Sequence record: MW679410.1
DNA from: Escherichia phage C6
Direction: 5' to 3' (one strand)
DNA: 64,000 bases
Shown: piece after piece, positions 1 to 64,000 of the stretch
Layout of the letters: each line of letters begins with the position of its first letter
How positions within the stretch are numbered: the first letter of the stretch is position 1
Made by a program: the position numbers and the translations under genes
Notes under the pieces: generated by a model
Told to the model about the DNA's origin: nothing
Databases searched by the model: none
The model's input: the letters and a program-made list of their open reading frames with translations, nothing else

Positions 1-158
1 TAATGGGCTTCAAAACTCGTTACGGTATCGGTATCAACCCGTTTGCTGACCCGTCTGCACAGGCTCCTACCAAACGTATTCAGAGCGGTATGCCTGACAT
101 CGTTAACAGCCTTGGTCTGAATGGTTACTTCCGTCGCGTATATGTTAAAGGTATCTAA
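1..158 (+). CDS. 23: major capsid protein gp23, C-terminal fragment (5' end outside window)
   Basis: In-frame translation ...GFKTRYGIGINPFADPSAQAPTKRIQSGMPDIVNSLGLNGYFRRVYVKGI* resembles the gp23 C-terminus; lies directly upstream of gene 24 as in T4. Confidence 0.8.
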   Translation, partial: MGFKTRYGIGINPFADPSAQAPTKRIQSGMPDIVNSLGLNGYFRRVYVKGI

Positions 159-174
159 GATATAACCTTATTAT

Positions 175-200
175 GGGAGACTTCGGTCTCCCATTCTTGT
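175..200 (+). terminator. intrinsic terminator hairpin gggagaCTTCGgtctccc followed by T-rich tract
   Basis: Perfect 7-bp stem with UUCG loop immediately after gene 23 stop. Confidence 0.6.
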
Positions 201-207
201 TTCTGTA

Positions 208-474
208 CTATGCAATCTTAACTCGACGATTGATGATATCACGGAAGTCAATACGATTTTCTTGGATTTTCAGCCAGTTACCAGATTTGTCTTTGGTATG
301 GGTAGAGTATTCACCGTTCCACCAGAAGTCAGTTTCATAAGCTAGGGCTTCGTATTTCTTAACCAATGCATTAACTGCATTACCGTTAGGATTGGTACCA
401 AATTTTTCTACCAGAGCTTTGATGTCTTTGTCAAGGTTAGAAAGTGTAGTACGGATAAAGTTTAATTTGTTCAT
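208..474 (-). CDS. hypothetical protein, antisense to the capsid gene block
   Basis: Track ORF 208..489; likely start at internal ATG (MNKLNF...) preceded by GAGGAG; own early-type promoter upstream. Confidence 0.5.
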   Translation of the reverse strand: MNKLNFIRTTLSNLDKDIKALVEKFGTNPNGNAVNALVKKYEALAYETDFWWNGEYSTHTKDKSGNWLKIQENRIDFRDIINRRVKIA

Positions 475-494
475 TTTTAATCTCCTCATGTTTT

Positions 495-533
495 GATAGG
501 TCTATAGTAACACGACGCTTTTTGTGTGTAAAC
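495..533 (-). promoter_or_regulatory. early-type promoter (GTTTAC -35, TAnTAT -10, AGACCTATCAA box)
   Basis: Minus-strand reading GTTTAC-N18-TACTAT-AGACCTATC upstream of ORF 208..474; member of a motif family recurring in this window. Confidence 0.5.
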
Positions 534-539
534 CACTTT

Positions 540-547
540 TATAAATA
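540..547 (+). promoter_or_regulatory. late promoter TATAAATA for gene 24
   Basis: Exact T4 late-promoter octamer about 30 nt upstream of gene 24 ATG. Confidence 0.6.
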
Positions 548-576
548 AAATTATATTCTCAATAAGGAAAATAGCA

Positions 577-1857
577 ATGGCTAAAATTAACGACCTTTTA
601 AAAGAGTCGACCACTACTTCGAGTTCTTCGATTGGTCGTCCAAATTTAGTAGCTTTAACCAGAGCTACGACCAAACTGATTTATACCGACCTTGTAGCTC
701 AGCAGCGTACTAACCAACCTTTGGCTGCTCTATATGGTATCAAATATCTTACAGAAAAAAACGAATTATCTTTCCAGACAGGTGCTACTTATTCTGGTGC
801 AGTATCCGCTAAAGACCGTGCCTCTATCCCAGTTTTCACTGCAGGTGCTGTTTACGCTAAAGATGATTTGTTCCAATTTGAAAACGTAGTTTATAAAGCT
901 TTGGTAGCAACACCATTTGCAGGTGCTACTGGCGATGAATACGAACAACTTCAAGAAGCTATTGTTAAGTTGACTATTCGTATTATGTCCGAAGCCGCAC
1001 TGACTGAGCGTTTTGAAGGCCTCCAGGATGTAGATGTTTCTGAAGCCAAATTCGTCGTTAATAAATGGAACGCTCCAGTTAAATCCCGTAAGTTGAAGAG
1101 TACTGTTACTGTAGAACTGGCTCAAGACCTCGAAGCAAATGGTTTCGATGCCCCTAATTTCTTGGAAGACCTCCTGGCTACTGAAATGGCTGATGAAATC
1201 AACAAAGATATTCTTCAGTCCCTGGTTACGGTTTCCAAGCGTTATAAAGTTGAAGGTTTGTGTGATGACGGCTTAATTGACCTGAGTTATGCTAACTCAC
1301 CGGAAGCTTCTCGCAAGCTTTATGAAATAGTTTGTGAAATGGTTTCTCATATCCAGCGCGCAACCTCTTATACGGCAACTTATGTAGTAGCGAGTACTCG
1401 CGTAGCCGCTGTTCTGGCTGGTTCTGGCTGGTTAAGACATACCCCACAGAACGACAAATATCTTTCTGCAAATGCATACGGATTCCTGGAAAATGGTTTG
1501 CCTGTGTATTGTGATACCAACACGCCAATTGATTATGTTACTGTAGGTGTTAAAGAGGAATTTGGTGGGAAAGAAGCAGTAGGTTCTTTGTTCTATGCGC
1601 CGTATACAGAAGGCCTTGATTTGGCTGACCCTGAACATGTGGGTACATTTAAAGTGGTCGTTGACCCTGAAAGCCTGCAACCATCTATTGCATTAATGGT
1701 TCGTTATGCACTGGCTGCTAACCCTTATACGGTTACTTCCGATGATAAACAAGCCCGTATTATTGATGCGACTAATATGGATTTGATGGCGGGACGTTCT
1801 GATATGTCCGTATTGCTTGGTGTGAAACTTCCTAAAGTTTTGACTGAATTAAACTAA
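577..1857 (+). CDS. 24: capsid vertex protein gp24
   Basis: 426 aa; N-terminus MAKINDLLKESTTT..IGRPNLVALTRATTKLIY and C-terminal half closely match T4 gp24. Confidence 0.95.
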   Translation: MAKINDLLKESTTTSSSSIGRPNLVALTRATTKLIYTDLVAQQRTNQPLAALYGIKYLTEKNELSFQTGATYSGAVSAKDRASIPVFTAGAVYAKDDLFQFENVVYKALVATPFAGATGDEYEQLQEAIVKLTIRIMSEAALTERFEGLQDVDVSEAKFVVNKWNAPVKSRKLKSTVTVELAQDLEANGFDAPNFLEDLLATEMADEINKDILQSLVTVSKRYKVEGLCDDGLIDLSYANSPEASRKLYEIVCEMVSHIQRATSYTATYVVASTRVAAVLAGSGWLRHTPQNDKYLSANAYGFLENGLPVYCDTNTPIDYVTVGVKEEFGGKEAVGSLFYAPYTEGLDLADPEHVGTFKVVVDPESLQPSIALMVRYALAANPYTVTSDDKQARIIDATNMDLMAGRSDMSVLLGVKLPKVLTELN

Positions 1858-1860
1858 CAA

Positions 1861-1887
1861 AAAAGGGACCTTACGGTCCCTTTGTCG
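1861..1887. terminator. bidirectional hairpin gggaccTTACggtccc between convergent genes 24 and rnlB
   Basis: Perfect inverted repeat flanked by A-run and T-run. Confidence 0.6.
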
Positions 1888-1889
1888 TC

Positions 1890-2894
1890 TTACGACACTA
1901 ATTCAATCCATACTGCTCGTAGGGTATCTTTTACACACTCAACGAGCTGCTTTTTAACTTCAACAGGATTTTCTGCATCGGTTAATTCTAATTCTTCACG
2001 GGCGGCTTCTTCTAAGATATCTTGGACTGTCAAGCCCATTACCTTTCCGAAATCCTTTTTAGATACTTCGCCAATCTTACTGATGACATTATTAATGCGG
2101 TTAACAGTCACATAATCGGTGAATTGCCACATCAAATCCATATCGTCTTGGGATAAAACTACCACAGTCTTGATAGGCTTATCGGACTTTTTCTTCTCGC
2201 TGAATTTAGAGTTCTTACATTTAATCGCTACGCGATTTCCGTTTGGAAGCCAGGTAGGAATATCAGGTTTAAGTACAAAGCCTTCGGCTGTAAATACTTT
2301 ACCTTCTACCTTAGGAATAAAGTCTGTCGAGTTTGCAATAGTTAGGCCAGCGTTATCCACTGCAAAATTATAATCAGGAATAACTGAATCAAAGTCGTTA
2401 GGTAATTTAATAAGGTCTTCAAAGCTACCGGTGGCCAGACATGGAGCTACCTTAAACTTATGGATAATACAGAAGGCTTCCATCAATGTATCGGTTAGAA
2501 CAGATTCTGAACCATCTTCCTTAGTAACTCGGATATCGAACACATAAAAGTCTTTATCGCCGTAGTCCACATTCTTCTGGATACCTGTCCCAGCGAATTC
2601 GCCATAAATCTGGTACGACTGATAATTAATCGATTCAATTAGATGTTGAACAGATTTAATAGAATCAGCATAGTTCTTAAGTACAATTTCATAACCATAG
2701 AAATCTTCAGCAGGGAGGATAGGGCCAGTGCGCTTGGCGCATGTGACTGCGTCACGTTCTATGATTAAACTAAAGTTGGTTCCATGAATCTTCTCACGTG
2801 CCACCCATTCACCACTGGTCAAACCATTAGTACGGAGTTTTTCGATAAACTTACTGTTGTAGTGGTTTTCGAGACTGCTATATTTCTTGAACAT
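1890..2894 (-). CDS. rnlB: RNA ligase 2
   Basis: 334 aa; [20 protein letters not shown]...[10 protein letters not shown] (ligase KxHG-type motif), near-identical to T4 Rnl2. Confidence 0.95.
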
Positions 2895-3008
2895 AAATCA
2901 CCATAATAAATATAATTAAATAGAAGAGCTAGTAGTCTTCTGTCACCAAGCCAAATGGTTTAACGGAAGGACCTAGACCCATTATAACACACCTAAATTT
3001 AAAGCATA

Positions 3009-3218
3009 TTACTTTGAACTAGAACGCGCTTTGCGCCGAACCTTGTTGTTCAATCTTTTACGATAAACAACCTTTTCTTTCGCTTTAAATTTGGCCTTGG
3101 CTTGTTCTACATCAACCCATGCTTTGGCCATGTCCTTAGCGGTCCCGCCCATTTTTTTAGCAATTTCTATAAAATTCAACCCAGATTCGTGTAAAAAATG
3201 TACTTTAACCTTATCCAT
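3009..3218 (-). CDS. small basic protein with putative helix-turn-helix
   Basis: 69 aa; GLNFIEIAKKMGGTAKDMAKAWV resembles an HTH, lysine/arginine-rich tail; occupies the 24.2/24.3 position. Confidence 0.5.
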   Translation of the reverse strand: MDKVKVHFLHESGLNFIEIAKKMGGTAKDMAKAWVDVEQAKAKFKAKEKVVYRKRLNNKVRRKARSSSK

Positions 3219-3295
3219 AACAATTCTCTCGTTGAGTTGGTAAAACCCATCTTAACATAGAATTTTTAACTTGTAAACAGGAATTTTGTACTTTA

Positions 3296-3318
3296 ACGCA
3301 AAATGGGCCTTGCGGCCC
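3296..3318 (-). terminator. terminator hairpin gggccTTGCggccc after hoc
   Basis: GC-rich stem-loop immediately 3' of hoc on the minus strand. Confidence 0.5.
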
Positions 3319-3322
3319 TTAA

Positions 3323-4171
3323 TTAATAAACGTAATCGTATATAATACCAGCTTCTAAAGCGGTGCGATGAATAATTCGACCATTACGAGATTCTTGTAC
3401 ATCAACCTCCGGATAGTCGGTAATCATTTTTTGAAGTGTGTATCGGTGCAAATAATACGGGCTATCCGGGTCATCTGTTTTCCAGTCTTGCCCAGCAATA
3501 GTCATTTTCTGAATTTCATCCATAACCCACCAACCACACCAGATATAAGCCGAATTGCGTACTGGCAATGGATGCACATAAGGTAATTCACCGTCAGGAA
3601 CAGGTGCTACTTTAGCTGTGACTGTTACATTACCAGTTTTCGTAACAGTCGTCGGGTTATAATCAGTCGCCGAAACCACAACAGAAACTTCAATAACCTG
3701 TGAACCTTCAGCGCCTGTATCGATTGCTAGAGTATCCGTGGTGCCAGCAACAGGAGAACCGTCTTTCTTCCAAGAATAGGCAAAAGTAGCTCCACTCGGT
3801 GCGCCGACGACATCCGCTTTAAAAGAGGCCGGGGTGTCTTCCGGAACATTAATTGATTCTGGGGTTAATGTCACAGAAACATCAGACATAGTTTTATTCT
3901 GGATAGTTAAAGTTGTTTCGGCTTCAGCAGTTTCCGGTTCGCCTTCCGTTGGTGTAGTTGTTGCAACAACTTTAATAGTCTTACTGCCTGCTGGACCAGC
4001 TGCGACATAATCCATTGCTGCAGTCACAGAAGATTGAGGAACGCCATCAACGGTCCAGACAAATGATTCGGTACCTTCAGCTGCAGCACCGGAACCGGTC
4101 GCAGTGAAATTGGTTGTTGCTCCAATAACGGCCGTAGCCGCCAAAGGAGCAATAGTTACGGTATAAGCCAT
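3323..4171 (-). CDS. hoc: Hoc outer capsid decoration protein (short form)
   Basis: 282 aa; Ig-like repeat region plus conserved C-terminal capsid-binding region (...IWCGWWVMDEIQKMTIAGQDW...) as in T4 Hoc. Confidence 0.85.
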   Translation of the reverse strand: MAYTVTIAPLAATAVIGATTNFTATGSGAAAEGTESFVWTVDGVPQSSVTAAMDYVAAGPAGSKTIKVVATTTPTEGEPETAEAETTLTIQNKTMSDVSVTLTPESINVPEDTPASFKADVVGAPSGATFAYSWKKDGSPVAGTTDTLAIDTGAEGSQVIEVSVVVSATDYNPTTVTKTGNVTVTAKVAPVPDGELPYVHPLPVRNSAYIWCGWWVMDEIQKMTIAGQDWKTDDPDSPYYLHRYTLQKMITDYPEVDVQESRNGRIIHRTALEAGIIYDYVY

Positions 4172-4180
4172 AATAAACCC

Positions 4181-4852
4181 TTATTTTAAAGTGACAAAAG
4201 ATGAGTTACGAGTTTCTCGTACTAGAACAGACCCATTACGATTGATGTAATAAATCAAGCTGAATAGTGTTTGGTGTGCGGTAGGATGTTGGAAACTGGT
4301 CGGGCGTTCTTTCCAATCCGGAGTTTCAGAAATCCATTGATAAATCCACCAAGGAACGGTGCAATAACCTGGGTTCTTACCAATAAGCAAAAGATTAGGA
4401 CTGAAGTTTTCAGGTAAAGAGAATACAGGTTTTTCCAATTCAACAACCTTGGCTACAGCTTCTTTGAATTTCTCTTCGTCAAACGGAACATCCTCTTCAA
4501 TAATCTCTACCTTAGGATGTTCGGCTACCTCAACGACTTCAACAACTGCCTCAGGAGCATCGAACAACAGGGTTGCTTCTTCTTTAGCAGGTTCAGCACC
4601 ATCAACAAATTCGTTAGCACCTGTAAGTTCGTCGGCAGCATCAATCAAATCAGAAATGGACAACCCTTCGGTTTCCGGAAGTGGTTCGTCGGCCAAGGCT
4701 TTAAGACCTTCAGTGATATCGATAATCAAATTATCAAACGAACGGGTTTTCTTAAGTTTTAAACCGAACTGTTCACCGTATTCGATTAACTTAGCTTTAG
4801 CTTCTTTTTTATCTTCGAGTGCACGAAGCTCTTCAATATATTGAGTATCCAT
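4181..4852 (-). CDS. inh: Inh, inhibitor of prohead protease
   Basis: 223 aa; acidic central region and conserved C-terminal region; synteny hoc-inh. Confidence 0.8.
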   Translation of the reverse strand: MDTQYIEELRALEDKKEAKAKLIEYGEQFGLKLKKTRSFDNLIIDITEGLKALADEPLPETEGLSISDLIDAADELTGANEFVDGAEPAKEEATLLFDAPEAVVEVVEVAEHPKVEIIEEDVPFDEEKFKEAVAKVVELEKPVFSLPENFSPNLLLIGKNPGYCTVPWWIYQWISETPDWKERPTSFQHPTAHQTLFSLIYYINRNGSVLVRETRNSSFVTLK

Positions 4853-4871
4853 AATTAGTCTCTTGTTGGTG

Positions 4872-4879
4872 TATAAATA
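4872..4879 (+). promoter_or_regulatory. late promoter TATAAATA for uvsW
   Basis: Exact octamer about 30 nt upstream of uvsW ATG. Confidence 0.6.
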
Positions 4880-4885
4880 TAACTA

Positions 4886-4893
4886 TATTTATA
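4886..4893 (-). promoter_or_regulatory. late promoter TATAAATA (minus strand) for inh
   Basis: Reverse-complement octamer upstream of inh start; back-to-back with the uvsW late promoter. Confidence 0.5.
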
Positions 4894-4907
4894 ACTGAGA
4901 ATTACTT

Positions 4908-6404
4908 ATGCAAATTCAAGTACATTTTGATAATTTTAGTCATGTCCGTATTGAATGCGATGAATCTACATTCTACGAACTCAGAGACTATTTTAGCTTT
5001 GAAGCTGATGGATATAAATTCAACCCTAAATTTCGTTATGGACAATGGGATGGTCGTATTCGTCTTCTGGATTATAACCGTAAACTGCCTTATGGATTGG
5101 TTCCACAGATTAAAAAATTCGCTGAACAATTTGAATACTCTCTGTGGATTGACCCACGTATTCTTGAACAGGAAGATATTTCTCGTGAAGATTTTGACTC
5201 ATGGGTTGCTTCTCAAGAAATTTATTCAGGGTCTACCAAGATTGAGCCTCATTGGTATCAGAATGAAGCCGTATACAACGGCCTGACAAAACGTCGCGCA
5301 ATTCTGAATTTACCTACATCCGCAGGTAAATCATTAATCCAGGCACTCCTGAGTCGATATTACGTTGAGAACTATGAAGGTAAAATCCTTATTCTGGTTC
5401 CTACTACTGCACTCGTTGACCAGATGATTAATGACTTCATTGATTATCGTCTGTTCCCTAAAGCAGCAATGCTTGGTATTCGTTCAGGTACTGCTCGTGA
5501 TTCTGATGCAATGATTTACGTTTCGACTTATCAAACCGCTATCAAGCAACCTAAAGAATGGTTCGCTCAGTTTGGTATGTTTATGAACGACGAATGCCAT
5601 TTGGCCACAGGTAAATCTATTTCTACTATCATCGAAGGCCTAACCAACTGTATGTTTAAATTCGGTTTGTCCGGTTCTTTAAAAGATGGTAAAGCTAATT
5701 TAATGCAATATATGGGTTTGTTTGGTGATGTGTTTAAGCCGGTATCCACTTCACAGTTGATGGAAGAAGGACAGGTTACTGACCTTAAAATCAACAGTAT
5801 TTTCCTTCGATACCCAGACGAATTCACAGTTAAGATGAAAGGTAAAGATTACCAATCAGAAATTAAAGTCATTACTAAGGCTACTCGTCGTAATAAATGG
5901 GTTGCTAATTTAGCTGTTAAACTCGCTAAGAAAGAAGAGAACGTATTCCTGATGTTTAAAAACATCGAACACGGTAAAACTCTTTTTGAAATGGTTAAAG
6001 AGCAACATAAAGAAGTTTATTATGTATCAGGTGAAGTTAATACCGAAACGCGTAATGCTCTGAAAGTAATGGCGGAAAATGGTAAGGGTATTATTGTTGT
6101 GGCAAGTTACGGTGTGTTCTCTACCGGTATTTCCGTTAAGAACCTTCACCACGTTGTATTTGCCCATCCAGTAAAATCTAAAATCATTGTACTCCAGACA
6201 ATTGGTCGTGTACTCCGTAAACATGCTTCTAAATCAACAGCACAAGTATGGGATATCATCGACGACATGGGTGTTAAGCCTAAATCAGCTACGGCTAAAA
6301 AGAAATATGTTCATTTGAACTACGCCCTCAAACACGCTTTAGAACGTATTCAACGTTATGCTGATGAGAAATTTAATTACGTAATGAAACAGGTGGATTT
6401 ATGA
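4908..6404 (+). CDS. uvsW: UvsW DNA/RNA helicase
   Basis: 498 aa; MQIQVHFDNFSHVRIECDESTF..., Walker A LPTSAGKS, helicase motifs, strong match to T4 UvsW. Confidence 0.95.
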   Translation: MQIQVHFDNFSHVRIECDESTFYELRDYFSFEADGYKFNPKFRYGQWDGRIRLLDYNRKLPYGLVPQIKKFAEQFEYSLWIDPRILEQEDISREDFDSWVASQEIYSGSTKIEPHWYQNEAVYNGLTKRRAILNLPTSAGKSLIQALLSRYYVENYEGKILILVPTTALVDQMINDFIDYRLFPKAAMLGIRSGTARDSDAMIYVSTYQTAIKQPKEWFAQFGMFMNDECHLATGKSISTIIEGLTNCMFKFGLSGSLKDGKANLMQYMGLFGDVFKPVSTSQLMEEGQVTDLKINSIFLRYPDEFTVKMKGKDYQSEIKVITKATRRNKWVANLAVKLAKKEENVFLMFKNIEHGKTLFEMVKEQHKEVYYVSGEVNTETRNALKVMAENGKGIIVVASYGVFSTGISVKNLHHVVFAHPVKSKIIVLQTIGRVLRKHASKSTAQVWDIIDDMGVKPKSATAKKKYVHLNYALKHALERIQRYADEKFNYVMKQVDL

Positions 6405-6628
6405 AAACCTTTAAAGAAGTTATTCAAGAAGCATCTATTGAAAGCTTCATGTCTAAAATTAGTTCTTGTCAGACCATGGACGGTCTGGAGGAATTGGAGA
6501 AGTATTACAAAACTCGTAGTAAGGAAGCCGAACTTCGTGATTCGGATGATATTAGCGTGCGCGATGCATTGGCTGGTAAGAGAGCTGAATTGGAGTCGAT
6601 GGACGACGAGGAAGAGGAAGATTTCTAA
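6401..6628 (+). CDS. uvsW.1: UvsW.1 small acidic protein
   Basis: 75 aa, start overlaps uvsW stop (ATGA); acidic C-terminus DDEEEEDF. Confidence 0.8.
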   Translation: MKTFKEVIQEASIESFMSKISSCQTMDGLEELEKYYKTRSKEAELRDSDDISVRDALAGKRAELESMDDEEEEDF

Positions 6629-6688
6629 ACAAAAAGGGCCCAACCTTTCGGAAGGGCCAATAACCATAAAATGGCTATACACACTAGA

Positions 6689-6856
6689 CTAAATTAATAA
6701 TTGGGTTTCGTTCAGCTGTTCTTCAGTGTTTTCCGTAACTGGCAAGCTTTGAACGTAATTATAGCATGGACCCGGATGAACCGGACCTTTTTCTGTTTCA
6801 ACAACCAATGCAGCATCGATTGGAGTTTTACAGACAACGCAAATCTTATCTGACAT
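6689..6856 (-). CDS. uvsY.-2: UvsY.-2-like small cysteine-containing protein
   Basis: Hand-called 55-aa ORF MSDKICVVCKTPIDAALVVETEKGPVHPGPCYNY... with AAGGAGA SD; not in track (<60 aa). Confidence 0.6.
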   Translation of the reverse strand: MSDKICVVCKTPIDAALVVETEKGPVHPGPCYNYVQSLPVTENTEEQLNETQLLI

Positions 6857-6884
6857 GATTGTCTCCTTAGTTTAACTTACATAT

Positions 6885-6983
6885 CTATTTATTACTTGCT
6901 AAAGCGGCATTAATGAATTCTTGGAGAAGTTTCATCTTATCGGCATCTACTTTAATGGGTTTGGTATTTTTAGTACGTCTCAT
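6885..6983 (-). CDS. hypothetical 32-aa ORF overlapping uvsY stop
   Basis: Hand-called MRRTKNTKPIKVDADKMKLLQEFINAALASNK; ATG overlaps uvsY TAA (TAATG). Confidence 0.3.
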   Translation of the reverse strand: MRRTKNTKPIKVDADKMKLLQEFINAALASNK

Positions 6984-7417
6984 TATTTACCTGCCTCAAA
7001 TTGTCTCATCTCATGCATAGTCTTAAGGTTAAAACCACGCGCCTTAATAGCATCAAGTGCCGAACTACAGAAGTCCTGTAATAAAGCCCAATACTGGATT
7101 GATGTATCGATTTTAATTACACTAGAATCTGCAGCCATTACAGTCTTTAATTCAGACTTCTCATATTGGTCCATACAAACCTCATCACCAGGCTCTCCGC
7201 GTCCCGTGTAGAAATCTAATCGCTTCTTAAGTGAGGTCTTTTTCTGGATTTCTAATCTCATTATTTCTTTCTTACAATTCGTATACAGTCTTAGCCATTT
7301 GCTGTGCAGCAAAACGTTGTTCTGTACTTCATACTGTAACCGAGTTCCATCAATCTTTAAATCTTCATCCAAAGCATCTTGAAACGACTCTAATTTATAT
7401 TCAATCTCTTTACTCAT
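6983..7417 (-). CDS. uvsY: UvsY recombination mediator
   Basis: Track ORF 6983..7450; start set at internal ATG (MSKEIEYKL...) giving 144 aa; C-terminal LDFCSSALDAIKARGF...FEAGK matches T4 UvsY. Confidence 0.9.
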   Translation of the reverse strand: MSKEIEYKLESFQDALDEDLKIDGTRLQYEVQNNVLLHSKWLRLYTNCKKEIMRLEIQKKTSLKKRLDFYTGRGEPGDEVCMDQYEKSELKTVMAADSSVIKIDTSIQYWALLQDFCSSALDAIKARGFNLKTMHEMRQFEAGK

Positions 7418-7475
7418 CGCATGTTTCCTGTGTAATAACCATAGGACCATTATACACTATTCATTTGAATAGCAA

Positions 7476-7865
7476 TTAACCACTCTGTGAGAGCTGGATT
7501 CTAATTTGCTCTAATGTATCAGGGTCATCAACGATACTAAACTGAACGGTCACGATAATCGAGTTATCATCGTACACAGGTGTCACACCTACAGCCAGGG
7601 CAGAAATTCTAGGTTCGAAGTTCCGCACAGCGGAAACTATATTACGCTTAATAGTATCCGTGATTAATGGGGTGATATTCTCAAACAATTGGTTACTGAT
7701 GTCGCAACCAAATTCCGGCATAAAAGGGCGTGAACCTTTGCGAGTAGTAATAATGCCTAACAAACTATTTTTTACTGCACGAGCGCCTGTAGCTTTAGCG
7801 ACGTCTCTATTCCAAGACGTCCTCATTTCAGGGTCTAAATCCGAATACATTTTATTGATATTCAT
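7476..7865 (-). CDS. 25: baseplate wedge protein gp25
   Basis: 129 aa; MNINKMYSDLDPEM...LLGIITTRKGSRPF matches T4 gp25. Confidence 0.95.
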   Translation of the reverse strand: MNINKMYSDLDPEMRTSWNRDVAKATGARAVKNSLLGIITTRKGSRPFMPEFGCDISNQLFENITPLITDTIKRNIVSAVRNFEPRISALAVGVTPVYDDNSIIVTVQFSIVDDPDTLEQIRIQLSQSG

Positions 7866-8488
7866 TACATCACCTTAAAGAACTCTTTAAGTCCCTCAAT
7901 AACGTGGACGGTATGTTCACCACATTCACAAGAAATAGGTATGGCCAAAATAGGCTTAGGGGCGACTAGGGCATCATAAACTTCTTTTATATCTTTTTCT
8001 GTTATCACAGAATAAAGGTCATCAAGTTCCGCATCGCTTAAATCGGAAAGAAAAAGCTTTTCGCCTGCAGAAGTTAAAATATAATCGATACACCCTGCGA
8101 CCATCATAGCCCTATTTTTATCTTCAAAGAGTTTAGGGTATCTGAAAACAATTTTAAAGTTGCCAAAGTCTTTAATAACATCAGGCTCTTTACCTAATGT
8201 TGCGCGAGTTAGTGTCATAGGGACAACCTGTGAGCGACCACAACTACAAACCCACTCACGTTCTATATTCACTTCAGCTAATGAATGGGCCCACAGGTTT
8301 ATCACCAGGAGCTCAGATTCTTGCTTGTTTAAATCACGAGCATCTGTGCAATTGGAAATGAGTTCATTGATAAAGGACTCTATTCTGCCTTCTAATTTAG
8401 CTTGGAGCAAGTCCTTATACTCTCTGAGGGTAAATGCTCTGCATTTTATGGTTTTGTTTTTAATTTTTACGTCAAAAGTATAATTCAT
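7865..8488 (-). CDS. 26: baseplate hub protein gp26
   Basis: 207 aa; position and size as T4 gp26; stop overlaps gene 25 start. Confidence 0.85.
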   Translation of the reverse strand: MNYTFDVKIKNKTIKCRAFTLREYKDLLQAKLEGRIESFINELISNCTDARDLNKQESELLVINLWAHSLAEVNIEREWVCSCGRSQVVPMTLTRATLGKEPDVIKDFGNFKIVFRYPKLFEDKNRAMMVAGCIDYILTSAGEKLFLSDLSDAELDDLYSVITEKDIKEVYDALVAPKPILAIPISCECGEHTVHVIEGLKEFFKVM

Positions 8489-8506
8489 TGTCTTCTCCTT
8501 TAAGCT

Positions 8507-8518
8507 TATTTATAAATA
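8507..8518. promoter_or_regulatory. divergent late promoters (TATTTATAAATA) for gene 26 (minus) and gene 51 (plus)
   Basis: Overlapping TATAAATA octamers on both strands in the 26/51 intergenic region. Confidence 0.55.
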
Positions 8519-8538
8519 CATCAATAAGAGGACACCCT

Positions 8539-9291
8539 ATGGCTAATATAGTACGTTGTGAAATGCCTGATGGAGTCCACCGATTTAAACCTTTTACAGT
8601 AGCTGATTATCGTGATTTTATTTTGATTCGAAATGACATGAATAATAAATCACCTGAAGAGCAAAAACAAATTTTAGATGAGTTACTGGAAGAATACTTC
8701 GGTGAATATCCTATGTCATGGCGCCCGTATATGTTCATTGAACTTTACACGTCATCACTCGGCAAGACCAAAATTCCTATCCGATACACTTGCAGTAAGT
8801 GCGAAAAGGATAGACAAGTTTTATTCAATTTGAAACAGGCCAAGTTAGATAATCCCACAATTGAAGTGGCGGGCTTGAAGCTAACATTCAAATTTCCGGA
8901 AATAGAATATCCAGACAAATCTGAATTGATTTTGAACACCCTCCAAACCGTAGAAGATGAAAACGGAAAATATAATTGGACTGACCTTTCTGAAGAAGAC
9001 CAATTAGCCGTAATAGATGCTATAGACTTATCCACTTTAGAGGATATAGTCAAACAAACCAGCCCTATTAATTTCGAACTCAAATATGGATGTTGTAATC
9101 GTAGAACGATTGCGTATACCGATATTTTAGAGGTGTTTAAGCTTATAGTCAATCCGGATGAGATATTTTTATTTTACCAAATAAACCATTTATTGGTAAA
9201 GAACAATTATTCATTAGAAAGCATTATGCAGATGATTCCAATCGAACGCGGTATTGCTTTGTCTTTGGTTGAAAAGGACCTTAAGAAATGA
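8539..9291 (+). CDS. 51: baseplate hub assembly catalyst gp51
   Basis: Track ORF begins at a TTG; true start taken as ATG ([12 protein letters not shown]...) after AAGAGG; about 250 aa as T4 gp51. Confidence 0.9.
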
Positions 9292-10457
9292 GTTCAAAAA
9301 CTATGCAACGTGAAGGCTTTCCTAATATCAGTATACGCCTTTACGAAGATTATGACGCCTGGTTAGAGCATCGTTTTGTTGAACTAGGCGCTACATTTAC
9401 TACTCTAACAATGCGAGATGGACTTTACGGTAGTAATGAAGGGTTGCTCCAGTTTTATGATGCAAAGAACCTTCATACTAAAATGGATGGCGAACAGATT
9501 ATTCAAATTTCTGTTAAGAATGCTAACTCCGAGCGTACCCAATCAAGAATTTATGGAAGTAAACACTTTGCTGTAGGAGTGGATTCGAAGGGCGACAATA
9601 TCATAACAATACAACTCGCCCCAATCCACTTTTTAGAAAATCTTAAATTCGGGCGTATGTTCTTCCCTAGTGTCCAAGAAACATTAACTGAAATGATTGG
9701 TGTTATTTACCAAGACCGTCCACTTCTTGCACCTCCATTGAACGGGATAAACGTTTATGTTCCTAATGTTCCTTGGTGTGATTCAATGGACCGTTATATG
9801 GAATTTGTACGAGAAGTAGGTATGGCCGTTGAATCTGATAAATTTGTATTTGTCTGGGAAGATATAGATGGTATTTCTATCATGGACTACGAATTTATGG
9901 TTAATCAAGAGCCAATTAATTTTGTGGTAGGTGAGCCTCGTTTAATAGGCCAATACGTCCAAGATATGGACACTCCTATCGCATTTGATTTTGAATGGTT
10001 AACTAAAGCCAACCAGCATTCCAGAAAACCATATGAAAACGCTACTGTATACGCACACTCTTTCTTAGACAAAAACGCCACACGAATTACTTTTGGTGAT
10101 GGGCAAAACAGTATATTGGTTTCTCGCTCTGGTGGATATTCTGATTATACCTACCGAAATGGATTTGAAGAAGCCGATAGATTAGTTACTATGGCCCAAT
10201 ACGATGGCTATGCTCATTGTAAGGTATACGGTAACTTTGAACTAACTCCAGGCGATAAGATTAATTTCTATGACCCTAAAAACCAATTCCAATACGATTT
10301 TTATGTAGACGAAGTTATTCATGAAGTGAGTAACAATACATCAATTACAAACCTTTATATGTTTACTAATGGTAAGCCTATTAAGATTGAAGAACCACCG
10401 AAGGTTAAAAATGAACTTAAAACTGATACTCCCGATCAAGAAAATAACGCTGGGTGA
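9288..10457 (+). CDS. 27: baseplate hub protein gp27
   Basis: 389 aa; strong similarity to T4 gp27; start overlaps gene 51 stop. Confidence 0.95.
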
Positions 10458-10938
10458 CAAAGAGATTTCTATTCCTAAATTGGGCCTTAAACACCAGAAA
10501 TTGGTTAAAGATGAAAAGGACCCTTACAAGGCTCTTCACATATTAATGAATTCCATTTATAAAGGTTTATCTGCGGCAGAGACCGATTTTGCAGCTCTTC
10601 ATCTTTTAGAATTTAATGGAAGATTAAAAAGTAAAGTAACCAAAGACGGATTTACTTATAACTTAAATGACCTTTATATCTGCCAGCGACTTGAATTCCA
10701 ATTCCAAGGTAAAACATTTAAATTTAAATCACACGAACCATTTCAAACATTTGGTCCTGTTGATAGTGTATTACAATCTCTTTACCTTGGTGATGATGTA
10801 CCAGATTTTCTGGATATGCCTGCCTTTGTTGCTACATGGGCCGACGATATAACTTCTACCATAGCTATCCCTGGTCCTAATGGTCCTATCAAAGGATTGC
10901 TTAAAATCATGGATATCTTAAATGAAGAACGAATCTAA
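10411..10938 (+). CDS. 28: baseplate hub distal subunit gp28
   Basis: Internal ATG of track ORF 10369..10938 ([11 protein letters not shown]...), about 175 aa; synteny. Confidence 0.85.
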
Positions 10939-12658
10939 TCAGAATAGTTTTCGTCGCAATAAACTGATTGAAGAAATGGCTCCTCAGCGTCGTGCTGAGG
11001 CGCTAGCCCAAACTCAGAACGACGAATTAGGAAATATATCAGATGTTTTATCCGATTCCCAGGCGGCGTCTGAATTGCTCTCTGAAGTGGTTGAGACAAA
11101 GTCCAATCAGATTATTAGTTCTGTAGACCGAGTAGATAAAAGCGTCCAAGACGTTGTCGCTGGAACAGAATTAACAGCCGAAGCTATATCAGAACAAACC
11201 CAACAGTCTAAAGCTCTTTCGGATGCATTAAACGAAAAGATTAATAAGCTTTCTAATATGTTGGAGGCTAAATTTTCTGGTATTTCTATTCCACCGGAAG
11301 GGAGCTCATTAAAGGTTATTGAAGACTCTATTCCTGAAGAACCTAAGGCCGAAACTCCTAAAGTTCCTGCCGTTATTGAAGATATTCTCCCTCCGGAAGA
11401 CAATAAACCTGACGCTGAATTTGTGCCTGAGCCTCCTAAAAATTCAGATGAAGGTAAAGAAGGTGATAAGTCTTCTCTTTCTGATAAAATTGAAGCCCTT
11501 ACTAAAATAACTGAAAAGGGATTTAAAGCTTCTGTAAGTGTCGCTGATAGAATTTCAGGCATGCTTTTTAAGTATACCATTACTGCCGCCGCTGAAGCTG
11601 CTAAACTCGCCGCAGGTTTAGTCCTTTTAATATTTGGTATAGATGCCATTCGTGTATACTTCCAATATTTCATGGACCAATTTGAGTCAGGGTGGAAAGA
11701 ATTTAACGATAAGTTTAAAGAGTGGGGCCCGTTACTTGAAGGGCTAATGACATGGGCCAAGAATGCCGAGGCTATGTTTAGTGAAGGGAACTGGTTAGGC
11801 CTGGCCGAAGCTATTATTCGCGGTATGGTTAATCTTACTAAAAATATGGCACAGCTTTTAATGCTCGGTATTTCTAAGTTGATTTCGGCTATTTTAAGTA
11901 AAATACCTGGTATGGGTGATTTGGCTGAAAACGTAGAGGCTTCCGCTTTAATGTCGTATCAACAAAATACTGGAGCCACTTTAGATGACGAAGACCAAAC
12001 TAAAGTAGCCAAGTACCATGATAGACGTTCTGCTGAGGCTTTAGAAACAGCCGAGAAAATGAATAAGAAGTATAAGGATAAACCCGAGCTTATAAACCAG
12101 GCAGAGAAATACGGTAATCTTACTAAAGAACAAGCCGACCAATTACGCGCAGGTGGAATTGACACAAGCTTCCGTGACCTCCCTGAAGAAGAACGTTTAG
12201 ATTATTTCAAGAAACGTGATAAAGCCCAAGCTGATATTATTCGTTTGACCCAAACTGCCGATAATATAATGAAGCCTGATTCTAAAGATATCGAAAACGC
12301 TAAAGCATATAAAGCTGATATCGAGAAACAATTGGCTGACCCTATTATGGCTAAAGGTGGTGCACCGAAGGACCTTAATATCCAGCAATTACTTGATAAG
12401 ATGAATAAATCTTTAGAGAAATTTAACGAAGCTGAAAAGCCTAAACCTGCTTCTGTAGCTGAATCCCCTGAAAATACCCAGGTTAAAAAGGTTGATGAGC
12501 AAATGAGAGCAAAGGAAAATGCTAAATATAGTCAGCAGGCTCCAACACAAATAAATCAGCAAACGAATATCAAGAAAACGAGTAAGACTAGTTATAATTT
12601 ACCTCCACAGTCCTCTACTCCGGCTCCTGGTATGCGTCAAGCTACTAAAGTTAATTAG
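10922..12658 (+). CDS. 29: baseplate hub / tail-length determinator gp29
   Basis: 578 aa; N-terminus and overall composition as T4 gp29. Confidence 0.9.
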   Translation: MKNESNQNSFRRNKLIEEMAPQRRAEALAQTQNDELGNISDVLSDSQAASELLSEVVETKSNQIISSVDRVDKSVQDVVAGTELTAEAISEQTQQSKALSDALNEKINKLSNMLEAKFSGISIPPEGSSLKVIEDSIPEEPKAETPKVPAVIEDILPPEDNKPDAEFVPEPPKNSDEGKEGDKSSLSDKIEALTKITEKGFKASVSVADRISGMLFKYTITAAAEAAKLAAGLVLLIFGIDAIRVYFQYFMDQFESGWKEFNDKFKEWGPLLEGLMTWAKNAEAMFSEGNWLGLAEAIIRGMVNLTKNMAQLLMLGISKLISAILSKIPGMGDLAENVEASALMSYQQNTGATLDDEDQTKVAKYHDRRSAEALETAEKMNKKYKDKPELINQAEKYGNLTKEQADQLRAGGIDTSFRDLPEEERLDYFKKRDKAQADIIRLTQTADNIMKPDSKDIENAKAYKADIEKQLADPIMAKGGAPKDLNIQQLLDKMNKSLEKFNEAEKPKPASVAESPENTQVKKVDEQMRAKENAKYSQQAPTQINQQTNIKKTSKTSYNLPPQSSTPAPGMRQATKVN

Positions 12659-12666
12659 GATTAATA

Positions 12667-13755
12667 ATGAAAGCAAAAGAACTTGACTTTGATGTAGCCT
12701 CCTTGTTTAAAGGAGGTTCAAAGACCTCCGCCGGGCAGTCTAAAGCTAAACCGGCTCAAACTACGGTAACGGCCCAATACCCGGCAGAAAGGGCCTCTGG
12801 CAATGACACCTCTACAGATATGGTGTTAAGCGATTTATATAAAAACGGCTTACTTTTTACAGCGTATAATTTTAGCTCTCGTGTATCACCTGATTTGCGT
12901 AATGACCGATCAAGTCAAATGACTAAAAAGTTTTCAAAAGCCTCTAGTAAACTTACCGGTAATACCGGAGGATTCAGCGCGGTTAAAAACTTGTTCAGTA
13001 ATAACTCTAAAGGAGTTAAATTTGACAACCAAGCTTTGGCAAATATTTTACTCCCACGTTCTAAATCTGACGTAGATTCGGTATCGCATAAATTTAATGA
13101 TGTCGGTGAATCATTAATTACTAAAGGTGGTGGTACTGCTACAGGTATTTTAAGTAACATTGCAAGTACTGCTGTATTTGGTGCATTGGAATCTGTAACT
13201 AACGGCGTAATGGCTGATTCAGGTGAACAGATATACACCACTGCCCGTAGTATGTACGCCGGCCCAGATAACCGTACTAAGGTATTCACTTGGGAAATGA
13301 CTCCACGAAACGCTCAAGACCTTATCCAGATTATTAAAATATACGAAATCTTTAATTACTATTCTTATGGTGAAACCGGCAACTCAGCCTTCGCTGGTGA
13401 ATTAAAAGAGAAGATTGATACCTGGTATCGTTCTACGTTTAAAAAAGAAGCTATTGACAAGTTTGACGGTAAGCTATTAGGGGAAAGTATTACAAGCTTC
13501 CTTTCTAATGTTATTGTGGTAAGTAACCCGACCATTTGGTATATCCGAAACTTTGGCGATAGCAGTTCATATGATGGTCGTGAAGATATTTTTGGTCCAT
13601 GCCAAATCCAAAGTATACGATTTGATAAAACCCCTGATGGTCATTTTAACGGATTGGCTATTGCTCCTAACTTACCATCTACATTTAGTTTAGAAGTTAC
13701 TTTCCGTGAAATCATTACTTTAAACCGTGGCTCACTTTATACGGAAGGATTCTAA
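12667..13755 (+). CDS. 48: baseplate tail-tube cap gp48
   Basis: 362 aa; synteny and similarity to T4 gp48. Confidence 0.9.
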   Translation: MKAKELDFDVASLFKGGSKTSAGQSKAKPAQTTVTAQYPAERASGNDTSTDMVLSDLYKNGLLFTAYNFSSRVSPDLRNDRSSQMTKKFSKASSKLTGNTGGFSAVKNLFSNNSKGVKFDNQALANILLPRSKSDVDSVSHKFNDVGESLITKGGGTATGILSNIASTAVFGALESVTNGVMADSGEQIYTTARSMYAGPDNRTKVFTWEMTPRNAQDLIQIIKIYEIFNYYSYGETGNSAFAGELKEKIDTWYRSTFKKEAIDKFDGKLLGESITSFLSNVIVVSNPTIWYIRNFGDSSSYDGREDIFGPCQIQSIRFDKTPDGHFNGLAIAPNLPSTFSLEVTFREIITLNRGSLYTEGF

Positions 13756-14708
13756 TGTATACTTTACAAGAATTTCAGAATCAGGCAATTAATATTGACC
13801 TACAAAGGAATAACCTGTTTAGTGTAGTATTTGCTACAGTTCCTTCTTCTAAATCTCAAGCGCTCCTCGACCAGTTCGGTGGAGCTTTATTTAACAATAT
13901 CCCATTGAATACCGATTTGTTTGGTATTACACAAGGAGAGTTGACCCAAGGTGTTACGACATTAGTGACAGCGGGCACTCAGAAGTTGATTCGTAAGTCA
14001 GGTATAAGTAAATATCTGATTGGAGCTATGTCATCCAGGGTTGTGCAGAGCTTACTAGGAGAGTTTGAAGTAGGTACATATCTGATGGATTTTTTCAATA
14101 TGGCTTATCCTACGGCAGGTCTTTTAGTCCACGCCGTTAAAATCCCGGATAATACTTTGAACTATGAAATGGATTTGAACCACAACTCGCCTAATATCAA
14201 AATTACCGGAAGAGAATATTCTCCTCTGGTATTAAGCTTCCGTATGGATTCTGAAGCTGCCAACTACCGTGCTTTTAATGACTGGGTCAATAGTGTTCAA
14301 GACCCAATTACACAATTAAGAGCATTACCTGAGGATGTTGAAGCTGACATTCAAGTCAACCTTCATTCTCGTAATGGATTACCCCATACAGTAGTAATGC
14401 TTAATGGGTGTGTTCCTGTTAGTGTTTCGTCACCGGAATTATCCTACGACGGTGATAACCAAATTGCTTCGTTTGATGTTACATTTGCTTATAGAAGTGT
14501 GCAGACGGGTGCAGTCGGTAAACAGGCGGCTTATGAATGGCTGGAAGATAAAGTCCTTAAAGGAGTGGCGGGCATAAGTGAGAGTAATTCACTGAGTTCT
14601 TCAGTAGCTAAATTAAGCCGACTTTCAGGAGCTTCTAGTGGATTAACAGGATTGGTTAATACATTTGGTGGGCGTGCTATTAATAGTGGAATATCGAGGT
14701 TGCTATAA
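13755..14708 (+). CDS. 54: baseplate tail-tube initiator gp54
   Basis: 317 aa; similarity to T4 gp54; start overlaps gene 48 stop. Confidence 0.9.
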   Translation: MYTLQEFQNQAINIDLQRNNLFSVVFATVPSSKSQALLDQFGGALFNNIPLNTDLFGITQGELTQGVTTLVTAGTQKLIRKSGISKYLIGAMSSRVVQSLLGEFEVGTYLMDFFNMAYPTAGLLVHAVKIPDNTLNYEMDLNHNSPNIKITGREYSPLVLSFRMDSEAANYRAFNDWVNSVQDPITQLRALPEDVEADIQVNLHSRNGLPHTVVMLNGCVPVSVSSPELSYDGDNQIASFDVTFAYRSVQTGAVGKQAAYEWLEDKVLKGVAGISESNSLSSSVAKLSRLSGASSGLTGLVNTFGGRAINSGISRLL

Positions 14709-14710
14709 CA

Positions 14711-14738
14711 AAAAAGGAGAGCGTACGCTCTCCTTTAG
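14711..14738. terminator. bidirectional hairpin ggagagcGTACgctctcc between gene 54 and the minus-strand block
   Basis: Perfect 7-bp stem flanked by A6 and T-run. Confidence 0.6.
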
Positions 14739-14741
14739 GGG

Positions 14742-15032
14742 TTATTTACGGAACGAAATGAAACCTGCTGTGGTCATTAGCGGTTGCTTTTTAACAAACA
14801 CCGTAACTGAAATAGGAGCTTCAGATTCGAGTTGTCCTGTCACTACACCGTTAAAAATGTTTTCGGTTTGTTCTGGATGAGAAAAATTCTCAACAGGTCG
14901 GATATCAAACTGTTTGTCTTCACCGAAAACTCGACGTAATTCATTACCCACTGCACTGTCAAACTCTTCAGAAGCAGGGATAACGTTTTCAACTACCAGT
15001 TCTTGACCATTAAAACGGAATGCAGATTTCAT
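14742..15032 (-). CDS. hypothetical protein downstream of the alt array
   Basis: 96-aa track ORF with GAGGAG SD; occupies the alt.-x position. Confidence 0.5.
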   Translation of the reverse strand: MKSAFRFNGQELVVENVIPASEEFDSAVGNELRRVFGEDKQFDIRPVENFSHPEQTENIFNGVVTGQLESEAPISVTVFVKKQPLMTTAGFISFRK

Positions 15033-15089
15033 AATGTTCTCCTCATGTTTGTGTAAGGTAATAGTACCACATCCTTGTGGTGTTGTAAA

Positions 15090-17213
15090 CTACATTTTGA
15101 ATTTATTTGGCAGAGCAGAGATATCCAAAGATGCAGCAAGGATTTCCATAGCTTCGTTGCTTTCAGAAACGGATTCATTAACCAAGAATTGACTGAATCC
15201 ATGCATCAGGCGAACTTCACCAGTTTCCATCAAATGGTCGCCATCGTAAACAGATTCGCTGAGCTCTGAAGGAGGTGTTACTGTAGCTTCCATAAGATAT
15301 TTGTGAGATACCCTATCATTCATAGCAAAAGCCGCTACTTTATCAACCTTCAACAATAATCCACGCGGAAGGATAATTTCTGCTTCTTCGGCATATTCTG
15401 TAAGGTCACCAGGAGCGATAACTTTAACTGCTTCAGCACCTCGAATAACCATACCAATTTCAGCAATTCTATCCGCAGGACCTTCAGGTGCAATTGGATT
15501 ACCAAACTCGTCTTCTTCCCATTCTACCTCTTCGTCATCGACTTCACCCACATCAGATGAACTACCACTAGCCAATTTAAACAACTCATCAGCGGAGGAT
15601 AAAGAACCTTCACCACCAACAAAAACGGCTTGGTTGTCGAGGGCCATATAATTTTTACCAAATTCACCAAAGATGTTAGGCTTTAATGAGGCTGACACAA
15701 AGTTCTTAAAGTAAAATGTTTTGTTATCGATATTATGACGCAGAATTTTGTATGGCAAATCCTGACCACGATACAAAATAGTACCCTTAGGAAGTTTAAT
15801 ACCCTTAGTAAATGCTGAGTCTAAATCCTTAATCAATTTAATAGCCGTTGTATTGTTTTCGGATTCAGGTTTACCTAAAAGGAACAAGTTCATAGGAGCA
15901 TATTCAGCTGCGCAATATTCAATAATAGCATTGCTTTCGTCTTTGGTTAGGTCCTTAGGTTTAATGAGCTCACCTGAATAAGCATATGCATCACTAATAG
16001 AATCGTTAATTAGTTTATAAACGGCTTCCATAGCGAAAGCAATTCGAGAGGCCTTTTCTGAAGGGGAGCCTTTAAAACGGGTACTCAGGTTATTAACAAT
16101 TTTCTTAATAATATCCAGACTATTGGTTGTATTGATTTGCGAAAGACCGCTTAAAAGTCTATCGACTTCTGTATTAAAAAATGCCATATTATTAGAGTAA
16201 ATTTCAAACCCTTGTTTATCTCTATTAGCATAATTTAGTTTAAATTTACTATCAGTCATTAAAGCGTGCGTGAGAGCAATGGTGTATCTAAAGTTGGCAA
16301 GGTCCTCGCTCTTAGATTTAAACTGAGAAGCCTGGCGCATTTTGGTAATAGCACCTTTTTTAAAGTTCTGACTAATCTGTTCAATACCTTCATTCTCAGG
16401 GCCTTCAGCCGTGTGAACCGGTACAGAAGCTTCAAACTCGTTATAAACCTGCAATTCTTTAGGGGACAAAGTTTCAGGCTCAGCAGTAGAATACTGCGCG
16501 GCTGCTGCCATACGACGCGAAATCTTAGTACGAGTAATGACAGCCTTATCAGTACGTTTTTCTTCAACTTGTGCAATAGATGCCGCTACGGCTTCGACCT
16601 TACTTACGGCCTGGCCGGTTTTCTTAGAAACATACACTTCGCCAACTTTAGACTCAACTTTAGTATAAAGATCGGCATTAATTTCAGGCATACCCTTGAT
16701 ATCTTCAATATTAGCCCCGCGACGTACTAAAAGAACGTAGGTATGTTTTCCGCTGAATTGGAACATGTCGTCAACAACTTTAAACTTACCACCGGTACGG
16801 GCCATAGCCAAACGAGCTAATACGCGCTGAACGGTAGGGCCTTTACCTTTCATTTTCTTAGTAGGGAAACGGAATAAAACCGCGTCCATTTTAAGTTTGT
16901 TTATTTGTTCATATATGGTATCGAAAATGGTGTTCAGTGTACCGAGTGGATCGGTACCCAAACCACCCTTGAGTTCTGCCGGAGCGCCTTTAGCAGATAA
17001 ACTCATTAAGATAACATGGACGTACTTATCGCCCGCCTTAACCATCTTAATAGCGTCGCCTTCAGACGCATAAGATACCATACGTGCTACTAAATTGTCA
17101 TTACCAGGAGCATGTACCGCAAAAATCTGCGGTACGCCTGAGCCAGGTTTAAGATTTGTTACTGGGTAATTTTTTTTATCACTTTTATCAAAAACTTCGT
17201 TTAAATTTTCCAT
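15090..17213 (-). CDS. Alt-like ADP-ribosyltransferase paralog 1 (divergent middle region)
   Basis: 707 aa; N-terminal ~230 aa near-identical to paralogs 2 and 3 and similar to T4 Alt; C-terminal YRGQ / FVSASL / EAEIILPRG motifs; poly-acidic insert. Confidence 0.85.
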   Translation of the reverse strand: MENLNEVFDKSDKKNYPVTNLKPGSGVPQIFAVHAPGNDNLVARMVSYASEGDAIKMVKAGDKYVHVILMSLSAKGAPAELKGGLGTDPLGTLNTIFDTIYEQINKLKMDAVLFRFPTKKMKGKGPTVQRVLARLAMARTGGKFKVVDDMFQFSGKHTYVLLVRRGANIEDIKGMPEINADLYTKVESKVGEVYVSKKTGQAVSKVEAVAASIAQVEEKRTDKAVITRTKISRRMAAAAQYSTAEPETLSPKELQVYNEFEASVPVHTAEGPENEGIEQISQNFKKGAITKMRQASQFKSKSEDLANFRYTIALTHALMTDSKFKLNYANRDKQGFEIYSNNMAFFNTEVDRLLSGLSQINTTNSLDIIKKIVNNLSTRFKGSPSEKASRIAFAMEAVYKLINDSISDAYAYSGELIKPKDLTKDESNAIIEYCAAEYAPMNLFLLGKPESENNTTAIKLIKDLDSAFTKGIKLPKGTILYRGQDLPYKILRHNIDNKTFYFKNFVSASLKPNIFGEFGKNYMALDNQAVFVGGEGSLSSADELFKLASGSSSDVGEVDDEEVEWEEDEFGNPIAPEGPADRIAEIGMVIRGAEAVKVIAPGDLTEYAEEAEIILPRGLLLKVDKVAAFAMNDRVSHKYLMEATVTPPSELSESVYDGDHLMETGEVRLMHGFSQFLVNESVSESNEAMEILAASLDISALPNKFKM

Positions 17214-17216
17214 TAT

Positions 17217-19262
17217 TTACCCTTGGGTGAATTTTTCTGGGATTTCGTCAAAATTAATACATGAAGCCAAAAGAGGCATTATATCCACCTTGGTCGATTT
17301 GACAAATGAATCAAAAGACACAGGGTTGTCGGTCTCTGTTTCTACGCCTTGGTAAACAACCAATTCGCCGGTTTCCATCAATGCATCACCATCATAGATA
17401 ACCGCATTTTCTGCTAGTTGGTCTGTGGTCTGGATATCAGCTTCCAATAATTTGGTGTTGTAGTTTCCTTTATATGAGGCATCTGTAATTTTAGTAATCT
17501 TAACAGTAGTTCCACGTGGAAGAATAACCTCTTGTTCTGTTGGAGAACCTGACAATTCACCGGGCACAATTACGTTAATAGAGTCTGCACCGGAAATTTT
17601 CCAACCGATGTTCATCATTGTATTTTCGGAACTCGTCAGCATACTTGGAAGAACAATTTCATTATCGCCTTGGAAAGATGTCCCAACGCGATAGTCCTGA
17701 TGAACTGCGGCCATTGCGACGTTTGATACCCAGCCGCCAAAGATAATCGGCTTAAGGGACGTTGATACATAGTTCCTGAAATAAAACAATTTTGAGTGTT
17801 TGATTTTATCAAAAGTGTTAACATTTAAATATTGACCACGCCAAAGTGTAATATCAGGTGGCAATTTATGGCCAATTTCAAATGCCGCATCCATATCATT
17901 AATTACTTCAATTACGCGATAACTATCAATAAATTCTGCATCCTCTTCATAATAATTACCCAACAAATAATTATTAACATCGGTATAATATTGGCCGCAA
18001 TAAGAAGAAATAGCCTCACGCTGCTCATACTCAAATCGATTATCGCTATAACTGGCTGTAAAATGCATAACACTTTCTGACGCTTCATTAGCAAAATCGG
18101 TAACAGCAGCACTTATACGTTGAGCATACTCTTGTTCCCAAAGCTCTGCCGCATATTCGGCCGCATCCATATTAGGAGGAGCCTCATTCATTTTTCTTTC
18201 GATAAATGCAGCTTTGCGAAGGTTAAGAACCTCTGCACATGATTCGGCAAAAATCTGCATCTGCTTCATACTGCCGACAGGAGCACGTTTAAGTTCACGA
18301 TGCATACGGTTAAAAATTGGGTCAGAGTCTTCGACTCGAATTTCTTCTTTCCAAACACCGTTTGCTCGCATAGCCATATCTGCCGCGCGCATACGCTCCA
18401 TAGTATTCGTTTCAGAAGGTTGAATAAAAATTTCTAGTTCTTCATAATCGTCGATAAGTTCCGCTGTTGCTGGGGCACTAAATTTTGATGCCTCTGCATC
18501 AATCTCATTCCAACCTTCCGGAACTTCATCTCGAGGAGAATACTGGGCTGCGGCTACAGCACGCCTAGAAATCTTGGTAGTAGTAATAACGGCCTTATCC
18601 GTACGTTTTTCTTCGACTGCCGCTATACTAGCAGATAGTGCTTCTATTTTGGTTACCGATTGGCCTGTTTTCTTGGATACATAAACCTCACCAACTTTAG
18701 ACTCAACCTTAGTGTAAAGGTCTGCATCAATTTCAGGCATACCTTTTATGTCCTCAATATTAGCTTGTTTACGAACCAGTAAAACGTATGTATGTTTGCC
18801 TGTAAATTGATACATATCATCGACAACTTTAAACTTGCCGCCAGTACGAGCCATCGCCAAACGTGCCAATACACGTTGAACAGTAGGACCCTTACCTTTC
18901 ATTTTCTTGGTAGGGAACCGGAAAAGAACTGCATCCATACGAAGAGCTTTAACTTGTTCGTATACAGTATCGAAAATGGTGTTCAGTGTACCAAGTGGGT
19001 CAGAACCTAACCCGCCTTTCAACTCGGCTGGGGTACCCTTAGCAGACAAACTCATCAAAATAACATGAACATATTTGTCGCCCGGCTTAACCATTTTAAT
19101 AGCGTCTCCTTGAGACGCATAAGATACCATACGAGCAACCAGATTATCATTACCTGGTGCTTGGATAGAGAAAATCTGTGGAATACCGGAACCCGGTTTA
19201 AGATTTGTTACTGGATAGTTTTTAGCGGAATCACTATCAAAAACCTCATTTAAATTTTCCAT
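17217..19262 (-). CDS. Alt-like ADP-ribosyltransferase paralog 2
   Basis: 681 aa; conserved N-terminal module; WRGQ / YVSTSL / EQEVILPRG motifs. Confidence 0.85.
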   Translation of the reverse strand: MENLNEVFDSDSAKNYPVTNLKPGSGIPQIFSIQAPGNDNLVARMVSYASQGDAIKMVKPGDKYVHVILMSLSAKGTPAELKGGLGSDPLGTLNTIFDTVYEQVKALRMDAVLFRFPTKKMKGKGPTVQRVLARLAMARTGGKFKVVDDMYQFTGKHTYVLLVRKQANIEDIKGMPEIDADLYTKVESKVGEVYVSKKTGQSVTKIEALSASIAAVEEKRTDKAVITTTKISRRAVAAAQYSPRDEVPEGWNEIDAEASKFSAPATAELIDDYEELEIFIQPSETNTMERMRAADMAMRANGVWKEEIRVEDSDPIFNRMHRELKRAPVGSMKQMQIFAESCAEVLNLRKAAFIERKMNEAPPNMDAAEYAAELWEQEYAQRISAAVTDFANEASESVMHFTASYSDNRFEYEQREAISSYCGQYYTDVNNYLLGNYYEEDAEFIDSYRVIEVINDMDAAFEIGHKLPPDITLWRGQYLNVNTFDKIKHSKLFYFRNYVSTSLKPIIFGGWVSNVAMAAVHQDYRVGTSFQGDNEIVLPSMLTSSENTMMNIGWKISGADSINVIVPGELSGSPTEQEVILPRGTTVKITKITDASYKGNYNTKLLEADIQTTDQLAENAVIYDGDALMETGELVVYQGVETETDNPVSFDSFVKSTKVDIMPLLASCINFDEIPEKFTQG

Positions 19263-19265
19263 TAT

Positions 19266-21350
19266 TTACCCTTGGATGAATTTTTCTGGGATGTCATAGA
19301 GGTCTATGCATGAAGCCAAAAGAGGCAGTACATCAAACCGTGTAGATTTAACAAATGAATCAAAAGATACAGGGCTTTCGGAAGTATCGAAGTCATCTTG
19401 ATATACGACCAACTCGCCGGTTTCCATTAGTACGTCACCATCATATACCACAGATTCTTGAAGCTCATCTGTTGTCATAACTTCAGCTTGGATGAGTTTT
19501 GTATTACTAGATGTTGTTCCATCATTATTAGAAGCATCTGTTATTTTATTAACTTTGACCATTAATCCACGCGGTAGAATAACTTCGGCTTCAGTTGCTA
19601 TTCCGAGATTTCCTGGATATACTACATTAACTTTATGAGCCCCATCAATAGCCCATCCTATTTGAACTTTAACGTAATCAGGATTTTCCTTATACGCCCT
19701 TATTTCATTAGGGTTAATAGTTATTCCTTCTTCATTTTTATCGACTGTCAATTCATTACGAACTTCCGGTTCTAAAAGACCGATACCAGCGTGTGTAACA
19801 CCAAATCGTCCAAAAATGATAGGGGTTAAAGAAGTAGATACAAAATTTCTGAAATAGAACACTTTATTTTTAACTAGTGCTTCGTATATAGGAGCAGTCA
19901 TACTCTGTGCACGATAAACTGTAATGCCTTCTGGTATACGGTCACCATTTTCAAAAGCAGAATCCAAATTATTAACTGCAGATTCGATATCTTTTTCGCT
20001 CATAACCTCATAGTTCTGAGGATTATAACGTCCTAAAAGAAGATTATTTATGTCTGTATATCCTGAACCACAATATTCTCTGATGCCGCGCTTTTGTGAT
20101 GGGGTATATTTAGAGCCCTCACGAGCAATAGTAATATCGACCATAATACCACCACCCACACCAGCAAAACTATATACACGTTTTTTAATGAACTTGGTCT
20201 TGGCGGCTTTCCACTTCGCATCGGTCAATTCATTCCAGAGGTCGTCAGGTTGGCCTTTACGAGTTTTGTTATGCCGGGCCAGCCATTCACCTTTGTATTC
20301 TTCGAAAACGGTATTAATAGCAGAGGCATATTTTTCTAGAGCTTTAACAGATGTCAAAGGTTCGTTTTTGATGGCCGTAAGAATTTTATCTTTAATTTTC
20401 TCTTGGATTTCACCTATACCGTGAAGAGGAAACATTTTATAATCGTAATGCAATTCTTCAGCAGTGCCTTCAGCCACTATATTAGCAACCTTATTTTTAG
20501 CCGCAGGAGAATTGTTATTAGTAACCATTTCCTGAGCCTCAGGGATTAATGGAACTGTTGCTGGTTTATTAAAATCCGCTGCAGTAGCTTCATATTTCTT
20601 AAACAATTCACTTTCATTACGATAAGATTCCAATGATTGGCTTGCTGCAATAGCACGTCGCGAAATCTTAGTCTTGGTTATAACCATTTTATCAGTGCGA
20701 CGTTCTTCAACCTTAGCAATACTGCCGGCAATAGCAGTTTCTTTAGTAACCTGCACACCTTCTTTTTTGGAAATATAAACTTCACCGACATCAGAATCTA
20801 CCTTAGTGTATAATTCGGAATTAATTCCTGGCATACCTTTGATATCTTCGATATCAGCTTGTTTACGAACTACTAAGATGTAAGTATGTTTACCGGTAAA
20901 TTGGTACATAGCCGGAACTACTTTAAAACGTCCACCAGTTTTCTGTGCTACCAAACGTTGGATAATCCGTTGGACAATAGGTCCTTGTCCTTTCATTTTC
21001 TTGGTAGGAAAACGGAACATCACGGCATCCATACGAAGCTTTTTAACTTGGTCATAAACCACATCAAAAATAGTATTAATCGCATCTACGGGAGTAGGGC
21101 CAAGGCCACCCTTAAGTTCGGCCGGAGTACCTTTAGCTGAAAGGCTCATAAGGATAACGTGGGCATATTTATCACCCATTTTAACTTGTTTAATAGCATC
21201 ACCTTCAGAAGCGTAGGATACCATACGCGCGACCAATTGGGATTCAACGTCTCCAATTTTCCAAATCTGGGGTACTTTAAGTTTAGGGTTCAAGTTTACT
21301 GTAGGCAGAGTGCCTTCGGACTCAAACACTTCATTTAATTGTTCGGTCAT
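19266..21350 (-). CDS. alt: Alt ADP-ribosyltransferase (closest to T4 Alt)
   Basis: 694 aa; collinear similarity to T4 Alt over full length, including KYTPSQKRGIREYCGSGYTDINN, FVSTSL and EAEVILPRGLMVKVNKITDAS. Confidence 0.9.
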   Translation of the reverse strand: MTEQLNEVFESEGTLPTVNLNPKLKVPQIWKIGDVESQLVARMVSYASEGDAIKQVKMGDKYAHVILMSLSAKGTPAELKGGLGPTPVDAINTIFDVVYDQVKKLRMDAVMFRFPTKKMKGQGPIVQRIIQRLVAQKTGGRFKVVPAMYQFTGKHTYILVVRKQADIEDIKGMPGINSELYTKVDSDVGEVYISKKEGVQVTKETAIAGSIAKVEERRTDKMVITKTKISRRAIAASQSLESYRNESELFKKYEATAADFNKPATVPLIPEAQEMVTNNNSPAAKNKVANIVAEGTAEELHYDYKMFPLHGIGEIQEKIKDKILTAIKNEPLTSVKALEKYASAINTVFEEYKGEWLARHNKTRKGQPDDLWNELTDAKWKAAKTKFIKKRVYSFAGVGGGIMVDITIAREGSKYTPSQKRGIREYCGSGYTDINNLLLGRYNPQNYEVMSEKDIESAVNNLDSAFENGDRIPEGITVYRAQSMTAPIYEALVKNKVFYFRNFVSTSLTPIIFGRFGVTHAGIGLLEPEVRNELTVDKNEEGITINPNEIRAYKENPDYVKVQIGWAIDGAHKVNVVYPGNLGIATEAEVILPRGLMVKVNKITDASNNDGTTSSNTKLIQAEVMTTDELQESVVYDGDVLMETGELVVYQDDFDTSESPVSFDSFVKSTRFDVLPLLASCIDLYDIPEKFIQG

Positions 21351-21388
21351 AATAATTCCTCTTTAATAACCTTATTTATGCCAGAAAA

Positions 21389-21400
21389 GGCCCGAAGGCC
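21389..21400 (-). terminator. hairpin ggccCGAAggcc (UUCG loop on minus transcript) upstream of alt
   Basis: Palindromic stem followed by T-run on the minus strand. Confidence 0.4.
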
Positions 21401-21583
21401 TTAAAGTGGTAGCAACGTACGGTATACTTCAAATTTAGGACCCTTTTCATAGCGGTCGAAATTATCTTTAAAATCGGCGAACGCGATTTCATTTTCAAAT
21501 TCAAGGACAATTTGGGACACCGCAGTGGAGACATCGCCACCTTCTTTATATCCAATAACCACGGTTTCTAAATAAACTTTCAT
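21401..21583 (-). CDS. hypothetical small protein
   Basis: Track ORF 21401..21625 overlaps the ligase 3' end; internal ATG (MKVYLETVV...) just past the ligase stop gives 60 aa. Confidence 0.4.
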   Translation of the reverse strand: MKVYLETVVIGYKEGGDVSTAVSQIVLEFENEIAFADFKDNFDRYEKGPKFEVYRTLLPL

Positions 21584-21584
21584 A

Positions 21585-23108
21585 TTATAACCCAGTTTGA
21601 GACCAATCACCGAATACATCTTCAAATGTATCAGCTTCTGTTTTATCGAAACGCCAACCTTTAATAATTGGAAGGAAAATACCTACGGTATCAGTACGTC
21701 CTTTAGAATGAACCCAACCATTACATTCACAGTCGGCAATACGGCCAATCAATTTACCTTCACGAGCTTGTTTCATAAGAAGTTCACGGTCTAAATCAGG
21801 ACGGTCTTCCAATGGAATCAATACCTTTTTACCTGATTTATCTTTCTTATGGGTAGTATCTTTAAAGCCTGAACCACAGTCACTTGTAATTCGACGACAA
21901 CGTGATACCAACTCGACACCACCTAGTTTGTTAGGGTCCTTCGAGTGTTCATAATAACCTACCACTTCTAAAGCAATATCAATTACTTCTTTGAACTTGA
22001 TAAGATTCTTAGAACGGCGGTTTTCCCAGTAGGAGTCCATGTTCTTAAGGATAATACCTTCCAGGCCCTGGTCGACATATTTCTTATAAACGACTTTAGC
22101 TTCTTCAAGATTATTAACCCACTGGTTTTCGATAGCTTCAACACGCGTTGTACCATGCAATACGACATTATGAGCAACCATAAGTTCTAAGGCTGTAAAG
22201 CGTACATCATACTTATCGCCTTTAATTTTACCTTCGGAATATACGACATCCAATGGGACATAATCCCACGCCTGTAATACCATACCAGCGGCTTCGGTCG
22301 GAGTAATAGTTCCTTGAAGAGCCTTGTTAGCCAAGCCGTTTGACGTGGAACGATCGGCGACAGTTTGGAATTCCTTAGCCTTACTTAATTCAGGAAGTTC
22401 CTCATCAAACATACTAAACAAATCATTAGATGCTTTAGGTTCTACCTTAGGAGTATGGTAAACTAATTCGCCGTCAATCATAACACCATTAGGATGGCGT
22501 TGTCGAGCTTCTTCGGTCATGGTCATTAATTCAGCAGCCAAAAGATTAAGCCCTTGATATTCGTTACCACCACGAGTAAGGAATGTCACACCATCGTTAC
22601 GAACTTCAGCAAAACAACGAGCGCCATCAGCTTTTAATTGGGCAAACGCAGGCCATTTAATATTTTTCTTAATCAAAGCTTCATCATAAGAACTAGCCAA
22701 CATCTGCGGTTGTTCAGGGATTAAACCTTTCCAAACCTTGTTAGCAATAGAAATTGATGCACCACATTCAAGGTCACGCATCATTACACGACGTAATACC
22801 TCGGCATCTTGTCCCTTAGCATCAGCAATGATTTGAGCCAGTTCTTCAATAGCTGCATTACCCGTAATCTTACGTGTGGCTAATGTGAATTCAGCGAAAT
22901 CAAGAAGGTCTTCAAGAGTAATCATACCAAAGGATTGAGACGTAAATCCAGGTTCCGGCCACTTTTTAATGCCATAGTTCAAACGACGAGTATAAGCCAT
23001 ACGATAAACACGTTTCAGAAGCTCATTGTCCTTTTCACGAGCAATAATAGCTTCTTTAGCTTTAGTAGAATCAATAGCAGCAATTTCGTTTAAAATATCT
23101 AAAATCAT
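21585..23108 (-). CDS. 30: ATP-dependent DNA ligase
   Basis: 507 aa; MILDILNEIAAIDSTKAKEA..., adenylation motif region FAQLKADGARCFAEVR (active-site Lys), strong match to T4 ligase. Confidence 0.95.
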   Translation of the reverse strand: MILDILNEIAAIDSTKAKEAIIAREKDNELLKRVYRMAYTRRLNYGIKKWPEPGFTSQSFGMITLEDLLDFAEFTLATRKITGNAAIEELAQIIADAKGQDAEVLRRVMMRDLECGASISIANKVWKGLIPEQPQMLASSYDEALIKKNIKWPAFAQLKADGARCFAEVRNDGVTFLTRGGNEYQGLNLLAAELMTMTEEARQRHPNGVMIDGELVYHTPKVEPKASNDLFSMFDEELPELSKAKEFQTVADRSTSNGLANKALQGTITPTEAAGMVLQAWDYVPLDVVYSEGKIKGDKYDVRFTALELMVAHNVVLHGTTRVEAIENQWVNNLEEAKVVYKKYVDQGLEGIILKNMDSYWENRRSKNLIKFKEVIDIALEVVGYYEHSKDPNKLGGVELVSRCRRITSDCGSGFKDTTHKKDKSGKKVLIPLEDRPDLDRELLMKQAREGKLIGRIADCECNGWVHSKGRTDTVGIFLPIIKGWRFDKTEADTFEDVFGDWSQTGL

Positions 23109-23401
23109 TTTACCGTCCTTACAGTTTGGGTACTTCTATTATAAGCCACTTCATCTAAAAGCTCATTTAAAGTTTTGTGATACGATATAATACGCTTATC
23201 TTTAATATCATATTCAGTAACATACATAAATCCACGCCGAACACATTGGATAAAGATATCTTCATCTTTGGCTTGGAAATATACAGGGTTCAATCGAAGG
23301 AATTGTCTAACGTTTCCATAATCATGGGATTTAGGGGTCCCATCAGTAATAGTATGAACTACAAACATATTAACCTCGAGCAATCCATTCAACTGCGGCA
23401 T
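23105..23401 (-). CDS. hypothetical protein (30.1 position)
   Basis: 98-aa track ORF, translationally coupled to gene 30. Confidence 0.5.
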   Translation of the reverse strand: MPQLNGLLEVNMFVVHTITDGTPKSHDYGNVRQFLRLNPVYFQAKDEDIFIQCVRRGFMYVTEYDIKDKRIISYHKTLNELLDEVAYNRSTQTVRTVK

Positions 23402-24008
23402 TATTACGAAGGGATTCGATTGCTGCGATATCGTCCCATGAATTAACCTTTACGGCCAAATTAGGTTTAAAGTCGCGTTCACCACGAGCTAACCAATAAA
23501 CTTGGATATCCATGAGAACATTAGATGCTGCATCGCAATGATGAGCCAAATCATCAACATAAAACTTAATACGTTTACCGTACGTATTTTTAGCTCTTAT
23601 GAAGAGGTCTTCTTTTGATTCTGAATGACCGCACATCAGAATCTCCTTGAATGCGCCAGGGAACAAAGCATTCAAATTGAATTGTCTATTCAGCAGGGCA
23701 TCAATTGAGTCGCCTAGCGCAGTCACGGCTACAAAATCGAAGTCTTTTTTGAGCTTGTTGATATGTTTTAGTGCGTCCATGTAAGGAGACAGATAACGAA
23801 TAAAATCTGACTGATTATATTTCTCGATTAAACGAGCGCCCAATTCATTATCACAATTAAACAGCTCGCCTGGAGATAAGAACCGTTCGTCCTGAATCAT
23901 ATTCAAAATATGTTCTAAAGGCAAATTATATTTCTGTGCGAAATAAGGCAAGCCGGACTGCCAACTTAAACATACTCCATCGATATCTGTTAAGATAACT
24001 GGTTTCAT
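23370..24008 (-). CDS. HAD-superfamily hydrolase-like protein (30.2 position)
   Basis: 212 aa; N-terminal VILTDIDGV resembles HAD motif I (DxDG). Confidence 0.6.
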   Translation of the reverse strand: MKPVILTDIDGVCLSWQSGLPYFAQKYNLPLEHILNMIQDERFLSPGELFNCDNELGARLIEKYNQSDFIRYLSPYMDALKHINKLKKDFDFVAVTALGDSIDALLNRQFNLNALFPGAFKEILMCGHSESKEDLFIRAKNTYGKRIKFYVDDLAHHCDAASNVLMDIQVYWLARGERDFKPNLAVKVNSWDDIAAIESLRNNAAVEWIARG

Positions 24009-24463
24009 AATAAATCTCTCAATTTGTTTAGGATGTCGATAAACTCTTTTTCAGTTAGTATTGTATCACATTCTGTAAGGTGGCTTGCCATCGAATGCTT
24101 TAAAACTTTACCTTTTGTGGATTGTAACGCATCGCGGAATCCTTTGTTCTGGAGCGCTGCTTCAAAATACGCACTTTCGTAAAGCTCTTTCCACGCTTCG
24201 GAATATCTTGAAAACGGAGTTCCAAGCCAGAACAACGTGCCACGGTCCTGAGCTCTAGCATAAGCTCGACCAGCTTTTTGCGCGTCTAACCCGGACATCC
24301 CAAATATACGTCTTTGCTGTTCAACATTTTTCACCTTACATCCTTGGAGGAATCCTTCGAGTCCACCAAATTGGATACCATCCATAACGAAAGGCCATTT
24401 AGCAAAGTTACTTAATGCACATGATGGCCATGGGAAGTTGCTTCTAATTTCTAATTCAGACAT
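24005..24463 (-). CDS. NADAR/YbiA-like (DUF1768-type) protein
   Basis: Track ORF 24005..24472; segment LSNFAKWPFVMDGIQF... resembles the E. coli YbiA N-terminal FSNFAAWP...DG motif; probable ATG at 24463 overlapping upstream stop. Confidence 0.5.
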   Translation of the reverse strand: MSELEIRSNFPWPSCALSNFAKWPFVMDGIQFGGLEGFLQGCKVKNVEQQRRIFGMSGLDAQKAGRAYARAQDRGTLFWLGTPFSRYSEAWKELYESAYFEAALQNKGFRDALQSTKGKVLKHSMASHLTECDTILTEKEFIDILNKLRDLL

Positions 24464-24668
24464 CTTTGACACTTATAATTTCAACATCAGCCCAATGACC
24501 ATAACCAGGTAGACGGTCTTTAATAGATAATCCACCGTCAAATTTCAGCATTTTAATTGTTTTAGTATATGGTTCAATATTTCGGGCCCATGGACTCACG
24601 TCTGTCACACGATAAGTAACTTCGACCATTTCTGTGCCCAAAATTTTCTGAATCAGTTTCTTAAACAT
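24456..24668 (-). CDS. hypothetical protein
   Basis: 70-aa track ORF in tightly packed operon. Confidence 0.45.
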   Translation of the reverse strand: MFKKLIQKILGTEMVEVTYRVTDVSPWARNIEPYTKTIKMLKFDGGLSIKDRLPGYGHWADVEIISVKDV

Positions 24669-24669
24669 A

Positions 24670-24864
24670 TTATCCTCGCTTTAAACATTTAATTACAGAC
24701 AGTTCACCACCCATGCGAACATCTTCAGTTCCATCGACCCATAGGACGGTGTAGGCTTCTTTAATAGTAACATTACCTAATTTAAAAGCAGGTAGAACCT
24801 TTGAAATCATTCCAGGAATACCTATACCCTTTAATTGGACCGTTTGCGATAAGAATAGTTGCAT
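24670..24864 (-). CDS. hypothetical protein
   Basis: 64-aa track ORF. Confidence 0.4.
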   Translation of the reverse strand: MQLFLSQTVQLKGIGIPGMISKVLPAFKLGNVTIKEAYTVLWVDGTEDVRMGGELSVIKCLKRG

Positions 24865-25151
24865 TAGAACCTCATCTGAAAGCCGTGTGATTTAACATTA
24901 CCACCATAGATGTCAGACGTATTGACTTCACGTGCAACACTCGGGTCGATATTGATATCACGGTTGAGCTTAGTGATTGCTAGGGTATCACGACCATTAA
25001 CAGTACGGAATTCTACCGGGCATACAACATCAGCGTAAGCCTTAATAGATTCACGAGTAGGTTGTTTGTCGGCAGGAACATCTTTACTTGCTTTAGAGAA
25101 AACAACTTCACAGAAATTTTTACGAGTGTCGAAATAAGTGGTCATAAACAT
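24864..25151 (-). CDS. hypothetical protein
   Basis: Track ORF 24864..25184; likely start at MFMTTYF... after GAGGAAA SD just past a UUCG hairpin. Confidence 0.45.
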   Translation of the reverse strand: MFMTTYFDTRKNFCEVVFSKASKDVPADKQPTRESIKAYADVVCPVEFRTVNGRDTLAITKLNRDINIDPSVAREVNTSDIYGGNVKSHGFQMRF

Positions 25152-25166
25152 AATATTTTCCTCAAA

Positions 25167-25182
25167 GGAGGCCGAAGCCTCC
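25167..25182 (-). terminator. intercistronic UUCG hairpin ggaggcCGAAgcctcc
   Basis: Perfect 6-bp stem; identical copy at 62962..62977; sits just 5' of the next gene's SD. Confidence 0.5.
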
Positions 25183-25192
25183 ATTTTTAAGA

Positions 25193-25558
25193 TTAGATAT
25201 CGAATTCGTTCAGAACTACATCAAAGATTGCTTCCAGGTGTTCAGGTTTAGCTCTGTTGCTCAGGATGTGTCGAATCCAAGTTTTAACCAGAAGCTTACG
25301 ATTAACACCGTTCCAGCAAGGATGGGTACCTAAATCACGTTGACGGAAATCATCATCTAAAGCGATTTTAAAAGTAGAACCTTCCATTGTGATTGAAACC
25401 GTAATACCATTTTCAAAGCGCATATAAACGTAGTTAGGAGTCATGCACTGCTCGATTTCGCACACCGTGCCGTTGTTGTGTTTCCACAGGCAAATAACTT
25501 CAGAAGAACCAGCGATACCGTTAGAAACATATTTACGTTCGAAGTTGATGTAGTTCAT
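25193..25558 (-). CDS. hypothetical protein
   Basis: 121-aa track ORF; 5'UTR belongs to a duplicated promoter/leader cassette. Confidence 0.5.
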   Translation of the reverse strand: MNYINFERKYVSNGIAGSSEVICLWKHNNGTVCEIEQCMTPNYVYMRFENGITVSITMEGSTFKIALDDDFRQRDLGTHPCWNGVNRKLLVKTWIRHILSNRAKPEHLEAIFDVVLNEFDI

Positions 25559-25593
25559 TTTATTCTCCAGTTTGTTTTCGTATTATTTGGTAC

Positions 25594-25630
25594 AGGTCTA
25601 TAATAACACAACCTGTACCAAAGTAAACTG
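25594..25630 (-). promoter_or_regulatory. early-type promoter (GTTTAC-N18-TATTAT)
   Basis: Motif family member upstream of ORF 25193..25558. Confidence 0.5.
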
Positions 25631-25632
25631 TT

Positions 25633-26001
25633 TTATGCAACTTTAATCCAATTATCTAAATTTAATTCACCTTTGGCTTTCATTTTTTCAATCAAATCGT
25701 CAGCAGTAGTGCGACCATTTTGATACCATGTAACATCTTCAGAATAACCAGTTTCTTCATCTTCATAGGTCTTACAACGAATCTTACCGATTATGATGGT
25801 TTTCAGTTCGTAGGTATCACCGGTAAAAAAGTTTGTTACCATAATTTTCCAAGAGAAGTCATCAGAAGGACCTTCCGGAGTCATGCAACCTACAAATTCA
25901 AATTGTTCTTTGTACAAGCGCCATTGCATTTCTTTAGTTTCGATTGCTTTGTAACCGTCGTGGTCTTTACATTTGATATATGAGTTAAGATTGATTTTCA
26001 T
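25633..26001 (-). CDS. hypothetical protein
   Basis: 122-aa track ORF; same 5'UTR cassette as the ORF at 25193..25558. Confidence 0.5.
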   Translation of the reverse strand: MKINLNSYIKCKDHDGYKAIETKEMQWRLYKEQFEFVGCMTPEGPSDDFSWKIMVTNFFTGDTYELKTIIIGKIRCKTYEDEETGYSEDVTWYQNGRTTADDLIEKMKAKGELNLDNWIKVA

Positions 26002-26039
26002 TTTATTCTCCAGTTTGTTTTCGTATTATTTGGTACATG

Positions 26040-26072
26040 TCTATAGTATCATGCCTACTAGAGATGTACATA
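26040..26072 (-). promoter_or_regulatory. early-type promoter variant (ATGTAC -35, TACTAT -10)
   Basis: Second copy of the duplicated cassette, with a degenerate -35. Confidence 0.4.
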
Positions 26073-26097
26073 CTTTTTTGCAAATAAAACGAAAAAA

Positions 26098-26113
26098 GGA
26101 ACCCGAAGGTTCC
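26098..26113 (-). terminator. hairpin ggaaccCGAAggttcc with flanking T-run
   Basis: Perfect stem, UUCG loop on minus transcript, followed by TTTTTT; same element recurs at 58214..58229. Confidence 0.55.
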
Positions 26114-26470
26114 TTACTTAATGATGATACGAGGATTAAGCTCTGCCGTGTAGTAATTTACAGCCTTAGTAACTATAGCTTCACCTTTAGGATTTGCCAG
26201 AACCCATTCACGGGCTCGTTTGTGAGCTTCTAATTCAGTCAATAATCCGGACCTTTGACACCCTCTGTCTTGGGTACCTGCTTCTGTTAAAAAAGCAACT
26301 AGGTAGATCGCGTTTTCATAAGGCGTGGCGGGCGGTACGTATACAGGCGGGCTTGGCGGGTTATATGCCGCGGGATGATGTGCCGGAATTCCATCATACG
26401 GCCCTGTACCTGGCACCGCGTAAGAGGCGCCGCGAGGAGAAGTAAATGTATGATTATATCTATCGTTCAT
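26114..26470 (-). CDS. hypothetical proline-rich protein
   Basis: 118 aa; N-terminal proline-rich tract (GIPAHHPAAYNPPSPPVYVPPATPY) then a globular C-terminal part. Confidence 0.5.
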   Translation of the reverse strand: MNDRYNHTFTSPRGASYAVPGTGPYDGIPAHHPAAYNPPSPPVYVPPATPYENAIYLVAFLTEAGTQDRGCQRSGLLTELEAHKRAREWVLANPKGEAIVTKAVNYYTAELNPRIIIK

Positions 26471-26488
26471 AATATTTCCTACAAAAAT

Positions 26489-26506
26489 GGGACTCCGAAG
26501 AGTCCC
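26489..26506 (-). terminator. hairpin gggactCCGAAGagtccc
   Basis: Perfect stem followed by T-run on minus strand. Confidence 0.5.
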
Positions 26507-26511
26507 ATAAC

Positions 26512-26673
26512 TTATGCCTGAGGCTTACCAAAGCAAGCAGCATCTGCACGCAATACCGCACGAGCACGAGCTTGAAGCTTATCAACTACCTGATCGATAC
26601 GCTTGTTGGACGCACGCTTGTAACCAGCGCGTTTAGAGGTACCGTCAACTACTTTAACTTCTTTCTTAGCCAT
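26512..26673 (-). CDS. hypothetical 53-aa basic protein
   Basis: Hand-called MAKKEVKVVDGTSKRAGYKRASNKRIDQVVDKLQARARAVLRADAACFGKPQA; not in track (<60 aa). Confidence 0.45.
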   Translation of the reverse strand: MAKKEVKVVDGTSKRAGYKRASNKRIDQVVDKLQARARAVLRADAACFGKPQA

Positions 26674-26828
26674 TTTAAATCTCTTAAATTAGAATGCAGG
26701 ACTTATTGGCGTTGCCTGCGCAAGCCCTCAAGGGGAACATAGGTTTCGGATATTTAACGACAGGATAACCATAAACCTCGTCATCATACCAACCACGGCT
26801 TAGACAGATAACCTTTTTCTGACGCGTG

Positions 26829-26857
26829 ATAGTACAAAATACATTCAAGAGGTACAC
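26829..26857 (-). promoter_or_regulatory. early-type promoter (GTGTAC-N17-TACTAT) inside a 260-nt ORF-free region
   Basis: Correct spacing; would give about a 145-nt leader ahead of ORF 26512..26673. Confidence 0.4.
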
Positions 26858-26940
26858 CGTAAAATTGTCGGGGCGGTACTTCTAAAACATACCGATTCGT
26901 AAATCGATAATCAGACAATTCGACGGCTCCTCGATTTAAC

Positions 26941-27189
26941 TTACTTCAGGGTAATAATAAAATGACGTACTGCTTTACGAGCTGCTGAAGCCAAAGGCTT
27001 AGCAAATTTCAGTTCATCTTTAGCTTCCAGTTCAGCAGCCAGAGTAGCCTGAGCCGGATTCAGATGTTTGAAATAACGCAGGATTTCCAGTGCTTCGGCT
27101 TCAACATCAATAGATGCGCCGTAGTTTTCGTGACCGTTGTTCCAAGCGTTGCGTTGCAGTTCAAGAGCGTGATTCAGTTGTTTGTTCAT
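26941..27189 (-). CDS. rIII: rIII lysis-inhibition accessory protein
   Basis: 82 aa; MNKQLNHALELQRNAWNN...AKPLASAARKAVRHFIITLK matches T4 rIII. Confidence 0.9.
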   Translation of the reverse strand: MNKQLNHALELQRNAWNNGHENYGASIDVEAEALEILRYFKHLNPAQATLAAELEAKDELKFAKPLASAARKAVRHFIITLK

Positions 27190-27327
27190 TTTAGTTTCTC
27201 AATTCGAGATAAAGATTGGCGAGCACGTTCGTCTCAGTATTTCCAGCTGAGTTGTATCTCGCCGTATGGAAGAGGCTAACCCCATACACCAACCGAAGTT
27301 CTGTATGACATCAACCTCTTCGTAATT

Positions 27328-27651
27328 TTATTTATACAAGCAAGGAATTGCTTTGTAATGACAGGTAACGAATTTTTGTTTAATTTCTTTGGGCTGTTTA
27401 ATACCCAATGCAACCAACGGATGAGGCACGTTAGCAATCTTACCAACAGGAAGTGGAGTCAAATCGCCTACTTCACAAAAATCTTCAGGGACATCAGGTC
27501 CTACAGAATAAATTTCACAAAGTTCAGGGATTTCACCTTGATGGAGTTTGCCAATAACGATACCAGATGCAGTAGTTTCTTCATCACCAGCTTGTTTTGG
27601 TTCGGAAACGAGAATAACATATTCTCCGACCGCTTTAATAGGAAGTTCCAT
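27328..27651 (-). CDS. 31: gp31 co-chaperonin (GroES homolog)
   Basis: 107 aa; ...[11 protein letters not shown]...[23 protein letters not shown] matches T4 gp31. Confidence 0.95.
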
Positions 27652-27709
27652 ATTTAATCCATATTGTTTTGTTGATAGATTAATAATAACACGCTATTCT
27701 TAAAGCATA

Positions 27710-28006
27710 TTACAGGACAAGCAGAGTTTCGGTCTGAAGGCCATTAACAGAAATCAGCTTATCGAAACGGAATGAACGCCATTGTTGAAGGTCGACATCA
27801 AAAACATATAGAGAATTACGTGGGCCTTGTTTACCTGTTTCAGATTTGAAGTCTTCCTTTTTAGGAAGAAGGTCTAAGTCACGGGTACATTTAAGACGAC
27901 GAATAGTACCATTAATCTTTTCAAACACCACTTCGTGAATGCCTACGGACAGGATGGTTTTTACTTTTTCACAAATGCGAATTGTTTCTTGTTCAGTTAA
28001 AATCAT
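27710..28006 (-). CDS. hypothetical protein (31.1 position)
   Basis: 98-aa track ORF. Confidence 0.5.
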   Translation of the reverse strand: MILTEQETIRICEKVKTILSVGIHEVVFEKINGTIRRLKCTRDLDLLPKKEDFKSETGKQGPRNSLYVFDVDLQQWRSFRFDKLISVNGLQTETLLVL

Positions 28007-28008
28007 AA

Positions 28009-28242
28009 TTATTCCAGAATAGTTTTGATAGTGGTTGCATTACGCTCTTTTAGAGCTCTTAATAGGCTATAGCAATTTTCAAGAATAGGTACTGTTTTGT
28101 AGTTCATGTTGGCATAAACCCACTCAGATTTATAGTACGATTTCCATCGAGAGAAAAAGTACTTTTTGTATTCTACTGAATAGGCTACTAAGCTTTCACC
28201 TTTTGAGTTCAGGCCTGAAAACTTAACTAGACGAAATTTCAT
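28009..28242 (-). CDS. hypothetical protein (31.2 position)
   Basis: 77-aa track ORF. Confidence 0.45.
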   Translation of the reverse strand: MKFRLVKFSGLNSKGESLVAYSVEYKKYFFSRWKSYYKSEWVYANMNYKTVPILENCYSLLRALKERNATTIKTILE

Positions 28243-28787
28243 TATTCACCACAATAGTTTTGAATTGATTCCCAGTTCAGAGAACGGAGACCTGTACGGT
28301 TATACTGGATAACTTCTATGCCTGATTCACGGAGGATATCGTCCCAACCTTCAGGATTTCGGTCATAGAGCTCAGCATAAACCAATGTTTTAATTCCAGA
28401 CTGTGCAATAGACTTAGCACAATCGGCGCACGGAGATAACGTCACGTACATCGTAGCGCCATCAATAGAACTTCCGGTACGAGCTGCAAACAAAATAGCA
28501 TTCAGTTCAGCATGGATTTCATTTTTAGATGACCATGCAGCGTGAGCCATACGGTGTTCTTTAAGAAGAACGGATTTATGCGACATTCGCGTCGGGTCAT
28601 ACACAACACGAGTCCAGTCCTGTTCCACAGCGTGGTCACAACAGTTAACACCGCCGGATGGTGAACCATTATAGCCTGTAGAGATAATGCGACCATTCTT
28701 TTCGATAACCGCACCCACTTTCCATGAACAACATTTTGATTCTTGAGAAATCAGATATGCAATCTGAAGGTATGTGCTTGCTTTCAT
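28242..28787 (-). CDS. cd: dCMP deaminase
   Basis: 181 aa; zinc-binding deaminase motifs (HAELNA, SPCADCA) as in T4 Cd. Confidence 0.95.
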   Translation of the reverse strand: MKASTYLQIAYLISQESKCCSWKVGAVIEKNGRIISTGYNGSPSGGVNCCDHAVEQDWTRVVYDPTRMSHKSVLLKEHRMAHAAWSSKNEIHAELNAILFAARTGSSIDGATMYVTLSPCADCAKSIAQSGIKTLVYAELYDRNPEGWDDILRESGIEVIQYNRTGLRSLNWESIQNYCGE

Positions 28788-29125
28788 TACATCACCACTA
28801 GATAAGCTGTATTATTGGTTTCGACACGATATAAATCAGTACGAAGTTTAGTGATAGATTTCACACGTGAGGTTAATATACCATAACCGTCCGGGAAGCG
28901 TTTTTGTTTATCGAAAAATACCGCCGCCGGAATTCGATCACCAATTTCAACCGGAAGAACAGTAGCCAGCACAGCATCATATGTTGAAGTATGGATGCTT
29001 TGGAAATCTTCACTCAGTTTAAAAAGGTCTTTGATGTACTGAGTAGCCTTTTCAGAGAGACCTCGATGGTCTCCGTCTTCGTCAGATTGTAAGGTGGCAT
29101 TAACTGCTAGTTTTAAATTAAGCAT
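28787..29125 (-). CDS. hypothetical protein (cd.1 position)
   Basis: Track ORF 28787..29167; internal ATG (MLNLKLAVNAT...) overlaps upstream stop. Confidence 0.45.
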   Translation of the reverse strand: MLNLKLAVNATLQSDEDGDHRGLSEKATQYIKDLFKLSEDFQSIHTSTYDAVLATVLPVEIGDRIPAAVFFDKQKRFPDGYGILTSRVKSITKLRTDLYRVETNNTAYLVVM

Positions 29126-29354
29126 CAATATACACCCGCTGCGCTTCGACCAGACCATCAGAACCAAGTTTCAACTGGGTAATCTGGCCGCCATTTTTAG
29201 GATTAACGATAACCAATACCGCACGTGGTGATTCCTGAATTACTCGCAGAGTTGCATCAGGAAAACGTACAGAAACCTTATTAATCAGGGCCTGAGCAAA
29301 TTCTTTAACTTTAACTTGGAACTGCTCTACAGTAATAGGTTGTTCGCTCAGCAT
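29118..29354 (-). CDS. hypothetical protein
   Basis: 78-aa track ORF. Confidence 0.45.
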   Translation of the reverse strand: MLSEQPITVEQFQVKVKEFAQALINKVSVRFPDATLRVIQESPRAVLVIVNPKNGGQITQLKLGSDGLVEAQRVYIDA

Positions 29355-29908
29355 CAGATTGTCTCCAACTTAAGTTGTTTGGTAGTGGTAGCTTGGGTAA
29401 CGTCGCCTTTAACAATATAACACACTTGTTGGAACGAACTGGTCAAAAGCTCTTCAGCCTGACGATCGGCTTGTTCCTTTGTGTTATGGCGAGAATGAAC
29501 TTCAATCTTACCATTTTTAACAATAAGCACTTTCCAATCGGCTGTAGCTTTTACTGGCTTAGGTTCGTCATTTTCAGGAATACTTACCGATACCGTCGGA
29601 CGTGCCACTTCAATGAAGTATTCGAATTCATGAGCAAATGCACCTGTTGAATTAAAGAGAACACCATCTTTAACATCAGGATTACCGGTAATTTTGCCCA
29701 TATCAGAAAACATCATTTCATCGTATATACGAATTCGGCTTACACGCGGCTTCCCATTATGGTAAATAATTTCAACTTCAAACGGATTCATACCTACATA
29801 CTTGGCAAAAGCCATATTAGTCATGTAAGCACCGTTACCAGTGAATTCATTTTTATAATGGTCACTTATAAACTTGTAAAACTTACGCTCTTCAAAGAAC
29901 TTACTCAT
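29354..29908 (-). CDS. hypothetical protein
   Basis: 184-aa track ORF. Confidence 0.5.
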   Translation of the reverse strand: MSKFFEERKFYKFISDHYKNEFTGNGAYMTNMAFAKYVGMNPFEVEIIYHNGKPRVSRIRIYDEMMFSDMGKITGNPDVKDGVLFNSTGAFAHEFEYFIEVARPTVSVSIPENDEPKPVKATADWKVLIVKNGKIEVHSRHNTKEQADRQAEELLTSSFQQVCYIVKGDVTQATTTKQLKLETI

Positions 29909-29976
29909 TTCGATTTCCTCATTTGTTTCGGTAAGGTCATCATATCACCGTCCTTGGTGAAAGTAAACACCTTTTT

Positions 29977-30255
29977 TTAAATTGCTTCGACAACTACCGT
30001 TTGTTTCTGGAAGTCCATTTTGCATGAAATAGCCAAAATGTGGTTATCAATTTTAAATGGGACAATTGCAAATGCTGCACCAGGCGTGAGTTGAACAGTG
30101 ATTGCATCAACCGCATCCGGGAACATGATTTCCAGAATAGCAGACAAACGACCGTGCACCTTTAGTTCAGTCGACACGTCGACGGGTTCGTATAGGTAAT
30201 CAGATACAATCTGACTAAAAATGGTTTTAACAATTTCAGAATAAGTAGGGAACAT
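29977..30255 (-). CDS. hypothetical protein
   Basis: 92-aa track ORF. Confidence 0.45.
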   Translation of the reverse strand: MFPTYSEIVKTIFSQIVSDYLYEPVDVSTELKVHGRLSAILEIMFPDAVDAITVQLTPGAAFAIVPFKIDNHILAISCKMDFQKQTVVVEAI

Positions 30256-30262
30256 AATTACC

Positions 30263-30478
30263 TCAGTGTACTGTATGGACCTTCACGTTAACAATAAACC
30301 GGTCAACGACTTCAGTCAGAGGAACGAACTCAACATAGTACTCGCCTTTGTAACGTTCATTGAGGTCATTACGAAGGGCCGCTAGTGAGTTAATGAGGGT
30401 AGGAGACATATTCTGACCTACCAGTTTCTGAAGCTCTTTATAAGCTTCTTCTTCAACTTCGTGGTGTTTGTTATACAT
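30263..30478 (-). CDS. hypothetical protein
   Basis: Track ORF 30263..30583; internal ATG (MYNKHHEVEEE...) overlaps upstream stop. Confidence 0.4.
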   Translation of the reverse strand: MYNKHHEVEEEAYKELQKLVGQNMSPTLINSLAALRNDLNERYKGEYYVEFVPLTEVVDRFIVNVKVHTVH

Positions 30479-30667
30479 AATGTTCTTCCAAGAAGGCAAG
30501 GAGTTCAGGAGCGGATTTAAAAATACCACCATCGACCTTGTCTTCATCTTTATAGTCCATAACATCCAGGCCAATACGTCCATCGGTTAAAGGCCATACG
30601 CTGAAAAAGTATTCGTAACGTTTTTCAATTTCTTCGATTGTGCGAAAAATCTTTTCAATATTATTCA

Positions 30668-30668
<1 letters not shown>
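30471..30668 (-). CDS. hypothetical protein
   Basis: Track ORF 30471..30698; internal ATG (MNNIEKIF...) overlaps pseT stop (TAATG). Confidence 0.4.
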
Positions 30669-31868
<1,200 letters not shown>

Positions 31869-31872
<4 letters not shown>

Positions 31873-32351
31873 ACACCGAGTTCCTTATAAAGTTCTTCAC
31901 GGCAAGTTTTAAGGGTTTTACCTGATTCGTAAGCAACACTTTCAGGAACATCGCCAAGGGTTACAGCGGATTGCATTTGGCCATGGCGTTTAGCCGCGTA
32001 TTCAAAACTTTTCACTAGCTCACGAATACGTTCTTTTTCATTGTACTCTTCAATGAATTCAGGGTATTCCCAAACCGGACGCATCATACGATACCACTGT
32101 TGGATGGTAATATAATTACTTCCATCCAAATTAATAATCTGCGAAGGCTCAATAGACCCTGGAGCATAAAAAGTTACCTGTCTTACTACATCAATACCGT
32201 CCACAATAGCCCAAGCAAAATTGAAAGTTGCCTTCTTTTCAATTGGTGTACTTGCACAGGACCCTAATTTTAAGAGCTTTTGTAATGCGGGAGATTTAAT
32301 ACTTGAAATGTATTCAGGCTTAGCCACAAAACTGTTATCACGTAAAGTCAT
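31869..32351 (-). CDS. hypothetical protein
   Basis: Track ORF 31869..32387; probable start at MTLRDNSF... after GGAAA SD. Confidence 0.45.
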
Positions 32352-32518
32352 AATAATTTCCTCAAATTTTATAATCCGTAGGAGCATTATACTCTGCTCC
32401 CAAGAGTTTGTAAACTACTTTCCAAAAAGACCATGCATACACATGCTGAACACAATCCCAAAACAAAAGAATGCAGCGCCAAATCTAACGGCATCCCAAC
32501 CGCAAACACATGTCTCAA

Positions 32519-32809
32519 TCATTTGCACTTCTCCTCTTTTAGTCCAGAACGATAATAACATAACATAGATTTCTGGTCTTGTACATATCTTTTTACGTCA
32601 TTCAACCAAATACGATGTTCTTGGGAATCTTCAAATGGCATTCCAACCCAAGCTTTACCATCGATTACCTTAACCTGCCATTTAACATTATGTTCGGCAA
32701 TAGGTTGTGGCCATGAAGGATGCAGTTGTTGCTTAGGCACTACAGGGATGTCCTGGGTGCATCCAACTAACAAGCCAATAGATAACACTACCACAGATAA
32801 TTTAATCAT
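32519..32809 (-). CDS. pseT.2: outer-membrane spanin (lipoprotein, Rz1-like)
   Basis: 96 aa; signal peptide with lipobox LLVGC; follows the i-spanin gene as in T4 pseT.3/pseT.2. Confidence 0.7.
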   Translation of the reverse strand: MIKLSVVVLSIGLLVGCTQDIPVVPKQQLHPSWPQPIAEHNVKWQVKVIDGKAWVGMPFEDSQEHRIWLNDVKRYVQDQKSMLCYYRSGLKEEKCK

Positions 32810-33159
32810 TCTGTAATGCTCCTGAAGTCTTCTGTAAAGGAATCGAAGGACTTGTTGATTTGTTTTTCGACCAGTCCTGGCTTACTTGCCACCACGTGCG
32901 CCTTCTTCGAATCTTTACGGAGCTTTTCATTTTCTACCTTAATTTTATCCATTCGGGCATTCATTTCAGTAGTACGGAATTCAATATCCGAGTATTGACC
33001 ACGAAGGTCCTCTACAGCTTCAGCGTTCTGTTTGGCTGTTTGCTGGGTAGTTTTCAGTTCTTCAGTAAGGGTATCAATACGACTTGATTGATACGAAATA
33101 AAACCGTAAGCACCTACTGCAATGGCTCCAGCTAAAAGGTAAATACTTAATTTAGACAT
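32806..33159 (-). CDS. pseT.3: inner-membrane spanin (Rz-like)
   Basis: 117 aa; N-terminal TM helix then coiled-coil-like charged region. Confidence 0.7.
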   Translation of the reverse strand: MSKLSIYLLAGAIAVGAYGFISYQSSRIDTLTEELKTTQQTAKQNAEAVEDLRGQYSDIEFRTTEMNARMDKIKVENEKLRKDSKKAHVVASKPGLVEKQINKSFDSFTEDFRSITE

Positions 33160-33647
33160 TTGGTAATAATCTCGATGATGTCATCACGTGACAGGGAATT
33201 AATAAGAACCGTTTTAGGATTTTCGCACTGAATTTTGTACGTTTCGAACATAAAACACAATTCTTCAGCGGTATGGTAAGGACTTGAAATGCCGAGGCGA
33301 TTAAACTTGTCGCTTAATGGGTCGCAAATCAAATAGAAAGTGATGCCTGAGATTTTAACATTAGGTTGGCTAATATTAATGAACACCTCGGCATCGTACT
33401 TGGAAAGGTTGTTTTGGAGAAACTCAACCATAGAGTTAACAGCTTCTGGCATGGCTTCACGCTTTTCTTCTGCATAACGGGTAGAGTATTCTTTTTGCTT
33501 GATTTTCTTTTTAGCATTTTTAGCTAAAGTAACACGAAGATCGGTCAGGTAACCTACTGCACGAGAACCTTTAAAAACTTGGATACCGTCAGTAGAGTCA
33601 CCAAAAGCCTTAACAACCATTTCGTTAGTAATCATTTGCATATTCAT
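33147..33647 (-). CDS. Alc-like protein (host transcription unfolding/termination factor), assigned by position and size
   Basis: 166 aa, lies immediately before rnlA in transcription order like T4 alc; sequence identity not verified. Confidence 0.4.
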   Translation of the reverse strand: MNMQMITNEMVVKAFGDSTDGIQVFKGSRAVGYLTDLRVTLAKNAKKKIKQKEYSTRYAEEKREAMPEAVNSMVEFLQNNLSKYDAEVFINISQPNVKISGITFYLICDPLSDKFNRLGISSPYHTAEELCFMFETYKIQCENPKTVLINSLSRDDIIEIITKCLN

Positions 33648-33673
33648 TTTGTTTTTCTCCTCATTAGTTGGTA

Positions 33674-33708
33674 AGTCTATACTAACACATCATGAGGAGA
33701 TGTAAACT
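33674..33708 (-). promoter_or_regulatory. early-type promoter (GTTTAC-N17-TAGTAT) overlapping rnlA 3' end
   Basis: Motif family member upstream of ORF 33147..33647. Confidence 0.5.
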
Positions 33709-34855
33709 ACTCTACCACAATTTCTTTCAAATATTTTTCAGGGATTTGGGCTTTATGGTTTTTCAAGAACACCGAGTTAATCTGGTCTACAACCGTATCA
33801 TAATTAATACCGCCTACGTACGCCTGCATAAGAATAGAGAACAGCCCTGGGAAGTCCTTAAGGATTAACTGACCCGTAACGGCATAGTCTTTACGGTCGC
33901 GGCCCTTGAGTTGGGAATATGCTGCTTCCAACAAAGCCAATGATTGTTCTAGGTAATCTAGATGGATACGTTCAAAGGCATCGATTTTCTCGATAGCAAA
34001 GGAATCCGTACTGAACAGACCACGGAGGTCATCGGTTCCACCGGCCACTACAACTTCAAACAAACGTTCGTTATTGTTAATGGAATCTTTGGTATGGTGC
34101 AGTGCACTGTACCAGGCAGTTTTGAGTTTAAAGAACGTACCATCTTTCAGTACAAAGATGAAACCTTCAATACCCTCTTGTTTACGGATGTTTTCTACGA
34201 AATCACCTTCAGTGAGGTCATAGCTTTCAACCAAATGCTTACGCAGCGCGCCATCTTTAAACAGTTCAGCATATGGAATATATTCACCTGTTTCATTATT
34301 ACGAACGTTCAACAGGATGAGGTTTGTTTCTTGGTACGCCAGCACGATACGGTTGGTAGGTGCAACATATTCAAGGTTGCAGGTATACCCAGCTTTGGTG
34401 ATTTCTTCTAGACGTGCGGCAAAAGCCTCGTTCTCAGGGAGACGAAGGAAACGTAAAGAATCATACACCATTGATGAATGGATAGAGCCTTTAGATTTAA
34501 CAGAAAGATACTGACGGTCCATGAATGTAGAAATCAGAGAACCATCTTCCTTAGCCATTACGAGGTCGATATTTTCTGGCGACAAATCCAGACCGATAGT
34601 CATAGGGTTTTCGTCGAGGTTAAAGAACTTTTGCATAGGACGAGCAGCAATACGTACTGGACCATTCTCGTCCATTTCAAACATAATGCCTCGACACTCT
34701 AGTGCGCCGTCTTCCAACCAATCACTGTACGATGCATAGTTATAACTAAAGATGCGATAGTTGACTCCTAGCGCACTCTGAAAGTCTTTAAAGAAGAACT
34801 TAGATTTAGTCGAGTTTTTAACCAAGGCCATCAAGTTATCATATAATTCAATCAT
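33707..34855 (-). CDS. rnlA: RNA ligase 1
   Basis: 382 aa; YRIFSYNYASYSDW...LECRGIMFEMD... matches T4 Rnl1. Confidence 0.95.
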   Translation of the reverse strand: MIELYDNLMALVKNSTKSKFFFKDFQSALGVNYRIFSYNYASYSDWLEDGALECRGIMFEMDENGPVRIAARPMQKFFNLDENPMTIGLDLSPENIDLVMAKEDGSLISTFMDRQYLSVKSKGSIHSSMVYDSLRFLRLPENEAFAARLEEITKAGYTCNLEYVAPTNRIVLAYQETNLILLNVRNNETGEYIPYAELFKDGALRKHLVESYDLTEGDFVENIRKQEGIEGFIFVLKDGTFFKLKTAWYSALHHTKDSINNNERLFEVVVAGGTDDLRGLFSTDSFAIEKIDAFERIHLDYLEQSLALLEAAYSQLKGRDRKDYAVTGQLILKDFPGLFSILMQAYVGGINYDTVVDQINSVFLKNHKAQIPEKYLKEIVVE

Positions 34856-35265
34856 TGCTTTATCCTATGTTGGGTATTCCAAGGTGGATTAAATTTCTTT
34901 ATGAACATTGGCTCTTCAAGAGACATGGTCTCAACTGACATAGTTCCAAGTTCGTTAGTCATCGACAGATTAAAGCACTGCCGTGCATAGAACTCTACCT
35001 TTTTACCTGCCATTAATGCTTCATGAATCAGAATGGACTTGGTCGAATCCGACGTTTGGTCCTTACGATTAATAGCGGTTCGGTAGTAGTTGATGCGCTT
35101 ACGAAGATTTTTAGTCTTCCCGATGTAGACTAGTATATCATCAACCGCTATAGCATATATGACATTTTGTTTATTTGGTACTGTGAGCGGAGCAATGCTG
35201 GCGTCATCTTGGAGTTCTAGGGTGACGTACTTGATAAAGCTAAATTCGTCTGCGATTTCTTTCAT
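34852..35265 (-). CDS. denA: endonuclease II (GIY-YIG)
   Basis: 137 aa; MKEIADEFSFIKY..VIYAIAVDDILVYIGKTKNLRKRINYY near-identical to T4 EndoII. Confidence 0.95.
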   Translation of the reverse strand: MKEIADEFSFIKYVTLELQDDASIAPLTVPNKQNVIYAIAVDDILVYIGKTKNLRKRINYYRTAINRKDQTSDSTKSILIHEALMAGKKVEFYARQCFNLSMTNELGTMSVETMSLEEPMFIKKFNPPWNTQHRIKQ

Positions 35266-35291
35266 AGCAATAAGGGGCCGAAGCCCCGTCC

Positions 35292-36470
35292 TTAAAAATA
35301 TTTCTTGTATGATGCCATTACTTTATCATCAACATCATTATCAATTTGTGCTACAAGGTAAGAACTGATTTCCACTTCCTGAGGAGCAGCCTGTACAGCA
35401 TCAGAGTTCAGGTATTCGCGAATCCAAGGATACGGATGGCGGGTAGGAGCATCAGTAATAGGACATGGTAAGCCGCATTGTTTCATACGAGAAACTGTCA
35501 AGTAATCGACAAAAGCACCCATGTTCTGAGTATTTAATCCAGGGCAAGTGCCGTCTTTGAACAGGTGAGCGGCCCATTCTTTTTCTTGACGGTTAACTTC
35601 CATGAAAATATCAACTGCTTCTTGTTCACACTCTTGAGCAATTTTAACCCATTCGTCGCCATCAGTGCCAAGTTGGAGTTGACGAATAATGTACTGGGTA
35701 CCTTTAAGGTGAAGCTGTTCATCACGTGCAATGAACTTCATAATCTTGGCATTACCTTCCATGATTTCCATGTTCTTATGGAAGTTAAAGGTACATGCGA
35801 AAGATACATAAAAACGAATAGCTTCCAATGCGTTGATTACGTGGAGACAAAGATAAAGAGAACGCATCAGTTCACGTTTCCAATACATCTCATGCTCTAT
35901 GGCATCTTCAATATCATCTTCGTCTGCGTTAATTTCTTTTTGGTACTCAATATCAGCTTTAGCATTCTGCCAATATCTAGTTTTCTTTAAAACATCGTCA
36001 TAATAACGACCAATGGATTCGGCCCGTTTCATGATGGCGTCATCTAACAGAATTTCATCAAATACCTTAGACGGATCTGTATAGAGGTTACGCATGATAT
36101 GGGTATATGAACGAGAGTGAATAGTTTCACTAAAGGTCCATGTGGCAACCCATGTATCGAGGCTAGGGTCTGAAATCAAGGCCTGAAGCGCTGCAGAAGG
36201 AGCACGTCCCTGGATACTATCCAGAAGTGATTGATACTTCAGGTTATTGGTAAAAATATTTTGCTGGAATTGTGGAAGCTTATTAAACTGGGCAGCGTCC
36301 ATCATCAAGTTGACTTCTTCTGGACGCCAGAAAAAACTCAACTGCTTTTCACAAAGCTCTTCGAATACTTTATGACGTTGGATATCATAACGAGCAATAC
36401 CCAATCCTGAACCAAAGAACATCGGCTCGACTAAAACATCAACTGGGGTAGTATTAAAAACTGTAGACAT
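35292..36470 (-). CDS. nrdB: ribonucleotide reductase beta subunit (uninterrupted)
   Basis: Track ORF to 36500; start at MSTVFNTTPVD... as in T4 NrdB; single continuous ORF. Confidence 0.95.
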   Translation of the reverse strand: MSTVFNTTPVDVLVEPMFFGSGLGIARYDIQRHKVFEELCEKQLSFFWRPEEVNLMMDAAQFNKLPQFQQNIFTNNLKYQSLLDSIQGRAPSAALQALISDPSLDTWVATWTFSETIHSRSYTHIMRNLYTDPSKVFDEILLDDAIMKRAESIGRYYDDVLKKTRYWQNAKADIEYQKEINADEDDIEDAIEHEMYWKRELMRSLYLCLHVINALEAIRFYVSFACTFNFHKNMEIMEGNAKIMKFIARDEQLHLKGTQYIIRQLQLGTDGDEWVKIAQECEQEAVDIFMEVNRQEKEWAAHLFKDGTCPGLNTQNMGAFVDYLTVSRMKQCGLPCPITDAPTRHPYPWIREYLNSDAVQAAPQEVEISSYLVAQIDNDVDDKVMASYKKYF

Positions 36471-36523
36471 GTTATTCTCATTTGTTAGTGACTCATCCAT
36501 GAGTCAATTATAATCAGATTTTA

Positions 36524-38779
36524 TTAAAGCTTACAAGCTGCACAATCGTCGGCTTTAGGAGTTTCGATTTCGTAGTCATCAGTACCAGAGCCATCTCGGG
36601 TATTATGATAGTAAAGGTTCTTACCACCGTAGTACCAGAAATATAGCAGGTCATCAAGCATTACAGACATCGGAACTTTTCCTTTTGGAAAAATCTGCGG
36701 GTCGTAATATGTGTTTGCTGATGCAGATTGACAAACCCATTTCAACATAATCACCACCTGCGTAAGATAAGGTTTATTACCTTTCTTAGCAAGTGTCCAA
36801 GCGTAATCATAGAGCCCTTGGTTATGTTCTACATTAGGAACTACCTGACGGAAGTTACCTTCTTTAGATTCTTTAATACTTACCGGGCCACGCGGAGGTT
36901 CGATACCGTTTGTAGAGTTGGAAACCTGGCTGCTTGATTCGCACGGCATAAGTGCTGATAATGTGCTATTACGGATGCCATGTTTAGCCAAGTCTTCCCG
37001 CAACGACGTCCAGTCACAAACATAGTTAGGGGCTGCGATTTGGTCAATCTTTTTATTGTACCAGTCGATAGGTAATTCGCCTCGAGACCATTTAGTGTCT
37101 GAATAATACTCGCAAGGTCCTTTTTCTTCGGCCAACTTGATTGATGCTCGGATAAGTCCATATTGTAATCTCTCAAACAGTTCGTGAGTTAAATCGTTAG
37201 CGTCTTCATAAGAAGCAAAGTTTGAAGCCAACCAAGCGGCGTAGTTCGTAACACCTACACCCAGGTTACGACGTTTCTTAGCCTTCAGAGCTTCAGGAAC
37301 AGGATAATCTTGGTAGTCCAACAGGTTATCAAGTGCACGTACCTGGACTTCAGCAAGTTCGTTGATTTTGTCTTGGTCCTGCCAATCGAAGTTATCCAGC
37401 ACAAATGCAGACAATGTACACAAGCCAATTTCAGCGTCCGGACTATTCACATCAGTAGTCGGGATAGCAATTTCACAACACAAGTTACTCTGACGAATAG
37501 GAGCTTTCTCACGAATAAATGGTGTGAAGTTGTTAGTGTTATCAACGAATTGAGGATAAATTCGTGCAGTGCCTGAACGTTCAGTCATGAACAATTCAAA
37601 AAGGTCACGTGCTTTAATACGTTTCTTACGAATACTAGGGTCTTTTTCTGCAGCTTCATACAATTCACGGAAACGGTCTTGGTCTTCGAAATAAGAATGG
37701 TAAAGCTCACCACCCATTTCATGAGGACTAAACAGAGTAATGTAATCATTTTTGCCGAAACGTTCCATCATCAGGTCGTTCAACTGGATTCCGTAGTCCA
37801 TATGACGAATACGGTTCTCATCGACACCCTTGTTGTTTTTCAGAACGAGCAGATTTTCAACTTCCAAATGCCAAATAGGATAATAAGCAGTAGCAGCGCC
37901 GCCACGGATTCCACCTTGTGAACATGATTTAACAGCAGTCTGGAAATGTTTCCAGAATGGAATAACACCGGTATGTTTGACTTCACCCATGCCAATACGA
38001 GAACCTTCAGCACGAATCATACCAACGTTGATACCAATACCTGCACGTTTAGAAATGTATTCAATTATTGAGTTAGCAGTTTTGTTAATAGATTTCAGTG
38101 AGTCGCCTGCTTCAATAACCACACAAGAACTAAATTGGCGAGTTGGTGTACGGGCTCCGGCCATAATAGGAGTAGGCAACGAAACCTGACGAGTACTTAC
38201 GGCATCATAAAAACGAATAATATGTGCTAAACGATTACCCGGCTCTTCTTGGTGTAAGGCCATACCAATACACATGATAGCGAACTGAGGAGTTTCATAG
38301 ATTTTACCGGTTGTTTTATCTTTAACCAGATATTTCTCTTTCAGCTGCATTGCGCCAGCATATGTCAATTCGAAATCGCGTTCATGCTTGATATGAGATT
38401 CTAAGAAAGTAATTTCTTCTGCAGAATATCGAGACAGCAATTCAGGGTCATATTTACCTTCGTTAACACAATAGGAAATATGGTCGATAAAACTACGCGG
38501 TTCAAACTGGCCGTAAACTTCTTTACGCAGTGCAAACATCAATTGCTTTGCAGCAACATATTGGTAATCAGGCTCTTCAACCGAAATAAGGTTGGCTGCT
38601 ACCTTAACAGTCAGATTCTGAATATCTTTGGTAGTCATACCATCGCGAAGATGAGATTTGATTTCTTCGTATAATTCATAGGGGTCGATTTGGGTTCCTT
38701 CACAGCCCCAAGTCAGAACTTTAATAATTTTTTGTGCGTCAAAATCTTGGGATACACCACTACTTTTTTGTACTTGCAT
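36524..38779 (-). CDS. nrdA: ribonucleotide reductase alpha subunit
   Basis: 751 aa; class Ia RNR large subunit. Confidence 0.95.
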   Translation of the reverse strand: MQVQKSSGVSQDFDAQKIIKVLTWGCEGTQIDPYELYEEIKSHLRDGMTTKDIQNLTVKVAANLISVEEPDYQYVAAKQLMFALRKEVYGQFEPRSFIDHISYCVNEGKYDPELLSRYSAEEITFLESHIKHERDFELTYAGAMQLKEKYLVKDKTTGKIYETPQFAIMCIGMALHQEEPGNRLAHIIRFYDAVSTRQVSLPTPIMAGARTPTRQFSSCVVIEAGDSLKSINKTANSIIEYISKRAGIGINVGMIRAEGSRIGMGEVKHTGVIPFWKHFQTAVKSCSQGGIRGGAATAYYPIWHLEVENLLVLKNNKGVDENRIRHMDYGIQLNDLMMERFGKNDYITLFSPHEMGGELYHSYFEDQDRFRELYEAAEKDPSIRKKRIKARDLFELFMTERSGTARIYPQFVDNTNNFTPFIREKAPIRQSNLCCEIAIPTTDVNSPDAEIGLCTLSAFVLDNFDWQDQDKINELAEVQVRALDNLLDYQDYPVPEALKAKKRRNLGVGVTNYAAWLASNFASYEDANDLTHELFERLQYGLIRASIKLAEEKGPCEYYSDTKWSRGELPIDWYNKKIDQIAAPNYVCDWTSLREDLAKHGIRNSTLSALMPCESSSQVSNSTNGIEPPRGPVSIKESKEGNFRQVVPNVEHNQGLYDYAWTLAKKGNKPYLTQVVIMLKWVCQSASANTYYDPQIFPKGKVPMSVMLDDLLYFWYYGGKNLYYHNTRDGSGTDDYEIETPKADDCAACKL

Positions 38780-38907
38780 AATTTCCTCAATATGTTAGGT
38801 TCTATAATTATTCTATCATAGAACCTGTTAAGCATGGACTGATATTTATAGAATGAAATTCAGTCCGACCATAATAACCAAAAACAGAGTACAGATTATT
38901 TGAATTT

Positions 38908-40684
<1,777 letters not shown>

Positions 40685-40694
40685 TATATTTTCC

Positions 40695-40934
40695 TCACGC
40701 TTTCTTAGCGATTTTCCAGTCAGCTTTAAATTGGTCCACATCAGAGTGGTGAACCCAGAAACCGGATGAGCTACCATCTTCATAAAGAGGGCACCCATCA
40801 CAATCGTCTTTCCAACCCATTTCACACAAAGCTTGTTCAGCTTTTTCCAGAGCTTCTGGATTTTTACCTTGGATTGTGAAGTACCATTTACCTTTAACTT
40901 CAGAATCGTTGATTGATTCACGTTGTAATTTCAT
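40695..40934 (-). CDS. hypothetical protein
   Basis: Track ORF begins at non-ATG; ATG (MKLQRES...) after AAGGAG; early promoter upstream. Confidence 0.5.
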   Translation of the reverse strand: MKLQRESINDSEVKGKWYFTIQGKNPEALEKAEQALCEMGWKDDCDGCPLYEDGSSSGFWVHHSDVDQFKADWKIAKKA

Positions 40935-40954
40935 TTTATTCTCCTTAGTTGACA

Positions 40955-40990
40955 AGGCTATAGTATCACTACCATAGCCTGGTGTAAACT
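40955..40990 (-). promoter_or_regulatory. early-type promoter (GTTTAC-N18-TACTAT)
   Basis: Motif family member upstream of ORF 40695..40934. Confidence 0.5.
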
Positions 40991-41217
40991 TATTTTTGAA
41001 TTAAGCCCATATAAAATTTAGCGTCTTCCGGGTGCATACCGTCACAATACTCGTCAGCCATAAAGCGGGTAAGGTCTTCAAGAGGACCTTGGACTTCAAT
41101 TTGCATACTGCAGAATTGCGTATCTTTAATATGGGTCATAACTAAAGAAGGATAACGATTACGGATAACTTCGTAAGTGTATTCAAAATCAACGATATCA
41201 ATATTAACCTTAGCCAT
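40990..41217 (-). CDS. hypothetical protein
   Basis: Track ORF 40990..41235; start MAKVNIDIV... after GAGGAAA. Confidence 0.5.
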
Positions 41218-41240
41218 TTTATTTTCCTCACTCATTAGTT

Positions 41241-41279
41241 GATAGGTCTATAGTATCATGTTTAAAGCAGATGTAAACA
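41241..41279 (-). promoter_or_regulatory. early-type promoter (GTTTAC-N17-TACTAT-AGACCTATCAAC)
   Basis: Canonical member of the motif family. Confidence 0.55.
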
Positions 41280-41280
41280 C

Positions 41281-41541
41281 TTATTTTTGAATTTTATCGA
41301 GCCATTTACCAAGTTTAATCATTTCTTTGGTAGCTTTTTCCATACTTCTGAATTTAACCAGTAAAGGTTGGGCATCAACACCCATAACTAAAGTGGTTAC
41401 AAGGCTATGTTCACCTACAAGCCATAAGGAATACGTTTGGATATCGAGGCCATAATTTCTGTCTTTATGAACTCGTACACCCATCACTTCAAATTTCTCA
41501 CTGGCTTTTTCTACTGCATCCAGGAAATCATCTTTAGTCAT
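41281..41541 (-). CDS. hypothetical protein
   Basis: Track ORF 41281..41604; start MTKDDFLDAV... Confidence 0.45.
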   Translation of the reverse strand: MTKDDFLDAVEKASEKFEVMGVRVHKDRNYGLDIQTYSLWLVGEHSLVTTLVMGVDAQPLLVKFRSMEKATKEMIKLGKWLDKIQK

Positions 41542-41542
41542 A

Positions 41543-41926
41543 TTAGGCCTTAAAAGTTTTTTGCAAAAGTTCAATGATTTGGTCAACGTTCTGTTCGGTG
41601 ACAATGCAATGGATTTGAGTTACGCCCGCCTTAGTAATGGGTTCGTCAACTTCATCTTGTTCGGCATATTCACGGAAGCAATAGAACTCGTCTTCATGCA
41701 ACTCAAAATAATTTGGCCCTAACCCAACTTCATTATAAATCTCGCCGTTAGCGCATTCGATTTTAGTCACAAATTTGTCGCCATCTATAGTCAACATATC
41801 CTTTACTTCAAACCAACCACCGTTGTCTTGGATAAGGTCGACCATATCGTTATTATTGATAGGGGTGATATTAATAAAAGCTTTGATACACTCAGGGCGA
41901 AGTTCGTATTTTTTACCGATTTCCAT
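41543..41926 (-). CDS. hypothetical protein
   Basis: 127-aa track ORF; early promoter upstream. Confidence 0.5.
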   Translation of the reverse strand: MEIGKKYELRPECIKAFINITPINNNDMVDLIQDNGGWFEVKDMLTIDGDKFVTKIECANGEIYNEVGLGPNYFELHEDEFYCFREYAEQDEVDEPITKAGVTQIHCIVTEQNVDQIIELLQKTFKA

Positions 41927-41944
41927 TTTTATTTCCTCATGTAG

Positions 41945-41984
41945 TTGATAAGTCTATAGTATCATGTTTAAAGGCATTGTAAAC
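41945..41984 (-). promoter_or_regulatory. early-type promoter
   Basis: Motif family member GTTTAC...TACTATAGACTTATCAAC. Confidence 0.5.
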
Positions 41985-42001
41985 CATTAAATGCCAAAAA
42001 G

Positions 42002-42022
42002 GGAAGACCGAAGTCTTCCCAT
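42002..42022 (-). terminator. terminator hairpin gggaagaCCGAAGtcttccc after gene 32
   Basis: Perfect 7-bp stem, T-run on minus strand. Confidence 0.6.
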
Positions 42023-42036
42023 TATAAATCAATAAC

Positions 42037-42942
42037 TTATAGACCAGCTAACAGGTCGTCCAGACCATCGTCATCAGAAGGACTTACTGACGGCTCAGGA
42101 GTAGTGGAACGAGTTGGTGTAGACGGTTTGGAATCATATGCATCAAGGTCTGCACTGAATGCGTCCAGGTCATCACCAATCTTATCAGCGGCTGCAGATG
42201 CGACAGCGGCAGCACCACCAAGAGCAGCTGTACCAACAACTTTCTTAAACTTGGCTTCGTTAGTTTCGAATGATTTGAAATCGAGCAGTTTAGAAAGGTC
42301 ATGCATTTCTTCCATCAATTTAGCTTGGTAAGCTTCATCATTGATGTTAGGAATTTCAGACTGACCCATGAATTTGGAATCGTCGTAGTTCTTGAAGTCG
42401 CCAACTTTCTTAGATTTCAGTACGAAGTTCGCACCATCAAACGGACATGTTACGTCAACCGGCACTTCACCAATATCAGTATCAACTTCAACCATCTGGT
42501 TGATTTTATCCATAATTTTCTGACCGAAACGGAATTTAAACACTTTACCTTCGTTAGCAGGCACTGCACTATCCTTAATAACAAGGATGTTAGCCCAGAA
42601 GGAAGTTTTACGTTTCATCAGTTTGTATTCGGCGTTATTCGTATTAAAGGTGTCATTCTGGTTCATGTATTTACATACAGGGCATGAATCGAAATCACCG
42701 TGAGTAGACGTACAGTTCTCAATATACCATTGACCATTTTTCTTAAAGCCGTGGTTAACGAGCTTAATGAATGGAGATGGATTTTCTTCGTTTTTCGAAG
42801 GTAGGAAACGAATTACCGCAGTACCGACACCATTGTCATCTTTCAATTTCCATTCAGCTTTATCATCGGAAGAGAAAGAAGAACCACCTTTCATTGCAGA
42901 CAGTTGAGCAGCCAGTTGGGAAGGGTCTTTACGTTTAAACAT
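42037..42942 (-). CDS. 32: single-stranded DNA-binding protein gp32
   Basis: 301 aa; ...[33 protein letters not shown]... and acidic C-terminal tail as T4 gp32. Confidence 0.95.
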
Positions 42943-43031
42943 ATTATTTACCTTAGCAGATTTAGCAGTTGTATTTTATTAACAGTTTTTAACAGATTGA
43001 GTTAGTATATTAACACAGTTTATTTGGAGCA
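42943..43031 (-). promoter_or_regulatory. gene 32 5' leader (candidate translational operator)
   Basis: AU-rich leader with repeated CTGTTAA/CTGCTAA-type elements upstream of the gene 32 ATG. Confidence 0.4.
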
Positions 43032-43685
43032 TTAAAACTTACAAGATTTGATAGTTTCAATAAACAATTTACGAGCTTCTAAATTATCAATTATAAGAAT
43101 TTTCTTATAAGCATTTAATTTAGTCGAATACTTGGACCACACTAAATCGTTGGTCTGTTCATCATGTTTATTTATTATATCCATAAATGAATCAAGCAAA
43201 ATAAATGTTTCGAATGAAATAACATTCGATTGAAGGAGCTTAAAAATATAGCTCGAGTTAACTTTTTTATTATAATCAAAAATTTCAGAAAGCGCTTGAA
43301 CTTCCACTTTCTTACTAAAATAATAAATGTTTTTGATATCATCCTCAAAAACTTGTTTTATTCTTTTAAGTCTACCGATATATTCTCGGTAAAAGACTAA
43401 GGCGTCAGCATCACTGATGTCGCCAATCCATGCATCTTGGTTAGCTACCAAGTTACTCATGAAAATAAGAGCAAGCTCTTTCAAAGTGTATTTATCACTC
43501 AATTTCTCAAAGAAATATTTGTCACGTCGTTTTTGGTAAGCCGTATCGGAGATTCGCATGACCCAGTTATATTTTATAACGTCGTATTTGGCATTGAAGT
43601 GATGTTTGAGCATTAAGTATAGTGAATATACGCTCTTACCATTCACCATACGGTTATTGTTTGGTGGCATGCGAATCTTAATCAT
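43032..43685 (-). CDS. 59: helicase loader gp59
   Basis: 217 aa; near-collinear identity to T4 gp59 (MIKIRMP...KYDVIKYNW...). Confidence 0.95.
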   Translation of the reverse strand: MIKIRMPPNNNRMVNGKSVYSLYLMLKHHFNAKYDVIKYNWVMRISDTAYQKRRDKYFFEKLSDKYTLKELALIFMSNLVANQDAWIGDISDADALVFYREYIGRLKRIKQVFEDDIKNIYYFSKKVEVQALSEIFDYNKKVNSSYIFKLLQSNVISFETFILLDSFMDIINKHDEQTNDLVWSKYSTKLNAYKKILIIDNLEARKLFIETIKSCKF

Positions 43686-43984
43686 AACAAGAAATCCAGG
43701 GTATTAGTCTTTTGCGTTCGGGCCATTGAAGGTCGAAGCAAGTTATCATCAATAGCTTCGTTCATAATTTTATCAATAATTCCTGCAGGCAAATAACGAG
43801 CAAAGTTACCTTCAGGGATGCTGTTCTCTTCTAACCATGCGGTAGCCGCTTCGAGGTAACTACAACCTTCAGCTTCAACAAAGGCCTCAATATCAAGGCC
43901 ATTCTGTTGTTTGTTTACCAATACATGGACAGGTTCGGAAGCGGTATTAACCGCTCCATCAAAATCATTCAAAGATTGTGTCAT
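43682..43984 (-). CDS. 33: late transcription accessory protein gp33
   Basis: 100 aa; position between dsbA and 59. Confidence 0.8.
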   Translation of the reverse strand: MTQSLNDFDGAVNTASEPVHVLVNKQQNGLDIEAFVEAEGCSYLEAATAWLEENSIPEGNFARYLPAGIIDKIMNEAIDDNLLRPSMARTQKTNTLDFLL

Positions 43985-44234
43985 ACAGTTCTACCACTTC
44001 AGTTTTTTCGTCTTCGAAACGTTCACGAGTGCCTTTATGGTACAGGGAGAACAATTGGTTAAACATTTTACCGTCTACACCAAGTTCAGTCTTAGCACGG
44101 TCTTTGATATCTTTAATTTCGTCACCATAAGCTTCCATTTTTAATTTAGTATCGGAAGCCGACTTAATCAGTTGTGCCAATGTGTTGCCATGTTCTTCTT
44201 GATTGAATTCAACTTTCACTTTTTCTTTAGCCAT
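43965..44234 (-). CDS. dsbA: dsDNA-binding protein DsbA
   Basis: Track ORF 43965..44243; start MAKEKVKVEF...; about 89 aa. Confidence 0.8.
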   Translation of the reverse strand: MAKEKVKVEFNQEEHGNTLAQLIKSASDTKLKMEAYGDEIKDIKDRAKTELGVDGKMFNQLFSLYHKGTRERFEDEKTEVVELYDTIFE

Positions 44235-44244
44235 TATATTCACC

Positions 44245-45192
44245 TTAATAAAAATCAGCTACTGTAGCGGTTAGTTTAGACAAACCGGATTTAACGAAAT
44301 AAGGATAAACTTTAGATTTCGAAGGTTTGTTATACGTATTATATCTTTCAGTAATTAAAGCAACAATATCATCTGGAATAAAGTCCATATCAATTAAGAT
44401 TTGGTTTTCACAGAAACGTTCATATTGTTCTTCAGTAAGAAGTGTTTTAATTATATCATGGTCATAATAATTAAGAGCAATTGCTTCAAGTTCCTTGGCA
44501 CGAGTGCTAGGAGTACGTTCGCCTTCAACCATTGTCAACCAGTAATCACCGCGAACTTTAATACTCGCGACGTTATCTTTACGGTCGCCTTTAACTACTT
44601 TAGTTACACAATCCAGTAATGAGTCACCAGATTTCGTTTTGACGAATTTTTTCTGCATTGGAGACCATTGTTTTACCCCAGGGAATTTATGGAGTTGAGT
44701 AAAGTCACCGTCCGAAGAACCAATCATTACCGGATGGCCTAAAGCCGTAAGGATTCGGGTTAAAACCGCAATATGGTCATCAGCTTCGATTGTATCGATA
44801 TTCATAACAATATAAGGCATGTTTTGTTCCAGTTCATCAACAATAATATGCATTGCTGTGAATAAACCTTCCCAATCAAATGGTGATTCGTCACGTGCCT
44901 TAGCACGGTTTTTCTTATAATAAGAAGAATAACGACGACGCCAATAGCCGGATTTGGAGTTATCAACACAAATAATCAATTGGTTGTAACCTTGTTTTTT
45001 AAAGTCTTTAATATTTTTCTTAATTGAATTCAACACGAGGTGTCGAAGCATTGCTGTGGTTACTTTAGGAAATCCAGCATTTTCACCAAATTCTTGGAAT
45101 GCTGCAGCCATAATGATTTGGCTAAAGTCTAACAACAAGAATCCATCTTTTTGACGTTCTTCTTCAGGAAGTAAAAAATCTAAATCGTTCAT
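44245..45192 (-). CDS. rnh: RNase H (5'-3' exonuclease)
   Basis: Track ORF to 45225; probable start MNDLDFLL... after GAGG; FEN-family motifs match T4 RNase H. Confidence 0.9.
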   Translation of the reverse strand: MNDLDFLLPEEERQKDGFLLLDFSQIIMAAAFQEFGENAGFPKVTTAMLRHLVLNSIKKNIKDFKKQGYNQLIICVDNSKSGYWRRRYSSYYKKNRAKARDESPFDWEGLFTAMHIIVDELEQNMPYIVMNIDTIEADDHIAVLTRILTALGHPVMIGSSDGDFTQLHKFPGVKQWSPMQKKFVKTKSGDSLLDCVTKVVKGDRKDNVASIKVRGDYWLTMVEGERTPSTRAKELEAIALNYYDHDIIKTLLTEEQYERFCENQILIDMDFIPDDIVALITERYNTYNKPSKSKVYPYFVKSGLSKLTATVADFY

Positions 45193-45259
45193 ATGAACCT
45201 CTGTCCAATTAGTGTAGAGGTTCATTATATCATGACCCTAGAAGAAGTAAACACTTTGC

Positions 45260-45267
45260 TATAAATA
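45260..45267 (+). promoter_or_regulatory. late promoter TATAAATA for gene 34
   Basis: Exact octamer about 33 nt upstream of gene 34 ATG. Confidence 0.6.
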
Positions 45268-45299
45268 GTTCTATACCCTGAAAACGAAAAGGAAATAAA

Positions 45300-48200
45300 A
45301 TGGCTGATATTTTAAAACCTGCATTCCGTGCTACATCCGGACTCGATGCTGCGGGCGAGAAAGTTATCAATGTTGCCAAAGCCGATTACAATGTATTAGA
45401 TGATGGCGTCAACGTTGAATTCTTTATAGATGAGAACACCATCCAGGCGTACGACGAGACGCGCGGATATAAGAATGGGTTTGCAGTAATCCATGACCAA
45501 CGTATCTGGGTTGCTCAACGTGATATCAATGCTCCTGCAGGAACTTTTACTCCCGGCTATTGGACTGCTACCCGTACTGACCCTAAATGGATTACCGTAG
45601 CGTCTCCTACACGCCAGCTGGCTTCCGGTGAATATATTGCGGTGGATTCCGCTGCTAGCTTTACTACATTTACCCTGCCTCCTAACCCTACAGATGGTGA
45701 TACCGTTGTAATTAAAGATATCGGCGGACGAGTGGGTTATAACGAAATCAAGGTCCAATCTAGTTCTGCTCCTGGCGGTGGTAACCAGAAAATTGTTCGT
45801 TTTGGTAATCAGTTCTCTGAAACCCTGATAACTAAGCCTTTTTCTTATAACATGCTTATCTTTGCTAACCGTCTTTGGCATTTCTGGGAAGCAGGTAATG
45901 AAGAACGTGGTATTCGTGTAGAACCGAACATGGCCCAGTTCCAATCACAAGCAGGTGATAACGTTCTCCGTCGTTATACTTCAGGTGCAGTAATTAAGTT
46001 TACTCTTCCTAAGTATGCGAACCAAGGTGATATGATTAAAACCGTTGATATCGATGGTTTAGGAAGTAAGTTCAACTTAATCGTTGAAACGTTTGATGCT
46101 TCATCTGCATTAGGTAAGCCTGGACAGCATAGCATGGAATTCCGTACCTCCGGTGATGGATTCTTTGTTTATAACTCTACCGAAAAATTATGGTATGTTT
46201 GGGACGGTGACCGTCAAACTCGTTTACGTGTAATTCGTGATGATGTTGAGCTCTTGGCTAATGAAAGTGTTATTGTTTTTGGCCCTAATAATACAACGCC
46301 GCAGACGATTAATATCACATTACCCACAAGCGTAGCCCAGGGTGATGTCGTTAAGATTGCTCTGAACTATCTCCGTAAAGCTCAGACGGTAAATATTAAG
46401 GCTTCTGTAGGAGATAAAATAGCTTCTTCGGTTCAATTGCTCCAGTTCCCTAAACGTTCTGAATATCCGCCAGATACTGAATGGGTATTGAATGATGTAT
46501 TGACCTTCAATGGTAACTTAAGTTATACTCCGGTTATTGAACTGAGTTATATCGAAGACCCCACTACAGGTGCTAAATATTGGGTTGTTGCTCAGAACGT
46601 TCCTACTGTAGAACGCGTGGATTCTAAGGATGATTTAACCCGTGCTCGTCTAGGTGTTATTGCTCTGGCGTCACAGACCCAAGCAAACGTCGACCACGAA
46701 AATAATCCTGAAAAAGAACTGGCTATCACACCGCAGACTTTAGCTAATCGTGTAGCTACTGAATCACGTCGTGGTATTGCTCGTATTGCTACAACCGCTC
46801 AGGTAAACCAGAATACCGAATTTGCATTCCAGGACGATTTGATTATTTCTCCTAAGAAATTAAACGAACGTACTGCTACCGAAACTCGTCGTGGTGTCGC
46901 TGAAATTGCTACGCAACAGGAAACTGATGCTGGTGTTGATGATACAACCATTATCACTCCTAAGAAGCTACAGACGCGCCAGGGAACTGAAATCCTGTCC
47001 GGTATAGTAAAATACGTATCCACCACAGGAACCACTCCTGCGACTTCTAGAGCAACTGTAGGTACTAACGTTTATAATAAGAACACAACTACTTTAGTTA
47101 TTTCTCCTAAAGCTTTGGACCAATATAAAGCTAACTATGAGAACCAAGGCGCTGTATATCTTGCTACGCAAGCCGAAGTTAATGCGGGTGCTACTAACCC
47201 TGGTTTTAGTAACTCAGTTGTTACACCTGAAACATTAGGTGCTCGTCGTGCTACTGATACCAATCATGGTTTAATTGAAATTGCTACGCAAGCAGAGACT
47301 GATACTGGAACTGATTATACTCGTGCGGTAACGCCTAAGACGTTAAATGACAGGAATGCTACTCAAACACTTACCGGTATTGCTCGTATTGGTACTCAAG
47401 TAGAATTTGATGCAGGTGTATTAGATAATGTTATTTCAACTCCGTTGAAAGTTAAAACAAGATTTAATGATACTGCTAGAACTTCTGTCTCAGCAGCCAG
47501 CGGTTTGGTTGAATCAGGAACCTTATGGAACCATTATACACTAGATATCCGTGAAGCAAGTAATACTCAACGTGGTACGGCTCGTTTGGCTACCCAAACT
47601 GAAGTTAATACTGGTACCGATGACAAAACAATCATCACTCCACTTAAGCTTCAAGCTAAAAAGGCTACCGAAAACGCTGAAGGTATTATCCAACTCGCTA
47701 CTCAGGCCGAAGTTATTGATGGTACGGTAAGTAATAAAGCGTTTAGTCCAAAGCATTACAAATATATCGTTCAACAGGAAAAATCCTGGGAAGCTACTTC
47801 TGCTCGTAGAGGATATGTTAAATTAACCACAGGTACAGCCACTTGGGAAGGTGATGATACTAATGGTTCTGTTGCTAACCTGGCTAAATTTGAAGATTCC
47901 GGCTTTGCTATTTCCCCTCTTCAAATGAATACAGCATTAACTCACTATCTTCCGATTAAAGGTAAGGCTTTTGACTCTGATAAATTGGACAACCTGGATA
48001 GCTCTCAGTTCGTCAGGAGAGATATTGACCAAATAGTTGAAGGAACATTAACCCTTCGTAAAAACATCAGAGTAGATGGCCAGTTGGCTACAGGCGGTAC
48101 CGGTGAATTTGGTGGTTCTTTAGCTGCTAATAGCACATTTACCCTCCGTAATACAGGAACGGCTACGCGTATAGTATTTGAAAAGGGTCCTCAAACGGGA

Positions 48201-49199
48201 ACTAACCCTGCCCAATCTATGAGTATTCGCGTATGGGGTAACCAATTTGGCGGTGGGTCCGACCAAACCCGTTCTACGGTATTTGAAGTTGGCGATGAAA
48301 CATCTAACCACTTCTATAGCCAGCGTAACAATTTAGGTAACATTACCATGAGTATTAATGGTACTGTCCAACCTATTAATGTTAACGCTTCGGGTACATT
48401 GAACGCTTCCGGTGTTGCTACCTTTGGACGTTCTGTAACAGCCCAAGGTGAATTTATATCTTATAGTTCAAACGCATTTAGAGCAATAAGTGGTAATTAC
48501 GGGTTCTTTATTCGTAATGATAACTCTAATGTTTATTTCATGTTGACTAATTCAGGCGACCAGACTGGCGGCTTTAACGGATTAAGACCATTAGCTATTA
48601 ATAATACATCCGGCCAGGTTACAATTGGCGAAGGGCTTGTTATTGCTAAAGGAGCCACTATTAACTCAGGCGGTTTAACGGTTAATTCAAGAATTCGTTC
48701 ACAAGGTGCTAAACCGGCAGACCTTTATTCTAGAAAACCTGATGCGGATAACACTGGCTTTTGGTCTGTTGACGTTAATGATTCAGCCACATATACCCAG
48801 TTCCCGGGTTATTTTAAAATGGTTGAAAAAATTAACGAAGTAACCGGACTGCCGTATTTGGTTCGTGGTGAAGAAGTTAAATCGCCTGGTACGTTAACTC
48901 AGTTCGGTAATACTCTGAATTCGCTTTACCAAGATTGGATTACCTATCCAAATACTGCAGACGGAAGCACTACTCGTTGGACTCGTACTTGGCAGCAAAA
49001 TAAAAATGCTTGGTCTGGATTTGTTCAGGTATTTGATGGTGGTAACCCACCACAACCATCTGATATCGGTGCATTGCCTTCAGACAACGCTTCAATGAGT
49101 AACTTGACCATTCGTGATTGGTTACGTATTGGTAACGTTCGTATAATTCCGGACCCGGTAACTCGTTCTGTTAAATTCGAATGGATTGATACACCATAA
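45300..49199 (+). CDS. 34: long tail fibre proximal subunit gp34
   Basis: 1299 aa; extensive collinear identity with T4 gp34. Confidence 0.95.
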   Translation: MADILKPAFRATSGLDAAGEKVINVAKADYNVLDDGVNVEFFIDENTIQAYDETRGYKNGFAVIHDQRIWVAQRDINAPAGTFTPGYWTATRTDPKWITVASPTRQLASGEYIAVDSAASFTTFTLPPNPTDGDTVVIKDIGGRVGYNEIKVQSSSAPGGGNQKIVRFGNQFSETLITKPFSYNMLIFANRLWHFWEAGNEERGIRVEPNMAQFQSQAGDNVLRRYTSGAVIKFTLPKYANQGDMIKTVDIDGLGSKFNLIVETFDASSALGKPGQHSMEFRTSGDGFFVYNSTEKLWYVWDGDRQTRLRVIRDDVELLANESVIVFGPNNTTPQTINITLPTSVAQGDVVKIALNYLRKAQTVNIKASVGDKIASSVQLLQFPKRSEYPPDTEWVLNDVLTFNGNLSYTPVIELSYIEDPTTGAKYWVVAQNVPTVERVDSKDDLTRARLGVIALASQTQANVDHENNPEKELAITPQTLANRVATESRRGIARIATTAQVNQNTEFAFQDDLIISPKKLNERTATETRRGVAEIATQQETDAGVDDTTIITPKKLQTRQGTEILSGIVKYVSTTGTTPATSRATVGTNVYNKNTTTLVISPKALDQYKANYENQGAVYLATQAEVNAGATNPGFSNSVVTPETLGARRATDTNHGLIEIATQAETDTGTDYTRAVTPKTLNDRNATQTLTGIARIGTQVEFDAGVLDNVISTPLKVKTRFNDTARTSVSAASGLVESGTLWNHYTLDIREASNTQRGTARLATQTEVNTGTDDKTIITPLKLQAKKATENAEGIIQLATQAEVIDGTVSNKAFSPKHYKYIVQQEKSWEATSARRGYVKLTTGTATWEGDDTNGSVANLAKFEDSGFAISPLQMNTALTHYLPIKGKAFDSDKLDNLDSSQFVRRDIDQIVEGTLTLRKNIRVDGQLATGGTGEFGGSLAANSTFTLRNTGTATRIVFEKGPQTGTNPAQSMSIRVWGNQFGGGSDQTRSTVFEVGDETSNHFYSQRNNLGNITMSINGTVQPINVNASGTLNASGVATFGRSVTAQGEFISYSSNAFRAISGNYGFFIRNDNSNVYFMLTNSGDQTGGFNGLRPLAINNTSGQVTIGEGLVIAKGATINSGGLTVNSRIRSQGAKPADLYSRKPDADNTGFWSVDVNDSATYTQFPGYFKMVEKINEVTGLPYLVRGEEVKSPGTLTQFGNTLNSLYQDWITYPNTADGSTTRWTRTWQQNKNAWSGFVQVFDGGNPPQPSDIGALPSDNASMSNLTIRDWLRIGNVRIIPDPVTRSVKFEWIDTP

Positions 49200-49207
49200 G
49201 AGGTAAT

Positions 49208-50332
49208 ATGGAAAGATTTATGGCTGAATTTGGACAAGATTATGTTCAAATTCCTGTACTATCTGAAAATAATGCCGTTAGTTATAAACTTAGTATAGCA
49301 GGGAGCTGTACTAAGTCCACTAAAAAGGCTTATATCAAATTTCAAGATGAGGACTTCGGTCCTCAGAATTTCCAATCCGGGTTAAATTTGGTTGAAATAG
49401 ACCCGACAAATAACACAATAGTGACTACAAAATCATACGCACTTACTAAAGACCATGATGTTATTTCCCAAGCGTTTATAACTTATATTTCATCTATACC
49501 CGCTGGTAGAATTGTTTGCTTTATTTCTTCCGGTAAATTAAACGCCTCACAGGTATTAATTGATTGGTTTAGAGCTTCTGGCTCTACAGCGTTTCCGGAT
49601 AAATGGCTTATTGATAAAGTGGATACTTCTTATTCAGCTTTTTATGTTTCAGGAAGAAATGCTATTGTAATGGAACATGTGCTTTATAACGATGGTGTTT
49701 TGGTAGAAGACGTTTCCACCCCATTAGAAGTCGTTTATGACAACTTTAATGATGTAGGAGGAACTGGGTTCCCTGTTAGAGTCATTGAAGATGAAAACAC
49801 TTATTATAGCGGAGCTACTCAAGAAATTAAAAGGTTTCCTACCGAATCCACTATAACTCCTTGTGCCGGTTATAATATGGTTCCTGGAGATTTCTTTTAT
49901 CTCAAATTCCAAATGACCTATGACCAGGCTTTAAAAGATTTAGGGACGACTCAGATGTCCATACGATTTTTTAATGGTCAGGAAATGCTTCAATCCACTG
50001 ATATCAATATTCCTGTAGGAGCGGGCTCTCCGCCAGCAGGCGCATGGATGTCTTTTGAGCGCGTAATAGAAGTTCCGCCGAATGCCAATGGGTTTACATT
50101 ATATTGTAGAAAAACTGTCTCAGGAGGAGTAGGAGGTGTTAGGAATGTTATGTTTGGTGAAATAGCTAGACCTGAAGATACTCCTAAATCCGCTGAAATT
50201 GGTGTTAATGGTATTCGTATGAGCTACGGTACTGAAACCCGTTCAATGGATAATGTTATTGCACAATTGAATGACAAATCATCTGGTAACGCAGGTAAGG
50301 TATTTGTTCAAGAATTTAAAGAAAAATATTAA
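49208..50332 (+). CDS. 35: long tail fibre hinge protein gp35
   Basis: 374 aa; synteny 34-35-36-37. Confidence 0.9.
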   Translation: MERFMAEFGQDYVQIPVLSENNAVSYKLSIAGSCTKSTKKAYIKFQDEDFGPQNFQSGLNLVEIDPTNNTIVTTKSYALTKDHDVISQAFITYISSIPAGRIVCFISSGKLNASQVLIDWFRASGSTAFPDKWLIDKVDTSYSAFYVSGRNAIVMEHVLYNDGVLVEDVSTPLEVVYDNFNDVGGTGFPVRVIEDENTYYSGATQEIKRFPTESTITPCAGYNMVPGDFFYLKFQMTYDQALKDLGTTQMSIRFFNGQEMLQSTDINIPVGAGSPPAGAWMSFERVIEVPPNANGFTLYCRKTVSGGVGGVRNVMFGEIARPEDTPKSAEIGVNGIRMSYGTETRSMDNVIAQLNDKSSGNAGKVFVQEFKEKY

Positions 50333-50356
50333 GGGACCATAAGGTCCCTTTTTTGC
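50333..50356 (+). terminator. hairpin gggaccATAAggtccc plus T6
   Basis: Perfect stem followed by TTTTTT after gene 35. Confidence 0.6.
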
Positions 50357-50364
50357 TATAAATA
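50357..50364 (+). promoter_or_regulatory. late promoter TATAAATA for gene 36
   Basis: Exact octamer upstream of gene 36. Confidence 0.6.
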
Positions 50365-50389
50365 CGTTATCTAATAAAGAGGAATAACT

Positions 50390-51049
50390 ATGGCTGATTT
50401 AAAATTAGGCTCAACTGCTGGAGGTTCCGTTATATGGCACCAAGGTAACTTTCCGTTGACGCCCGTAAGCAATGATTTATTTTACAAAACATATAAAGTA
50501 TATACAGAATTTAATAAGCCTCAAGCCGCTGATAACGACTTTGTTTCTAAAGCCGATGGTGGGAATTATTTAGGTACAGTAAACTTTGATAAAGACTTGC
50601 AATTTAAAGATTCTGATGGATACTGGGTTAAATTAGGTAGAAAAACCAATACATCCCCAATGTCATCCACGTATTCTTTCTCATTTAGAATGAGCAAAGG
50701 TATGGGTCTTGAGACATCGGATGGTACACCATTTGTAATTTTCGACCCGACTACTGTTGTAGGTGCAAACCGACTTACTGTAATGGGTGATATCCTTGGT
50801 CGTCAAATTAAAGACGAATCAGGTCGAGTGTTTTCTCCAGGGAATACTCCGACAAAAGCCCAAGTTGGATTAAGCGATGTAGATAACGCAAAACAGGTCC
50901 AAATAAATAATAGTAACATACAATCTATGGCTGGTGTTCTTTCAGCCCCGAATTTCATATCTAGGAACCCAGGTACATTGAACGAACACGTTCCTCGTAT
51001 GGACCAGGTTGTTCTTAGAGGTACATCTGAAGATTTTGGATATTATTAA
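50390..51049 (+). CDS. 36: long tail fibre distal connector gp36
   Basis: 219 aa; [23 protein letters not shown]... matches T4 gp36. Confidence 0.95.
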
Positions 51050-51057
51050 GAGGCATT

Positions 51058-54000
51058 ATGGCTACTTTAAAATCGATACAATTTAAAAGAAGTAAAACAC
51101 CAGGAGCCAAGCCTACTGCAGCTCAGTTAGATGAAGGCGAACTGGCTATTAACTTGCGTGACCGCACTATTTTTACTAAGTCGGACCAGGGACAGATTAT
51201 TGATTTAGGCTTTGCTAAAGGTGGACAAGTTGATGGCGATGTAACTATTAATGGAACTTTACGCATTAACGGCCCATTAAATAATTTTGGAAACTTTTCT
51301 ACAAGCGGGTCAATTACGGCAGGCACGAGTATTTCGGCTCAAACTTTTAGAGCATTACAAGGCTCGTTTTATTCAAGAGCTTCAAACGATACAACATCGA
51401 ATGCCCATTTATGGTTTGAAAATGCTGATGGCTCTGAACGTGGTGTTATATATGCACGTCCTCAAACTACAAATGCTGGTGAATTACGCATTAGGATTAA
51501 ACAGGGGACAGAAGGCACTGCTAATAGTGAATTCTATTTCCGCTCTATAAATGGTGGTGAATTTCAGGCAAACCGTATTTTAGCATCAGATTCATTAGTA
51601 ACTAAACGAATTGCAGCCGATACAGTTATCCACGGTGGCAAAGCCTTTGGTGTATATGATACAGATTCATTAGTTAATTATGTATACCCAGGCACAGGCG
51701 AAGAAAATGGTGTAAACTATCTTCGTAAAGTTCGAGCTAAGTCTGGCGGCACTATATGGCATGAAATCTGTACGGCCCAAACAGGTCAGGCTGATGAGGT
51801 TTCTTGGTGGACTGGTAGTACTCCAGTATCTAAACAATGCGGTATTCGTAATGACGGGCGAATGATTGTTCGTAATAGTCTTGCGCTTGGCACAATGACT
51901 ACTGATTTTCCGTCAAGTGATTATGGTAATGGAGGTGCTCTAGGATTTGGCGCTTATTTAGCTTTAGGTGATAACGGCACAGGTTTACGTTATCAAAAAA
52001 CCGGTGTTTATGATTTAGTCGGTTCTGGTTTATCTGTGGCCTCTGTTACTCCGGATAGTTTCCGTAGTACTCGTAAAGGTTTATTTGGACGTTCAGAAGA
52101 CCAAGGTGCAACTTGGATTATGCCAGGTACGAATGCTGCCTTTTTATCAGTTCAAACCCAGGCTGATGTGAATAATGCAGGTGACGGTCAGACGCATATT
52201 GGCTATAACTCAGGCGGAAAAATGTCTCACTATTTCCGCGGTAAAGGTCAAACCAATATTAACACCCAAGAAGGCATGGAACTTAACCCAGGTATTCTTA
52301 AACTGGTAACCGGCGGTAATAATGTACAGCTTTATGCTGACGGCACTATTTCTTCTATTCAAAGAATTAAATTTGATAACGGGGTACTTCTTACCGGGGC
52401 TAGAGCTGACGGTATTCAACTTGATGCGCCTACATCATTAGATGGCACTAAAACTATACTGTGGGGCGCTGGTACTCGCGCAGGTCAGAATAAAAACTAT
52501 ATATCTATTAAAGCATGGGGTAATTCATTTAATACAGGTGGCGGTAATAGAGAAACTGTTTGGGAAGTTTCAGATTCACAGGGCTATTATTTTTACGCGC
52601 AAAGAACCAACCCGGCATCAGGTGAAACCGTCGGCCCTGTTAACTTTAAATTTAACGGAACTGTCGAAACAGGCCATATCATAGGCCTTGGTAATATAAG
52701 TGCCTCCGGTACAGGTTCTTTTGGTGGCAATGTTACTATGTCTAACGGTTTGTTTGTCCAAGGTGGTTCTTCTATTACTGGACAAGTAAAAATTGGTGGA
52801 ACAGCAGATGCATTAAGAATTTGGAATGCCGAATACGGTGCTATTTTCCGTCGTTCAGAAAGTAACTTTTATATTCTTCCAACCAATCAAAATGAAGGCG
52901 AAAGTGGAGACATTCACAGCTCTTTGAGACCTGTGAGAATAGGATTAAACGATGGCATGGTTGGGCTAGGAAGAGATTCTTTTATAGTAGATCAAAATAA
53001 TGCTTTAACTACAATAAACAGCAATTCTCGCATTAATGCCAATTTCAGAATGCAATTAGGACAAAATGCTTATATAGATATTGAGGCTTCTGACGGTGTT
53101 CGTCCTGCAGGGTGTGGTTCATTTGCATCCCAGAATGACGCAAACGTAAGAGCTCCGATTTATATGAATATAGAGCGTACTGCTCCTTCTGAATATATTC
53201 CTATTGTCAAACAACGTTACGTACAAGGTGATAGTACTTATTCTATTGGTACCTTAATTTCTCAAGGAGACTTCCGCGTTCATTATCACCAGGGCAATAG
53301 TACTACCGGAACTGATTTGAGTTGGGAATTCCGCCGCACCGGTGACTTCCGCTTACCTGGTAAAATTATTGTAGGCAACACAACTTTAGGAACTGATGGT
53401 AATATCACTGGTGGCTCTGGTAACTTTGCTAACTTAAACAGTACAATTGAATCACTTAAAACTGATATTGTTTCAAGTTATCCTATTGGAGCCCCAATTC
53501 CATGGCCAACGGATACTCCTCCTAATGGTTATGCTTTGATGGAAGGTCAGACCTTTGATAAAGGTGCTTATCCTAAGCTTGCTGTTGCATATCCTTCTGG
53601 TACTATTCCTGATATGCGTGGTCAAACTATCAAGGGTAAACCAAGTGGACGTGCTGTGTTAAGTGCAGAAGCTGATGGTATTAAGTCCCATAACCATGGT
53701 GCATCCGCATCTAATACAGATTTAGGTACTAAAACTACGTCAAGTTTTGATTATGGTACTAAAACCACTTCAAGTTTTGATTATGGTACTAAGACCAGTA
53801 ATACCACTGGTAACCATAACCATACAGTAAGCGGTACTACTAGCGCAGCAGGTAACCACCAGCACTCACAGACCGGTCCAAGGGGTCCTAATAATCAACC
53901 AACAGGAGTATATCCTAATGGAGCTACTGCAATTAGTGGAACCAATGTTCTTTCTTTTGCCACAAGCGACAAAATCGTGCCTGGTATAGGCCAATATATT

Positions 54001-54237
54001 GCAAAGTCGTCAACAGAAGGTAACCATACACACTCTTGGTCTGGAACTACAAGTACCACAGGTAACCATGCCCACACTGTGGGTATTGGTGCCCATAGCC
54101 ATTCGGTCGGTATTGGTGCTCACACTCACACGGTAGCGATTGGTTCACATGGTCATACAATCACTGTAAATAATACAGGTAATACAGAAAACACAGTTAA
54201 AAACATTGCTTTTAACTATATCGTTCGCTTAGCATAA
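51058..54237 (+). CDS. 37: long tail fibre distal subunit gp37 (receptor-binding tip, T4-type)
   Basis: 1059 aa; high identity to T4 gp37 including C-terminal His-box repeats (GNHx[26 protein letters not shown]). Confidence 0.95.
53725..53797 (+). repeat. in-frame tandem 30-bp repeat in gene 37 ([10 protein letters not shown] x2 plus partial)
   Basis: Two near-identical 30-nt units and a partial third, read directly. Confidence 0.7.
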
Positions 54238-54239
54238 GG

Positions 54240-54260
54240 AGAGGGGCTTAGGCCCCTTCT
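54240..54260 (+). terminator. hairpin ggggcTTAGgcccc after gene 37
   Basis: GC-rich stem-loop immediately 3' of gene 37 stop. Confidence 0.5.
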
Positions 54261-54264
54261 GAAT

Positions 54265-54807
54265 ATGAAAATTTATCATTTTTATTTTGACACAAAAGAA
54301 TTTTACAAAGAAGAAAATTATAAACCAGTTAAAGGTCTTGGTCTCCCGGCTCACTCAACTACAAAGGAACCATTGGAACCTAAAGAAGGTTTCGCAGTTG
54401 TATTTGATGAACGTAAGCAAGATTGGATTTATGAAGAAGACCATCGAGGCAAACGTGCATGGACTTTTAATAAAGAAGAAATCTTGATAAATAACATAGG
54501 AAGCCCGGTCGGTATAACTTTCGATAAACCTGGCGAGTTTGATATATGGACCGATGATGGTTGGAAAGAAGATGAAACATATAAACGAGTAATGATTCGC
54601 AATCGAAAAATTGATGGGTTTTATAAAGAATTCCAGGTATTAAGTAATATGGTTGAAGCCTCAGTCGCTGATAAGAAAGAAAAATTCTATCACCAGAATC
54701 TTAAACGTTTCTTTGCTCTTTTAGAAAAACACGAACACCTCGGCGGTGAATTCCCGGAATGGCCTGAAAAAGAACAGAAGCCTTGGTATAAGAGATTTTT
54801 CAAATAA
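54265..54807 (+). CDS. 38: gp38 tail-fibre assembly chaperone (T4-type)
   Basis: 180 aa; MKIYHFYFDTKEFYKEENYKPVKGLGLPAHST... near-identical to T4 gp38. Confidence 0.95.
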   Translation: MKIYHFYFDTKEFYKEENYKPVKGLGLPAHSTTKEPLEPKEGFAVVFDERKQDWIYEEDHRGKRAWTFNKEEILINNIGSPVGITFDKPGEFDIWTDDGWKEDETYKRVMIRNRKIDGFYKEFQVLSNMVEASVADKKEKFYHQNLKRFFALLEKHEHLGGEFPEWPEKEQKPWYKRFFK

Positions 54808-54818
54808 TACTTCCGTAT

Positions 54819-54826
54819 TATAAATA
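54819..54826 (+). promoter_or_regulatory. late promoter TATAAATA for t
   Basis: Exact octamer upstream of the holin gene. Confidence 0.6.
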
Positions 54827-54844
54827 TCTTTAAAGGAGAAAAGT

Positions 54845-55498
54845 ATGGAACCAAAAGTAGGATTTTCATTATCAGACCTACTTTTTGGACTTCTTGATAG
54901 AATTTTTAAAGATACTTCTTCCGGGAAAGTAGTTTTTTCCCGGGTCCTAGTCGTGATATTATTGTTCTTTATGGCACTGGTTTGGTATAAAGGCGAATAT
55001 ATTCTAAACTTTTACAAAGAGACAACTTATGCCTCTTATACTGAAATGATTAGACAAGACCAGGACAATAGATTTAAAATTGCGGCTATCGAGCAGCTCC
55101 GAATAGTGCATTCTTCTTCAGGTGCAGACTTCACAGCAATATATTCTTTTAGGCCGACCAACATGAATTATTTTGTGGATATGGTAGCTTACGAGGGTAA
55201 ATTACCGGAAACGGTAGACGCAAAAAACACGGGAGGGTTTCCAATTGACAAAACGTCAGTAGAATATATGGCGGGAGTTAACGGGAACTATTTTGAATCA
55301 AGTACCGAAACTGTATTCCTTCCTACAAAGAAGAAAACACAATTCACGTATATGTTTTCATGCCCGTTTTTTAATTTGGATAACGTCTACGCCGGCTCGA
55401 TATCGTTGTACTGGTACGATATCAAACCGGATTTAGGATTTCCTAGACTTTCGTCTATGTGCGGTCAAGCCGGAAGGACATTAGGTCGAACACGTTAG
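54845..55498 (+). CDS. t: holin T
   Basis: 217 aa; single N-terminal TM and large periplasmic domain, collinear with T4 T. Confidence 0.95.
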   Translation: MEPKVGFSLSDLLFGLLDRIFKDTSSGKVVFSRVLVVILLFFMALVWYKGEYILNFYKETTYASYTEMIRQDQDNRFKIAAIEQLRIVHSSSGADFTAIYSFRPTNMNYFVDMVAYEGKLPETVDAKNTGGFPIDKTSVEYMAGVNGNYFESSTETVFLPTKKKTQFTYMFSCPFFNLDNVYAGSISLYWYDIKPDLGFPRLSSMCGQAGRTLGRTR

Positions 55499-55770
55499 AA
55501 ATTGGAGGTATACATCATTAAGTAACGGTGTATATCTTCATATCCTTCATTAAATTGCTCAATAAGAGTTTCACGCTCATCTTCAGTTAAAGACTTAAAT
55601 AATTTGTTATAAGACAAACCATTAAGTTCCTTTCCATGTTCATTACGAATACCTAACTCATTCAAAAAGGCAATAAACTCATCACGACGTTGCATGATGT
55701 CTTCACAATCCGTTTTAATCAAAATGGAAACAATAGTGGCAATTTCGGAAACGATTTCAATTTTAGTCAT
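55495..55770 (-). CDS. asiA: anti-sigma70 factor AsiA
   Basis: 91 aa; ...IVSILIK...FIAFLNELGI...EQFNEGYEDIHRYLMMYT matches T4 AsiA. Confidence 0.9.
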   Translation of the reverse strand: MTKIEIVSEIATIVSILIKTDCEDIMQRRDEFIAFLNELGIRNEHGKELNGLSYNKLFKSLTEDERETLIEQFNEGYEDIHRYLMMYTSNF

Positions 55771-55802
55771 AATATTCTCTTCAATTCAGTACGTCATTAT
55801 CT

Positions 55803-55841
55803 GATAGGGCTATACTAACATATCCTTAGGGATTGTAAACA
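55803..55841 (-). promoter_or_regulatory. early-type promoter (GTTTAC-N17-TAGTAT) for asiA
   Basis: Motif family member about 35 nt upstream of asiA. Confidence 0.55.
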
Positions 55842-55951
55842 TGTTCTTCGTTCTTTTTAACATATTCCTGATACATCTCTTCTATTGGTTCCTGGAACTT
55901 AAAATCAGCTCCCAGGAATTCCTCAAAGCACTCCTGCTCACGTGTACGCAT
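55826..55951 (-). CDS. hypothetical 41-aa acidic micro-ORF
   Basis: Hand-called MRTREQECFEEFLGADFKFQEPIEEMYQEYVKKNEEHVYNP; 3' end overlaps the asiA promoter -35. Confidence 0.3.
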   Translation of the reverse strand: MRTREQECFEEFLGADFKFQEPIEEMYQEYVKKNEEHVYNP

Positions 55952-55956
55952 GCCTG

Positions 55957-56082
55957 TTACGGTATTGACTCATAGCCTTTACCCTTATGTTTCTGTTTAC
56001 GTTTAGACTCTTTAAGATTTTTCTTCTTGTCCTTATGGACAGACGCCTTATTGAAATCGTGCTTAGCTACCAGATTGTTCAC
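55957..56082 (-). CDS. hypothetical 41-aa highly basic micro-ORF (GTG start)
   Basis: Hand-called (M)NNLVAKHDFNKASVHKDKKKNLKESKRKQKHKGKGYESIP with AAGGA SD; different frame from the adjacent acidic ORF. Confidence 0.3.
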   Translation of the reverse strand: MNNLVAKHDFNKASVHKDKKKNLKESKRKQKHKGKGYESIP

Positions 56083-56344
56083 GTAATTTCCTTAATTGGT
56101 ATTCAAGAGAGCTGATAATTTCTTTATTAGTTGCAATATACATATCACGTAGGAATGGCTTCAAACCTTCCATATTCCCATGGATTGTCTTAGAACTAAT
56201 ATTCTTTATATATTCGTGGTCTAATGCATCCCAAGCCGGTTGGTTGACATAAGTTCCCCAATTATCTTCCACCATGACATTCAGTCGTTTAATATGGTTA
56301 ATATGGGCTTCGATTGCATCAATCTGGAGTTGTTTAAGATTCAT
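56063..56344 (-). CDS. hypothetical protein (arn position)
   Basis: 93-aa track ORF between asiA and motA; size as T4 Arn (recalled as about 92 aa), identity not verified. Confidence 0.5.
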   Translation of the reverse strand: MNLKQLQIDAIEAHINHIKRLNVMVEDNWGTYVNQPAWDALDHEYIKNISSKTIHGNMEGLKPFLRDMYIATNKEIISSLEYQLRKLREQSGS

Positions 56345-56841
56345 TAGTAAAGGTCCTCAGAGTAAAGTTCTTTTTCACTACCGCCACGTTCAATACAAAC
56401 TTGACCAGCATAAGTCGCAATAATCATTGCTTCTTCACGGGTCCAATAGTTTGAATATTGGTCAATAAATCCTTGGTCATCACCACAGACATGGTCTGTC
56501 ACAAGTTTATCACTTACCTGGTCTAGCACTTCTGCCATATCTTTAGAATAATGACGAGCGCCAGGAATAACCAGAGTCCCACCATCTTTTAACTTAAAGC
56601 GGTTGGCTGCGCACACAATTCGACGTTGATATTTTTCATTATTGTTCCAATGAGCAATCTGCCAACAGATTTCAGGAACCTCTTCTAAAACATCCTCTTC
56701 CGTATATTCGGTGTAGTCGCCATAGGCCTGTAATTTAGCTGCTAGACTTTCGGGCGTCTCACGAGAAAGAGCTTTATCTAATAAAGCCATTCGGTCTTTA
56801 AAGGATAATTCTTTACCTTTTAATGGATTCATTTGAACCAT
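56344..56841 (-). CDS. hypothetical protein
   Basis: 165-aa track ORF. Confidence 0.5.
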
Positions 56842-57158
56842 CCTTTAACACGCTGCCATAAAGTTTTCTGTTGAGCTTTATTAACACCAATTGAACGAAT
56901 AACCGGCTGTGATTCCTGGTATTCTTTATAGTCGGCTTTATAGACTTCATAAGCCGCTGGAACAAAGGTGCTGATTGCTGCCATAAAGTTCTTACGAATT
57001 CCCATAGAAGCTTCAGAACCACCACGGATGATTAAGTATTTACCTGCTTTAATCTTAACAATAGTGCCGAGATAAGCACCGTGGTACCAAATGTCCCAAC
57101 CTTCTTGAGTAGGTTCTGCACAACGACGAAGTTCATTAACAATATTCAGCTTGTTCAT
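56829..57158 (-). CDS. hypothetical protein (motA.1 position)
   Basis: 109-aa track ORF. Confidence 0.5.
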
Positions 57159-57168
57159 AATAATTTCC

Positions 57169-57801
57169 TCAGATTGCGTTGGTTACGGTTTTGATAACTT
57201 CAGATGATACGTTTTGGAAGTCGATATAAGTATTCTTACCACCGGTCTTAATCTTAACATCAAGATTCAAGGAAGTAAACACTTGTTTTTCTTTATCAGT
57301 CATATTATAACCGAAGATACGCATCATGCCATCACGGCGGACTTCAATTTGACGAATACCATTGGTACGTTTGGCGAATCGAACTTCAAGGTTGCTACGG
57401 TTTTCAGCAATTTCACGAATCTCGATACGGTCTTCTAATAAAGCTTTAACTTCATCAGCCAGTGTTACCATTTCAGGAGTAACACCACGTGAACTGCGTG
57501 TTTTACGTTTTTCCAACATCTCTGGGGCATTTTCAGAAGCGAACAGGTCGGCAGCTTTTTGAACTAAGTCCATTGCTTCACCTGTAGCCACTAAACCGTC
57601 GCCAGATTTTTCGATGAATCCTTTCTTAATCAATACACCGATGTTAGAGTTAACTACCGCAGCACTAAATTGCTCACTCAGGGCTTCACGGACTTCGCCT
57701 GAAGTGATGAAGTTATGCTTGATGATATGTACTAAGATCGAAGCAGTTTTTTCATTCAGGGCGTCTTCAGAAGCTTTGATGATATAAGTAATTTTAGACA
57801 T
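57169..57801 (-). CDS. motA: middle-transcription activator MotA
   Basis: 210 aa; MSKITYIIKAS...NSNIGVLIKKGFIEKSGDGL... matches T4 MotA. Confidence 0.95.
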   Translation of the reverse strand: MSKITYIIKASEDALNEKTASILVHIIKHNFITSGEVREALSEQFSAAVVNSNIGVLIKKGFIEKSGDGLVATGEAMDLVQKAADLFASENAPEMLEKRKTRSSRGVTPEMVTLADEVKALLEDRIEIREIAENRSNLEVRFAKRTNGIRQIEVRRDGMMRIFGYNMTDKEKQVFTSLNLDVKIKTGGKNTYIDFQNVSSEVIKTVTNAI

Positions 57802-57826
57802 TTTAATCTCCGATAACCATTTATTT

Positions 57827-57865
57827 GATAGGTCTATAATAACACGTTTAAAGCAGAAGTAAACT
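57827..57865 (-). promoter_or_regulatory. early-type promoter for motA
   Basis: GTTTAC-N17-TATTAT-AGACCTATCAA upstream of motA. Confidence 0.55.
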
Positions 57866-57905
57866 TTATTTTGAGCTCTTTTTCAAGAGCTCTGGTAAAA
57901 ATTAC

Positions 57906-58121
57906 TTAGATTGATAGGTCTTTAATCTCGGCGATTAAAGCAGCTTTTCCTTCACGAAGTTTTTCCAGTTCACGACCATTAGAACCGCGAACCACTAAGG
58001 AATTTATCTCCACTTCTAACCAATTCAGTTTTTCAACTAGTTCTTTACGTTTAGCATTCATGCCAGGTTTAACTTTACCGAAACGGGTTGTAGCGTTTTG
58101 GGTATTTTTCATCTTGTTCAT
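57906..58121 (-). CDS. hypothetical protein
   Basis: Track ORF begins at GTG; ATG (MNKMKNTQ...) after GGAGA. Confidence 0.45.
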   Translation of the reverse strand: MNKMKNTQNATTRFGKVKPGMNAKRKELVEKLNWLEVEINSLVVRGSNGRELEKLREGKAALIAEIKDLSI

Positions 58122-58150
58122 TTTGTATCTCCATTTCACTCTATTGTTTT

Positions 58151-58189
58151 GATAGGTCTATAGTATCATGTTTAAAGCAGAAGTAAACA
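58151..58189 (-). promoter_or_regulatory. early-type promoter
   Basis: Same 40-nt core as the promoter at 41241..41279. Confidence 0.55.
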
Positions 58190-58207
58190 CTTTTTTTCAC
58201 TAAACCC

Positions 58208-58240
58208 AAAAAAGGAACCCGAAGGTTCCTTACTTTTTAA
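58208..58240. terminator. bidirectional hairpin A6-ggaaccCGAAggttcc-T-run
   Basis: Same hairpin as at 26098..26113. Confidence 0.55.
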
Positions 58241-58334
58241 AGTGGGCCGCTATTAAACCTATAGCTAAGCCTGTCGCCAGGCCTAGAATAACAGCAAAGA
58301 TACAGAGTAACAAGAACTCGACTCCAAGGCTCAT
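58230..58334 (-). CDS. 34-aa hydrophobic peptide, translationally coupled to gene 52
   Basis: Hand-called MSLGVEFLLLCIFAVILGLATGLAIGLIAAHFKK; ATG overlaps gene 52 TGA (ATGA), GGAGG SD. Confidence 0.45.
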   Translation of the reverse strand: MSLGVEFLLLCIFAVILGLATGLAIGLIAAHFKK

Positions 58335-59710
58335 AGAGCCTCCAAATCTTTAACATACTCAGTTACCACATCAGTGGTTTTCCAGTATTGGTGCTCTTCT
58401 TTCTTAGCCTTGGCTTCGAGGGCCAGTTTCTTGGCTTCATCGGATGTGATATGGAAAATGTTCATTGCAACCAGTTTATCGGCATATTCGCCGTAGACTT
58501 TATTACCAGCCAATTCTTCGGTTAAAACCTTACGAGTCTTACCTTGGATAACCACTACGCCATCAATAACATCTTTGATGAATGTAGCTTTAGCCAATGC
58601 CAGTTTAAAAGCTTCTTCAGTTTCGATGATTTTACCATCAATACGTTTTTGTACAAAGGTCTTACGGACCTCAACGAAATCGCGAATCAGTTCAACTGCA
58701 TCTTCGTAAACCTTAAGTTTACCTTTTTCATTAATGACGGTCAGGTTTTGTGAACGACGTTCGATTAACCCGAAGTCCTTCATGAGTTTTTCGTGTTTCT
58801 TATCTTCATCAGTAGGCAATTCGTATTCTTTACGAATCTTAACCTTGAAGCCGAAACCGTTCTCGTCACAGTCATCATCATATGTGATATACCCTTTGTC
58901 TTCCAGAGGGTCTAATACCTTAGCCACATACGTTTCACGGTCATATTTGTATGGGATTTCCGTGATATGCATTTGGGTTCGGGATGTGAACTTATACGTT
59001 CCACGAATCTCATAACTACCGGGTTCAATTTCAACAACTTCACCACGGAATTCAGGATAAGCCACTTTAGGTTTGGTTACTCGTTTTTCCTGAAGAACTT
59101 GCAATACAGCTTTCTTAACAGAATCAAAACTATGAGGAAGAATATTAGTTGCATAACCAGTTGCAATACCGGAAACGCCATTAAGAAGAACAGTAGGAAT
59201 AATAGGCAGATAAAAAGCCGGTGGCTTATGTTCGACATCCGCATGAACCGGAGCATATTCTGTGTCCTTATAAACTTTGGCAAAGTTACTTCCAATACGT
59301 GCAAAGATATAACGAGAGGCTGCAGCTTTTTGAACCAATCGAGAACCGAAGTTACCCTGACCGTCTAACAATGGATAGTTGTTGTTCCATGTGTTAGCCA
59401 TCAAAGCCCCTGCTTCCTGGGCAGAACCTTCACCATGGTGATATCCAAGGTCGGCTACGCCACCAGCAATAGAAGCTAGTTTGTGGAATTTTTCTTTATT
59501 ACCACGAGCCATATCAAGACAACGAGCAACTACAAAACGTTGTACAGGTTTAAAGCCATCAATCATATTCGGAATGGCTCGGTTTTCGACAGTATACATT
59601 GCATAAGCCAATGCTTCGTTGTCGATAATACTTTTTAAGTCACGACGAGTGAAAGAATCATCGTAAACATCTAAAGCCTGTTTAAAAAGGGTATCAATTA
59701 CATCAGCCAT
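58331..59710 (-). CDS. 52: DNA topoisomerase II medium subunit gp52
   Basis: 459 aa; GyrA-like N-terminal domain (...MYTVENRAIPNMIDGFKPVQRF...). Confidence 0.95.
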   Translation of the reverse strand: MADVIDTLFKQALDVYDDSFTRRDLKSIIDNEALAYAMYTVENRAIPNMIDGFKPVQRFVVARCLDMARGNKEKFHKLASIAGGVADLGYHHGEGSAQEAGALMANTWNNNYPLLDGQGNFGSRLVQKAAASRYIFARIGSNFAKVYKDTEYAPVHADVEHKPPAFYLPIIPTVLLNGVSGIATGYATNILPHSFDSVKKAVLQVLQEKRVTKPKVAYPEFRGEVVEIEPGSYEIRGTYKFTSRTQMHITEIPYKYDRETYVAKVLDPLEDKGYITYDDDCDENGFGFKVKIRKEYELPTDEDKKHEKLMKDFGLIERRSQNLTVINEKGKLKVYEDAVELIRDFVEVRKTFVQKRIDGKIIETEEAFKLALAKATFIKDVIDGVVVIQGKTRKVLTEELAGNKVYGEYADKLVAMNIFHITSDEAKKLALEAKAKKEEHQYWKTTDVVTEYVKDLEAL

Positions 59711-59714
59711 AATT

Positions 59715-59855
59715 TTACCATACTAGTGAATGAATAGCCATAATAACATCGGAAATAAAAAGCACAACTTGGATAAGTCCGAACATTACTCCATAATACA
59801 GTGCTACTAATAAAGCAGCAAGGGCTACAGAGTAGCCTAAGATTTTCTTAATCAT
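59715..59855 (-). CDS. 46-aa predicted membrane peptide
   Basis: Hand-called MIKKILGYSVALAALLVALYYGVMFGLIQVVLFISDVIMAIHSLVW; start overlaps upstream ORF. Confidence 0.35.
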   Translation of the reverse strand: MIKKILGYSVALAALLVALYYGVMFGLIQVVLFISDVIMAIHSLVW

Positions 59856-60009
59856 TTTTAATCATCTTAAGTAAACCGACAGAAGTAGAAAGAATCCAGC
59901 CAATAAACAGAAAACTTAAGAATACCGGACCAGGGGTCCACACGCCTAAAAAGAAGCAAACTGAACAGACAATAGCCATAATAAGTTCAATAAAAACTAG
60001 AATAACCAT
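59848..60009 (-). CDS. 53-aa predicted membrane peptide
   Basis: Hand-called MVILVFIELIMAIVCSVCFFLGVWTPGPVFLSFLFIGWILSTSVGLLKMIKND; GAGGAAA SD. Confidence 0.4.
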   Translation of the reverse strand: MVILVFIELIMAIVCSVCFFLGVWTPGPVFLSFLFIGWILSTSVGLLKMIKND

Positions 60010-60019
60010 ATTTTCCTCA

Positions 60020-60097
60020 TTAGCGTCCGAAGACGCCTTTGGTTTTAAGATTGTTACGATAGAACTGCATCACATGTTCATTATGGAAATTACTCAT
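60020..60097 (-). CDS. stp: Stp peptide
   Basis: Hand-called 25-aa [25 protein letters not shown], matching the remembered T4 Stp peptide sequence. Confidence 0.75.
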
Positions 60098-60263
60098 ACA
60101 CACCACACATTTTGCATAAACGTTCAAAACAAATAAATCCACCACCTACACACATAACGACAGCCACATTATCATTAAGAGGTAGACCTAAAGCCATAAA
60201 GGCTCCGGTCACTGTGAATAGTGCTAAAACTAATAGGTAACCCATTACAAATAGAGCTTTCAT
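60090..60263 (-). CDS. 57-aa predicted membrane protein (ac position)
   Basis: Hand-called [32 protein letters not shown]...; ATG overlaps ndd stop (TAATG). Confidence 0.4.
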
Positions 60264-60712
60264 TAGTAAGCCTGCAGAATGAATTTAAAGTTATCAGCCA
60301 ACATGCGGTTCATTTCTTCCAGTGTCTGGAGGTCGGAACTATGATTGCGAGTGAAAGCCATTGCAATTTGGCCCTTACCAAAACCAGTAGTCAGAGGTTT
60401 CATCTTAGAAGCCGGCACATAAAGAACTTCGTACACAACACCATTCACTGCCATAGTGCGAGCTGATTGAGAACGTTTCTTACGAATGTTAGCCACGATA
60501 CCATCAAGACCTTGAGCCGAACGTTGATTACCGACATAAAAACGAGCAGCTACGACACGAGAATCAGCTCCACCTTTAACAAAGAAGTAGAAGCCTGGTT
60601 GAGCAGAGATTTCTTTAGAAGGTTTACCATTTTGGTATTCACCATTCTTAACATAAGCAACAGTAGTAGCACCAGCAGACAGAACGTTACGGCGAGTCAT
60701 ATAAGTATTCAT
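60263..60712 (-). CDS. ndd: nucleoid disruption protein Ndd
   Basis: 149 aa; ...[10 protein letters not shown]...[22 protein letters not shown]...[18 protein letters not shown] matches T4 Ndd. Confidence 0.95.
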
Positions 60713-60789
60713 ATCAATTTCCTCAGTAGATTAATGTTTTGTTATCCAGTCAACGAGAACCATTATAACATGATTCTCGAGGTTGTAAA

Positions 60790-61134
60790 CTATTTTTGTA
60801 GCTGTTCCAAAATAAATCCGCTCGTATAAAAGGAAGCATTATAAACCTTGTTCAGTGGGTCCAAAGCGCGTCCGTAAGTATCACGTAGTTCTTTGATAAC
60901 GTTTTCATAACTCACGTAGTAAGCACTATGATAACCAGGGTCCATGCTCATACGGAATTTGATGAATCGATAAAAACCTGTATCCGGGTCTTGAACGAAA
61001 ACGAAATCAGCACTCGTCATAATTTTTGAATCTACGCCAGGAATCATACTTTGATTGAATGCCACCGATGCATCCTGAAGGCTGAGTTGTTTAAAGAACA
61101 TTACCTTAGCATTACCAAAAAAGATTTTAGACAT
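60790..61134 (-). CDS. hypothetical protein (ndd.x position)
   Basis: Track ORF 60790..61158; probable start MSKIFFGN... Confidence 0.45.
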   Translation of the reverse strand: MSKIFFGNAKVMFFKQLSLQDASVAFNQSMIPGVDSKIMTSADFVFVQDPDTGFYRFIKFRMSMDPGYHSAYYVSYENVIKELRDTYGRALDPLNKVYNASFYTSGFILEQLQK

Positions 61135-61144
61135 GATAATTTCC

Positions 61145-61357
61145 TTATTCAGCGTCAACAGAAATAGCCATCAGTTCATCAACAGTAAGACACTGTACAC
61201 TAGGTCCTACACAAAAACGCTTAGTTGAATCATAAAGGTCTGTAGCATTAACAGGTTGTAATTCGGTCCCAACTTGTAAAGGAGAAATACGAATCAGTTG
61301 TTGACCATTATGTAATACAAAGCTCTCACCAACTGCAACATCTTTAAAAAGTTTCAT
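61145..61357 (-). CDS. hypothetical protein
   Basis: Track ORF 61145..61399; probable start MKLFKDVAV... after GAGGAAA. Confidence 0.4.
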   Translation of the reverse strand: MKLFKDVAVGESFVLHNGQQLIRISPLQVGTELQPVNATDLYDSTKRFCVGPSVQCLTVDELMAISVDAE

Positions 61358-61367
61358 AATATTTTCC

Positions 61368-61478
61368 TCAGAAGTTAAAGAATACACGTACATGGTCAAT
61401 CATAAAAACGATTGGGAAAATGCTCAATACCATTAACAACACAAACATGTTCCAAATTGCTTTAAGTAAGTTTTTCAT
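61368..61478 (-). CDS. 36-aa predicted membrane peptide
   Basis: Hand-called MKNLLKAIWNMFVLLMVLSIFPIVFMIDHVRVFFNF; GGAG SD; early promoter upstream. Confidence 0.3.
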   Translation of the reverse strand: MKNLLKAIWNMFVLLMVLSIFPIVFMIDHVRVFFNF

Positions 61479-61495
61479 AATCATCTCCATTAGTT

Positions 61496-61534
61496 GATAG
61501 GTCTATAATATCATGATTAATGGAGATGTATACT
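61496..61534 (-). promoter_or_regulatory. early-type promoter variant (GTATAC -35)
   Basis: Motif family member with TATTAT -10 and AGACCTATCAAC box. Confidence 0.45.
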
Positions 61535-61623
61535 GATTTATGCCAATTTCCACAACAATAAACTAAAACATACGCAAATCACTGGGATACAGGCCAACCA
61601 AATAAGGCACCACATTTTGCTAC

Positions 61624-61890
61624 TCAAAACACCACCTCTTTTATCTCAATCAATCCCCTGTACAATGCAGTGCGGAGGTCATAAAGAATATCTATGCCAT
61701 CAACATTATCTAGTTTACCGTCGATAAGTTTTTGTAAATCTTCCTTTGATGCGATTAAGGGACGGAGAAATTTACATTCAGAAAGAGATAACTCTGTAGT
61801 AACATCATCACCTTCACCTGACGCGTCATACATAGCGGCAACAACCATACCTGTAACTTTGTGTTTAGCGTAATATAATTTGATATCCAT
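61624..61890 (-). CDS. hypothetical protein
   Basis: Track ORF 61624..61950; start MDIKLYYAKH... after GAGGAG. Confidence 0.45.
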   Translation of the reverse strand: MDIKLYYAKHKVTGMVVAAMYDASGEGDDVTTELSLSECKFLRPLIASKEDLQKLIDGKLDNVDGIDILYDLRTALYRGLIEIKEVVF

Positions 61891-61911
61891 TTTGTTCTCC
61901 TCATTAGTTGA

Positions 61912-61950
61912 TAGGAAGATAGTAACGCCATCCATGGTATATGTAAACAC
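61912..61950 (-). promoter_or_regulatory. early-type promoter (GTTTAC-N18-TACTAT)
   Basis: Motif family member upstream of ORF 61624..61890. Confidence 0.45.
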
Positions 61951-61960
61951 TTGTTTTAAA

Positions 61961-62518
61961 TTATAAGGCGAGATACCAGCCGTTGTAATTGCTCTTACGG
62001 ACTAGCTTTTTGATGGCTTCTCTGTCACCAGAGAACTTAGGAGTGAACAGGACATCGCCTGCCTCATTTACTGAAGTGTCGAATATGATTATACAGTCTG
62101 CAACTTTATGATTCAAGAGCGGACCCAGGTTAATCCCTGTTCCATAAGGGAAGTCACCAGAGTATCCTGTAGTACAGGAAATCCACTTAGAATCTGATTG
62201 ATGGGTCTTGACCTCTACACGTAGTCCACAATACATGGGATGAGCTAAAACATCCCATGCATAGGTATAAGGGTCGTCATGGTCTTCCAGACCACTGTTA
62301 ACGTATCCTTTCAACCAATCAGCAACCATGTACTCGGCATACGTTGCAATGACACACCGAGTCAATACTTCTTTCTTATCTTGGGACGGGTCTTGGCTTA
62401 AGGAATACAATACGGTATCCTTAATCTTGACCTTCATTTCACCTGTTAAATCAGATGTCTTCAGGGTAAATGTCGGCATCGCTGCCAATCGGAGTAGTCC
62501 CGGGTTCGTCTTCACCAT
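61961..62518 (-). CDS. denB: endonuclease IV (DenB)-like protein
   Basis: Track ORF 61961..62542; internal ATG after GAGG gives 185 aa (size of T4 DenB as recalled); position between ndd and rIIB. Confidence 0.6.
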   Translation of the reverse strand: MVKTNPGLLRLAAMPTFTLKTSDLTGEMKVKIKDTVLYSLSQDPSQDKKEVLTRCVIATYAEYMVADWLKGYVNSGLEDHDDPYTYAWDVLAHPMYCGLRVEVKTHQSDSKWISCTTGYSGDFPYGTGINLGPLLNHKVADCIIIFDTSVNEAGDVLFTPKFSGDREAIKKLVRKSNYNGWYLAL

Positions 62519-62759
62519 AAATGCCTCGAATATGAAGTTCACCGTAATAAATTCGGTCGTCGGGTTCTAAAGTATCAGAATCAATTAAAGGAAATTCACC
62601 TTCGACCACCTCATCGCATTCTAAAAAAGCGTAATGAACATCACCAGGATGTTTAACGAGCTTAGCACAATAAACAGTACCTGCTTTATGGAACCCACGC
62701 AAATTAGAAATCTTGATATCACGTTCACCGACATTCAGGTAATTAATCATTTTACTCAC
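62451..62759 (-). CDS. hypothetical protein
   Basis: 102-aa track ORF overlapping denB 5' end. Confidence 0.45.
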   Translation of the reverse strand: MSKMINYLNVGERDIKISNLRGFHKAGTVYCAKLVKHPGDVHYAFLECDEVVEGEFPLIDSDTLEPDDRIYYGELHIRGIYGEDEPGTTPIGSDADIYPEDI

Positions 62760-62949
62760 CGAAATAAGAAATACGAACCTCTAAACAATGAGCGTATGCA
62801 CCCATCGCGTCTAGTTGGGCAATCAGTAACCCTTGTTGACGGATATCAAGAGTTTCAAAAACACCGCCTTTAATAAACTCTTCGAGAGCATTAATTTTAA
62901 GAACTAACTGGTCGTATTCTTCAATTACACGTGCTTGGTAACCTAACAT
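62752..62949 (-). CDS. hypothetical protein
   Basis: 65-aa track ORF; GAGGAAA SD directly after a UUCG hairpin. Confidence 0.45.
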   Translation of the reverse strand: MLGYQARVIEEYDQLVLKINALEEFIKGGVFETLDIRQQGLLIAQLDAMGAYAHCLEVRISYFGE

Positions 62950-62961
62950 AATTTCCTCTTA

Positions 62962-62977
62962 GGAGGCCGAAGCCTCC
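62962..62977 (-). terminator. intercistronic UUCG hairpin ggaggcCGAAgcctcc (second identical copy)
   Basis: Identical to 25167..25182; lies between the rIIB stop and the next SD. Confidence 0.5.
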
Positions 62978-62986
62978 ATTTAGTTT

Positions 62987-64000
62987 TTAACGTAAATCTG
63001 ATTTAAACTGATCGGTAACGTCTTCCAGAACTTCATAATAACATACGCGCATTTTAGCATCACCATAATCAACAGGAATACTAACAACATCACGTGGGTT
63101 AACTTTACATGAAACTACACGGTTGTTTGAATTACCGAATGCACCGATATAGCTACGAGAGCAAACGTGCAGACCACTTGAACAAGTTACTTCATCATCG
63201 TCATTTACACGAGAACGTGGCATTTTAACCGGTTTGCCCGGTGAGTTATCAAACGTACCGGTACGGCAGTCGGTGTAATCAGAGTTAACTACCTTCCACG
63301 TAATAAAGTGACCATCTTCGGTGATTTTGATATCGTTTGCAACCAGGAAGTCGAACAAACGTTGTACAGCTTTTTCACTTGGGTTTTCTAACAGGTTTTC
63401 AAGGAAAGGCAGGTAGAATTCGAAGTCTTCACCATTTTCCATTGAAGCAATAATACGATTGATAAGGCCTGAACGAAGTTCGATACCTTGATACATCAAG
63501 CGTCCACCTTCAATACGAACGTTGCCTTTAACAAATGCCTTAACAGCTTCTTTAATGGAAATCAGTTTAATCGCATCGTCAAAACGGGATTCTTTAAGAG
63601 CCTGTACGATGGCATCAAAATGTTTATTCTTATTGGTAGTGTTCCATACTGTACGGCCTTCGGTGATGGATACGAATTTAGAACTAGCATTCCAAATAAT
63701 TTCAGGACGAGAACCACCGATAGTAATATCAACAGGAACTACACGAGGCTCGTTAGGAACCGTTACTTTGATATTTCCGGTAATAACCACTTCTGTCGGG
63801 GCATTAAGAGGTACAGTAGGTGCTTTTTTAAGAGATTCGGCTAATTCTTTAGCCACTTGAGAACGTTTAGCTTCTTCAGCATTTTTCAGGACTTTACGAA
63901 TGGTATCAACCGAAACACTATACCAGTCAGCTAGTTCTTGCTGGGTATAATTACCGGATTTATAGAGGGAAACTACTTTCTCTTGTTCAGATTTAGCCAG
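62987..64000 (-). CDS. rIIB: rIIB protein, partial (5' end beyond window)
   Basis: Reading frame stays open to the window edge; ...YKSGNYTQQELADWYSVSVDTIRKVLKNAEEAKR... and C-terminal region match T4 rIIB. Confidence 0.9.
   Translation of the reverse strand: MAKSEQEKVVSLYKSGNYTQQELADWYSVSVDTIRKVLKNAEEAKRSQVAKELAESLKKAPTVPLNAPTEVVITGNIKVTVPNEPRVVPVDITIGGSRPEIIWNASSKFVSITEGRTVWNTTNKNKHFDAIVQALKESRFDDAIKLISIKEAVKAFVKGNVRIEGGRLMYQGIELRSGLINRIIASMENGEDFEFYLPFLENLLENPSEKAVQRLFDFLVANDIKITEDGHFITWKVVNSDYTDCRTGTFDNSPGKPVKMPRSRVNDDDEVTCSSGLHVCSRSYIGAFGNSNNRVVSCKVNPRDVVSIPVDYGDAKMRVCYYEVLEDVTDQFKSDLR

What the first reader, a model, noticed from the sequence alone, without database searches (positions are those of the whole stretch)
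208..540. Antisense early gene with its own promoter between major capsid gene 23 and vertex gene 24
An 88-aa ORF on the opposite strand sits between two late structural genes. It has a GAGGAG SD and an early-type promoter whose -10 region lies about 25 nt upstream of the start. T4 carries the homing endonuclease segD at this position; this ORF is unrelated and too small to be one, so it looks like a different insertion at the same hot spot.
Basis: partly seen in the sequence, partly recalled or inferred. Interest (0 to 1): 0.5.

Follow-up and report, generated by a model that had tools for sequence, protein, structure and literature searches.

The report
Conserved small early gene beside capsid genes
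The 88-codon reverse-strand ORF between the capsid genes 23 and 24 of this T4-like phage is a real, selected, early-promoter-driven accessory gene of unknown function that is already annotated as a hypothetical protein in over a hundred related phages, and it is the usual occupant of this gap, not an alternative to the homing-endonuclease gene segD.

Summary
An 88-aa ORF lies on the minus strand at 208-474, with a GAGGAG Shine-Dalgarno 7 nt upstream and a T4-type early promoter (GTTTACA-N-TGtTACTAT, 533-504), between gene 23 (ends 158) and gene 24 (starts 577). The window is a Dhakavirus, 98% identical to phage AnYang.

- **Coding:** dN/dS is about 0.09, and variable sites by codon position are 9/6/32.
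- **Family:** PHROG 6003 (E 2e-49), 100% identical to annotated hypothetical proteins of AnYang, MX01 and JS10.
- **Synteny:** it holds the same antisense position in Dhakavirus, Gaprivervirus, JS09-like Mosigvirus and two metagenomic T4-likes. It is a frameshifted pseudogene in RB69 and is absent from T2 and T4.
- **Relation to segD:** it is not an alternative insertion. In 38 records a SegD homologue sits 4 nt downstream of it, and T4 segD sits alone behind the positionally homologous promoter.
- **Fold and function:** a confident AF2 model (pLDDT 93) shows a basic, soluble alpha-alpha-beta-beta-alpha protein with no informative structural or sequence relative, so function is unknown. My best guess is a dispensable early host-takeover or anti-defence binder.

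This is an ordinary, already catalogued gene. The side observations on segD are modestly interesting.

The parts
3..158 (+). 3' end of gene 23 (major capsid protein)
   Evidence: ORF; 98% identical AnYang record annotated as major head protein.
173..194 (.). GC-rich hairpin (ATGGGAGACTTCGGTCTCCCAT). On the + strand it is followed by a T-rich tract and is the gene 23 terminator. On the - strand it lies 13 nt after the ORF stop but has no U-tract.
   Evidence: terminator scan; folds on both strands, z about -3.5 to -3.8; the same hairpin is conserved in TU01 and RB69.
208..474 (-). 88-aa ORF (stop codon included), PHROG 6003, about 10.3 kDa, pI 9.5, soluble
208..222 (-). Last 4-5 codons of the ORF. 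This is the stretch that is replaced or recoded in relatives that carry segD downstream, so it marks the segD cassette boundary and a candidate target region.
   Evidence: JS98 and IME341 differ within the ORF only at nt 254-266, and both segD-positive alleles share GTCAAAGCAGCGTAA.
482..487 (-). Shine-Dalgarno GAGGAG, 7 nt from the ATG
   Evidence: conserved in Dhakavirus and TU01.
504..512 (-). Extended -10 element TGtTACTAT of the early promoter
527..533 (-). -35 element GTTTACA of the early promoter (T4 early-promoter type)
   Evidence: TTTACA is invariant in all 12 aligned phages, T4 included, while the spacer varies.
540..547 (+). Late promoter TATAAATA of gene 24, back-to-back with the early promoter
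   Evidence: conserved in all aligned phages and in T2.
577..1857 (+). Gene 24 (capsid vertex protein)

Best explanation
This is a real protein-coding early gene, a member of PHROG 6003. Shown from sequence: it encodes a 10-kDa, basic, cysteine-free, soluble protein with a confidently predicted alpha-alpha-beta-hairpin-alpha fold, and it carries its own T4-type sigma-70 early promoter that sits back-to-back with the late promoter of gene 24. Shown by comparison: it is the conserved but dispensable resident of the 23/24 gap in Dhakavirus, Gaprivervirus and part of Mosigvirus. segD is a separate mobile gene that inserts at its 3' end and is probably read from the same promoter. In T4, segD stands alone behind the homologous promoter. 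Inferred: host RNA polymerase transcribes the gene in the first minutes of infection. The transcript is translated from an open GAGGAG leader, and may end at or read through the gene 23 hairpin as anti-late RNA. Guessed: like other small non-essential T-even early proteins, the product acts stoichiometrically by binding a host or phage macromolecule, as a host-takeover or anti-defence accessory. The conserved basic charge fits a nucleic-acid or acidic-protein partner. The biochemical function is unknown.
For: **Coding.** dN/dS is 0.03-0.13 among seven Dhakavirus alleles at dS 0.2-0.7. Only the annotated frame has a low omega (0.09) together with no stop codons, and variable sites by codon position are 9/6/32.

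**Family.** PHROG 6003 matches at E 2e-49 over the full length. tblastn finds 130 phage records. About 20 clusters, all 87-93 aa, are found among 5.8e9 proteins, and an HMM scan of 1.84e9 representatives finds nothing else credible.

**Synteny.**

**Promoter.** The site belongs to a class of 15 sites, all on the minus strand, against 0.15 expected. The hexamers are conserved across genera while the spacer varies. T4 segD, behind the positionally homologous promoter, is scored 'early RNA' and its protein is detected in PMC9697503.

**Dispensability.** The gene is frameshifted in RB69. The gap is empty (83 bp) in T2 and most Tequatroviruses. The gene is absent from T4.

**Relation to segD.** The downstream endonuclease is 57% identical to T4 SegD, E 2e-86. 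38 records have ORF plus segD. The recoded ORF 3' end is shared by segD-positive alleles, and the ORF stays 88 aa long.

**Fold and properties.** AF2 gives pLDDT 93 and pTM 0.78. pI is about 9.5 in four divergent members, with no hydrophobic segment. In rV5-like phages the homologue sits in arrays of small same-strand ORFs.
Against: There are no transcript or protein data for this phage or any Dhakavirus. No functional clue came from any library:
- Pfam and NCBIfam gave only sub-threshold noise.
- The PDB sequence search gave E >= 0.14.
- BFVD returned only the protein's own family.
- Neighbours in rV5-like phages are uninformative.

The host-takeover or anti-defence role is therefore an argument by analogy, not a result. 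The hairpin after the ORF has no U-tract on the minus strand, so the transcript's 3' end is unknown.
Confidence: 0.8

Rival explanations
1. The ORF is part of the segD mobile cassette, for example cargo or a helper of the endonuclease, and not an independent resident gene. It would therefore be an insertion like segD.
For: The ORF sits immediately upstream of a segD homologue in 38 records, apparently in one transcription unit. T4 segD uses the positionally homologous promoter. The T2-type gap lacks ORF, segD and early promoter together.
Against: About 90 records in three genera have the ORF without segD. T4-type phages have segD without the ORF. Homologues in rV5-like phages have no endonuclease nearby. 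Between the segD-negative and segD-positive alleles JS98 and IME341, only the last 13 nt of the ORF change, so the cassette boundary lies at the ORF's 3' end and the ORF is outside it. ORF divergence between genera tracks that of gene 24.
Confidence: 0.07
2. The functional product is RNA. The early promoter would exist to make an antisense (anti-late) transcript against gene 23 or gene 24 mRNA, and the ORF would be incidental.
For: The transcript is antisense to the late strand. The hairpin after the ORF lacks a U-tract on the minus strand, so read-through into anti-gene-23 RNA is plausible. Anti-late early RNA is established T4 knowledge.
Against: There is strong purifying selection on the protein frame, with omega 0.09 and a 9/6/32 codon-position pattern. 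The protein family is conserved down to 28-41% identity with a confident common fold. The SD and start codon are conserved. There is no Rfam match. An antisense role could be additional but cannot be the only one.
Confidence: 0.05
3. It is a head-assembly or capsid accessory factor, as its position inside the head-gene cluster might suggest.
For: Location between genes 23 and 24 only.
Against: It lies on the opposite strand behind an early, not late, promoter. It is absent from T4 and T2, which build the same capsid, and is a pseudogene in RB69. Homologues in rV5-like phages lie among small early-type ORFs, not structural genes.
Confidence: 0.03
4. It is a chance ORF or an annotation artefact.
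For: It is short and has no Pfam family.
Against: All of the selection, conservation, promoter and fold evidence above.
Confidence: 0.01

Closest known systems
Annotated hypothetical proteins of Dhakavirus and Gaprivervirus: AnYang ORF119 (QAU03650.1), JS10 EpJS10_0170, JS98 EpJS98_gp173, SP18gp189, VR7ORF190c. All are PHROG 6003.
   Same: This is the same gene at the same position and orientation. The protein is 100% identical to those of AnYang, MX01 and JS10, 92-99% identical within Dhakavirus and about 65% identical to Gaprivervirus.
   Different: Nothing of substance. Some records, such as AnYang, start the CDS at the upstream ATG (93 aa), whereas the conserved start gives 88 aa.
The T4 segD transcription unit (GIY-YIG free-standing homing endonuclease gene between genes 23 and 24)
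   Same: Same gap, same antisense orientation, and a positionally homologous early-type promoter that abuts the gene 24 late promoter. T4 segD RNA is scored as early.
   Different: The encoded protein is unrelated. SegD is 223 aa with a GIY-YIG domain, while this ORF is 88 aa with no nuclease motif. In 38 Dhakavirus records both genes are present in tandem.
RB69ORF188c and RB69ORF189c
   Same: Same locus and same gene family. Their DNA aligns almost base for base with the intact TU01 (JS09-like Mosigvirus) orthologue.
   Different: In RB69 the gene is broken by two frameshifts into 41- and 29-codon fragments, so it is a pseudogene.
Small non-essential early genes of T-even phages in general, such as host-takeover and anti-defence accessory proteins (from established T4 knowledge)
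   Same: Small size, early sigma-70 promoter with GTTTAC -35 and extended -10, a GGAG-type SD, dispensability, patchy distribution among relatives, and location in a plastic gap of the genome.
   Different: No sequence or fold similarity to any characterised member was found. This is a resemblance of kind, not membership in a family.

Membership tests
PHROG 6003 (phage protein family of unknown function) | Significant full-length match to the family HMM | tested here: met
   E 2.2e-49, residues 1-88 on profile positions 1-88 of 90.
GIY-YIG homing endonucleases (SegD-like) | GIY-YIG catalytic domain, or sequence similarity to SegD | tested here: not met
   No GIY-YIG Pfam hit. BLASTP against T4 SegD gives E 0.38. 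By contrast, the 219-aa neighbour in vB_EcoM_005 is 57% identical to SegD and touches the SegE_GIY-YIG model.
GIY-YIG homing endonucleases (SegD-like) | Size sufficient for a nuclease domain plus a DNA-binding domain (about 200 aa or more) | tested here: not met
   88 aa.
T4-type early (sigma-70) promoters | -35 GTTTAC(A/T), about 17-nt spacing and an extended -10 TGnTAnnnT, on the early-gene strand | tested here: met
   GTTTACA-N-TGtTACTAT at 533-504. It is one of 15 such sites, all on the minus strand, against 0.15 expected. The hexamers are conserved across genera.
T4-type early (sigma-70) promoters | Transcription by unmodified host RNA polymerase in the first minutes of infection | not testable with these tools
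   There is only indirect support. T4 segD, behind the homologous promoter, is classed as early RNA in PMC9697503.
Pfam DUF5380 | Score above the Pfam gathering threshold (29 bits) | tested here: not met
   12.7 bits, E 0.12. Four of 11 family members hit weakly, with a best E of 0.075.
Any characterised protein fold or family (PDB, NCBIfam, BFVD) | Significant sequence or structure match | tested here: not met

The most novel reading that the evidence does not exclude
The family is a previously uncharacterised fold of early phage effector, either host-takeover or anti-defence. In addition, the 3' end of this gene is the natural homing target of SegD-type endonucleases. That would explain the recoded ORF tail carried by all segD-positive Dhakavirus alleles. 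It might also explain why T4 SegD was reported not to home into T2, whose gap lacks this gene (title of Sokolov et al. 2018, cited in PMC10448857; the paper itself was not read).
Probability: 0.25. Interest if true: 0.45.

Novelty: already known. Interest (0 to 1): 0.22.

Why it matters
The gene itself matters little. It is one more conserved, dispensable, small early gene of unknown function in T4-like phages, and it is already in GenBank and PHROGs.

Three by-products may interest T4 specialists:
- The 23/24 gap exists in four states: empty, ORF only, ORF plus segD, and segD only. This gives a natural series for studying how a free-standing homing endonuclease invades and then displaces a resident gene.
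- T4 segD has a good early-type promoter that is homologous in position to the ORF's promoter, although a 2010 review stated that none could be found.
- The confidently predicted fold has no structural relative, so it is a reasonable candidate for accessory-gene or anti-defence screens.

Tried and rejected
**Function searches that gave nothing useful**
- afdb50 was not available.
- PHROG scans of neighbours in an rV5-like contig.
- A literature search for the locus tags and the PHROG id found no paper.
- The Sokolov 2018 SegD paper is not held.

**Leads that were rejected**
- The tblastn rows that stopped at residue 72 first suggested that segD truncates the ORF. Direct translation showed the ORF is intact at 88 aa in those phages, so the truncation is a BLAST artefact.
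- A second promoter-like site, TTGCTA-16-TATAAT at 577-550, scores 10/12. Its -10 is not conserved in JS98-type relatives, and it lacks the GTTTAC and TG signature, so I treat it as chance.
- I considered cassette swapping between conserved flanks. ORF nucleotide divergence between genera (0.58-0.66 identity) is close to that of the gene 24 5' end (0.64-0.81), so vertical descent is sufficient.
- P0010 (160 aa) is a chimeric assembly, and the long repetitive hits are low-complexity noise.
- Rfam has no family here.
- The T4 GenBank record carries no promoter features that could be checked.

Full report
**1. What is in the sequence**

The window starts in the last 52 codons of gene 23 (3..158, +). 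A GC-rich hairpin with a T-tract follows at 173..194. Next comes a minus-strand ORF at 208..474, then a 102-nt spacer, then gene 24 (577..1857, +) and rnlB (1890..2894, -). By megablast the region is 98.3% identical to Escherichia phage AnYang, a Dhakavirus, whose record annotates major head protein, hypothetical protein, head vertex protein and RNA ligase 2 in that order.

The ORF is 88 aa counted from ATG 474. GAGGAG lies at 487..482, 7 nt upstream, in a leader with no predicted structure. An in-frame ATG at 489 would add five residues. It sits at about the predicted transcription start, has no SD, and is absent from the SP18 and TU01 orthologues. The 93-aa annotation in some records is therefore probably too long.

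**2. The promoter**

On the minus strand, GTTTACA (533..527), a spacer, then TGtTACTAT (512..504) match the T4 early-promoter form: -35 GTTTAC(A/T) with an extended -10.

A census of the whole window with the pattern GTTTAC[AT]-N13-15-TGnTAnnnT gave 15 sites. All 15 are on the minus strand and none on the plus strand, against 0.15 per shuffled window. The site at 533 is one of them. It therefore belongs to this phage's early-promoter class and does not look like a chance hexamer pair.

In an alignment of 12 phages the TTTACA and -10 elements are conserved while the spacer varies freely. That is the pattern expected of a working promoter. The late promoter TATAAATA of gene 24 (540..547, +) lies 6 nt from the -35, so the two promoters are back-to-back.

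Actual early transcription is inferred. It has not been shown for this phage.

**3. It is a selected protein-coding gene**

Nei-Gojobori dN/dS among seven Dhakavirus alleles is 0.03-0.13 at dS 0.2-0.7. Of the six frames, only the annotated one combines a low omega (median 0.09) with no stop codons. Variable sites fall 9/6/32 at codon positions 1/2/3.

**4. Distribution**

- **Family.** The protein matches PHROG 6003 (unknown function) end to end at E 2e-49 and has no Pfam family.
- **Phage records.** tblastn finds it in 130 records. Identity is 100% in AnYang, MX01 and JS10, 92-99% in other Dhakaviruses, about 65% in Gapriverviruses (SP18, VR7, VR20...), about 35% in JS09-like Mosigviruses (TU01, HX01...), and 41% in an rV5-like Acinetobacter phage.
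- **Synteny.** In all the T4-like genera it occupies the same place on the same (antisense) strand between genes 23 and 24. The same holds in two metagenomic T4-like contigs that have duplicated gene 24.
- **Other contexts.** In the rV5-like phages it lies in an array of small same-strand ORFs.
- **Family size.** A profile search of 5.8e9 proteins found about 20 clusters, all 87-93 aa and all from phage contexts. An HMM scan of 1.84e9 representatives added nothing credible.
- **Loss.** In RB69 the gene is broken by two frameshifts and is annotated as RB69ORF188c and 189c. T2, most Tequatroviruses and Klebsiella JD18-like phages have an empty 83-bp gap holding only the terminator hairpin and the late promoter. 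The gene is therefore dispensable and patchily distributed.
- **Descent.** Its nucleotide divergence between genera is similar to that of the adjacent gene 24 5' end, so vertical descent at this site is enough to explain the pattern.

**5. Relation to segD**

T4 has segD (223 aa, GIY-YIG) in this gap on the same strand. The ORF is unrelated to it. The two genes are not alternatives, however.

In vB_EcoM_005, IME08, IME341, ATK47/48, F2, JK45, the LF82 series and others, 38 records in all, a 219-aa protein 57% identical to T4 SegD (E 2e-86) starts 4 nt after the ORF's stop codon. It lies between the ORF and the gene 23 hairpin. The insertion point is directly after the hairpin's ATTCTTGTTTCT on one side and inside the last codons of the ORF on the other.

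JS98 lacks segD and IME341 carries it. Within the ORF these two differ only at nt 254-266. The two segD-positive alleles examined differ from each other at 22 upstream positions yet share the identical recoded tail GTCAAAGCAGCGTAA, which keeps the ORF at 88 aa (…VKAA instead of …VKIA). This is the expected mark of a free-standing homing-endonuclease cassette whose boundary, and possibly whose target, lies at the ORF's 3' end. That the target lies there is an inference.

In T4 the sequence upstream of segD aligns with the ORF's leader. It has the same late promoter, then ATTTACA, 17 nt, TGATATTAT. A 2010 review stated that no segD-specific promoter could be identified and that segD transcripts were probably vanishingly low (PMC2988022). 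The supplementary tables of a 2022 T4 omics study class segD as 'early RNA, middle protein' with measurable protein (PMC9697503). This is indirect experimental support that this promoter position fires early.

The gap therefore exists in four states:

| State of the 23/24 gap | Where found |
|---|---|
| Empty | T2-type phages |
| ORF only | About 90 records, including this window |
| ORF plus segD | 38 records |
| segD only | T4-type phages, 53 records |

**6. The protein**

With an 18-sequence alignment AlphaFold2 gives pLDDT 93 and pTM 0.78. The model has helix 3-25, helix 31-48, a beta-hairpin at 52-61 and 67-71, and helix 77-87. A 6-sequence alignment had given pLDDT 75 with the same topology.

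Residues invariant across 28-95% identity are M1, K3, F6, N30, G31, N32, A45 and Q71, and N35 is nearly invariant. The NGN motif sits in the loop between the two long helices. The protein is about 10.3 kDa. It has a pI of about 9.5 in four divergent members, no cysteines and no hydrophobic segment.

**7. Most likely mechanism**

Shown: this is a selected protein gene with an early-class promoter and an open SD, and it is dispensable.

Inferred: host RNA polymerase transcribes it immediately after infection. Where segD is present it is co-transcribed. Because the hairpin has no U-tract on this strand, some transcripts may continue as anti-late RNA against gene 23.

Guessed, at perhaps 30-40%: the product is a stoichiometric binder of a host or phage macromolecule in the host-takeover or anti-defence class. 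The conserved positive charge would fit a nucleic-acid or acidic partner.

The rivals are each contradicted by specific results listed in the rival section. They are cargo of the segD cassette, a purely RNA-level function, a head-assembly factor, and a chance ORF.

**8. Verdict**

An antisense early gene with its own promoter that is unrelated to segD is supported. 'A different insertion at the same hot spot' is not, because this is the conserved resident gene next to which segD inserts.

The gene is already annotated as a hypothetical protein, identical in several GenBank records, and is catalogued in PHROGs. Novelty is therefore 'already known' and interest is low. The segD promoter, the four-state gap and the recoded ORF tail are modest side observations worth a specialist's glance.

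Noticed in passing
L019 11292-11532 (RB69 NC_004928 109291-109531, minus strand): RB69ORF188c and RB69ORF189c are two fragments of a frameshifted copy of this gene. The DNA aligns almost base for base with the intact orthologue of the JS09-like phage TU01, apart from one +1 and one -1 shift.
   Followed up: yes
L006 5234-5323 (T4 NC_000866 about 107,233-107,322, minus strand): T4 segD is preceded by a strong early-type promoter-like site, ATTTACA-N17-TGATATTAT, next to the gene 24 late promoter. It is homologous in position to the small ORF's promoter. A 2010 review (PMC2988022) says no segD promoter could be found. The T4 omics supplement (PMC9697503) classes segD RNA as early and detects the protein.
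   Followed up: partly
window 208-222 (minus); L007 and L010 2754-2767: Dhakavirus alleles that carry segD share an identical recoded last 13 nt of the small ORF (GTCAAAGCAGCGTAA). JS98 (no segD) and IME341 (segD) differ nowhere else in the ORF. This suggests the segD cassette boundary, and possibly the endonuclease target, lies in the ORF's 3' end.
   Followed up: partly
window 58188, 57864, 41984, 41278 (minus-strand promoter starts): Four of the 15 early-promoter sites share nearly the same spacer, TCTGCTTTAAAC, which contains TGCTTTA, a MotA-box-like motif. They may be overlapping early/middle promoters or recently duplicated promoter cassettes.
   Followed up: no
window 1-64000: All 15 stringent early-promoter matches are on the minus strand. 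TATAAATA late-promoter motifs occur on both strands, including close divergent pairs at 4872(+)/4893(-) and 8511(+)/8514(-).
   Followed up: no
window about 832 (inside gene 24): Megablast identity to the JS10/JS98/Bp7 group (about 86-87%) stops at about nt 832 inside gene 24, whereas AnYang/MX01-type phages match throughout. This is a mosaic breakpoint within the vertex-protein gene. JS10 and two metagenomic relatives (L014, L016) carry two tandem gp24 paralogues, while this window has one.
   Followed up: no
L001 3208-3489 (AnYang QAU03650.1): Several GenBank records start this CDS at the upstream ATG (93 aa). The start conserved across genera, with the SD, gives 88 aa.
   Followed up: yes
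window 3009-3218 (minus), promoter-like site 3277-3249: A 69-aa ORF matching Pfam DUF2774 (E 5e-30) lies downstream of rnlB and has its own GTTTACA...TGtTAAGAT early-type promoter. It is another small early gene embedded among head genes.
   Followed up: no

Follow-up and report, generated by a model that had tools for sequence, protein, structure and literature searches.

A tandem array of three mosaic Alt-family ADP-ribosyltransferase genes in a Dhakavirus genome

T4 Alt, an arginine-specific mono-ADP-ribosyltransferase, is incorporated into the prohead core, trimmed by gp21 and injected with the DNA, with about 40 copies per head. Three genes of this kind stand side by side in Escherichia phage C6 (record MW679410.1, of which we analysed a 64,000-nt stretch, the window), which raises the question of whether one enzyme has been multiplied or several enzymes share one delivery part, and of how the three came to have similar N-termini.

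The array and its expression signals

The first-pass annotation had reported three ORFs in head-to-tail order, with lengths of 707, 681 and 694 aa; we confirmed them on the minus strand at 15090-21350. In the order of the array, they are:

19266..21350, minus strand: A3 (694 aa), first gene, of the T2-Alt type and the nearest of the three to T4 Alt
17217..19262, minus strand: A2 (681 aa), middle gene, with an A1-like N-module, a VR7/SP18-like cassette and an A3-like C-terminal end
15090..17213, minus strand: A1 (707 aa), last gene, of the type of the "second alt" of T2 and about 400 Tequatrovirus records

The window belongs to a Dhakavirus with 97% identity to fDHCT2/QL01. In the public records, three genes at this locus are already labelled "Alt-like RNA polymerase ADP-ribosyltransferases". 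Both the family and the array are known, and the main result here is their mosaic evolution. All three proteins matched Pfam ADPrib_exo_Tox (PF03496; E 2.5e-17 for A1, 6.6e-21 for A2 and 4.9e-36 for A3) and covered the Alt PHROG phrog_802 end to end (A3 spans positions 1-674 of 674), and their homologues matched PF26846. Collinearity with T4 Alt had been proposed for the third copy alone; BLASTP instead aligned each of A1, A2 and A3 with T4 Alt in a single end-to-end alignment, at 32%, 37% and 47% identity, respectively. In every paralog, omega was 0-0.26 for the N-module, central and ART regions, and it did not exceed 0.37 in the C-propeptides, which are short. The three are intact, full-length, collinear members of the Alt family under strong purifying selection.

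The following signals and neighbours were located around and within the array:

21385..21400, minus strand: GC hairpin and T-run GGCCTTCGGGCCTTTT, terminator-like, after alt.1 and ahead of the array
21373..21380, minus strand: late-promoter-like box CATAAATA, with one mismatch to T4 TATAAATA
19240..19300, minus strand: A3/A2 junction (..CCAGAAAAATTCATCCAAGGGTAAATAATGGAAAATTTAAATGA..)
15061-15089: T4-early-type promoter-like site of the alt.-3 homologue
14742..15032, minus strand: alt.-3 homologue (96 aa, DUF5498), a conserved downstream neighbour
14713..14736, minus strand: strong terminator-like hairpin with a 10-bp stem and T-run, downstream of alt.-3, where the alt and gene-54 transcription units converge

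The order ahead of A3 is hairpin, (T/C)ATAAATA box, SD and ATG. The hairpin is also present in T4, T2, VR7, EcS1, APCEc01 and CC31, and TATAAATA occupies the position of CATAAATA in T4, T2, VR7 and CC31. Gaps of 3 nt separate A3 from A2 and A2 from A1; at the A3/A2 junction an SD-like AAGGG sits within the final codons of the preceding gene, and the A2/A1 junction at 17190-17250 is almost identical. No exact late-promoter box was found inside the array, and the three genes probably form a single late transcription unit.

Domain plan, processing sites and catalytic motifs

A1, A2 and A3 have a common plan, consisting of an N-propeptide (6-7 aa, ending in LNE), a basic alpha/beta N-module of about 230-239 aa, a helical central domain, a C3/Vip2-type ART domain with R-SxS-ExE, and a predicted acidic C-propeptide of 54-63 aa behind a conserved LxE site:

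20640..21350, minus strand: A3 N-propeptide MTEQLNE (aa 1-7) and N-module (aa 8-237, net charge +12), from alignments and AF2
20100..20639, minus strand: A3 central domain, aa 238-417, from SW, hhalign and AF2
19455..20099, minus strand: A3 ART domain, aa 418-632, ending in LQE-632
19266..19454, minus strand: A3 predicted C-propeptide, aa 633-694 (net charge -10), and stop; aligned with the T4 Alt C-propeptide
18546..19262, minus strand: A2 N-propeptide MENLNE (aa 1-6) and N-module (to aa 239, net charge +12)
18027..18545, minus strand: A2 central domain, aa 240-412, from SW and hhalign; 82% identical to VR7
17409..18026, minus strand: A2 ART domain, aa 413-618, ending in LAE-618
17217..17408, minus strand: A2 predicted C-propeptide, aa 619-681 (net charge -9), and stop; 67% identical to that of A3
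16497..17213, minus strand: A1 N-propeptide MENLNE and N-module (to aa 239, net charge +15)
15942..16496, minus strand: A1 central domain, aa 240-424, predicted all-helical; 46% identical to the T2 second alt
15255..15941, minus strand: A1 ART domain, aa 425-653, ending in LSE-653
15090..15254, minus strand: A1 predicted C-propeptide, aa 654-707 (net charge -6), and stop

The AF2 models of A1 and A3 are of moderate confidence (pLDDT 71-73, pTM 0.56-0.59, from shallow alignments of 22-23 sequences). In that of A3, the N-module is an alpha/beta domain (pLDDT ~70-89) and the central domain is built of helices between residues 248 and 409.

T4 Alt is cleaved at ITE-6 and at LTE-619, the latter site having been mapped by mass spectrometry and removing a 63-aa C-propeptide, and both termini are propeptides (PMC5694885). 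The aligned gp21-type sites are LNE-6 and LSE-653 in A1, LNE-6 and LAE-618 in A2, and LNE-7 and LQE-632 in A3. Precisely, an N-terminal (L/I)xE site lies at residues 4-7 in all three, as does ITE-6 in T4, and the C-terminal LxE is exactly aligned with LTE-619, its Glu being invariant in 23 sequences. All three paralogs would then be packaged, processed and injected. Alternatively, A3 alone could be packaged, with A2 and A1 acting intracellularly like ModA/ModB. A2 and A1 have no promoter of their own, and our literature search found no virion proteomics of any three-copy phage. However, ModA and ModB are short and have neither N-module nor propeptides, whereas A1 and A2 retain a complete N-module, the N-propeptide site and, at the C-terminus, the LxE/YDGDxLMETGE block, and their translation is closely coupled to that of A3 downstream of the late-promoter-like box; we regard an A3-only cargo as improbable.

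The first-pass annotation had noted ART-like R, SxS and ExE motifs in all copies, and an S-A-S variant with an acidic stretch in the 707-aa copy. We located these residues in each protein: YRGQ481, FVSAS505 and EAE610-612 in A1; WRGQ474, YVSTS498 and EQE576-578 in A2; YRAQ479, FVSTS503 and EAE587-589 in A3. The acidic stretch is also real:

15504-15548, minus strand: acidic stretch GEVDDEEVEWEEDEF of A1 (aa 556-570), inside the loop of aa 551-580

It had been called an insert, and is better described as an expansion of an existing hypervariable loop, which AF2 predicted to be disordered in A1 (551-580) and A3 (516-554), the two paralogs modelled. One or more copies could be inactive (pseudoenzyme, decoy or structural core component), A1 being the chief candidate because it carries S-A-S in place of S-T-S and, between SxS and ExE, an acidic disordered loop of 30 residues; its Pfam match is also split in two stretches and has the weakest E-value. 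We give this possibility little weight, and consider it probable, from the sequence evidence as a whole, that the locus is a late unit of three Alt-family enzymes that are packaged, processed, injected and shuffled by recombination.

Mosaic structure of the three genes

What the sequences show is membership of the Alt family, the motifs, the mosaicism with its breakpoints, and purifying selection; packaging, processing, injection and distinct targets are inferred. At ~173-185 aa, the variable central region is shorter than the ~250 aa first given, and it had been described as unrelated between the copies. For A1 this stands, at the level of detectable sequence similarity: against the central regions of the other types it gave z<=1.1 (SW) and an hhalign probability of 0.4%, and an exhaustive search returned spurious repeat proteins only, with the A1-type region itself present in 445 phage records. 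For A2 and A3 it does not, as they matched over the full length (SW z=6.3; hhalign probability 98.4%, E 9e-15). With z=13 for A2 and z=40 for A3 against T4 Alt, these alignments identify the central domains of A3, A2 and T4 Alt as homologous. The proposal of one delivery part with differing effectors, all virion-delivered, is compatible with the sequences rather than proven by them, and loses its premise of centres that are all unrelated.

The differing cassettes may modify differing host targets at the moment of infection. If instead all three did the job of T4 Alt (modifying Arg265 of RNA polymerase alpha along with the same bystanders), they would raise the injected dose. Catalytic motifs and architecture are indeed identical in plan across A1, A2 and A3, and T4 Alt is promiscuous by the account of Depping 2005 cited in PMC5512222. 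Yet the ART domains are just 32-40% identical and the central domains 17-22%, and every type is conserved across genera under purifying selection. Since dosage copies would be expected to stay similar or decay, this combination points to distinct functions and makes mere redundancy distinctly unlikely.

To describe the mosaic, we compared 19 proteins region by region in an identity matrix. N-modules clustered by phage lineage and central/ART cassettes by type across genera. N-module identities were 65-92% within Dhakavirus (65-87% for co-resident copies), 66% in T2, 53-55% in L9-6 and 31-46% between N-types. A2 is 82% identical to VR7 in the central domain and 76% in the ART domain (up to 94% nt identity in parts) versus 40% in the N-module, the breakpoints falling near aa 240 and aa 630. 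A3 and T2 Alt share 95% of ART residues and 46% of the N-module; in this ART, third-position identity is 0.7-0.87 and dS is 0.47, while the flanking genes give a background of 0.39-0.53. MY02 and CC31 are 67%, 78% and 52% identical in central, ART and N-module regions, respectively. Sharp breakpoints divide the regions: nt identity between T4 and T2 Alt is 96-100% to aa ~235, 40-74% over aa 250-585 and 89-98% from aa ~600. By these matches, A1 (second alt of T2 and of most Tequatroviruses), A2 (single Alt of VR7/SP18) and A3 (T2 Alt) are old paralog types with counterparts in other phage genera. Effector cassettes (central and ART, or ART alone) would swap between phage lineages and land behind the resident N-module.

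The shared N-terminus had been called near-identical in all copies, which is correct for A1 and A2 (87%) and not for A3 (65-69% to either); the 31-mer quoted as an example is exact only in A1 and A2. Exchange within the N-module is apparent in WG01, whose A1-type gene differs over nt 1-270 at 2/270 positions from A2 and 62/270 from A1, and over nt 361-717 at 9/357 from A1 and 84/357 from A2. E33, JS10 and QL01 have chimeric N-modules with other breakpoints, and the 5′ ~270 nt of A1 are a different allele from A2 and from the A1 orthologues of WG01 and JS10. The near-identity of the A3/A2 and A2/A1 junctions is a further sign of exchange between paralogs. Between paralogs within the genome the synonymous sites of the N-module are saturated (pS 0.69-0.72), so exchanges were inferred from between-phage comparisons and not seen as recent events here. 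Adjacent paralogs would trade tracts of the N-module or cross over unequally, with changes in copy number as a further outcome (A3-A1, A3-A2-A1, A4-A3-A1).

The N-modules could also be alike within a genome because all have to match a single, lineage-specific partner of the prohead core or the ejection path. This would agree with the strong purifying selection on the N-module (dN/dS ~0.05, A1 vs A2), with the single N-type per genome in four multi-copy array types (window/QL01-type, JS10, T2 and L9-6), with the Dhakavirus N-type of the extra gene of WG01, and with the propeptide nature of both T4 Alt termini (PMC5694885). In T4 internal proteins, the only demonstrated targeting signal is a propeptide of ~10 aa, and localisation to the core is described as "mysterious" in reviews (PMC9958956). 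The N-module showed no co-divergence with gp20, gp21, gp22, gp23, gp24, gp67 or gp68. In fact, head proteins of VR7 and Dhakavirus are 67-97% identical, and VR7 is closer than T4 to Dhakavirus in gp22 (87 vs 77%), gp23 (97 vs 84%) and gp20 (88 vs 76%), yet its N-module is as distant as that of T4 (40-44%); the chimeric N-modules with varied breakpoints are a direct sign of recombination. Co-evolution is compatible with paralog recombination, but as a replacement for it we consider it unlikely. On the sequence comparisons, paralog recombination, and not a recent duplication of three whole genes, accounts for the shared N-module, and a packaging constraint is not required.

Relation to known systems

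T4 Alt belongs to the same family (phrog_802; PF26846 and PF03496), with R/SxS/ExE, the same N- and C-terminal gp21-site positions, and a locus between ligase/alt.1 and alt.-3/gene 54 with a hairpin and late promoter upstream. However, T4 has one alt and a decayed remnant where the array has three intact copies, and its own cassette is in none of them: the A3 ART is 59% identical to that of T4 Alt versus 95% for T2 Alt, the N-modules are 41-45% identical to that of T4, and the A1 central domain has no detectable similarity to T4's. The remnant, alt.-1/alt.-2, consists of two short ORFs in the second-alt slot, a decayed copy of the alt start (T4 annotation, BLASTP).

The counterpart of A1 is the "second alt" of T2/RB32/RB51 (annotated as hypothetical protein or alt.-2), in the same slot beside alt.-3; the T2 copy is 46% identical in the central, 53% in the ART and 64% in the C-terminal region. 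Its N-module is of a different lineage type (43%), and A1 differs from it further in having S-A-S and a longer acidic loop. The single Alt of VR7/SP18 (Gaprivervirus) shares its cassette with A2, whose N-module is instead of the Dhakavirus type and whose last ~60 residues resemble those of A3.

T4 IPI-III (CTS) are, like Alt, injected head-core cargo with a short N-propeptide cut by gp21 after (L/I)xE, and the IP repertoire varies between related phages as alt cassettes do. IPs are small and the 10-aa CTS is sufficient for them, whereas Alt proteins add a conserved 230-aa N-module and a C-propeptide. In the enzymatic components of binary toxins (Vip2, iota Ia, CPILE-a, C2I), the active ART domain is preceded by a second, degenerate ART-like domain; the region preceding the Alt ART is, in contrast, all-helical in both AF2 models (A1 and A3).

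Polymorphic toxins (Rhs/CDI, MuF-fused phage effectors, polyvalent proteins) resemble the array in their conserved N-part and variable, recombining C-terminal enzymatic cassettes, and resemble alt in having tandem alternative copies and decayed "orphan" remnants (here T4 alt.-1/alt.-2). The array differs in lacking a MuF domain, in that no adjacent immunity gene was identified, and in consisting of whole genes rather than displaced C-terminal tips. We consider this likeness an analogy and not membership.

The alt array and its place in the Alt family

Three ORFs lie in tandem on the minus strand, and we named them A3, A2 and A1 in the order of their transcription:

21350-19266, minus strand: A3, ORF of 694 aa, transcribed first
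19262-17217, minus strand: A2, ORF of 681 aa, in the middle
17213-15090, minus strand: A1, ORF of 707 aa, last

Gaps of 3 nt separate neighbouring alt ORFs, and no further ORF lies in between. DNA ligase (gene 30) and alt.1 are the 5′ neighbours of the array, and alt.-3, followed by the converging genes 54 and 48, lies 3′ of it; this position, between gene 30/alt.1 and alt.-3/gene 54, matches that of alt in T4 (QL01, JS10, T2, VR7, EcS1 and others were also compared). The window comes from a T-even coliphage of the Dhakavirus type, and its 6.4-kb alt region is 97.5% identical in fDHCT2 and 96-97% in QL01 and MX01. Alt is a textbook T4 protein, and its family, its locus and the existence of multi-copy arrays are all established: public records of QL01, MX01, AnYang, KIT01, fDHCT2 and others already annotate the trio, as 'Alt-like RNA polymerase ADP-ribosyltransferase (x3)'. 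Searching the literature non-exhaustively, we found no description of multi-copy alt arrays or of their mosaicism, and literature searches gave no virion proteomics or enzymology for a multi-copy phage.

All three proteins matched Pfam ADPrib_exo_Tox (E 2.5e-17, 6.6e-21 and 4.9e-36) and covered phrog_802, the Alt PHROG, from position 1/2 to 674 of 674; their homologues bear PF26846 and PF03496. The catalytic Arg, S-x-S and E-x-E motifs read in the first-pass annotation are present in each, in the right order and with the fold, and A1 was confirmed to carry the acidic run GEVDDEEVEWEEDEF as well as the S-A-S variant. Collinearity with T4 Alt is full-length and includes the Tevenvirinae-specific N-terminal domain. 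Precisely, BLASTP with T4 Alt gave one end-to-end HSP per paralog (3/3), and the claim which restricted this collinearity to the third copy had to be dropped. The array is thus real, and the membership of its three ORFs in the Alt family is near-certain.

The proteins were cut at conserved landmarks and the segments were compared with shuffle controls. We call the basic N-terminal part the N-module, the helical region that follows the central region, the ADP-ribosyltransferase domain ART and the acidic tail the C-propeptide; a cassette is either central plus ART or ART alone.

Table. Segments of the window paralogs and of T4 Alt
N-module (~239 aa): A1 vs A2 87%; both to A3 66-69%; all three vs T4 Alt 42-45%
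Central (173-185 aa): z to T4 Alt is 40 for A3 and 13 for A2; A2 and A3 reach z=6.3 with each other; A1 stays at z<=1.1 with any of them
ART: window paralogs 37-42% among themselves; A3 vs T4 Alt 62%

The central regions had been described as unrelated to one another. The variable middle is real, and the A1-type central has no detected relative, with no hhalign relationship to the other types (probability 0.4%), but the A2-type central aligns over its full length with the A3/T4-type central (hhalign probability 98.4%, E 9e-15), and for A2 and A3 the description does not hold.

Candidate processing sites, expression signals and predicted structure

T4 Alt is a non-essential prohead-core protein present in ~40 copies (PMC9958956, PMC9026906), which gp21 cuts at ITE-6 and LTE-619 with the removal of 63 C-terminal residues, as determined by mass spectrometry (PMC5694885). 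In the window proteins, an N-terminal LNE occupies residues 4-6 of A1 and A2 and residues 5-7 of A3, and LSE-653 of A1, LAE-618 of A2 and LQE-632 of A3 align with LTE-619. After each C-terminal LxE, the Glu of which is invariant across a 23-sequence alignment, there is an invariant YDGDxLMETGE block. The predicted mature proteins are of ~67-71 kDa, with N-modules of +12 to +15 and C-propeptides of -6 to -10. Beside such candidate sites at both ends of all three proteins, we consider it improbable that some copies are not packaged.

The order 5′ of A3 is alt.1 stop, GC hairpin with a T-run, CATAAATA, SD and ATG. CATAAATA, which is one mismatch from the exact T4 late-promoter box TATAAATA and has the conserved hairpin in front, is found at the equivalent position in other Dhakaviruses, EcS1 and APCEc01; T4, T2, VR7 and CC31 have TATAAATA there. 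No exact TATAAATA occurs in 14700-21700, and, apart from that at 21380, the one-mismatch late boxes found lie either within the coding part of A3 or in the upstream gene alt.1. Internal late promoters for A2 and A1 were rejected, neither an exact nor a one-mismatch box standing directly before either gene. A strong terminator lies 3′ of alt.-3, and the simplest reading of these signals would be a single late transcription unit.

For A2 and A1, an SD-like AAGGG sits in the last codons of the preceding gene (CAA GGG TAA; junctions 19263-19275 and 17214-17226), so that translation initiation of the next gene may put a partial constraint on the '...QG' with which A3 and A2 conservedly end. The alt.-3 homologue (14742-15032, minus strand; 96 aa; DUF5498/phrog_1739) is preceded by a conserved promoter-like site of its own, of the T4 early type (GTTTAC...TGnTAnnAT; 15061-15089, minus strand), as alt.-3 is in T4, T2 and VR7. 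In T4, mutations that extend Alt.-3 at its C-terminus allow escape from the CmdTAC defence system (PMC11618068).

The AF2 models of A1 (pLDDT 71) and A3 (pLDDT 73) share one plan: an alpha/beta N-module at ~aa 18-230, a low-confidence linker around a conserved K(I/V)SRR motif, a central region made up of helices, the last of them very long, and then the ART core. A disordered loop separates SxS from ExE (551-580 in A1, where it contains the acidic run, and 516-554 in A3), and the tail is poorly predicted in both. Vip2/iota-type binary-toxin A components have a degenerate ART domain followed by an active one, and a Vip2 profile match reached positions 247-484. The reading of the central region as such a degenerate second ART was rejected, since the models give it a run of 7-8 helices and no more than a tiny beta pair; the second ART-like alpha/beta domain that precedes the active one in binary toxins is absent from the Alt models. 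The A1 central has no Pfam match, and a HMMER search among 1.84 billion representatives gave 6 matches, all of which were judged spurious because they are tandem-repeat proteins with only a short 'YTxALTH' motif in common.

A Gcn5-related N-acetyltransferase (GNAT) fold was considered for the N-module. The GNAT core has the topology beta2-beta3-beta4-alpha3-beta5-alpha4-beta6-beta7 and an acetyl-CoA pyrophosphate loop of the form Q/R-x-x-G-x-G/A. The N-module has a conserved ELKGGLG loop before its long helix, but in the window proteins this loop does not begin with Q/R, and no Pfam or PDB profile of GNAT matched it even at E<=10; GNAT membership is therefore unsupported at the sequence level.

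Paralog types and exchange of cassettes

We searched a phage genome collection with the A1 and A2 central regions. The A1 query matched 445 records (43 Dhakavirus at >=95%; ~400 Tequatrovirus, such as T2, RB32, RB51 and wV7, at 44-46%), and the A2 query matched 46 (QL01-group Dhakaviruses, the Gapriverviruses VR7 and SP18 at 82%, MN01 and, distantly, EcS1). In Tequatrovirus the A1-type central is part of a second alt gene, which is intact, takes the 'alt.-2' position and is often labelled 'hypothetical protein' or 'alt.-2' in the ~400 records. T2 has Alt plus a second, A1-type alt gene of 685 aa (4293-6350 in the T2 locus), and the same slot of T4 contains alt.-1/alt.-2 (11066-11451 in the T4 locus), in which the beginning of a second alt gene survives in decayed form, as the T4 annotation also has it. 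At this locus T4 is therefore atypical among Tequatroviruses, most of the matched Tequatrovirus records having the second intact A1-type paralog. VR7 and SP18 have a single alt gene, which is of the A2 type.

N-module copies number 1-3 per genome (1,201 records, with ~1,800 alt genes in all), with three copies only in Dhakaviruses among the matches listed. Dhakavirus arrays take at least three forms, namely A3-A1 (JS10), A3-A2-A1 (the window and QL01) and A4-A3-A1 (WG01 and E33). A4 is a fourth type of 631 aa, located 5′ of A3 (6908-8803 in the WG01 locus, 4908-6803 in the E33 locus), with a Dhakavirus-type N-module (61-65% to the three of the window), its own central (<=24%), an IFASTS motif, ETE as ExE and a short different C-terminus without YDGDxLMETGE.

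A first search for N-module homologues gave three matches only. Fusion of the N-module to other cargo was rejected, the 371-aa match being a frameshifted ordinary alt gene of a metagenomic T-even contig, split there into ORFs of 371 and 340 aa (8001-10087 of locus L004). Split or frameshifted alt is met in other phages too: BFVD lists 'split RNA polymerase ADP-ribosylase' for Acinetobacter phages ZZ1 and Henu6, and for Citrobacter phage CF1 it has Alt as two part-length entries of 392 and 315 aa. Another tandem paralog pair of this phage group is 24(1)/24(2), the gp24-like vertex-protein genes of QL01 and VR7; a 426-aa Gp23-family ORF of the window (577-1857, plus strand; Pfam E 3.7e-104), with an exact TATAAATA before it at 540-547, is the positional match to 24(2), the second of the pair.

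In segment-wise identity matrices of 19-20 Alt proteins, N-modules cluster by phage lineage, and central and ART cluster by type across lineages.

Table. Segment identities between Alt proteins of different phages
A2 vs VR7 Alt: N-module 40%, central 82%, ART 76%
A3 vs T2 Alt: N-module 46%, central 67%, ART 95%
T2 Alt (2196-4289, T2 locus L005) vs T4 Alt (11455-13503, T4 locus L001): N-module 99%, central 33%, ART 61%, C-terminal region 92%
MY02 vs CC31: N-module 52%, central 67%, ART 78%

By these identities, T2 and T4 carry different Alt effector cassettes. Sliding windows place the breakpoints sharply: the nucleotide identity of T4 and T2 Alt is 96-100% to ~aa 235, 40-74% over aa 250-585 and 89-98% from ~aa 600. 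The ART of A3 and T2 has a third-position identity of 0.7-0.87 and a dS of 0.47, whereas the adjoining N-module has a dS of ~3 and the flanking genes 48, 54, 30 and alt.-3 (window vs T2/T4) have a third-position identity of only 0.39-0.53; the effector part has therefore been exchanged horizontally between genera. Across four multi-copy array types (window/QL01-type, JS10, T2 and L9-6), co-resident paralogs share 55-87% in the N-module, 17-22% in the central and 32-40% in ART. Next to such divergence of cassettes within one genome, we give little credit to the explanation that the copies serve dosage only. The array of Aeromonas phage L9-6 (Biquartavirus; 3171-7048 of locus L012) is an independent one of two copies, in which the two N-modules are 53-55% identical and neither exceeds 45% with any other; its central is at 17%, its ART at 35-36%, and no alt.-3 lies downstream. 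The mosaic structure is near-certain.

Synonymous sites are saturated between the N-modules of the window genome (pS 0.69-0.72), which rules out recent whole-module gene conversion in it. Exchanged N-module tracts are visible between Dhakaviruses, as chimeras:

WG01 A1-type gene, nt 1-270: mismatches 2/270 to window A2, 62/270 to window A1
WG01 A1-type gene, nt 361-717: mismatches 84/357 to window A2, 9/357 to window A1

Switch points lie at approximately nt 150 in E33, nt 250-330 in JS10 and nt 60 in QL01. The A2 gene is absent from WG01, E33 and JS10, and such hybrids would be expected to remain where the N-modules of A2 and A1 had undergone unequal crossover or conversion. The A3/A2 and A2/A1 junctions, which are almost the same in sequence, also fit these processes.

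A further explanation of the lineage-wise N-modules is co-evolution with a head-core partner, for which we compared gp20, gp67, gp68, gp21, gp22, gp23 and gp24 of T4, QL01 and VR7. Between VR7 and QL01, gp20, gp21, gp22, gp23 and gp24 are 87-97% identical, gp67 67% and gp68 76%. The head proteins of VR7, gp21 excepted, are closer to those of QL01 than those of T4 are, but the VR7 N-module is as distant as that of T4. Divergences thus do not track over the seven proteins, simple co-divergence is unsupported, and we regard partner co-evolution as unlikely.

Proposed function and comparison with known systems

Against orthologues, omega is 0-0.26 for N-module, central and ART in all three paralogs and <=0.37 for the short C-propeptides; none of the three is decaying. 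The A1 ART has an omega of ~0 despite its S-A-S variant. That one copy is a pseudoenzyme, as this variant might suggest, we consider improbable.

The sequences show three intact Alt-family genes of distinct and old types, conserved motifs at the candidate processing sites, conserved upstream signals, exchange of cassettes between genera and recombination of paralogs. Beyond this, we propose that all three paralogs would be late products that enter the prohead core, lose both termini to gp21 and are injected with the DNA, and that their differing central and ART cassettes would give different host targets. Taken as one package of observed and proposed steps, we hold this account to be probable, and its part concerning three delivered enzymes with different targets stands at about even to likely.

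More tentatively, and on balance doubtfully, the T-even alt locus might be a polymorphic 'ejected-effector' system, in which a delivery frame carries traded, tandem-stacked cassettes, each directed at a different target or defence system. The frame would consist of the N-propeptide, the basic and possibly GNAT-like N-module and the acidic C-propeptide, and the cassette of a helical targeting domain and ART; the N-module, instead of being a mere handle for packaging, might itself be a second, hitherto overlooked functional domain. If this were true, array content (A3-A1, A3-A2-A1, A4-A3-A1, single, or the T4 remnant) would help to set which hosts and defence repertoires can be conquered.

MazF is among the proteins that T4 Alt is reported to modify. 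Given the cassette differences between T4 and T2 Alt and the second paralog, what is found for T4 Alt targets should not be carried over to other T-even phages, therapeutic ones included. The natural chimeras delimit the exchangeable effector part, from ~aa 240 to ~aa 600-630, with the termini and the N-module remaining with the resident phage. These boundaries make it possible to design concrete experiments on the targeting of Alt to the prohead core, which T4 head reviews treat as an open question, and suggest a route to engineered protein delivery by T-even phages.

The alt locus resembles polymorphic toxin systems in having a constant N-terminal part and recombining variable C-terminal cassettes, with sharp breakpoints and with N-module trees that are incongruent with those of the cassettes. 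It differs from them in that polymorphic toxins have an immunity gene after each cassette, whereas the alt genes are 3 nt apart without an ORF between them, and alt.-3, a conserved gene present once, is preceded by a promoter-like site of the early type that is its own.

Follow-up and report, generated by a model that had tools for sequence, protein, structure and literature searches.

A tandem alt paralog array in a Dhakavirus-type T4-like phage: protein-constrained direct repeats as probable seams of array rebuilding

Introduction

The Alt protein of phage T4 (gpAlt) is a prohead-core protein, present in about 40 copies, from which gp21 cleaves an N-terminal peptide (PMC9958956). T4 has only one alt gene, flanked by genes 30 and 54, in contrast to the three tandem paralogs of the phage described here. 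Tandem Alt-like paralogs have already been described in JS98, Bp7, Ac42 and ZZ1, with two in a Tequatrovirus (PMC4177764, PMC13600099); JS98 and Bp7 are congeners of the present phage, and these reports note the duplication of alt only. Our literature searches found no account of recombination within alt arrays, of chimeric genes joining the 5' end of one paralog (here B) to another (here A), of a ladder of switch points, of a recombining three-copy set or of body swaps between genera.

Rearrangement of plastic regions at repeats has been described as PeSL shuffling, in which short or imperfect repeats serve as crossover sites for gene gain, loss and replacement. This process depends on the efficient recombination system of the phage, for which less than 50 bp of homology is enough (PMC2839356, PMC4122927); small patches below 50 bp suffice for T4-type recombination (Singer et al. 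1982, as cited in PMC2839356).

The alt locus and its gene products

The window analyzed here is a 64,000-nucleotide stretch of Escherichia phage C6 (MW679410.1), a Dhakavirus-type T4-like phage. In the ORF map, three head-to-tail ORFs on the minus strand make up the alt array (window coordinates throughout):

15090-17213, minus strand: alt A, ORF of 707 aa, last in the array; PF03496, E 2.5e-17
17217-19262, minus strand: alt B, ORF of 681 aa, middle of the array; PF03496, E 6.6e-21
19266-21350, minus strand: alt C, ORF of 694 aa, first in the array; PF03496, E 4.9e-36

The PF03496 ADP-ribosyltransferase (ART) domain scores above its gathering cut-off of 23.4 in each (63, 75 and 124 bits for A, B and C), and the Alt/VIP2-type R-S-E motifs, YR(G/A), S(T/A)S and E-x-E(V/I)ILPRG, are present in the A/B/C alignment. 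The N-domain falls in PHROG 802, "Alt-like RNA polymerase ADP-ribosyltransferase" (E 1.7e-123, profile positions 2-242). The array is flanked by DNA ligase (gp30)/alt.1 and alt.-3/gp54, a gene order that matches the annotation in JS10, fDHCT2, KIT01 and Bp7; the sole ORF downstream is alt.-3 (96 aa, PHROG 1739). The body of alt C is 77-78% identical in amino acid sequence to Tequatrovirus alt genes, and alt C is the ortholog of T4 Alt. The A, B and C bodies are mutually 27-36% aa identical, and the A/B-type N-domain shares only ∼43% aa identity with those of the Tequatroviruses.

The likeness to T4 gpAlt comprises the same locus, the same ART domain and an N-terminal module in PHROG 802. By this analogy, the three genes would encode virion-packaged ADP-ribosyltransferases, with the N-terminal module probably serving to bring the protein into the prohead core and to allow the prohead protease to process it. 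All three paralogs open with M(T)E(N/Q)LNE-VF, and the L-N-E motif at residues 4-7 is presumably compatible with the T4 prohead protease site. An AF2 model was of moderate confidence only (pLDDT 64.5) with weak fold matches; a PDB sequence search gave no match for the N-domain and weak matches only for the ART domain, and a homologous-protein search with the N-domain returned a single protein (P0001).

Anatomy of the repeats

The conserved 5' thirds of the alt genes had been predicted to form three direct repeats about 2 kb apart. Such repeats are present, ∼730 bp each, and the predicted coordinates were accurate:

16485-17213, minus strand: repeat copy 1, codons 1-243 of A
18534-19262, minus strand: repeat copy 2, codons 1-243 of B
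20620-21350, minus strand: repeat copy 3, codons 1-243 of C; the conserved N-terminal domain

The copies lie on the same strand with start-to-start distances of 2049 and 2094 nt (repeat families D1 and D2). Self-blastn of 15000-21400 aligned 16485-17542 with 18534-19597 (75.4% over 1073 nt, 736 bits), 18549-19141 with 20643-21235 (70.1% over 599 nt, E 3e-72) and 16503-17093 with 20643-21236 (69.1% over 599 nt, E 3e-60). These matches are far above chance. The repeat shared by A and B extends past the 5' third, through the gene junction and into the last ∼120-330 nt of the upstream gene. Further features at the junctions and ahead of the array are:

19266-19597, minus strand: 3' end of C, where the junction-spanning repeat continues upstream, paired with 17217-17542 in the 1073-nt blastn match
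17217-17542, minus strand: 3' end of B, counterpart of the 3' end of C in the same repeat
17200-17226, minus strand: 27-nt block CCAAGGGTAAATAATGGAAAATTTAAA, with its twin at 19249-19275, identical at both gene junctions
21373-21400, minus strand: upstream signals of the array as predicted from sequence, a hairpin GGCCTTCGGGCC with a T run, then the late-promoter-like CATAAATA

Over their last 54 codons the B and C tails are 74% identical in nucleotides, with a dS of 0.9 (84% in repeat family D3). Within the 27-nt block lie the final codons, which include an SD-like AAGGG, followed by the TAA stop, the 3-nt spacer found between alt genes and the ATG of the next gene. Signals such as the hairpin and late-promoter-like element are absent between the three genes, the only such element being that upstream of C, and no exact T4 late promoter TATAAATA occurs in 15000-21700. 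The alt genes would probably share a single transcript running from C through B to A, and each downstream gene is predicted to have its ribosome-binding site within the last codons of the gene preceding it.

Protein constraint and nucleotide identity

The identity among the repeats had been judged by eye at 75-85%, a range that holds for A and B only (77.4% nt and 87% aa over 242 codons); the C copy, at the predicted coordinates, is 64.2% identical to A and 65.8% to B. Expected nucleotide identities were derived from the protein sequences and the codon usage of the window. The A/B pair exceeded its expectation of 73.2% by 4.2 points (z=3.5), and the pairs with C exceeded theirs by 1.4-1.6 points (A/C, 64.2% observed and 62.8% expected, z=1.2; B/C, 65.8% and 64.2%, z=1.5). 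The same codon was used at conserved residues 106 times in A/B against 84.8 expected (z=3.1), 71 times in A/C against 63.5 and 74 times in B/C against 66.3 (z=1.3 each). Synonymous divergence between N-domains is saturated (dS 1.8-2.4), with dN of 0.10-0.31 and dN/dS of ∼0.05-0.13. The longest exact A/B runs measure 27 nt (at the gene junction), 26 nt (inside the repeat), 21 and 20 nt, and those with C measure 14 nt (A/C) and 20 nt (B/C); exact runs at the junction reach 41-58 nt in some relatives.

The DNA similarity of the repeats is almost wholly a by-product of protein conservation, and that of the C copy to the others stays within the level that protein constraint gives. Nearly all of it would be due to strong purifying selection, which keeps the N-terminal module alike as protein. 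Similarity confined to the protein level had been named as the outcome that would speak against the repeats; extended blastn matches do exist, yet the identity behind them is mostly of protein-level origin. Direct orientation and regular spacing, as looked for in a recombination substrate, are present, and extended identity beyond coding constraint with long uninterrupted matches (∼50 bp) is absent. Because the copies are homeologous (77% and ∼65%) and exact runs in the window do not exceed 27 nt, the description of the repeats as ideal substrates for recombination was too strong. Recent tandem duplication was likewise rejected: dS is saturated and the bodies are only 27-36% aa identical, so that no copy is a recent duplicate. 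The paralogs appear to be old or imported.

Array variation among relatives

The comparison of alt copy number suggested by the original prediction was run across a set of 23 related Dhakavirus loci. Close relatives vary, with tblastn over the Dhakavirus records giving 2 or 3 alt copies, and the array types over the 23 loci were C-A, C-B-A, D-C-A, C-E and C-F. JS10-type two-copy arrays are without exactly one 2049-bp B unit, a polymorphism by whole period. B is missing from every two-copy and D-C-A relative; A is present in 21 of the 23 loci, the exceptions being VR5 and Bp7. Within this one genus, two N-domain types carry at least seven kinds of body (A, B, C, C2, D, E and F). Trees of the array flanks disagree with each other and with array type.

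No record among the 23 loci and other records examined held both B and D, and no four-copy array was found in the phage collection, IMG/VR or the JGI metagenomes. Matches in the IMG/VR search were QL01 and three Gapriverviruses only, and the sole metagenome match, a gene present as a single copy, joins an N-domain of Gaprivervirus type to a B-like body.

Chimeric genes and crossover points

In nearly all B-less genomes the A gene has a B-type 5' end. Chimeras were detected using informative-site maps followed by breakpoint Fisher tests, and seven close relatives yielded five clean B-to-A switch points (Fisher p 1e-63 to 1e-76 each):

gene nt -27 to +15, window ∼17199-17240, minus strand: switch point
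gene nt 129-151, window 17063-17085, minus strand: switch point
gene nt 195-204, window 17010-17019, minus strand: switch point
gene nt 264-270, window 16944-16950, minus strand: switch point
gene nt 354-372, window 16842-16860, minus strand: switch point

With QL01 as parent, the junction crossover of LQ5 and ABTNLS3 maps to the 27-nt block at 17200-17226. The A gene of WG01 matches QL01 B at 340/340 positions over nt 1-340 and MX01 A at 395/396 over nt 365-760. Flanks of other chimeras were similarly close, with 195/195 and 538/541 positions identical on the B and A sides in PSD2002, 259/264 and 471/472 in IME281, and 129/129 in a flank of PSD9; the JS10 A gene also looks chimeric. In these chimeras, B and A alleles still in circulation are joined almost perfectly. 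Patterns are shared between independent records (E33 with PSD9, LQ5 with ABTNLS3), and an assembly artefact was rejected on the strength of these identical chimeras. Short conversion-like patches were seen at nt 23-48 of the QL01 and UGJNEcP3 A genes, at nt 310-322 of most B genes and at several places in AnYang. Breakpoints showed no significant preference for the longest stretches of A/B identity (P = 0.21 for the repeat as a whole, P = 0.37 for nt up to 400).

On sequence grounds, these chimeras look like the product expected from an out-of-register crossover that deletes one 2049-bp period. Alternatively, a cross between a C-B-A and a B-less array, begun in the homologous C and resolved in the B5'/A5' stretch, would give the same chimeric product. 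Since all five switch points fall within the first 372 of 730 nt, they fit such a cross at least as well. A more divergent two-copy group (JS10, JS98, NC-G and dhaeg) and the E and F genes have a shared N-domain that resembles B as far as ∼nt 220-310 and is mixed beyond that point; it may represent an independent allele lineage rather than a recombinant.

Chimeric genes with breakpoints inside the repeats were found for A/B and not for C: the 5' thirds of the 23 genomes contain no C/A, C/B or D/C chimera, and no B/C chimera was found in the 3' tails among the loci compared. Reciprocal duplication products were not found either, with no gene joining an A 5' end to a B body in the 23 loci, the phage collection, IMG/VR or the JGI metagenomes. 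Unequal recombination had been put forward for both expansion and contraction of the array. Contraction is backed by the B-less arrays with B5'/A chimeras, but only for that pair, as no such exchange involves C. Expansion by unequal crossover is unsupported, because the bodies have diverged (27-36% aa identity), the A-5'/B-body gene and four-copy arrays are missing from these searches, and the B body looks imported.

Body cassettes and their seams

The C and C2 alleles are at least 90% identical up to ∼nt 760 and 30-70% identical beyond, and the C 5' third appears to be the left arm of an allelic C/C2 body swap. Alt B is a mosaic. Its N-domain (nt 1 to ∼710) is of the A/B type, its body (∼nt 715-1925) resembles that of Gaprivervirus altb, and its last ∼120 nt form a tail like that of C. 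Compared with SP18 altb, identity is 36-58% across the N-domain, rises to 68-96% over the body and falls to 56% at the tail. Outside Dhakavirus, a B-like body is always found on a different N-domain, 41% identical in amino acids. The B body, 70-96% identical in nucleotides to Gaprivervirus altb, thus looks imported, and the new members B and D look imported rather than duplicated. Overall, body seams lie at ∼nt 710-760 and ∼120-180 nt ahead of the stop.

Proposed history of the array

From this comparison of finished genomes, we consider it probable that the repeats are protein-constrained N-domains of old or imported alt paralogs, and that the module together with the tail marks the seams along which the array has been rebuilt. 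The conserved module and the short conserved 3' tail would serve as seams for the homologous-recombination system of the phage. Body cassettes (linker plus ART domain) would be swapped between these seams, even across genera. In a second type of event, B and A (77%) would undergo homeologous out-of-register crossovers and short conversion patches, giving rise to B-less arrays and to an A gene that starts with B sequence. The C copy (∼65%) would join only in-register allelic exchange.

One could instead regard the repeats as simply the DNA image of a protein domain, with no role in rearranging the array, and with copy number changing through illegitimate recombination or through replacement of the whole locus via the flanking core genes. 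Identities within 1.4-4.2 points of the codon-usage expectation, saturated dS and exact runs of at most 27 nt agree with this; nothing at the C copy contradicts it, and the flank trees show that recombination is common outside the array too. For the A/B pair, however, it is already contradicted by the chimeras, whose five switch points in the first 372 nt are bordered on each side by near-100% identity to extant alleles. The indel between two- and three-copy arrays is also exactly one 2049-nt period, and body-allele boundaries coincide with the N-domain end and the tail start; we regard this account as improbable. A young and dynamic array, with frequent exchange among three near-identical repeats and heterogeneous stocks, would be in line with direct repeats of regular period, relatives with 2 or 3 copies and the existence of contraction-type chimeras. 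We hold it to be very improbable, given bodies 27-36% aa identical, saturated dS, a C copy that is only ∼65% identical and never chimeric, B and D genes that look imported, and searches of phages, IMG/VR and metagenomes that gave neither an A5'/B-body product nor a four-copy array.

It is also conceivable, if somewhat unlikely, that the 1.06-kb junction-spanning repeat was made when a foreign Gaprivervirus-like altb body was spliced into a C-A array. Crossovers at the N-domain end and the tail start on two genome copies would duplicate the intervening segment, and the repeat of upstream tail, spacer and N-domain would be the scar of a cassette capture, later acting as a poor substrate for deletion. 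The composition of B (an N-domain like that of A, a body like that of SP18 altb and a tail like that of C, meeting at ∼nt 710 and ∼nt 1925) speaks for such an origin, as do an A/B repeat that spans the gene junction and recurs after exactly 2049 nt, and a B-like body that outside Dhakavirus always accompanies a different N-domain (41% aa). However, the repeat copies are now 75% identical with saturated N-domain dS (1.8), so the event would have to be old or its parents already divergent; no intermediate was found, and an old tandem duplication followed by body replacement could give the same pattern.

Comparison with known systems

The original finding as first worded is ordinary, in that paralogs with a common conserved domain resemble direct repeats, and the alt array is an ordinary paralog array with a well-documented recombination seam. 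Its interest lies in a natural record of homeologous recombination in a T4-like phage, with five mapped crossovers between 77%-identical sequences and both parental alleles in circulation. The seam also explains why the number and type of injected Alt effectors differ among close therapeutic or candidate coliphages, and it marks the Alt N-terminal module as an autonomous, exchangeable unit. It can therefore be tested whether the module acts as a packaging signal and whether different ART bodies have different host targets.

PeSLs (Arbiol et al. 2010) are non-coding promoter and stem-loop cassettes beside ORFans, unlike the alt repeats, which are coding and lie in genes set only 3 nt apart; a non-coding promoter with stem-loop flanking a mobile gene is absent from the alt array. 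Non-allelic recombination and gene conversion in tandem families bear a likeness in their direct repeats, period-sized deletions, chimeric junction genes and conversion patches. In contrast to tandem multigene families, the alt array has homeologous repeats (77%) in which no exact run exceeds 27 nt; the products seen are of the contraction type only, and the members are ancient or imported, without recent duplicates.

Polymorphic toxins such as Rhs and CDI combine a conserved N-terminal delivery part with a swappable C-terminal effector. The alt genes resemble them in a conserved N-module, a hypervariable effector and recombination at the module boundary, also between genera; as judged from allele comparisons, the effector parts appear to be interchangeable and swapped at that boundary. 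It is possible, and we offer it tentatively, that the T-even alt locus is a cassette-exchange system for injected effectors, with the N-module and the C-terminal tail as built-in recombination arms. Phages would pick up, exchange and lose ART "warheads" inside a genus and across genera, in the manner of polymorphic toxin loci; the tail would also carry the ribosome-binding site of the next gene, and the time for which an extra warhead lasts before looping out would depend on how far neighboring N-domain copies have diverged. Three differences from polymorphic toxins stand out: immunity genes and orphan cassettes were not seen here, the variable parts in alt all remain ART domains from the same family, and the exchange also involves a short C-terminal tail that is conserved.

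The alt Array and Its Repeated 5′ Domain

Three tandem genes, transcribed in the order C, B, A, lie head-to-tail within 15090–21350 of the window, flanked by gp54/alt.-3 and alt.1/DNA ligase:

15090–17213, minus strand, alt A (ORF, 707 aa)
17217–19262, minus strand, alt B (ORF, 681 aa)
19266–21350, minus strand, alt C (ORF, 694 aa)
17200–17226 and 19249–19275, 27-nt block CCAAGGGTAAATAATGGAAAATTTAAA, identical at both gene junctions

The window's genus is the T4-like Dhakavirus (megablast over 6.4 kb: fDHCT2 97.5%, QL01 96.8%, MX01 96.2%), and these three related records annotate the genes as Alt-like RNA polymerase ADP-ribosyltransferases. The Pfam ART domain PF03496 scored above gathering in all three proteins, the R / S-x-S / E-x-E motifs were retained in the alignment, and residues 1–242 matched PHROG 802 (‘Alt-like’). 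The C body (the part after this N-domain) was 77–78% identical in amino acid sequence to Tequatrovirus alt genes, which makes C the ortholog of T4 alt. Each of the paralogs has M(T)E(N/Q)LNE-VF at its start; in T4, ∼40 copies of gpAlt reside in the prohead core, where the gp21 protease removes a small N-terminal peptide, and the protein is injected with the DNA (PMC9958956; PMC5512222). In Acinetobacter phage ZZ1 the N-domain forms an ORF of its own (PMC4177764). A metagenomic protein of 371 aa (P0001; precomputed Pfam family PF26846) carries an Alt N-domain 62% identical to that of A plus ∼130 residues, without an ART domain, and supports the N-domain as an autonomous module.

The original prediction described three direct repeats of ∼700 bp, ∼2 kb apart and 75–85% identical, formed by the 5′ thirds of these genes. 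A repeat search located the copies in register at spacings of 2049 and 2094 nt, and self-blastn of 15000–21400 recovered all three pairings: 16485–17542 vs 18534–19597 (75.4% over 1073 nt), 18549–19141 vs 20643–21235 (70.1% over 599 nt, E 3e-72) and 16503–17093 vs 20643–21236 (69.1% over 599 nt, E 3e-60). In codon alignments of the first 243 codons, only the A/B pair fell within the predicted range, whereas the C copy (20620–21350), the region originally singled out, reached only 64.2% and 65.8%. Expected identities were obtained by redrawing synonymous codons for both real proteins from the window's own codon usage.

Table. N-domain comparisons (codons 1–243): nt / aa identity; expected nt identity; z; dS; same-codon counts at conserved residues, observed vs expected; longest exact matches
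A/B: 77.4% / 87%; 73.2 ± 1.2%; 3.5; 1.8; 106 vs 84.8; 27 nt (junction) and 26 nt
A/C: 64.2% / 66%; 62.8%; 1.2; 2.2; 71 vs 63.5; 14 nt
B/C: 65.8% / 69%; 64.2%; 1.5; 2.4; 74 vs 66.3; 20 nt

Synonymous sites were saturated, with dN of 0.10–0.31 across pairs. Nucleotide similarity barely exceeds protein conservation: the outcome named in the original prediction as its refutation, likeness at the protein level alone, essentially applies to C and nearly applies to A/B, where a small excess remains. The repeats are in large part a DNA-level echo of protein-domain conservation; the original observation was real but overstated, and its interpretation partly right.

Past codon 243, nucleotide identity between paralogs drops to 35–54%. 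The A/B repeat is nonetheless not confined to the 5′ third: it crosses the gene boundary into the B and C tails, the last ∼120–330 nt of B resembling the end of C (74% identity over the final 54 codons; 84% in repeat family D3). Within the junction block an SD-like AAGGG occupies the final two codons of one gene; the TAA stop codon comes next, then a spacer of 3 nt and the ATG of the following gene, and both junctions read CCAAGGGTAAATAATG. This layout suggests translational coupling and would explain on functional grounds why the tail end is conserved. Upstream of alt C (21373–21400, minus strand), a terminator-like hairpin GGCCTTCGGGCC with a T run precedes CATAAATA, which differs from the T4 late promoter TATAAATA at a single position, and an SD AAAGAGGA; no hairpin or promoter-like signals occur between the A, B and C genes of the window.

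Array Types among Related Phages

The variation in alt copy number implied by a proposed expansion and contraction of the array was found, tblastn returning 2 or 3 N-domain copies in Dhakavirus records and 1–3 across 1201 T4-like records. For 23 Dhakavirus loci, each alt gene was typed on the part after codon 250.

Table. Array types in transcription order
C-B-A: window, fDHCT2, QL01, MX01, AnYang, LHE83
C-B-A with C body allele C2: UGJNEcP3, KIT01
C-A: JS10, IME281, IME341, NC-G, dhaeg
C-A with C2: JS98, vB_EcoM_005
D-C-A: WG01, E33, LQ5, PSD9, PSD2002, ABTNLS3, 04086
C2′-E: VR5
C-F: Bp7

Type B was carried by 8 distinct phages and type D by 7 others, none of them having both. The further body types are found in WG01 (D; 7808–9703 of locus L012, L-numbers denoting loci taken from related phage records), VR5 (E; L008, 8001–10049) and Bp7 (F; L021, 6501–8552). 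The D body, ∼58% identical in amino acids to SP18 alta, is at least 99.3% identical in its 7 phages, which suggests recent spread. In phage 04086 (D-C-A; L016, 10001–10810) the A gene is broken by frameshifts; its 177-kb record has only 148 annotated features, and assembly quality is probably responsible rather than a pseudogene. In Tequatrovirus records (T2, T6, RB68 and others) the N-domain matched two places in many genomes by tblastn, so that a second Alt-N-domain gene is common there too.

Neighbor-joining trees of the two flanks (the alt.-3/gp54 side and the alt.1/ligase side; 22 loci) agreed neither with one another nor with array type, and recombination around the alt locus is pervasive. 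In the downstream flank IME281 (C-A) groups with WG01, E33 and PSD9 (D-C-A); in the upstream flank WG01 and PSD9 cluster with MX01 (C-B-A).

Crossovers between the B and A Copies

In JS10 precisely the B unit is missing, and the downstream alt gene of this phage resembles window B over its initial ∼190 nt (94–98%) and window A thereafter. All genes were mapped at 164 A/B-informative sites of the N-domain and at ∼100 more within the 340 nt upstream of it. In B-less genomes the A gene has a B-type 5′ end and then switches cleanly to A-type, except in LQ5 and ABTNLS3, where it matches the QL01-type A allele and the switch sits in the junction block. Fisher p values for the individual B-to-A switches lay between 1e-63 and 1e-76, and on either side of a switch the sequence is nearly identical to a B or A allele still in circulation.

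Table. Switch points in A genes and matches to parental alleles
LQ5, ABTNLS3: junction block, nt −27..+15 (QL01 as parent)
E33, PSD9: nt 129–151; PSD9 129/129 vs window B
PSD2002: nt 195–204; 195/195 vs window B, 538/541 vs MX01 A
IME281: nt 264–270; 259/264 vs window B, 471/472 vs MX01 A
WG01: nt 354–372; nt 1–340 340/340 vs QL01 B, nt 365–760 395/396 vs MX01 A

These chimeras are the products of homeologous crossovers, recent and independent of one another, that joined the B and A repeat copies. Their structure (C tail, then a B-type 5′ end on an A body, with the B gene gone) matches that predicted for loss of one 2049-nt period. Short conversion-like patches also occur in three-copy genomes: A-gene nt 23–48 are B-type in QL01 and UGJNEcP3, nt 310–322 are A-type in most B genes, and AnYang has several.

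The chimeras prove crossing-over between B and A 5′ ends, not a change in copy number at each one. The same molecule would arise if a B-less phage were crossed with a C-B-A phage and the exchange began in the homologous C gene and was resolved in the homeologous stretch, and the position of all five switch points within the first 372 of 730 nt fits such an origin; concentration of breakpoints in the longest identity blocks was not significant (P 0.2–0.37). An N-domain that is B-like to ∼nt 220–310 and then mixed is common to the more distant two-copy phages and to the E and F genes; it may represent a separate allele lineage. The proposed recombination between repeats holds for the A/B pair, toward contraction or exchange. 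It does not extend to the C copy, since no C/A, C/B or D/C chimeric 5′ thirds occur in the genomes compared and C tails are C-type in every case, nor to expansion, as neither a 4-copy array nor the reciprocal product of a B/A crossover was found in relatives or searched collections.

Exchange of Body Cassettes

C2, carried by JS98, vB_EcoM_005, UGJNEcP3 and KIT01 (loci L004, L006, L011 and L017), is a highly divergent allele (∼55% aa) of the C body (window 19450–20590); the 5′ third and 3′ tail on either side of it are nearly identical. Genes with C2 are at least 90% identical to window C between 200 nt upstream and ∼nt 760, 30–70% from there to ∼nt 1900, and again at least 90% in the last ∼180 nt; the C 5′ third is thus the left arm of homology for an in-register exchange of bodies.

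The B body (window 17340–18550) matches altb of the Gaprivervirus SP18 (L024, 4871–6931) at 70–96% nt and 77% aa identity, whereas the N-domains share only 41% aa; altb of ∼30 other Gapriverviruses matches likewise at 70–96% nt. Identity to SP18 altb rises at ∼nt 710–745 and falls at ∼nt 1925, and together with the divergent N-domains this indicates that the effector part was transferred between genera, these positions being the seams. A metagenomic contig joins a Gaprivervirus-type N-domain to a B-like body. Window B is therefore a mosaic of A-like N-domain, imported body and C-like tail. This suggests, by inference only, that the 1.06-kb junction-spanning repeat is a scar left when a cassette was captured between two C-A genomes.

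Comparison with Known Systems

Duplications of alt have been reported in JS98, Bp7, Ac42 and ZZ1 (PMC4177764), as have paralog pairs in Tequatroviruses, one 2026 paper describing two Alt-like paralogs of 43% identity in one phage (PMC13600099); our literature search found no description of alt-array chimeras. In T4-type phages, modular shuffling at short repeats is established for non-coding PeSL cassettes, with recombination said to need <50 bp of homology (PMC2839356). Unlike PeSLs, in which the repeated unit is non-coding, the alt array has a coding repeat and abutting genes, and is therefore not a PeSL case. It is a well-documented new example of an already known kind of process.

Follow-up and report, generated by a model that had tools for sequence, protein, structure and literature searches.

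Gene 30.3 of Escherichia phage C6 very probably encodes an ortholog of the T4 anti-DarTG1 protein AdfN, a predicted phage-type NADAR

Introduction

What does a small YbiA-like protein do in a phage genome in which its gene adjoins a hydrolase gene and lies close to the phage's own ADP-ribosyltransferase genes? The question is raised by an open reading frame in the window, a 64,000-nucleotide stretch of Escherichia phage C6 DNA (sequence record MW679410.1) that was analyzed here. An earlier note, made from the sequence without database searches, proposed that the product might erase ADP-ribosylation made by the phage's own ADP-ribosyltransferases (ARTs) or might serve as a counter-defense factor against DarTG. 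[quoted passage not shown] 2023; PMC11543638).

We compared the ORF, its relatives, and its neighborhood with published work on NADAR proteins. It is very probably the ortholog of T4 gene 30.3 (adfN) in a JS98-like T-even phage, and its product is predicted to be a minimal, core-only NADAR-fold N-glycosidase that counters DarTG1.

Results

Gene order and extent of 30.3

By DNA similarity, the window is assigned to a JS98-like T-even phage of the genus Dhakavirus; EcWhh-1, KIT01, and JS98 are ~94% identical to it. The local gene order is alt – alt.1 – 30 (DNA ligase) – 30.1 – 30.2 – 30.3 – 30.4 ... 31, and the order alt-30-30.1-30.2-30.3-30.4 is common to the window, T4, and JS98 (Table 1). No DarT gene was found near 30.3 in the ORF listing, a Pfam scan, or the JS98 annotation, and the flanking genes are 30.4, which lies upstream, and 30.2.

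The ORF listing gives a 155-aa open reading frame on the minus strand, 24005..24472, counted from a GTG. This GTG (24472) is a mechanical ORF start, three codons 5' of an ATG at 24463. Translation probably begins at the ATG, giving 152 aa, because that start agrees with the T4 and JS98 annotations and with a database protein from Escherichia phage C6 (P0001) that is 100% identical to the 152-aa form. The ATG overlaps the stop codon of 30.4 (ATGTCTGA), and the 30.3 stop is shared with the start of downstream gene 30.2 in an ATGA. With a match to Pfam family PF08010 at E = 5e-65, the 152-aa ORF is genuine, beyond chance.

T4 carries an overlapping ORF, 30.3'; in the window the same frame is open over the C-terminal 53 codons only. 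We do not take these 53 open codons as evidence for a second product, since a strongly conserved main frame would leave them open anyway. Naturally truncated 30.3 alleles, suggested by short database clusters such as a 91-aa protein of UGJNEcP4, were rejected as well: the 91-aa entry is a start-site miscall, and its DNA encodes an intact 152-aa protein.

Table 1. Features of the 30.3 region of phage C6 (positions in the window; residue numbers refer to the 152-aa form)
Feature	Position	Strand	Basis or detail
Three tandem Alt-type ADP-ribosyltransferase genes	15090-17213, 17217-19262, 19266-21350	(-)	PF03496 (ADPrib_exo_Tox), E = 2.5e-17, 6.6e-21, and 4.9e-36
Gene 30.2, 212-aa HAD-superfamily hydrolase	23370..24008	(-)	Starts MKPVILTDIDGV
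Gene 30.3 / adfN ortholog, 152-aa phage-type NADAR (predicted ADP-ribosyl-guanine DNA glycohydrolase)	24005..24463	(-)	End coordinate includes stop codon
C-terminal helix, about residues 138-152, intact	24008..24052	(-)	AF2 helix at 138-151; full-length T4 alignment
His123 in last strand (LKHS)	24095..24097	(-)	Model strand at residues 120-124
Catalytic segment E36-G-F-L-Q-G-C-K43	24335..24358	(-)	Glu36 codon 24356-24358, Lys43 codon 24335-24337
N-terminal NADAR signature LSNFAKWPFVMDGIQF, residues 17-32	24368..24415	(-)	Aligned to YbiA FSNFAAWPIKVDGKTW
Gene 30.4, 70 aa	24456..24668	(-)	phrog_2042, E = 4e-34; JS98 annotation

Assignment to the phage NADAR family PF08010

The PF08010 profile (Phage_30_3, "Bacteriophage protein GP30.3") is matched over 138 of 138 positions, scores 218 bits where the cut-off is 36, and spans residues 12-150 of the protein. 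In PHROGs the protein falls into phrog_652, listed there as of unknown function. T4 gp30.3 aligns with it over all 152 residues at 86% amino-acid identity, with E36, K43, and H123 invariant.

Membership in the NADAR (DUF1768) family, which had been suggested from a motif, was borne out in part. The query sequence alone gives no match to PF08719 (NADAR) at E ≤ 0.1, and a single-sequence phmmer search of the PDB gave nothing significant, the sole match being a spurious one to N-WASP (E = 1.2); the NADAR link thus stands on fold, profile, and literature. When 1.84 billion representative proteins were searched with a profile, 1,087 relatives came out at E ≤ 1e-3. We scanned 150 family representatives, made up of 145 of the best matches, the query, and four close homologs. 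All 150 belong to PF08010. For 38 of them PF08719, too, gives a match at E ≤ 0.01, reaching 1.2e-6 at best, but each of these stays under the gathering score. Compared with 177,635 distinct PDB sequences, the 150-member profile gave one match, to E. coli YbiA (E = 3.6e-4), in which the SNF and EGFLQ..K motifs of the query pair with SNFAAWP and SEHYFQAQK of YbiA. C6 30.3 is a member of the NADAR superfamily within the sister Pfam family PF08010 ("phage NADAR"), not within PF08719 itself.

Some members of the gp30.3 family are fused to HD, GDSL, NT5C, or Tpt1/KptA domains, the last, an RNA 2'-phosphotransferase, in one member.

Motifs, catalytic residues, and fold

The resemblance to the N-terminal signature of YbiA that had first drawn attention to the ORF is real: LSNFAKWPFVMDGIQF is identical at 9 of 16 positions to FSNFAAWPIKVDGKTW, which is present in YbiA of E. 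coli K-12 (read from NC_000913.3). Residues L17, S18, and N19 are each kept in at least 145 of the 150 family representatives. In the AF2 model the N-terminal 20 residues, SNF motif included, have low confidence (pLDDT 53-62).

None of the catalytic residues is missing: the protein has Glu36, Lys43, and His123, the last being of the phage type. E36 occurs in 150/150 representatives, K43 in 141/150 (with Arg in a further 6), and H123 in 148/150; E36 and K43 align with SEHYFQAQK of YbiA. The same Glu-to-Lys spacing of 7 is found in PnNADAR of P. nicotianae (E43/K50) and in the NADAR of E. coli C7 (E88/K95) (PMC11543638), residues defined by mutagenesis and an ADP-ribose co-crystal (PMC11543638, PMC11125620), and in E36/K43 of T4 AdfN, which lost function when mutagenized by others (PMC11825919). 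The residue in the last strand differs by family, being His in phage NADARs, Glu in the YbiA family, and Asp in the DarG1 family (PMC11125620, PMC11543638). The C-terminal helix is intact in C6. In RB69, a frameshift removes the last 15 residues, this helix included, and renders the allele ineffective against DarTG1 (PMC11825919).

The fold of the C6 protein is that of YbiA-like proteins, in which small beta-sheets flank a helical core, and its best structural match is E. coli YbiA. That match, together with the single PDB hit of the sequence profile and the RefSeq name of the E. coli protein, "N-glycosidase YbiA", could be taken to mean that 30.3 encodes a metabolic N-glycosidase whose substrates are intermediates of the riboflavin pathway and not ADP-ribosylated DNA. 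We regard this as extremely unlikely. The YbiA family is defined by its last-strand Glu, where C6 30.3 and nearly all of its relatives have His, and for the T4 ortholog both DNA de-ADP-ribosylation and a DarTG1 phenotype have been demonstrated. C6 30.3 is not a YbiA-family protein in the strict sense. YbiA itself (2b3w; PF08719) gives no protection from DarT1 in vivo, and its gene belongs to the dinG/ybiB operon, which is under LexA control (PMC11125620).

Nor is C6 30.3 a DarG1 antitoxin. The NADARs of DarG1 (BC4488 family; G. lovleyi 8bat, E. coli C7; PMC11543638) have the last-strand Asp and N-terminal extensions that form a DNA channel, and their genes adjoin DarT1, whereas C6 30.3 is a core-only protein with His123 and no extra domain, encoded by an orphan gene. 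By analogy, it would work like DarG1, but as an orphan.

Activity and phenotype reported for the T4 ortholog

The closest known system is T4 gp30.3, or AdfN (PF08010; PMC11825919), to which the C6 protein is alike in its 152-aa length, its catalytic residues, its C-terminal helix, and the place of its gene between 30.4 and 30.2. In vitro, T4 gp30.3 hydrolyzes guanosine-ADPr, not thymidine-ADPr (Toxins 2024; PMC11125620). Johannesman et al. (Nat Commun 2025; PMC11825919) mapped the DarTG1 resistance of T-even phages to gene 30.3 and renamed it adfN, for "anti-DarT factor NADAR". According to that study, DarTG1 resistance in T-even infection requires AdfN-T4, which is sufficient to confer it and suffices to rescue RB69. 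In vitro, the protein clears ADP-ribose from DNA modified by DarT1; the E36A and K43A substitutions weaken it, and it does not bind DarT1. Its full activity is confined to T-even infection and probably depends on a further T-even factor (PMC11825919). T4 gp30.3 does not rescue uninfected cells from DarT1 (PMC11125620), in which it cannot replace DarG1 (PMC11825919, PMC12945103).

Other phage proteins that allow escape from DarTG work in several ways. AdfA and AdfB inhibit DarT by binding it, in contrast to the enzymatic reversal carried out by AdfN (PMC11825919). Reversal is also the mode of AdfM/Tk.4, an anti-DarTG2 macrodomain protein that acts on thymine-ADPr, and of AdfN-Bas32 and AdfN-Bas60, which belong to different branches of NADAR proteins and need no T-even infection to work (PMC11825919 and bioRxiv 10.1101/2025.11.20.689424).

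A 2025 transposon screen of T4 (bioRxiv 10.1101/2025.11.20.689424) found 30.3 to be non-essential without DarTG1. Under DarTG1, insertions in 30.3 were lost (log2FC -7.25, adjusted p reported as 0), those in 30.2 (log2FC -0.12, p 0.61) and in alt (log2FC -0.01) were neutral, and those in 30.4 were mildly depleted (log2FC -1.79, adjusted p 0.014). The simplest reading of the 30.4 value is probably a polar effect on 30.3.

The counter-defense role proposed for the C6 ORF from its sequence has thus been shown experimentally for an 86%-identical T4 ortholog (PMC11825919, PMC11125620, and the 2025 screen). The anti-DarTG idea was correct, but it had been treated as open although it was published in 2024-2025.

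Relation of 30.3 to the Alt array

The ADP-ribosyltransferase genes were found as described, three PF03496 ORFs on the same strand 2.6 kb from 30.3, with four genes, alt.1, DNA ligase, 30.1, and 30.2, in between. Three Alt paralogs set this Dhakavirus genome apart from T4. Such an arrangement invites the reading that 30.3 erases modifications made by the phage itself, through the Alt paralogs or ModA/ModB, on proteins or RNA, and so limits self-inflicted ADP-ribosylation; a distant Acinetobacter phage also keeps the order 30.3-30.2-ligase-alt. We consider a role of this kind very unlikely. The NADARs characterized, T4 gp30.3 among them, act on base-linked (guanine) ADP-ribose (PMC11125620, PMC12945103), while the annotation of Alt, RNA polymerase ADP-ribosylase, makes it a modifier of protein. 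The neutrality of T4 alt insertions under DarTG1 and the dispensability of 30.3 in its absence also argue against it. Moreover, 30.3 is found apart from alt in three other phages: it lies inside a tRNA gene cluster in Aeromonas phage 31 and Klebsiella phage Merci and beside sbcCD-like genes in Vibrio phage D485. A functional tie of 30.3 to the Alt array was rejected on the T4 alt value and this variable synteny.

Relation of 30.3 to gp30.2

The neighboring gene had been described as HAD-like, and this held: gp30.2 is a genuine HAD-fold protein. Motifs I-IV are present as D8/D10 (DxD), T96 (T/S), K132 (K), and D152/D153 (DD); across 33 gp30.2 homologs, T96 hardly varies and the other five of these residues do not vary at all. 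The AF2 model has a HAD (Rossmannoid) fold (pLDDT 94) and matches HAD hydrolases in Foldseek at E ~6e-8 with probability 1.0. Among its many fold matches are 2jao, 4mum, and 3bwv, and they include 5'(3')-deoxyribonucleotidases. The protein scores 13.4 bits against the NT5C family PF06941, below the cut-off of 24.8, and the best PDB match of its profile, 2jao, is weak (E = 0.044). Its identity to T4 gp30.2 is 74% over the first 194 aa of the T4 protein, the C-terminal extension of which (~80 aa) has no counterpart in C6.

Could gp30.2 be the T-even partner of AdfN in a two-enzyme module, perhaps one in which it processes ADP-ribose once released, or ADP-ribosylated nucleotides? Through the ATGA overlap the two genes are coupled in translation, they stay adjacent in the Acinetobacter phage, one database protein (P0068) is a fusion of a gp30.3-type domain to an NT5C-type HAD domain, and the dependence of AdfN-T4 on a T-even factor leaves room for a partner (PMC11825919). 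On the other side, the screen set 30.2 far apart from 30.3 under DarTG1, several T4-like phages carry 30.3 without an adjacent 30.2, and the NT5C domain of P0068 is not significantly similar to gp30.2 (pairwise E = 0.048). No 30.2 was found near 30.3 in the loci of Aeromonas phage 31, Klebsiella phage Merci, and Vibrio phage D485. A module of this kind is in our judgment highly improbable and, for T4 with DarTG1, largely refuted; gp30.2 was rejected as the missing T-even partner on the neutral T4 insertions and on the T4-like phages in which 30.3 has no neighboring 30.2. The T4 transposon data argue that the T-even cofactor of AdfN is neither gp30.2 nor Alt.

The implied tie of the ORF to its HAD neighbor and to the ARTs of the phage found no support. 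Because T4 30.2 and alt insertions are neutral under DarTG1 and the placement of 30.3 is variable, the adjacency of 30.3 to 30.2 and to the Alt array is best read as inherited T4 synteny, not as a functional module.

Discussion

For C6 30.3, the present analysis established the identity and fold of the product, its catalytic residues and intact length, and the synteny of the gene. What is said of enzymatic activity and of an anti-DarTG1 phenotype comes from published work on the T4 protein. The C6 allele, with 14% substitutions relative to T4, would by analogy be expected to behave like T4 AdfN.

If so, events in a DarTG1 host could run as follows. On infection, the DarT1 toxin would ADP-ribosylate guanine in phage DNA, and replication would be blocked. 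AdfN would bind the ADP-ribose moiety, with Lys43 contacting the phosphates and with Glu36 and His123 flanking the distal ribose. It would then hydrolyze the bond between ribose and guanine, so that ADP-ribose would be released and the DNA would return to its unmodified state. Acting in this manner, AdfN would be an "orphan antitoxin" that repairs the damage instead of binding the toxin.

Repair of DarT1-modified DNA might be accompanied by a broader role, in which guanine-ADP-ribose left by other host ART toxins would also be cleared from RNA or tRNA. In every NADAR family, representatives are stated to remove G-ADPr from RNA in vitro (PMC12945103), 30.3 sits within the tRNA cluster of Aeromonas phage 31 and Klebsiella phage Merci, and one family member carries the Tpt1/KptA fusion. 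The tRNA-cluster placement may, however, be accidental, and so far a phenotype has been seen against DarTG1 only. We rate this added role as rather unlikely. The tRNA-cluster placement, the domain fusions, and the unexplained T-even dependence of the T4 protein hint that the gp30.3 clade, the C6 allele included, might have a second natural substrate beyond DarT1-modified DNA, such as G-ADP-ribosylated RNA or tRNA; this, too, we hold to be improbable.

Countering DarTG1 remains the favored function of C6 30.3, and for T4 gene 30.3 that function is already known, its fold, catalytic residues, activity, and role having been published in 2023-2025. Sequence analysis of the C6 locus brings the identity of the T-even factor of AdfN no nearer. 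The C6 gene adds one more adfN ortholog, and a 16-residue motif sufficed to recognize a real counter-defense enzyme. Most of the 1,510 phage records in GenBank that hold this gene still label its product "hypothetical protein", and the practical value of the finding lies in annotation, namely in renaming the gene adfN and its product phage NADAR.

Mosaicism, a possible internal promoter and an alternative frame within gene 30.3

Alignment of the region with its counterpart in phage UGJNEcP4 revealed mosaic identity across gene 30.3. The first ~175 nt and the last ~85 nt were identical or nearly so, whereas the ~130 nt between them, at roughly columns 175-300 of the alignment, had diverged far more. 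This mosaic pattern suggests recombination within gene 30.3. The 91-aa 30.3 protein listed in GenBank for UGJNEcP4 was rejected as a start-site miscall, its DNA encoding an intact 152-aa protein.

A 14-nt sequence within gene 30.3, GATACAATACTAAC, was the same in T4, JS98, and the window, third codon positions included, and its position is that of the -10 region in PM30.2, a middle promoter annotated in T4. Together, the invariance of this sequence and its coincidence with the -10 region suggest that an internal promoter for 30.2 is kept within gene 30.3. The upstream portion of the PM30.2 region, where the MotA box is expected, was less conserved in the window.

An alternative-frame ORF matches the C-terminal part of 30.3', which is annotated in T4 as an overlapping gene of 75 aa. 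Toward its N terminus the 30.3' frame is not open in the window, so that the full-length product, if real in T4, is not conserved there.

Features of the gene 30.3 region and their counterparts in other phages
Feature	Window	Strand	Counterpart
Region aligned across gene 30.3	24005-24475		L009:1206-1676 (UGJNEcP4)
GATACAATACTAAC	24044-24057	-	PM30.2, X53848 553-578 (T4)
53-codon ORF within 30.3	24100-24261	-	C-terminal part of 30.3' (T4)
Gene 30.2	23370-24008	-	L001:630-1466 (T4)
Three tandem alt paralogues (707, 681, 694 aa)	15090-21350	-	
30.3 homologue, Aeromonas phage 31			L004:6001-6450
30.3 homologue, Klebsiella phage Merci			L008:4001-4450

Neighboring genes

The gp30.2 protein has 212 aa in the window versus 278 aa in T4, and the C-terminal ~80 residues of the T4 protein have no counterpart in the shorter form. 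Homologue lengths of 196 to 347 aa show that the HAD core of gp30.2 is followed by a variable C-terminal tail. In published transposon data, T4 30.4 insertions were modestly depleted under the bacterial defense DarTG1 (log2FC -1.79, adjusted p 0.014). Polarity on 30.3, whose start overlaps 30.4, is the probable cause, although gp30.4 itself may contribute.

All three Alt-type ADP-ribosyltransferase paralogues matched PF03496, the first only partially (profile positions 14-134). In the records examined, two alt genes (alta and altb) are annotated at the JS98 locus and one in the T4 table, versus three in the window.

In two T4-like phages, Aeromonas phage 31 and Klebsiella phage Merci, the 30.3 homologue lies within the tRNA cluster, with tRNA genes on both sides, and is not adjoined by ligase, 30.2, or alt.

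Domain fusions

Five gp30.3 family representatives (P0158, P0068, P0044, P0155, and P0125) carry fused gp30.3-type NADAR domains. Fusion partners include a Tpt1/KptA RNA 2'-phosphotransferase (E=3e-41), an NT5C-type HAD nucleotidase, a GDSL hydrolase, an HD domain, and a possible dual-specificity phosphatase. Also recurring among the family representatives are ASCH (three members) and DUF6939 (seven members). Such associations hint that the gp30.3-type NADAR clade may act in the context of nucleotide or RNA-end processing.
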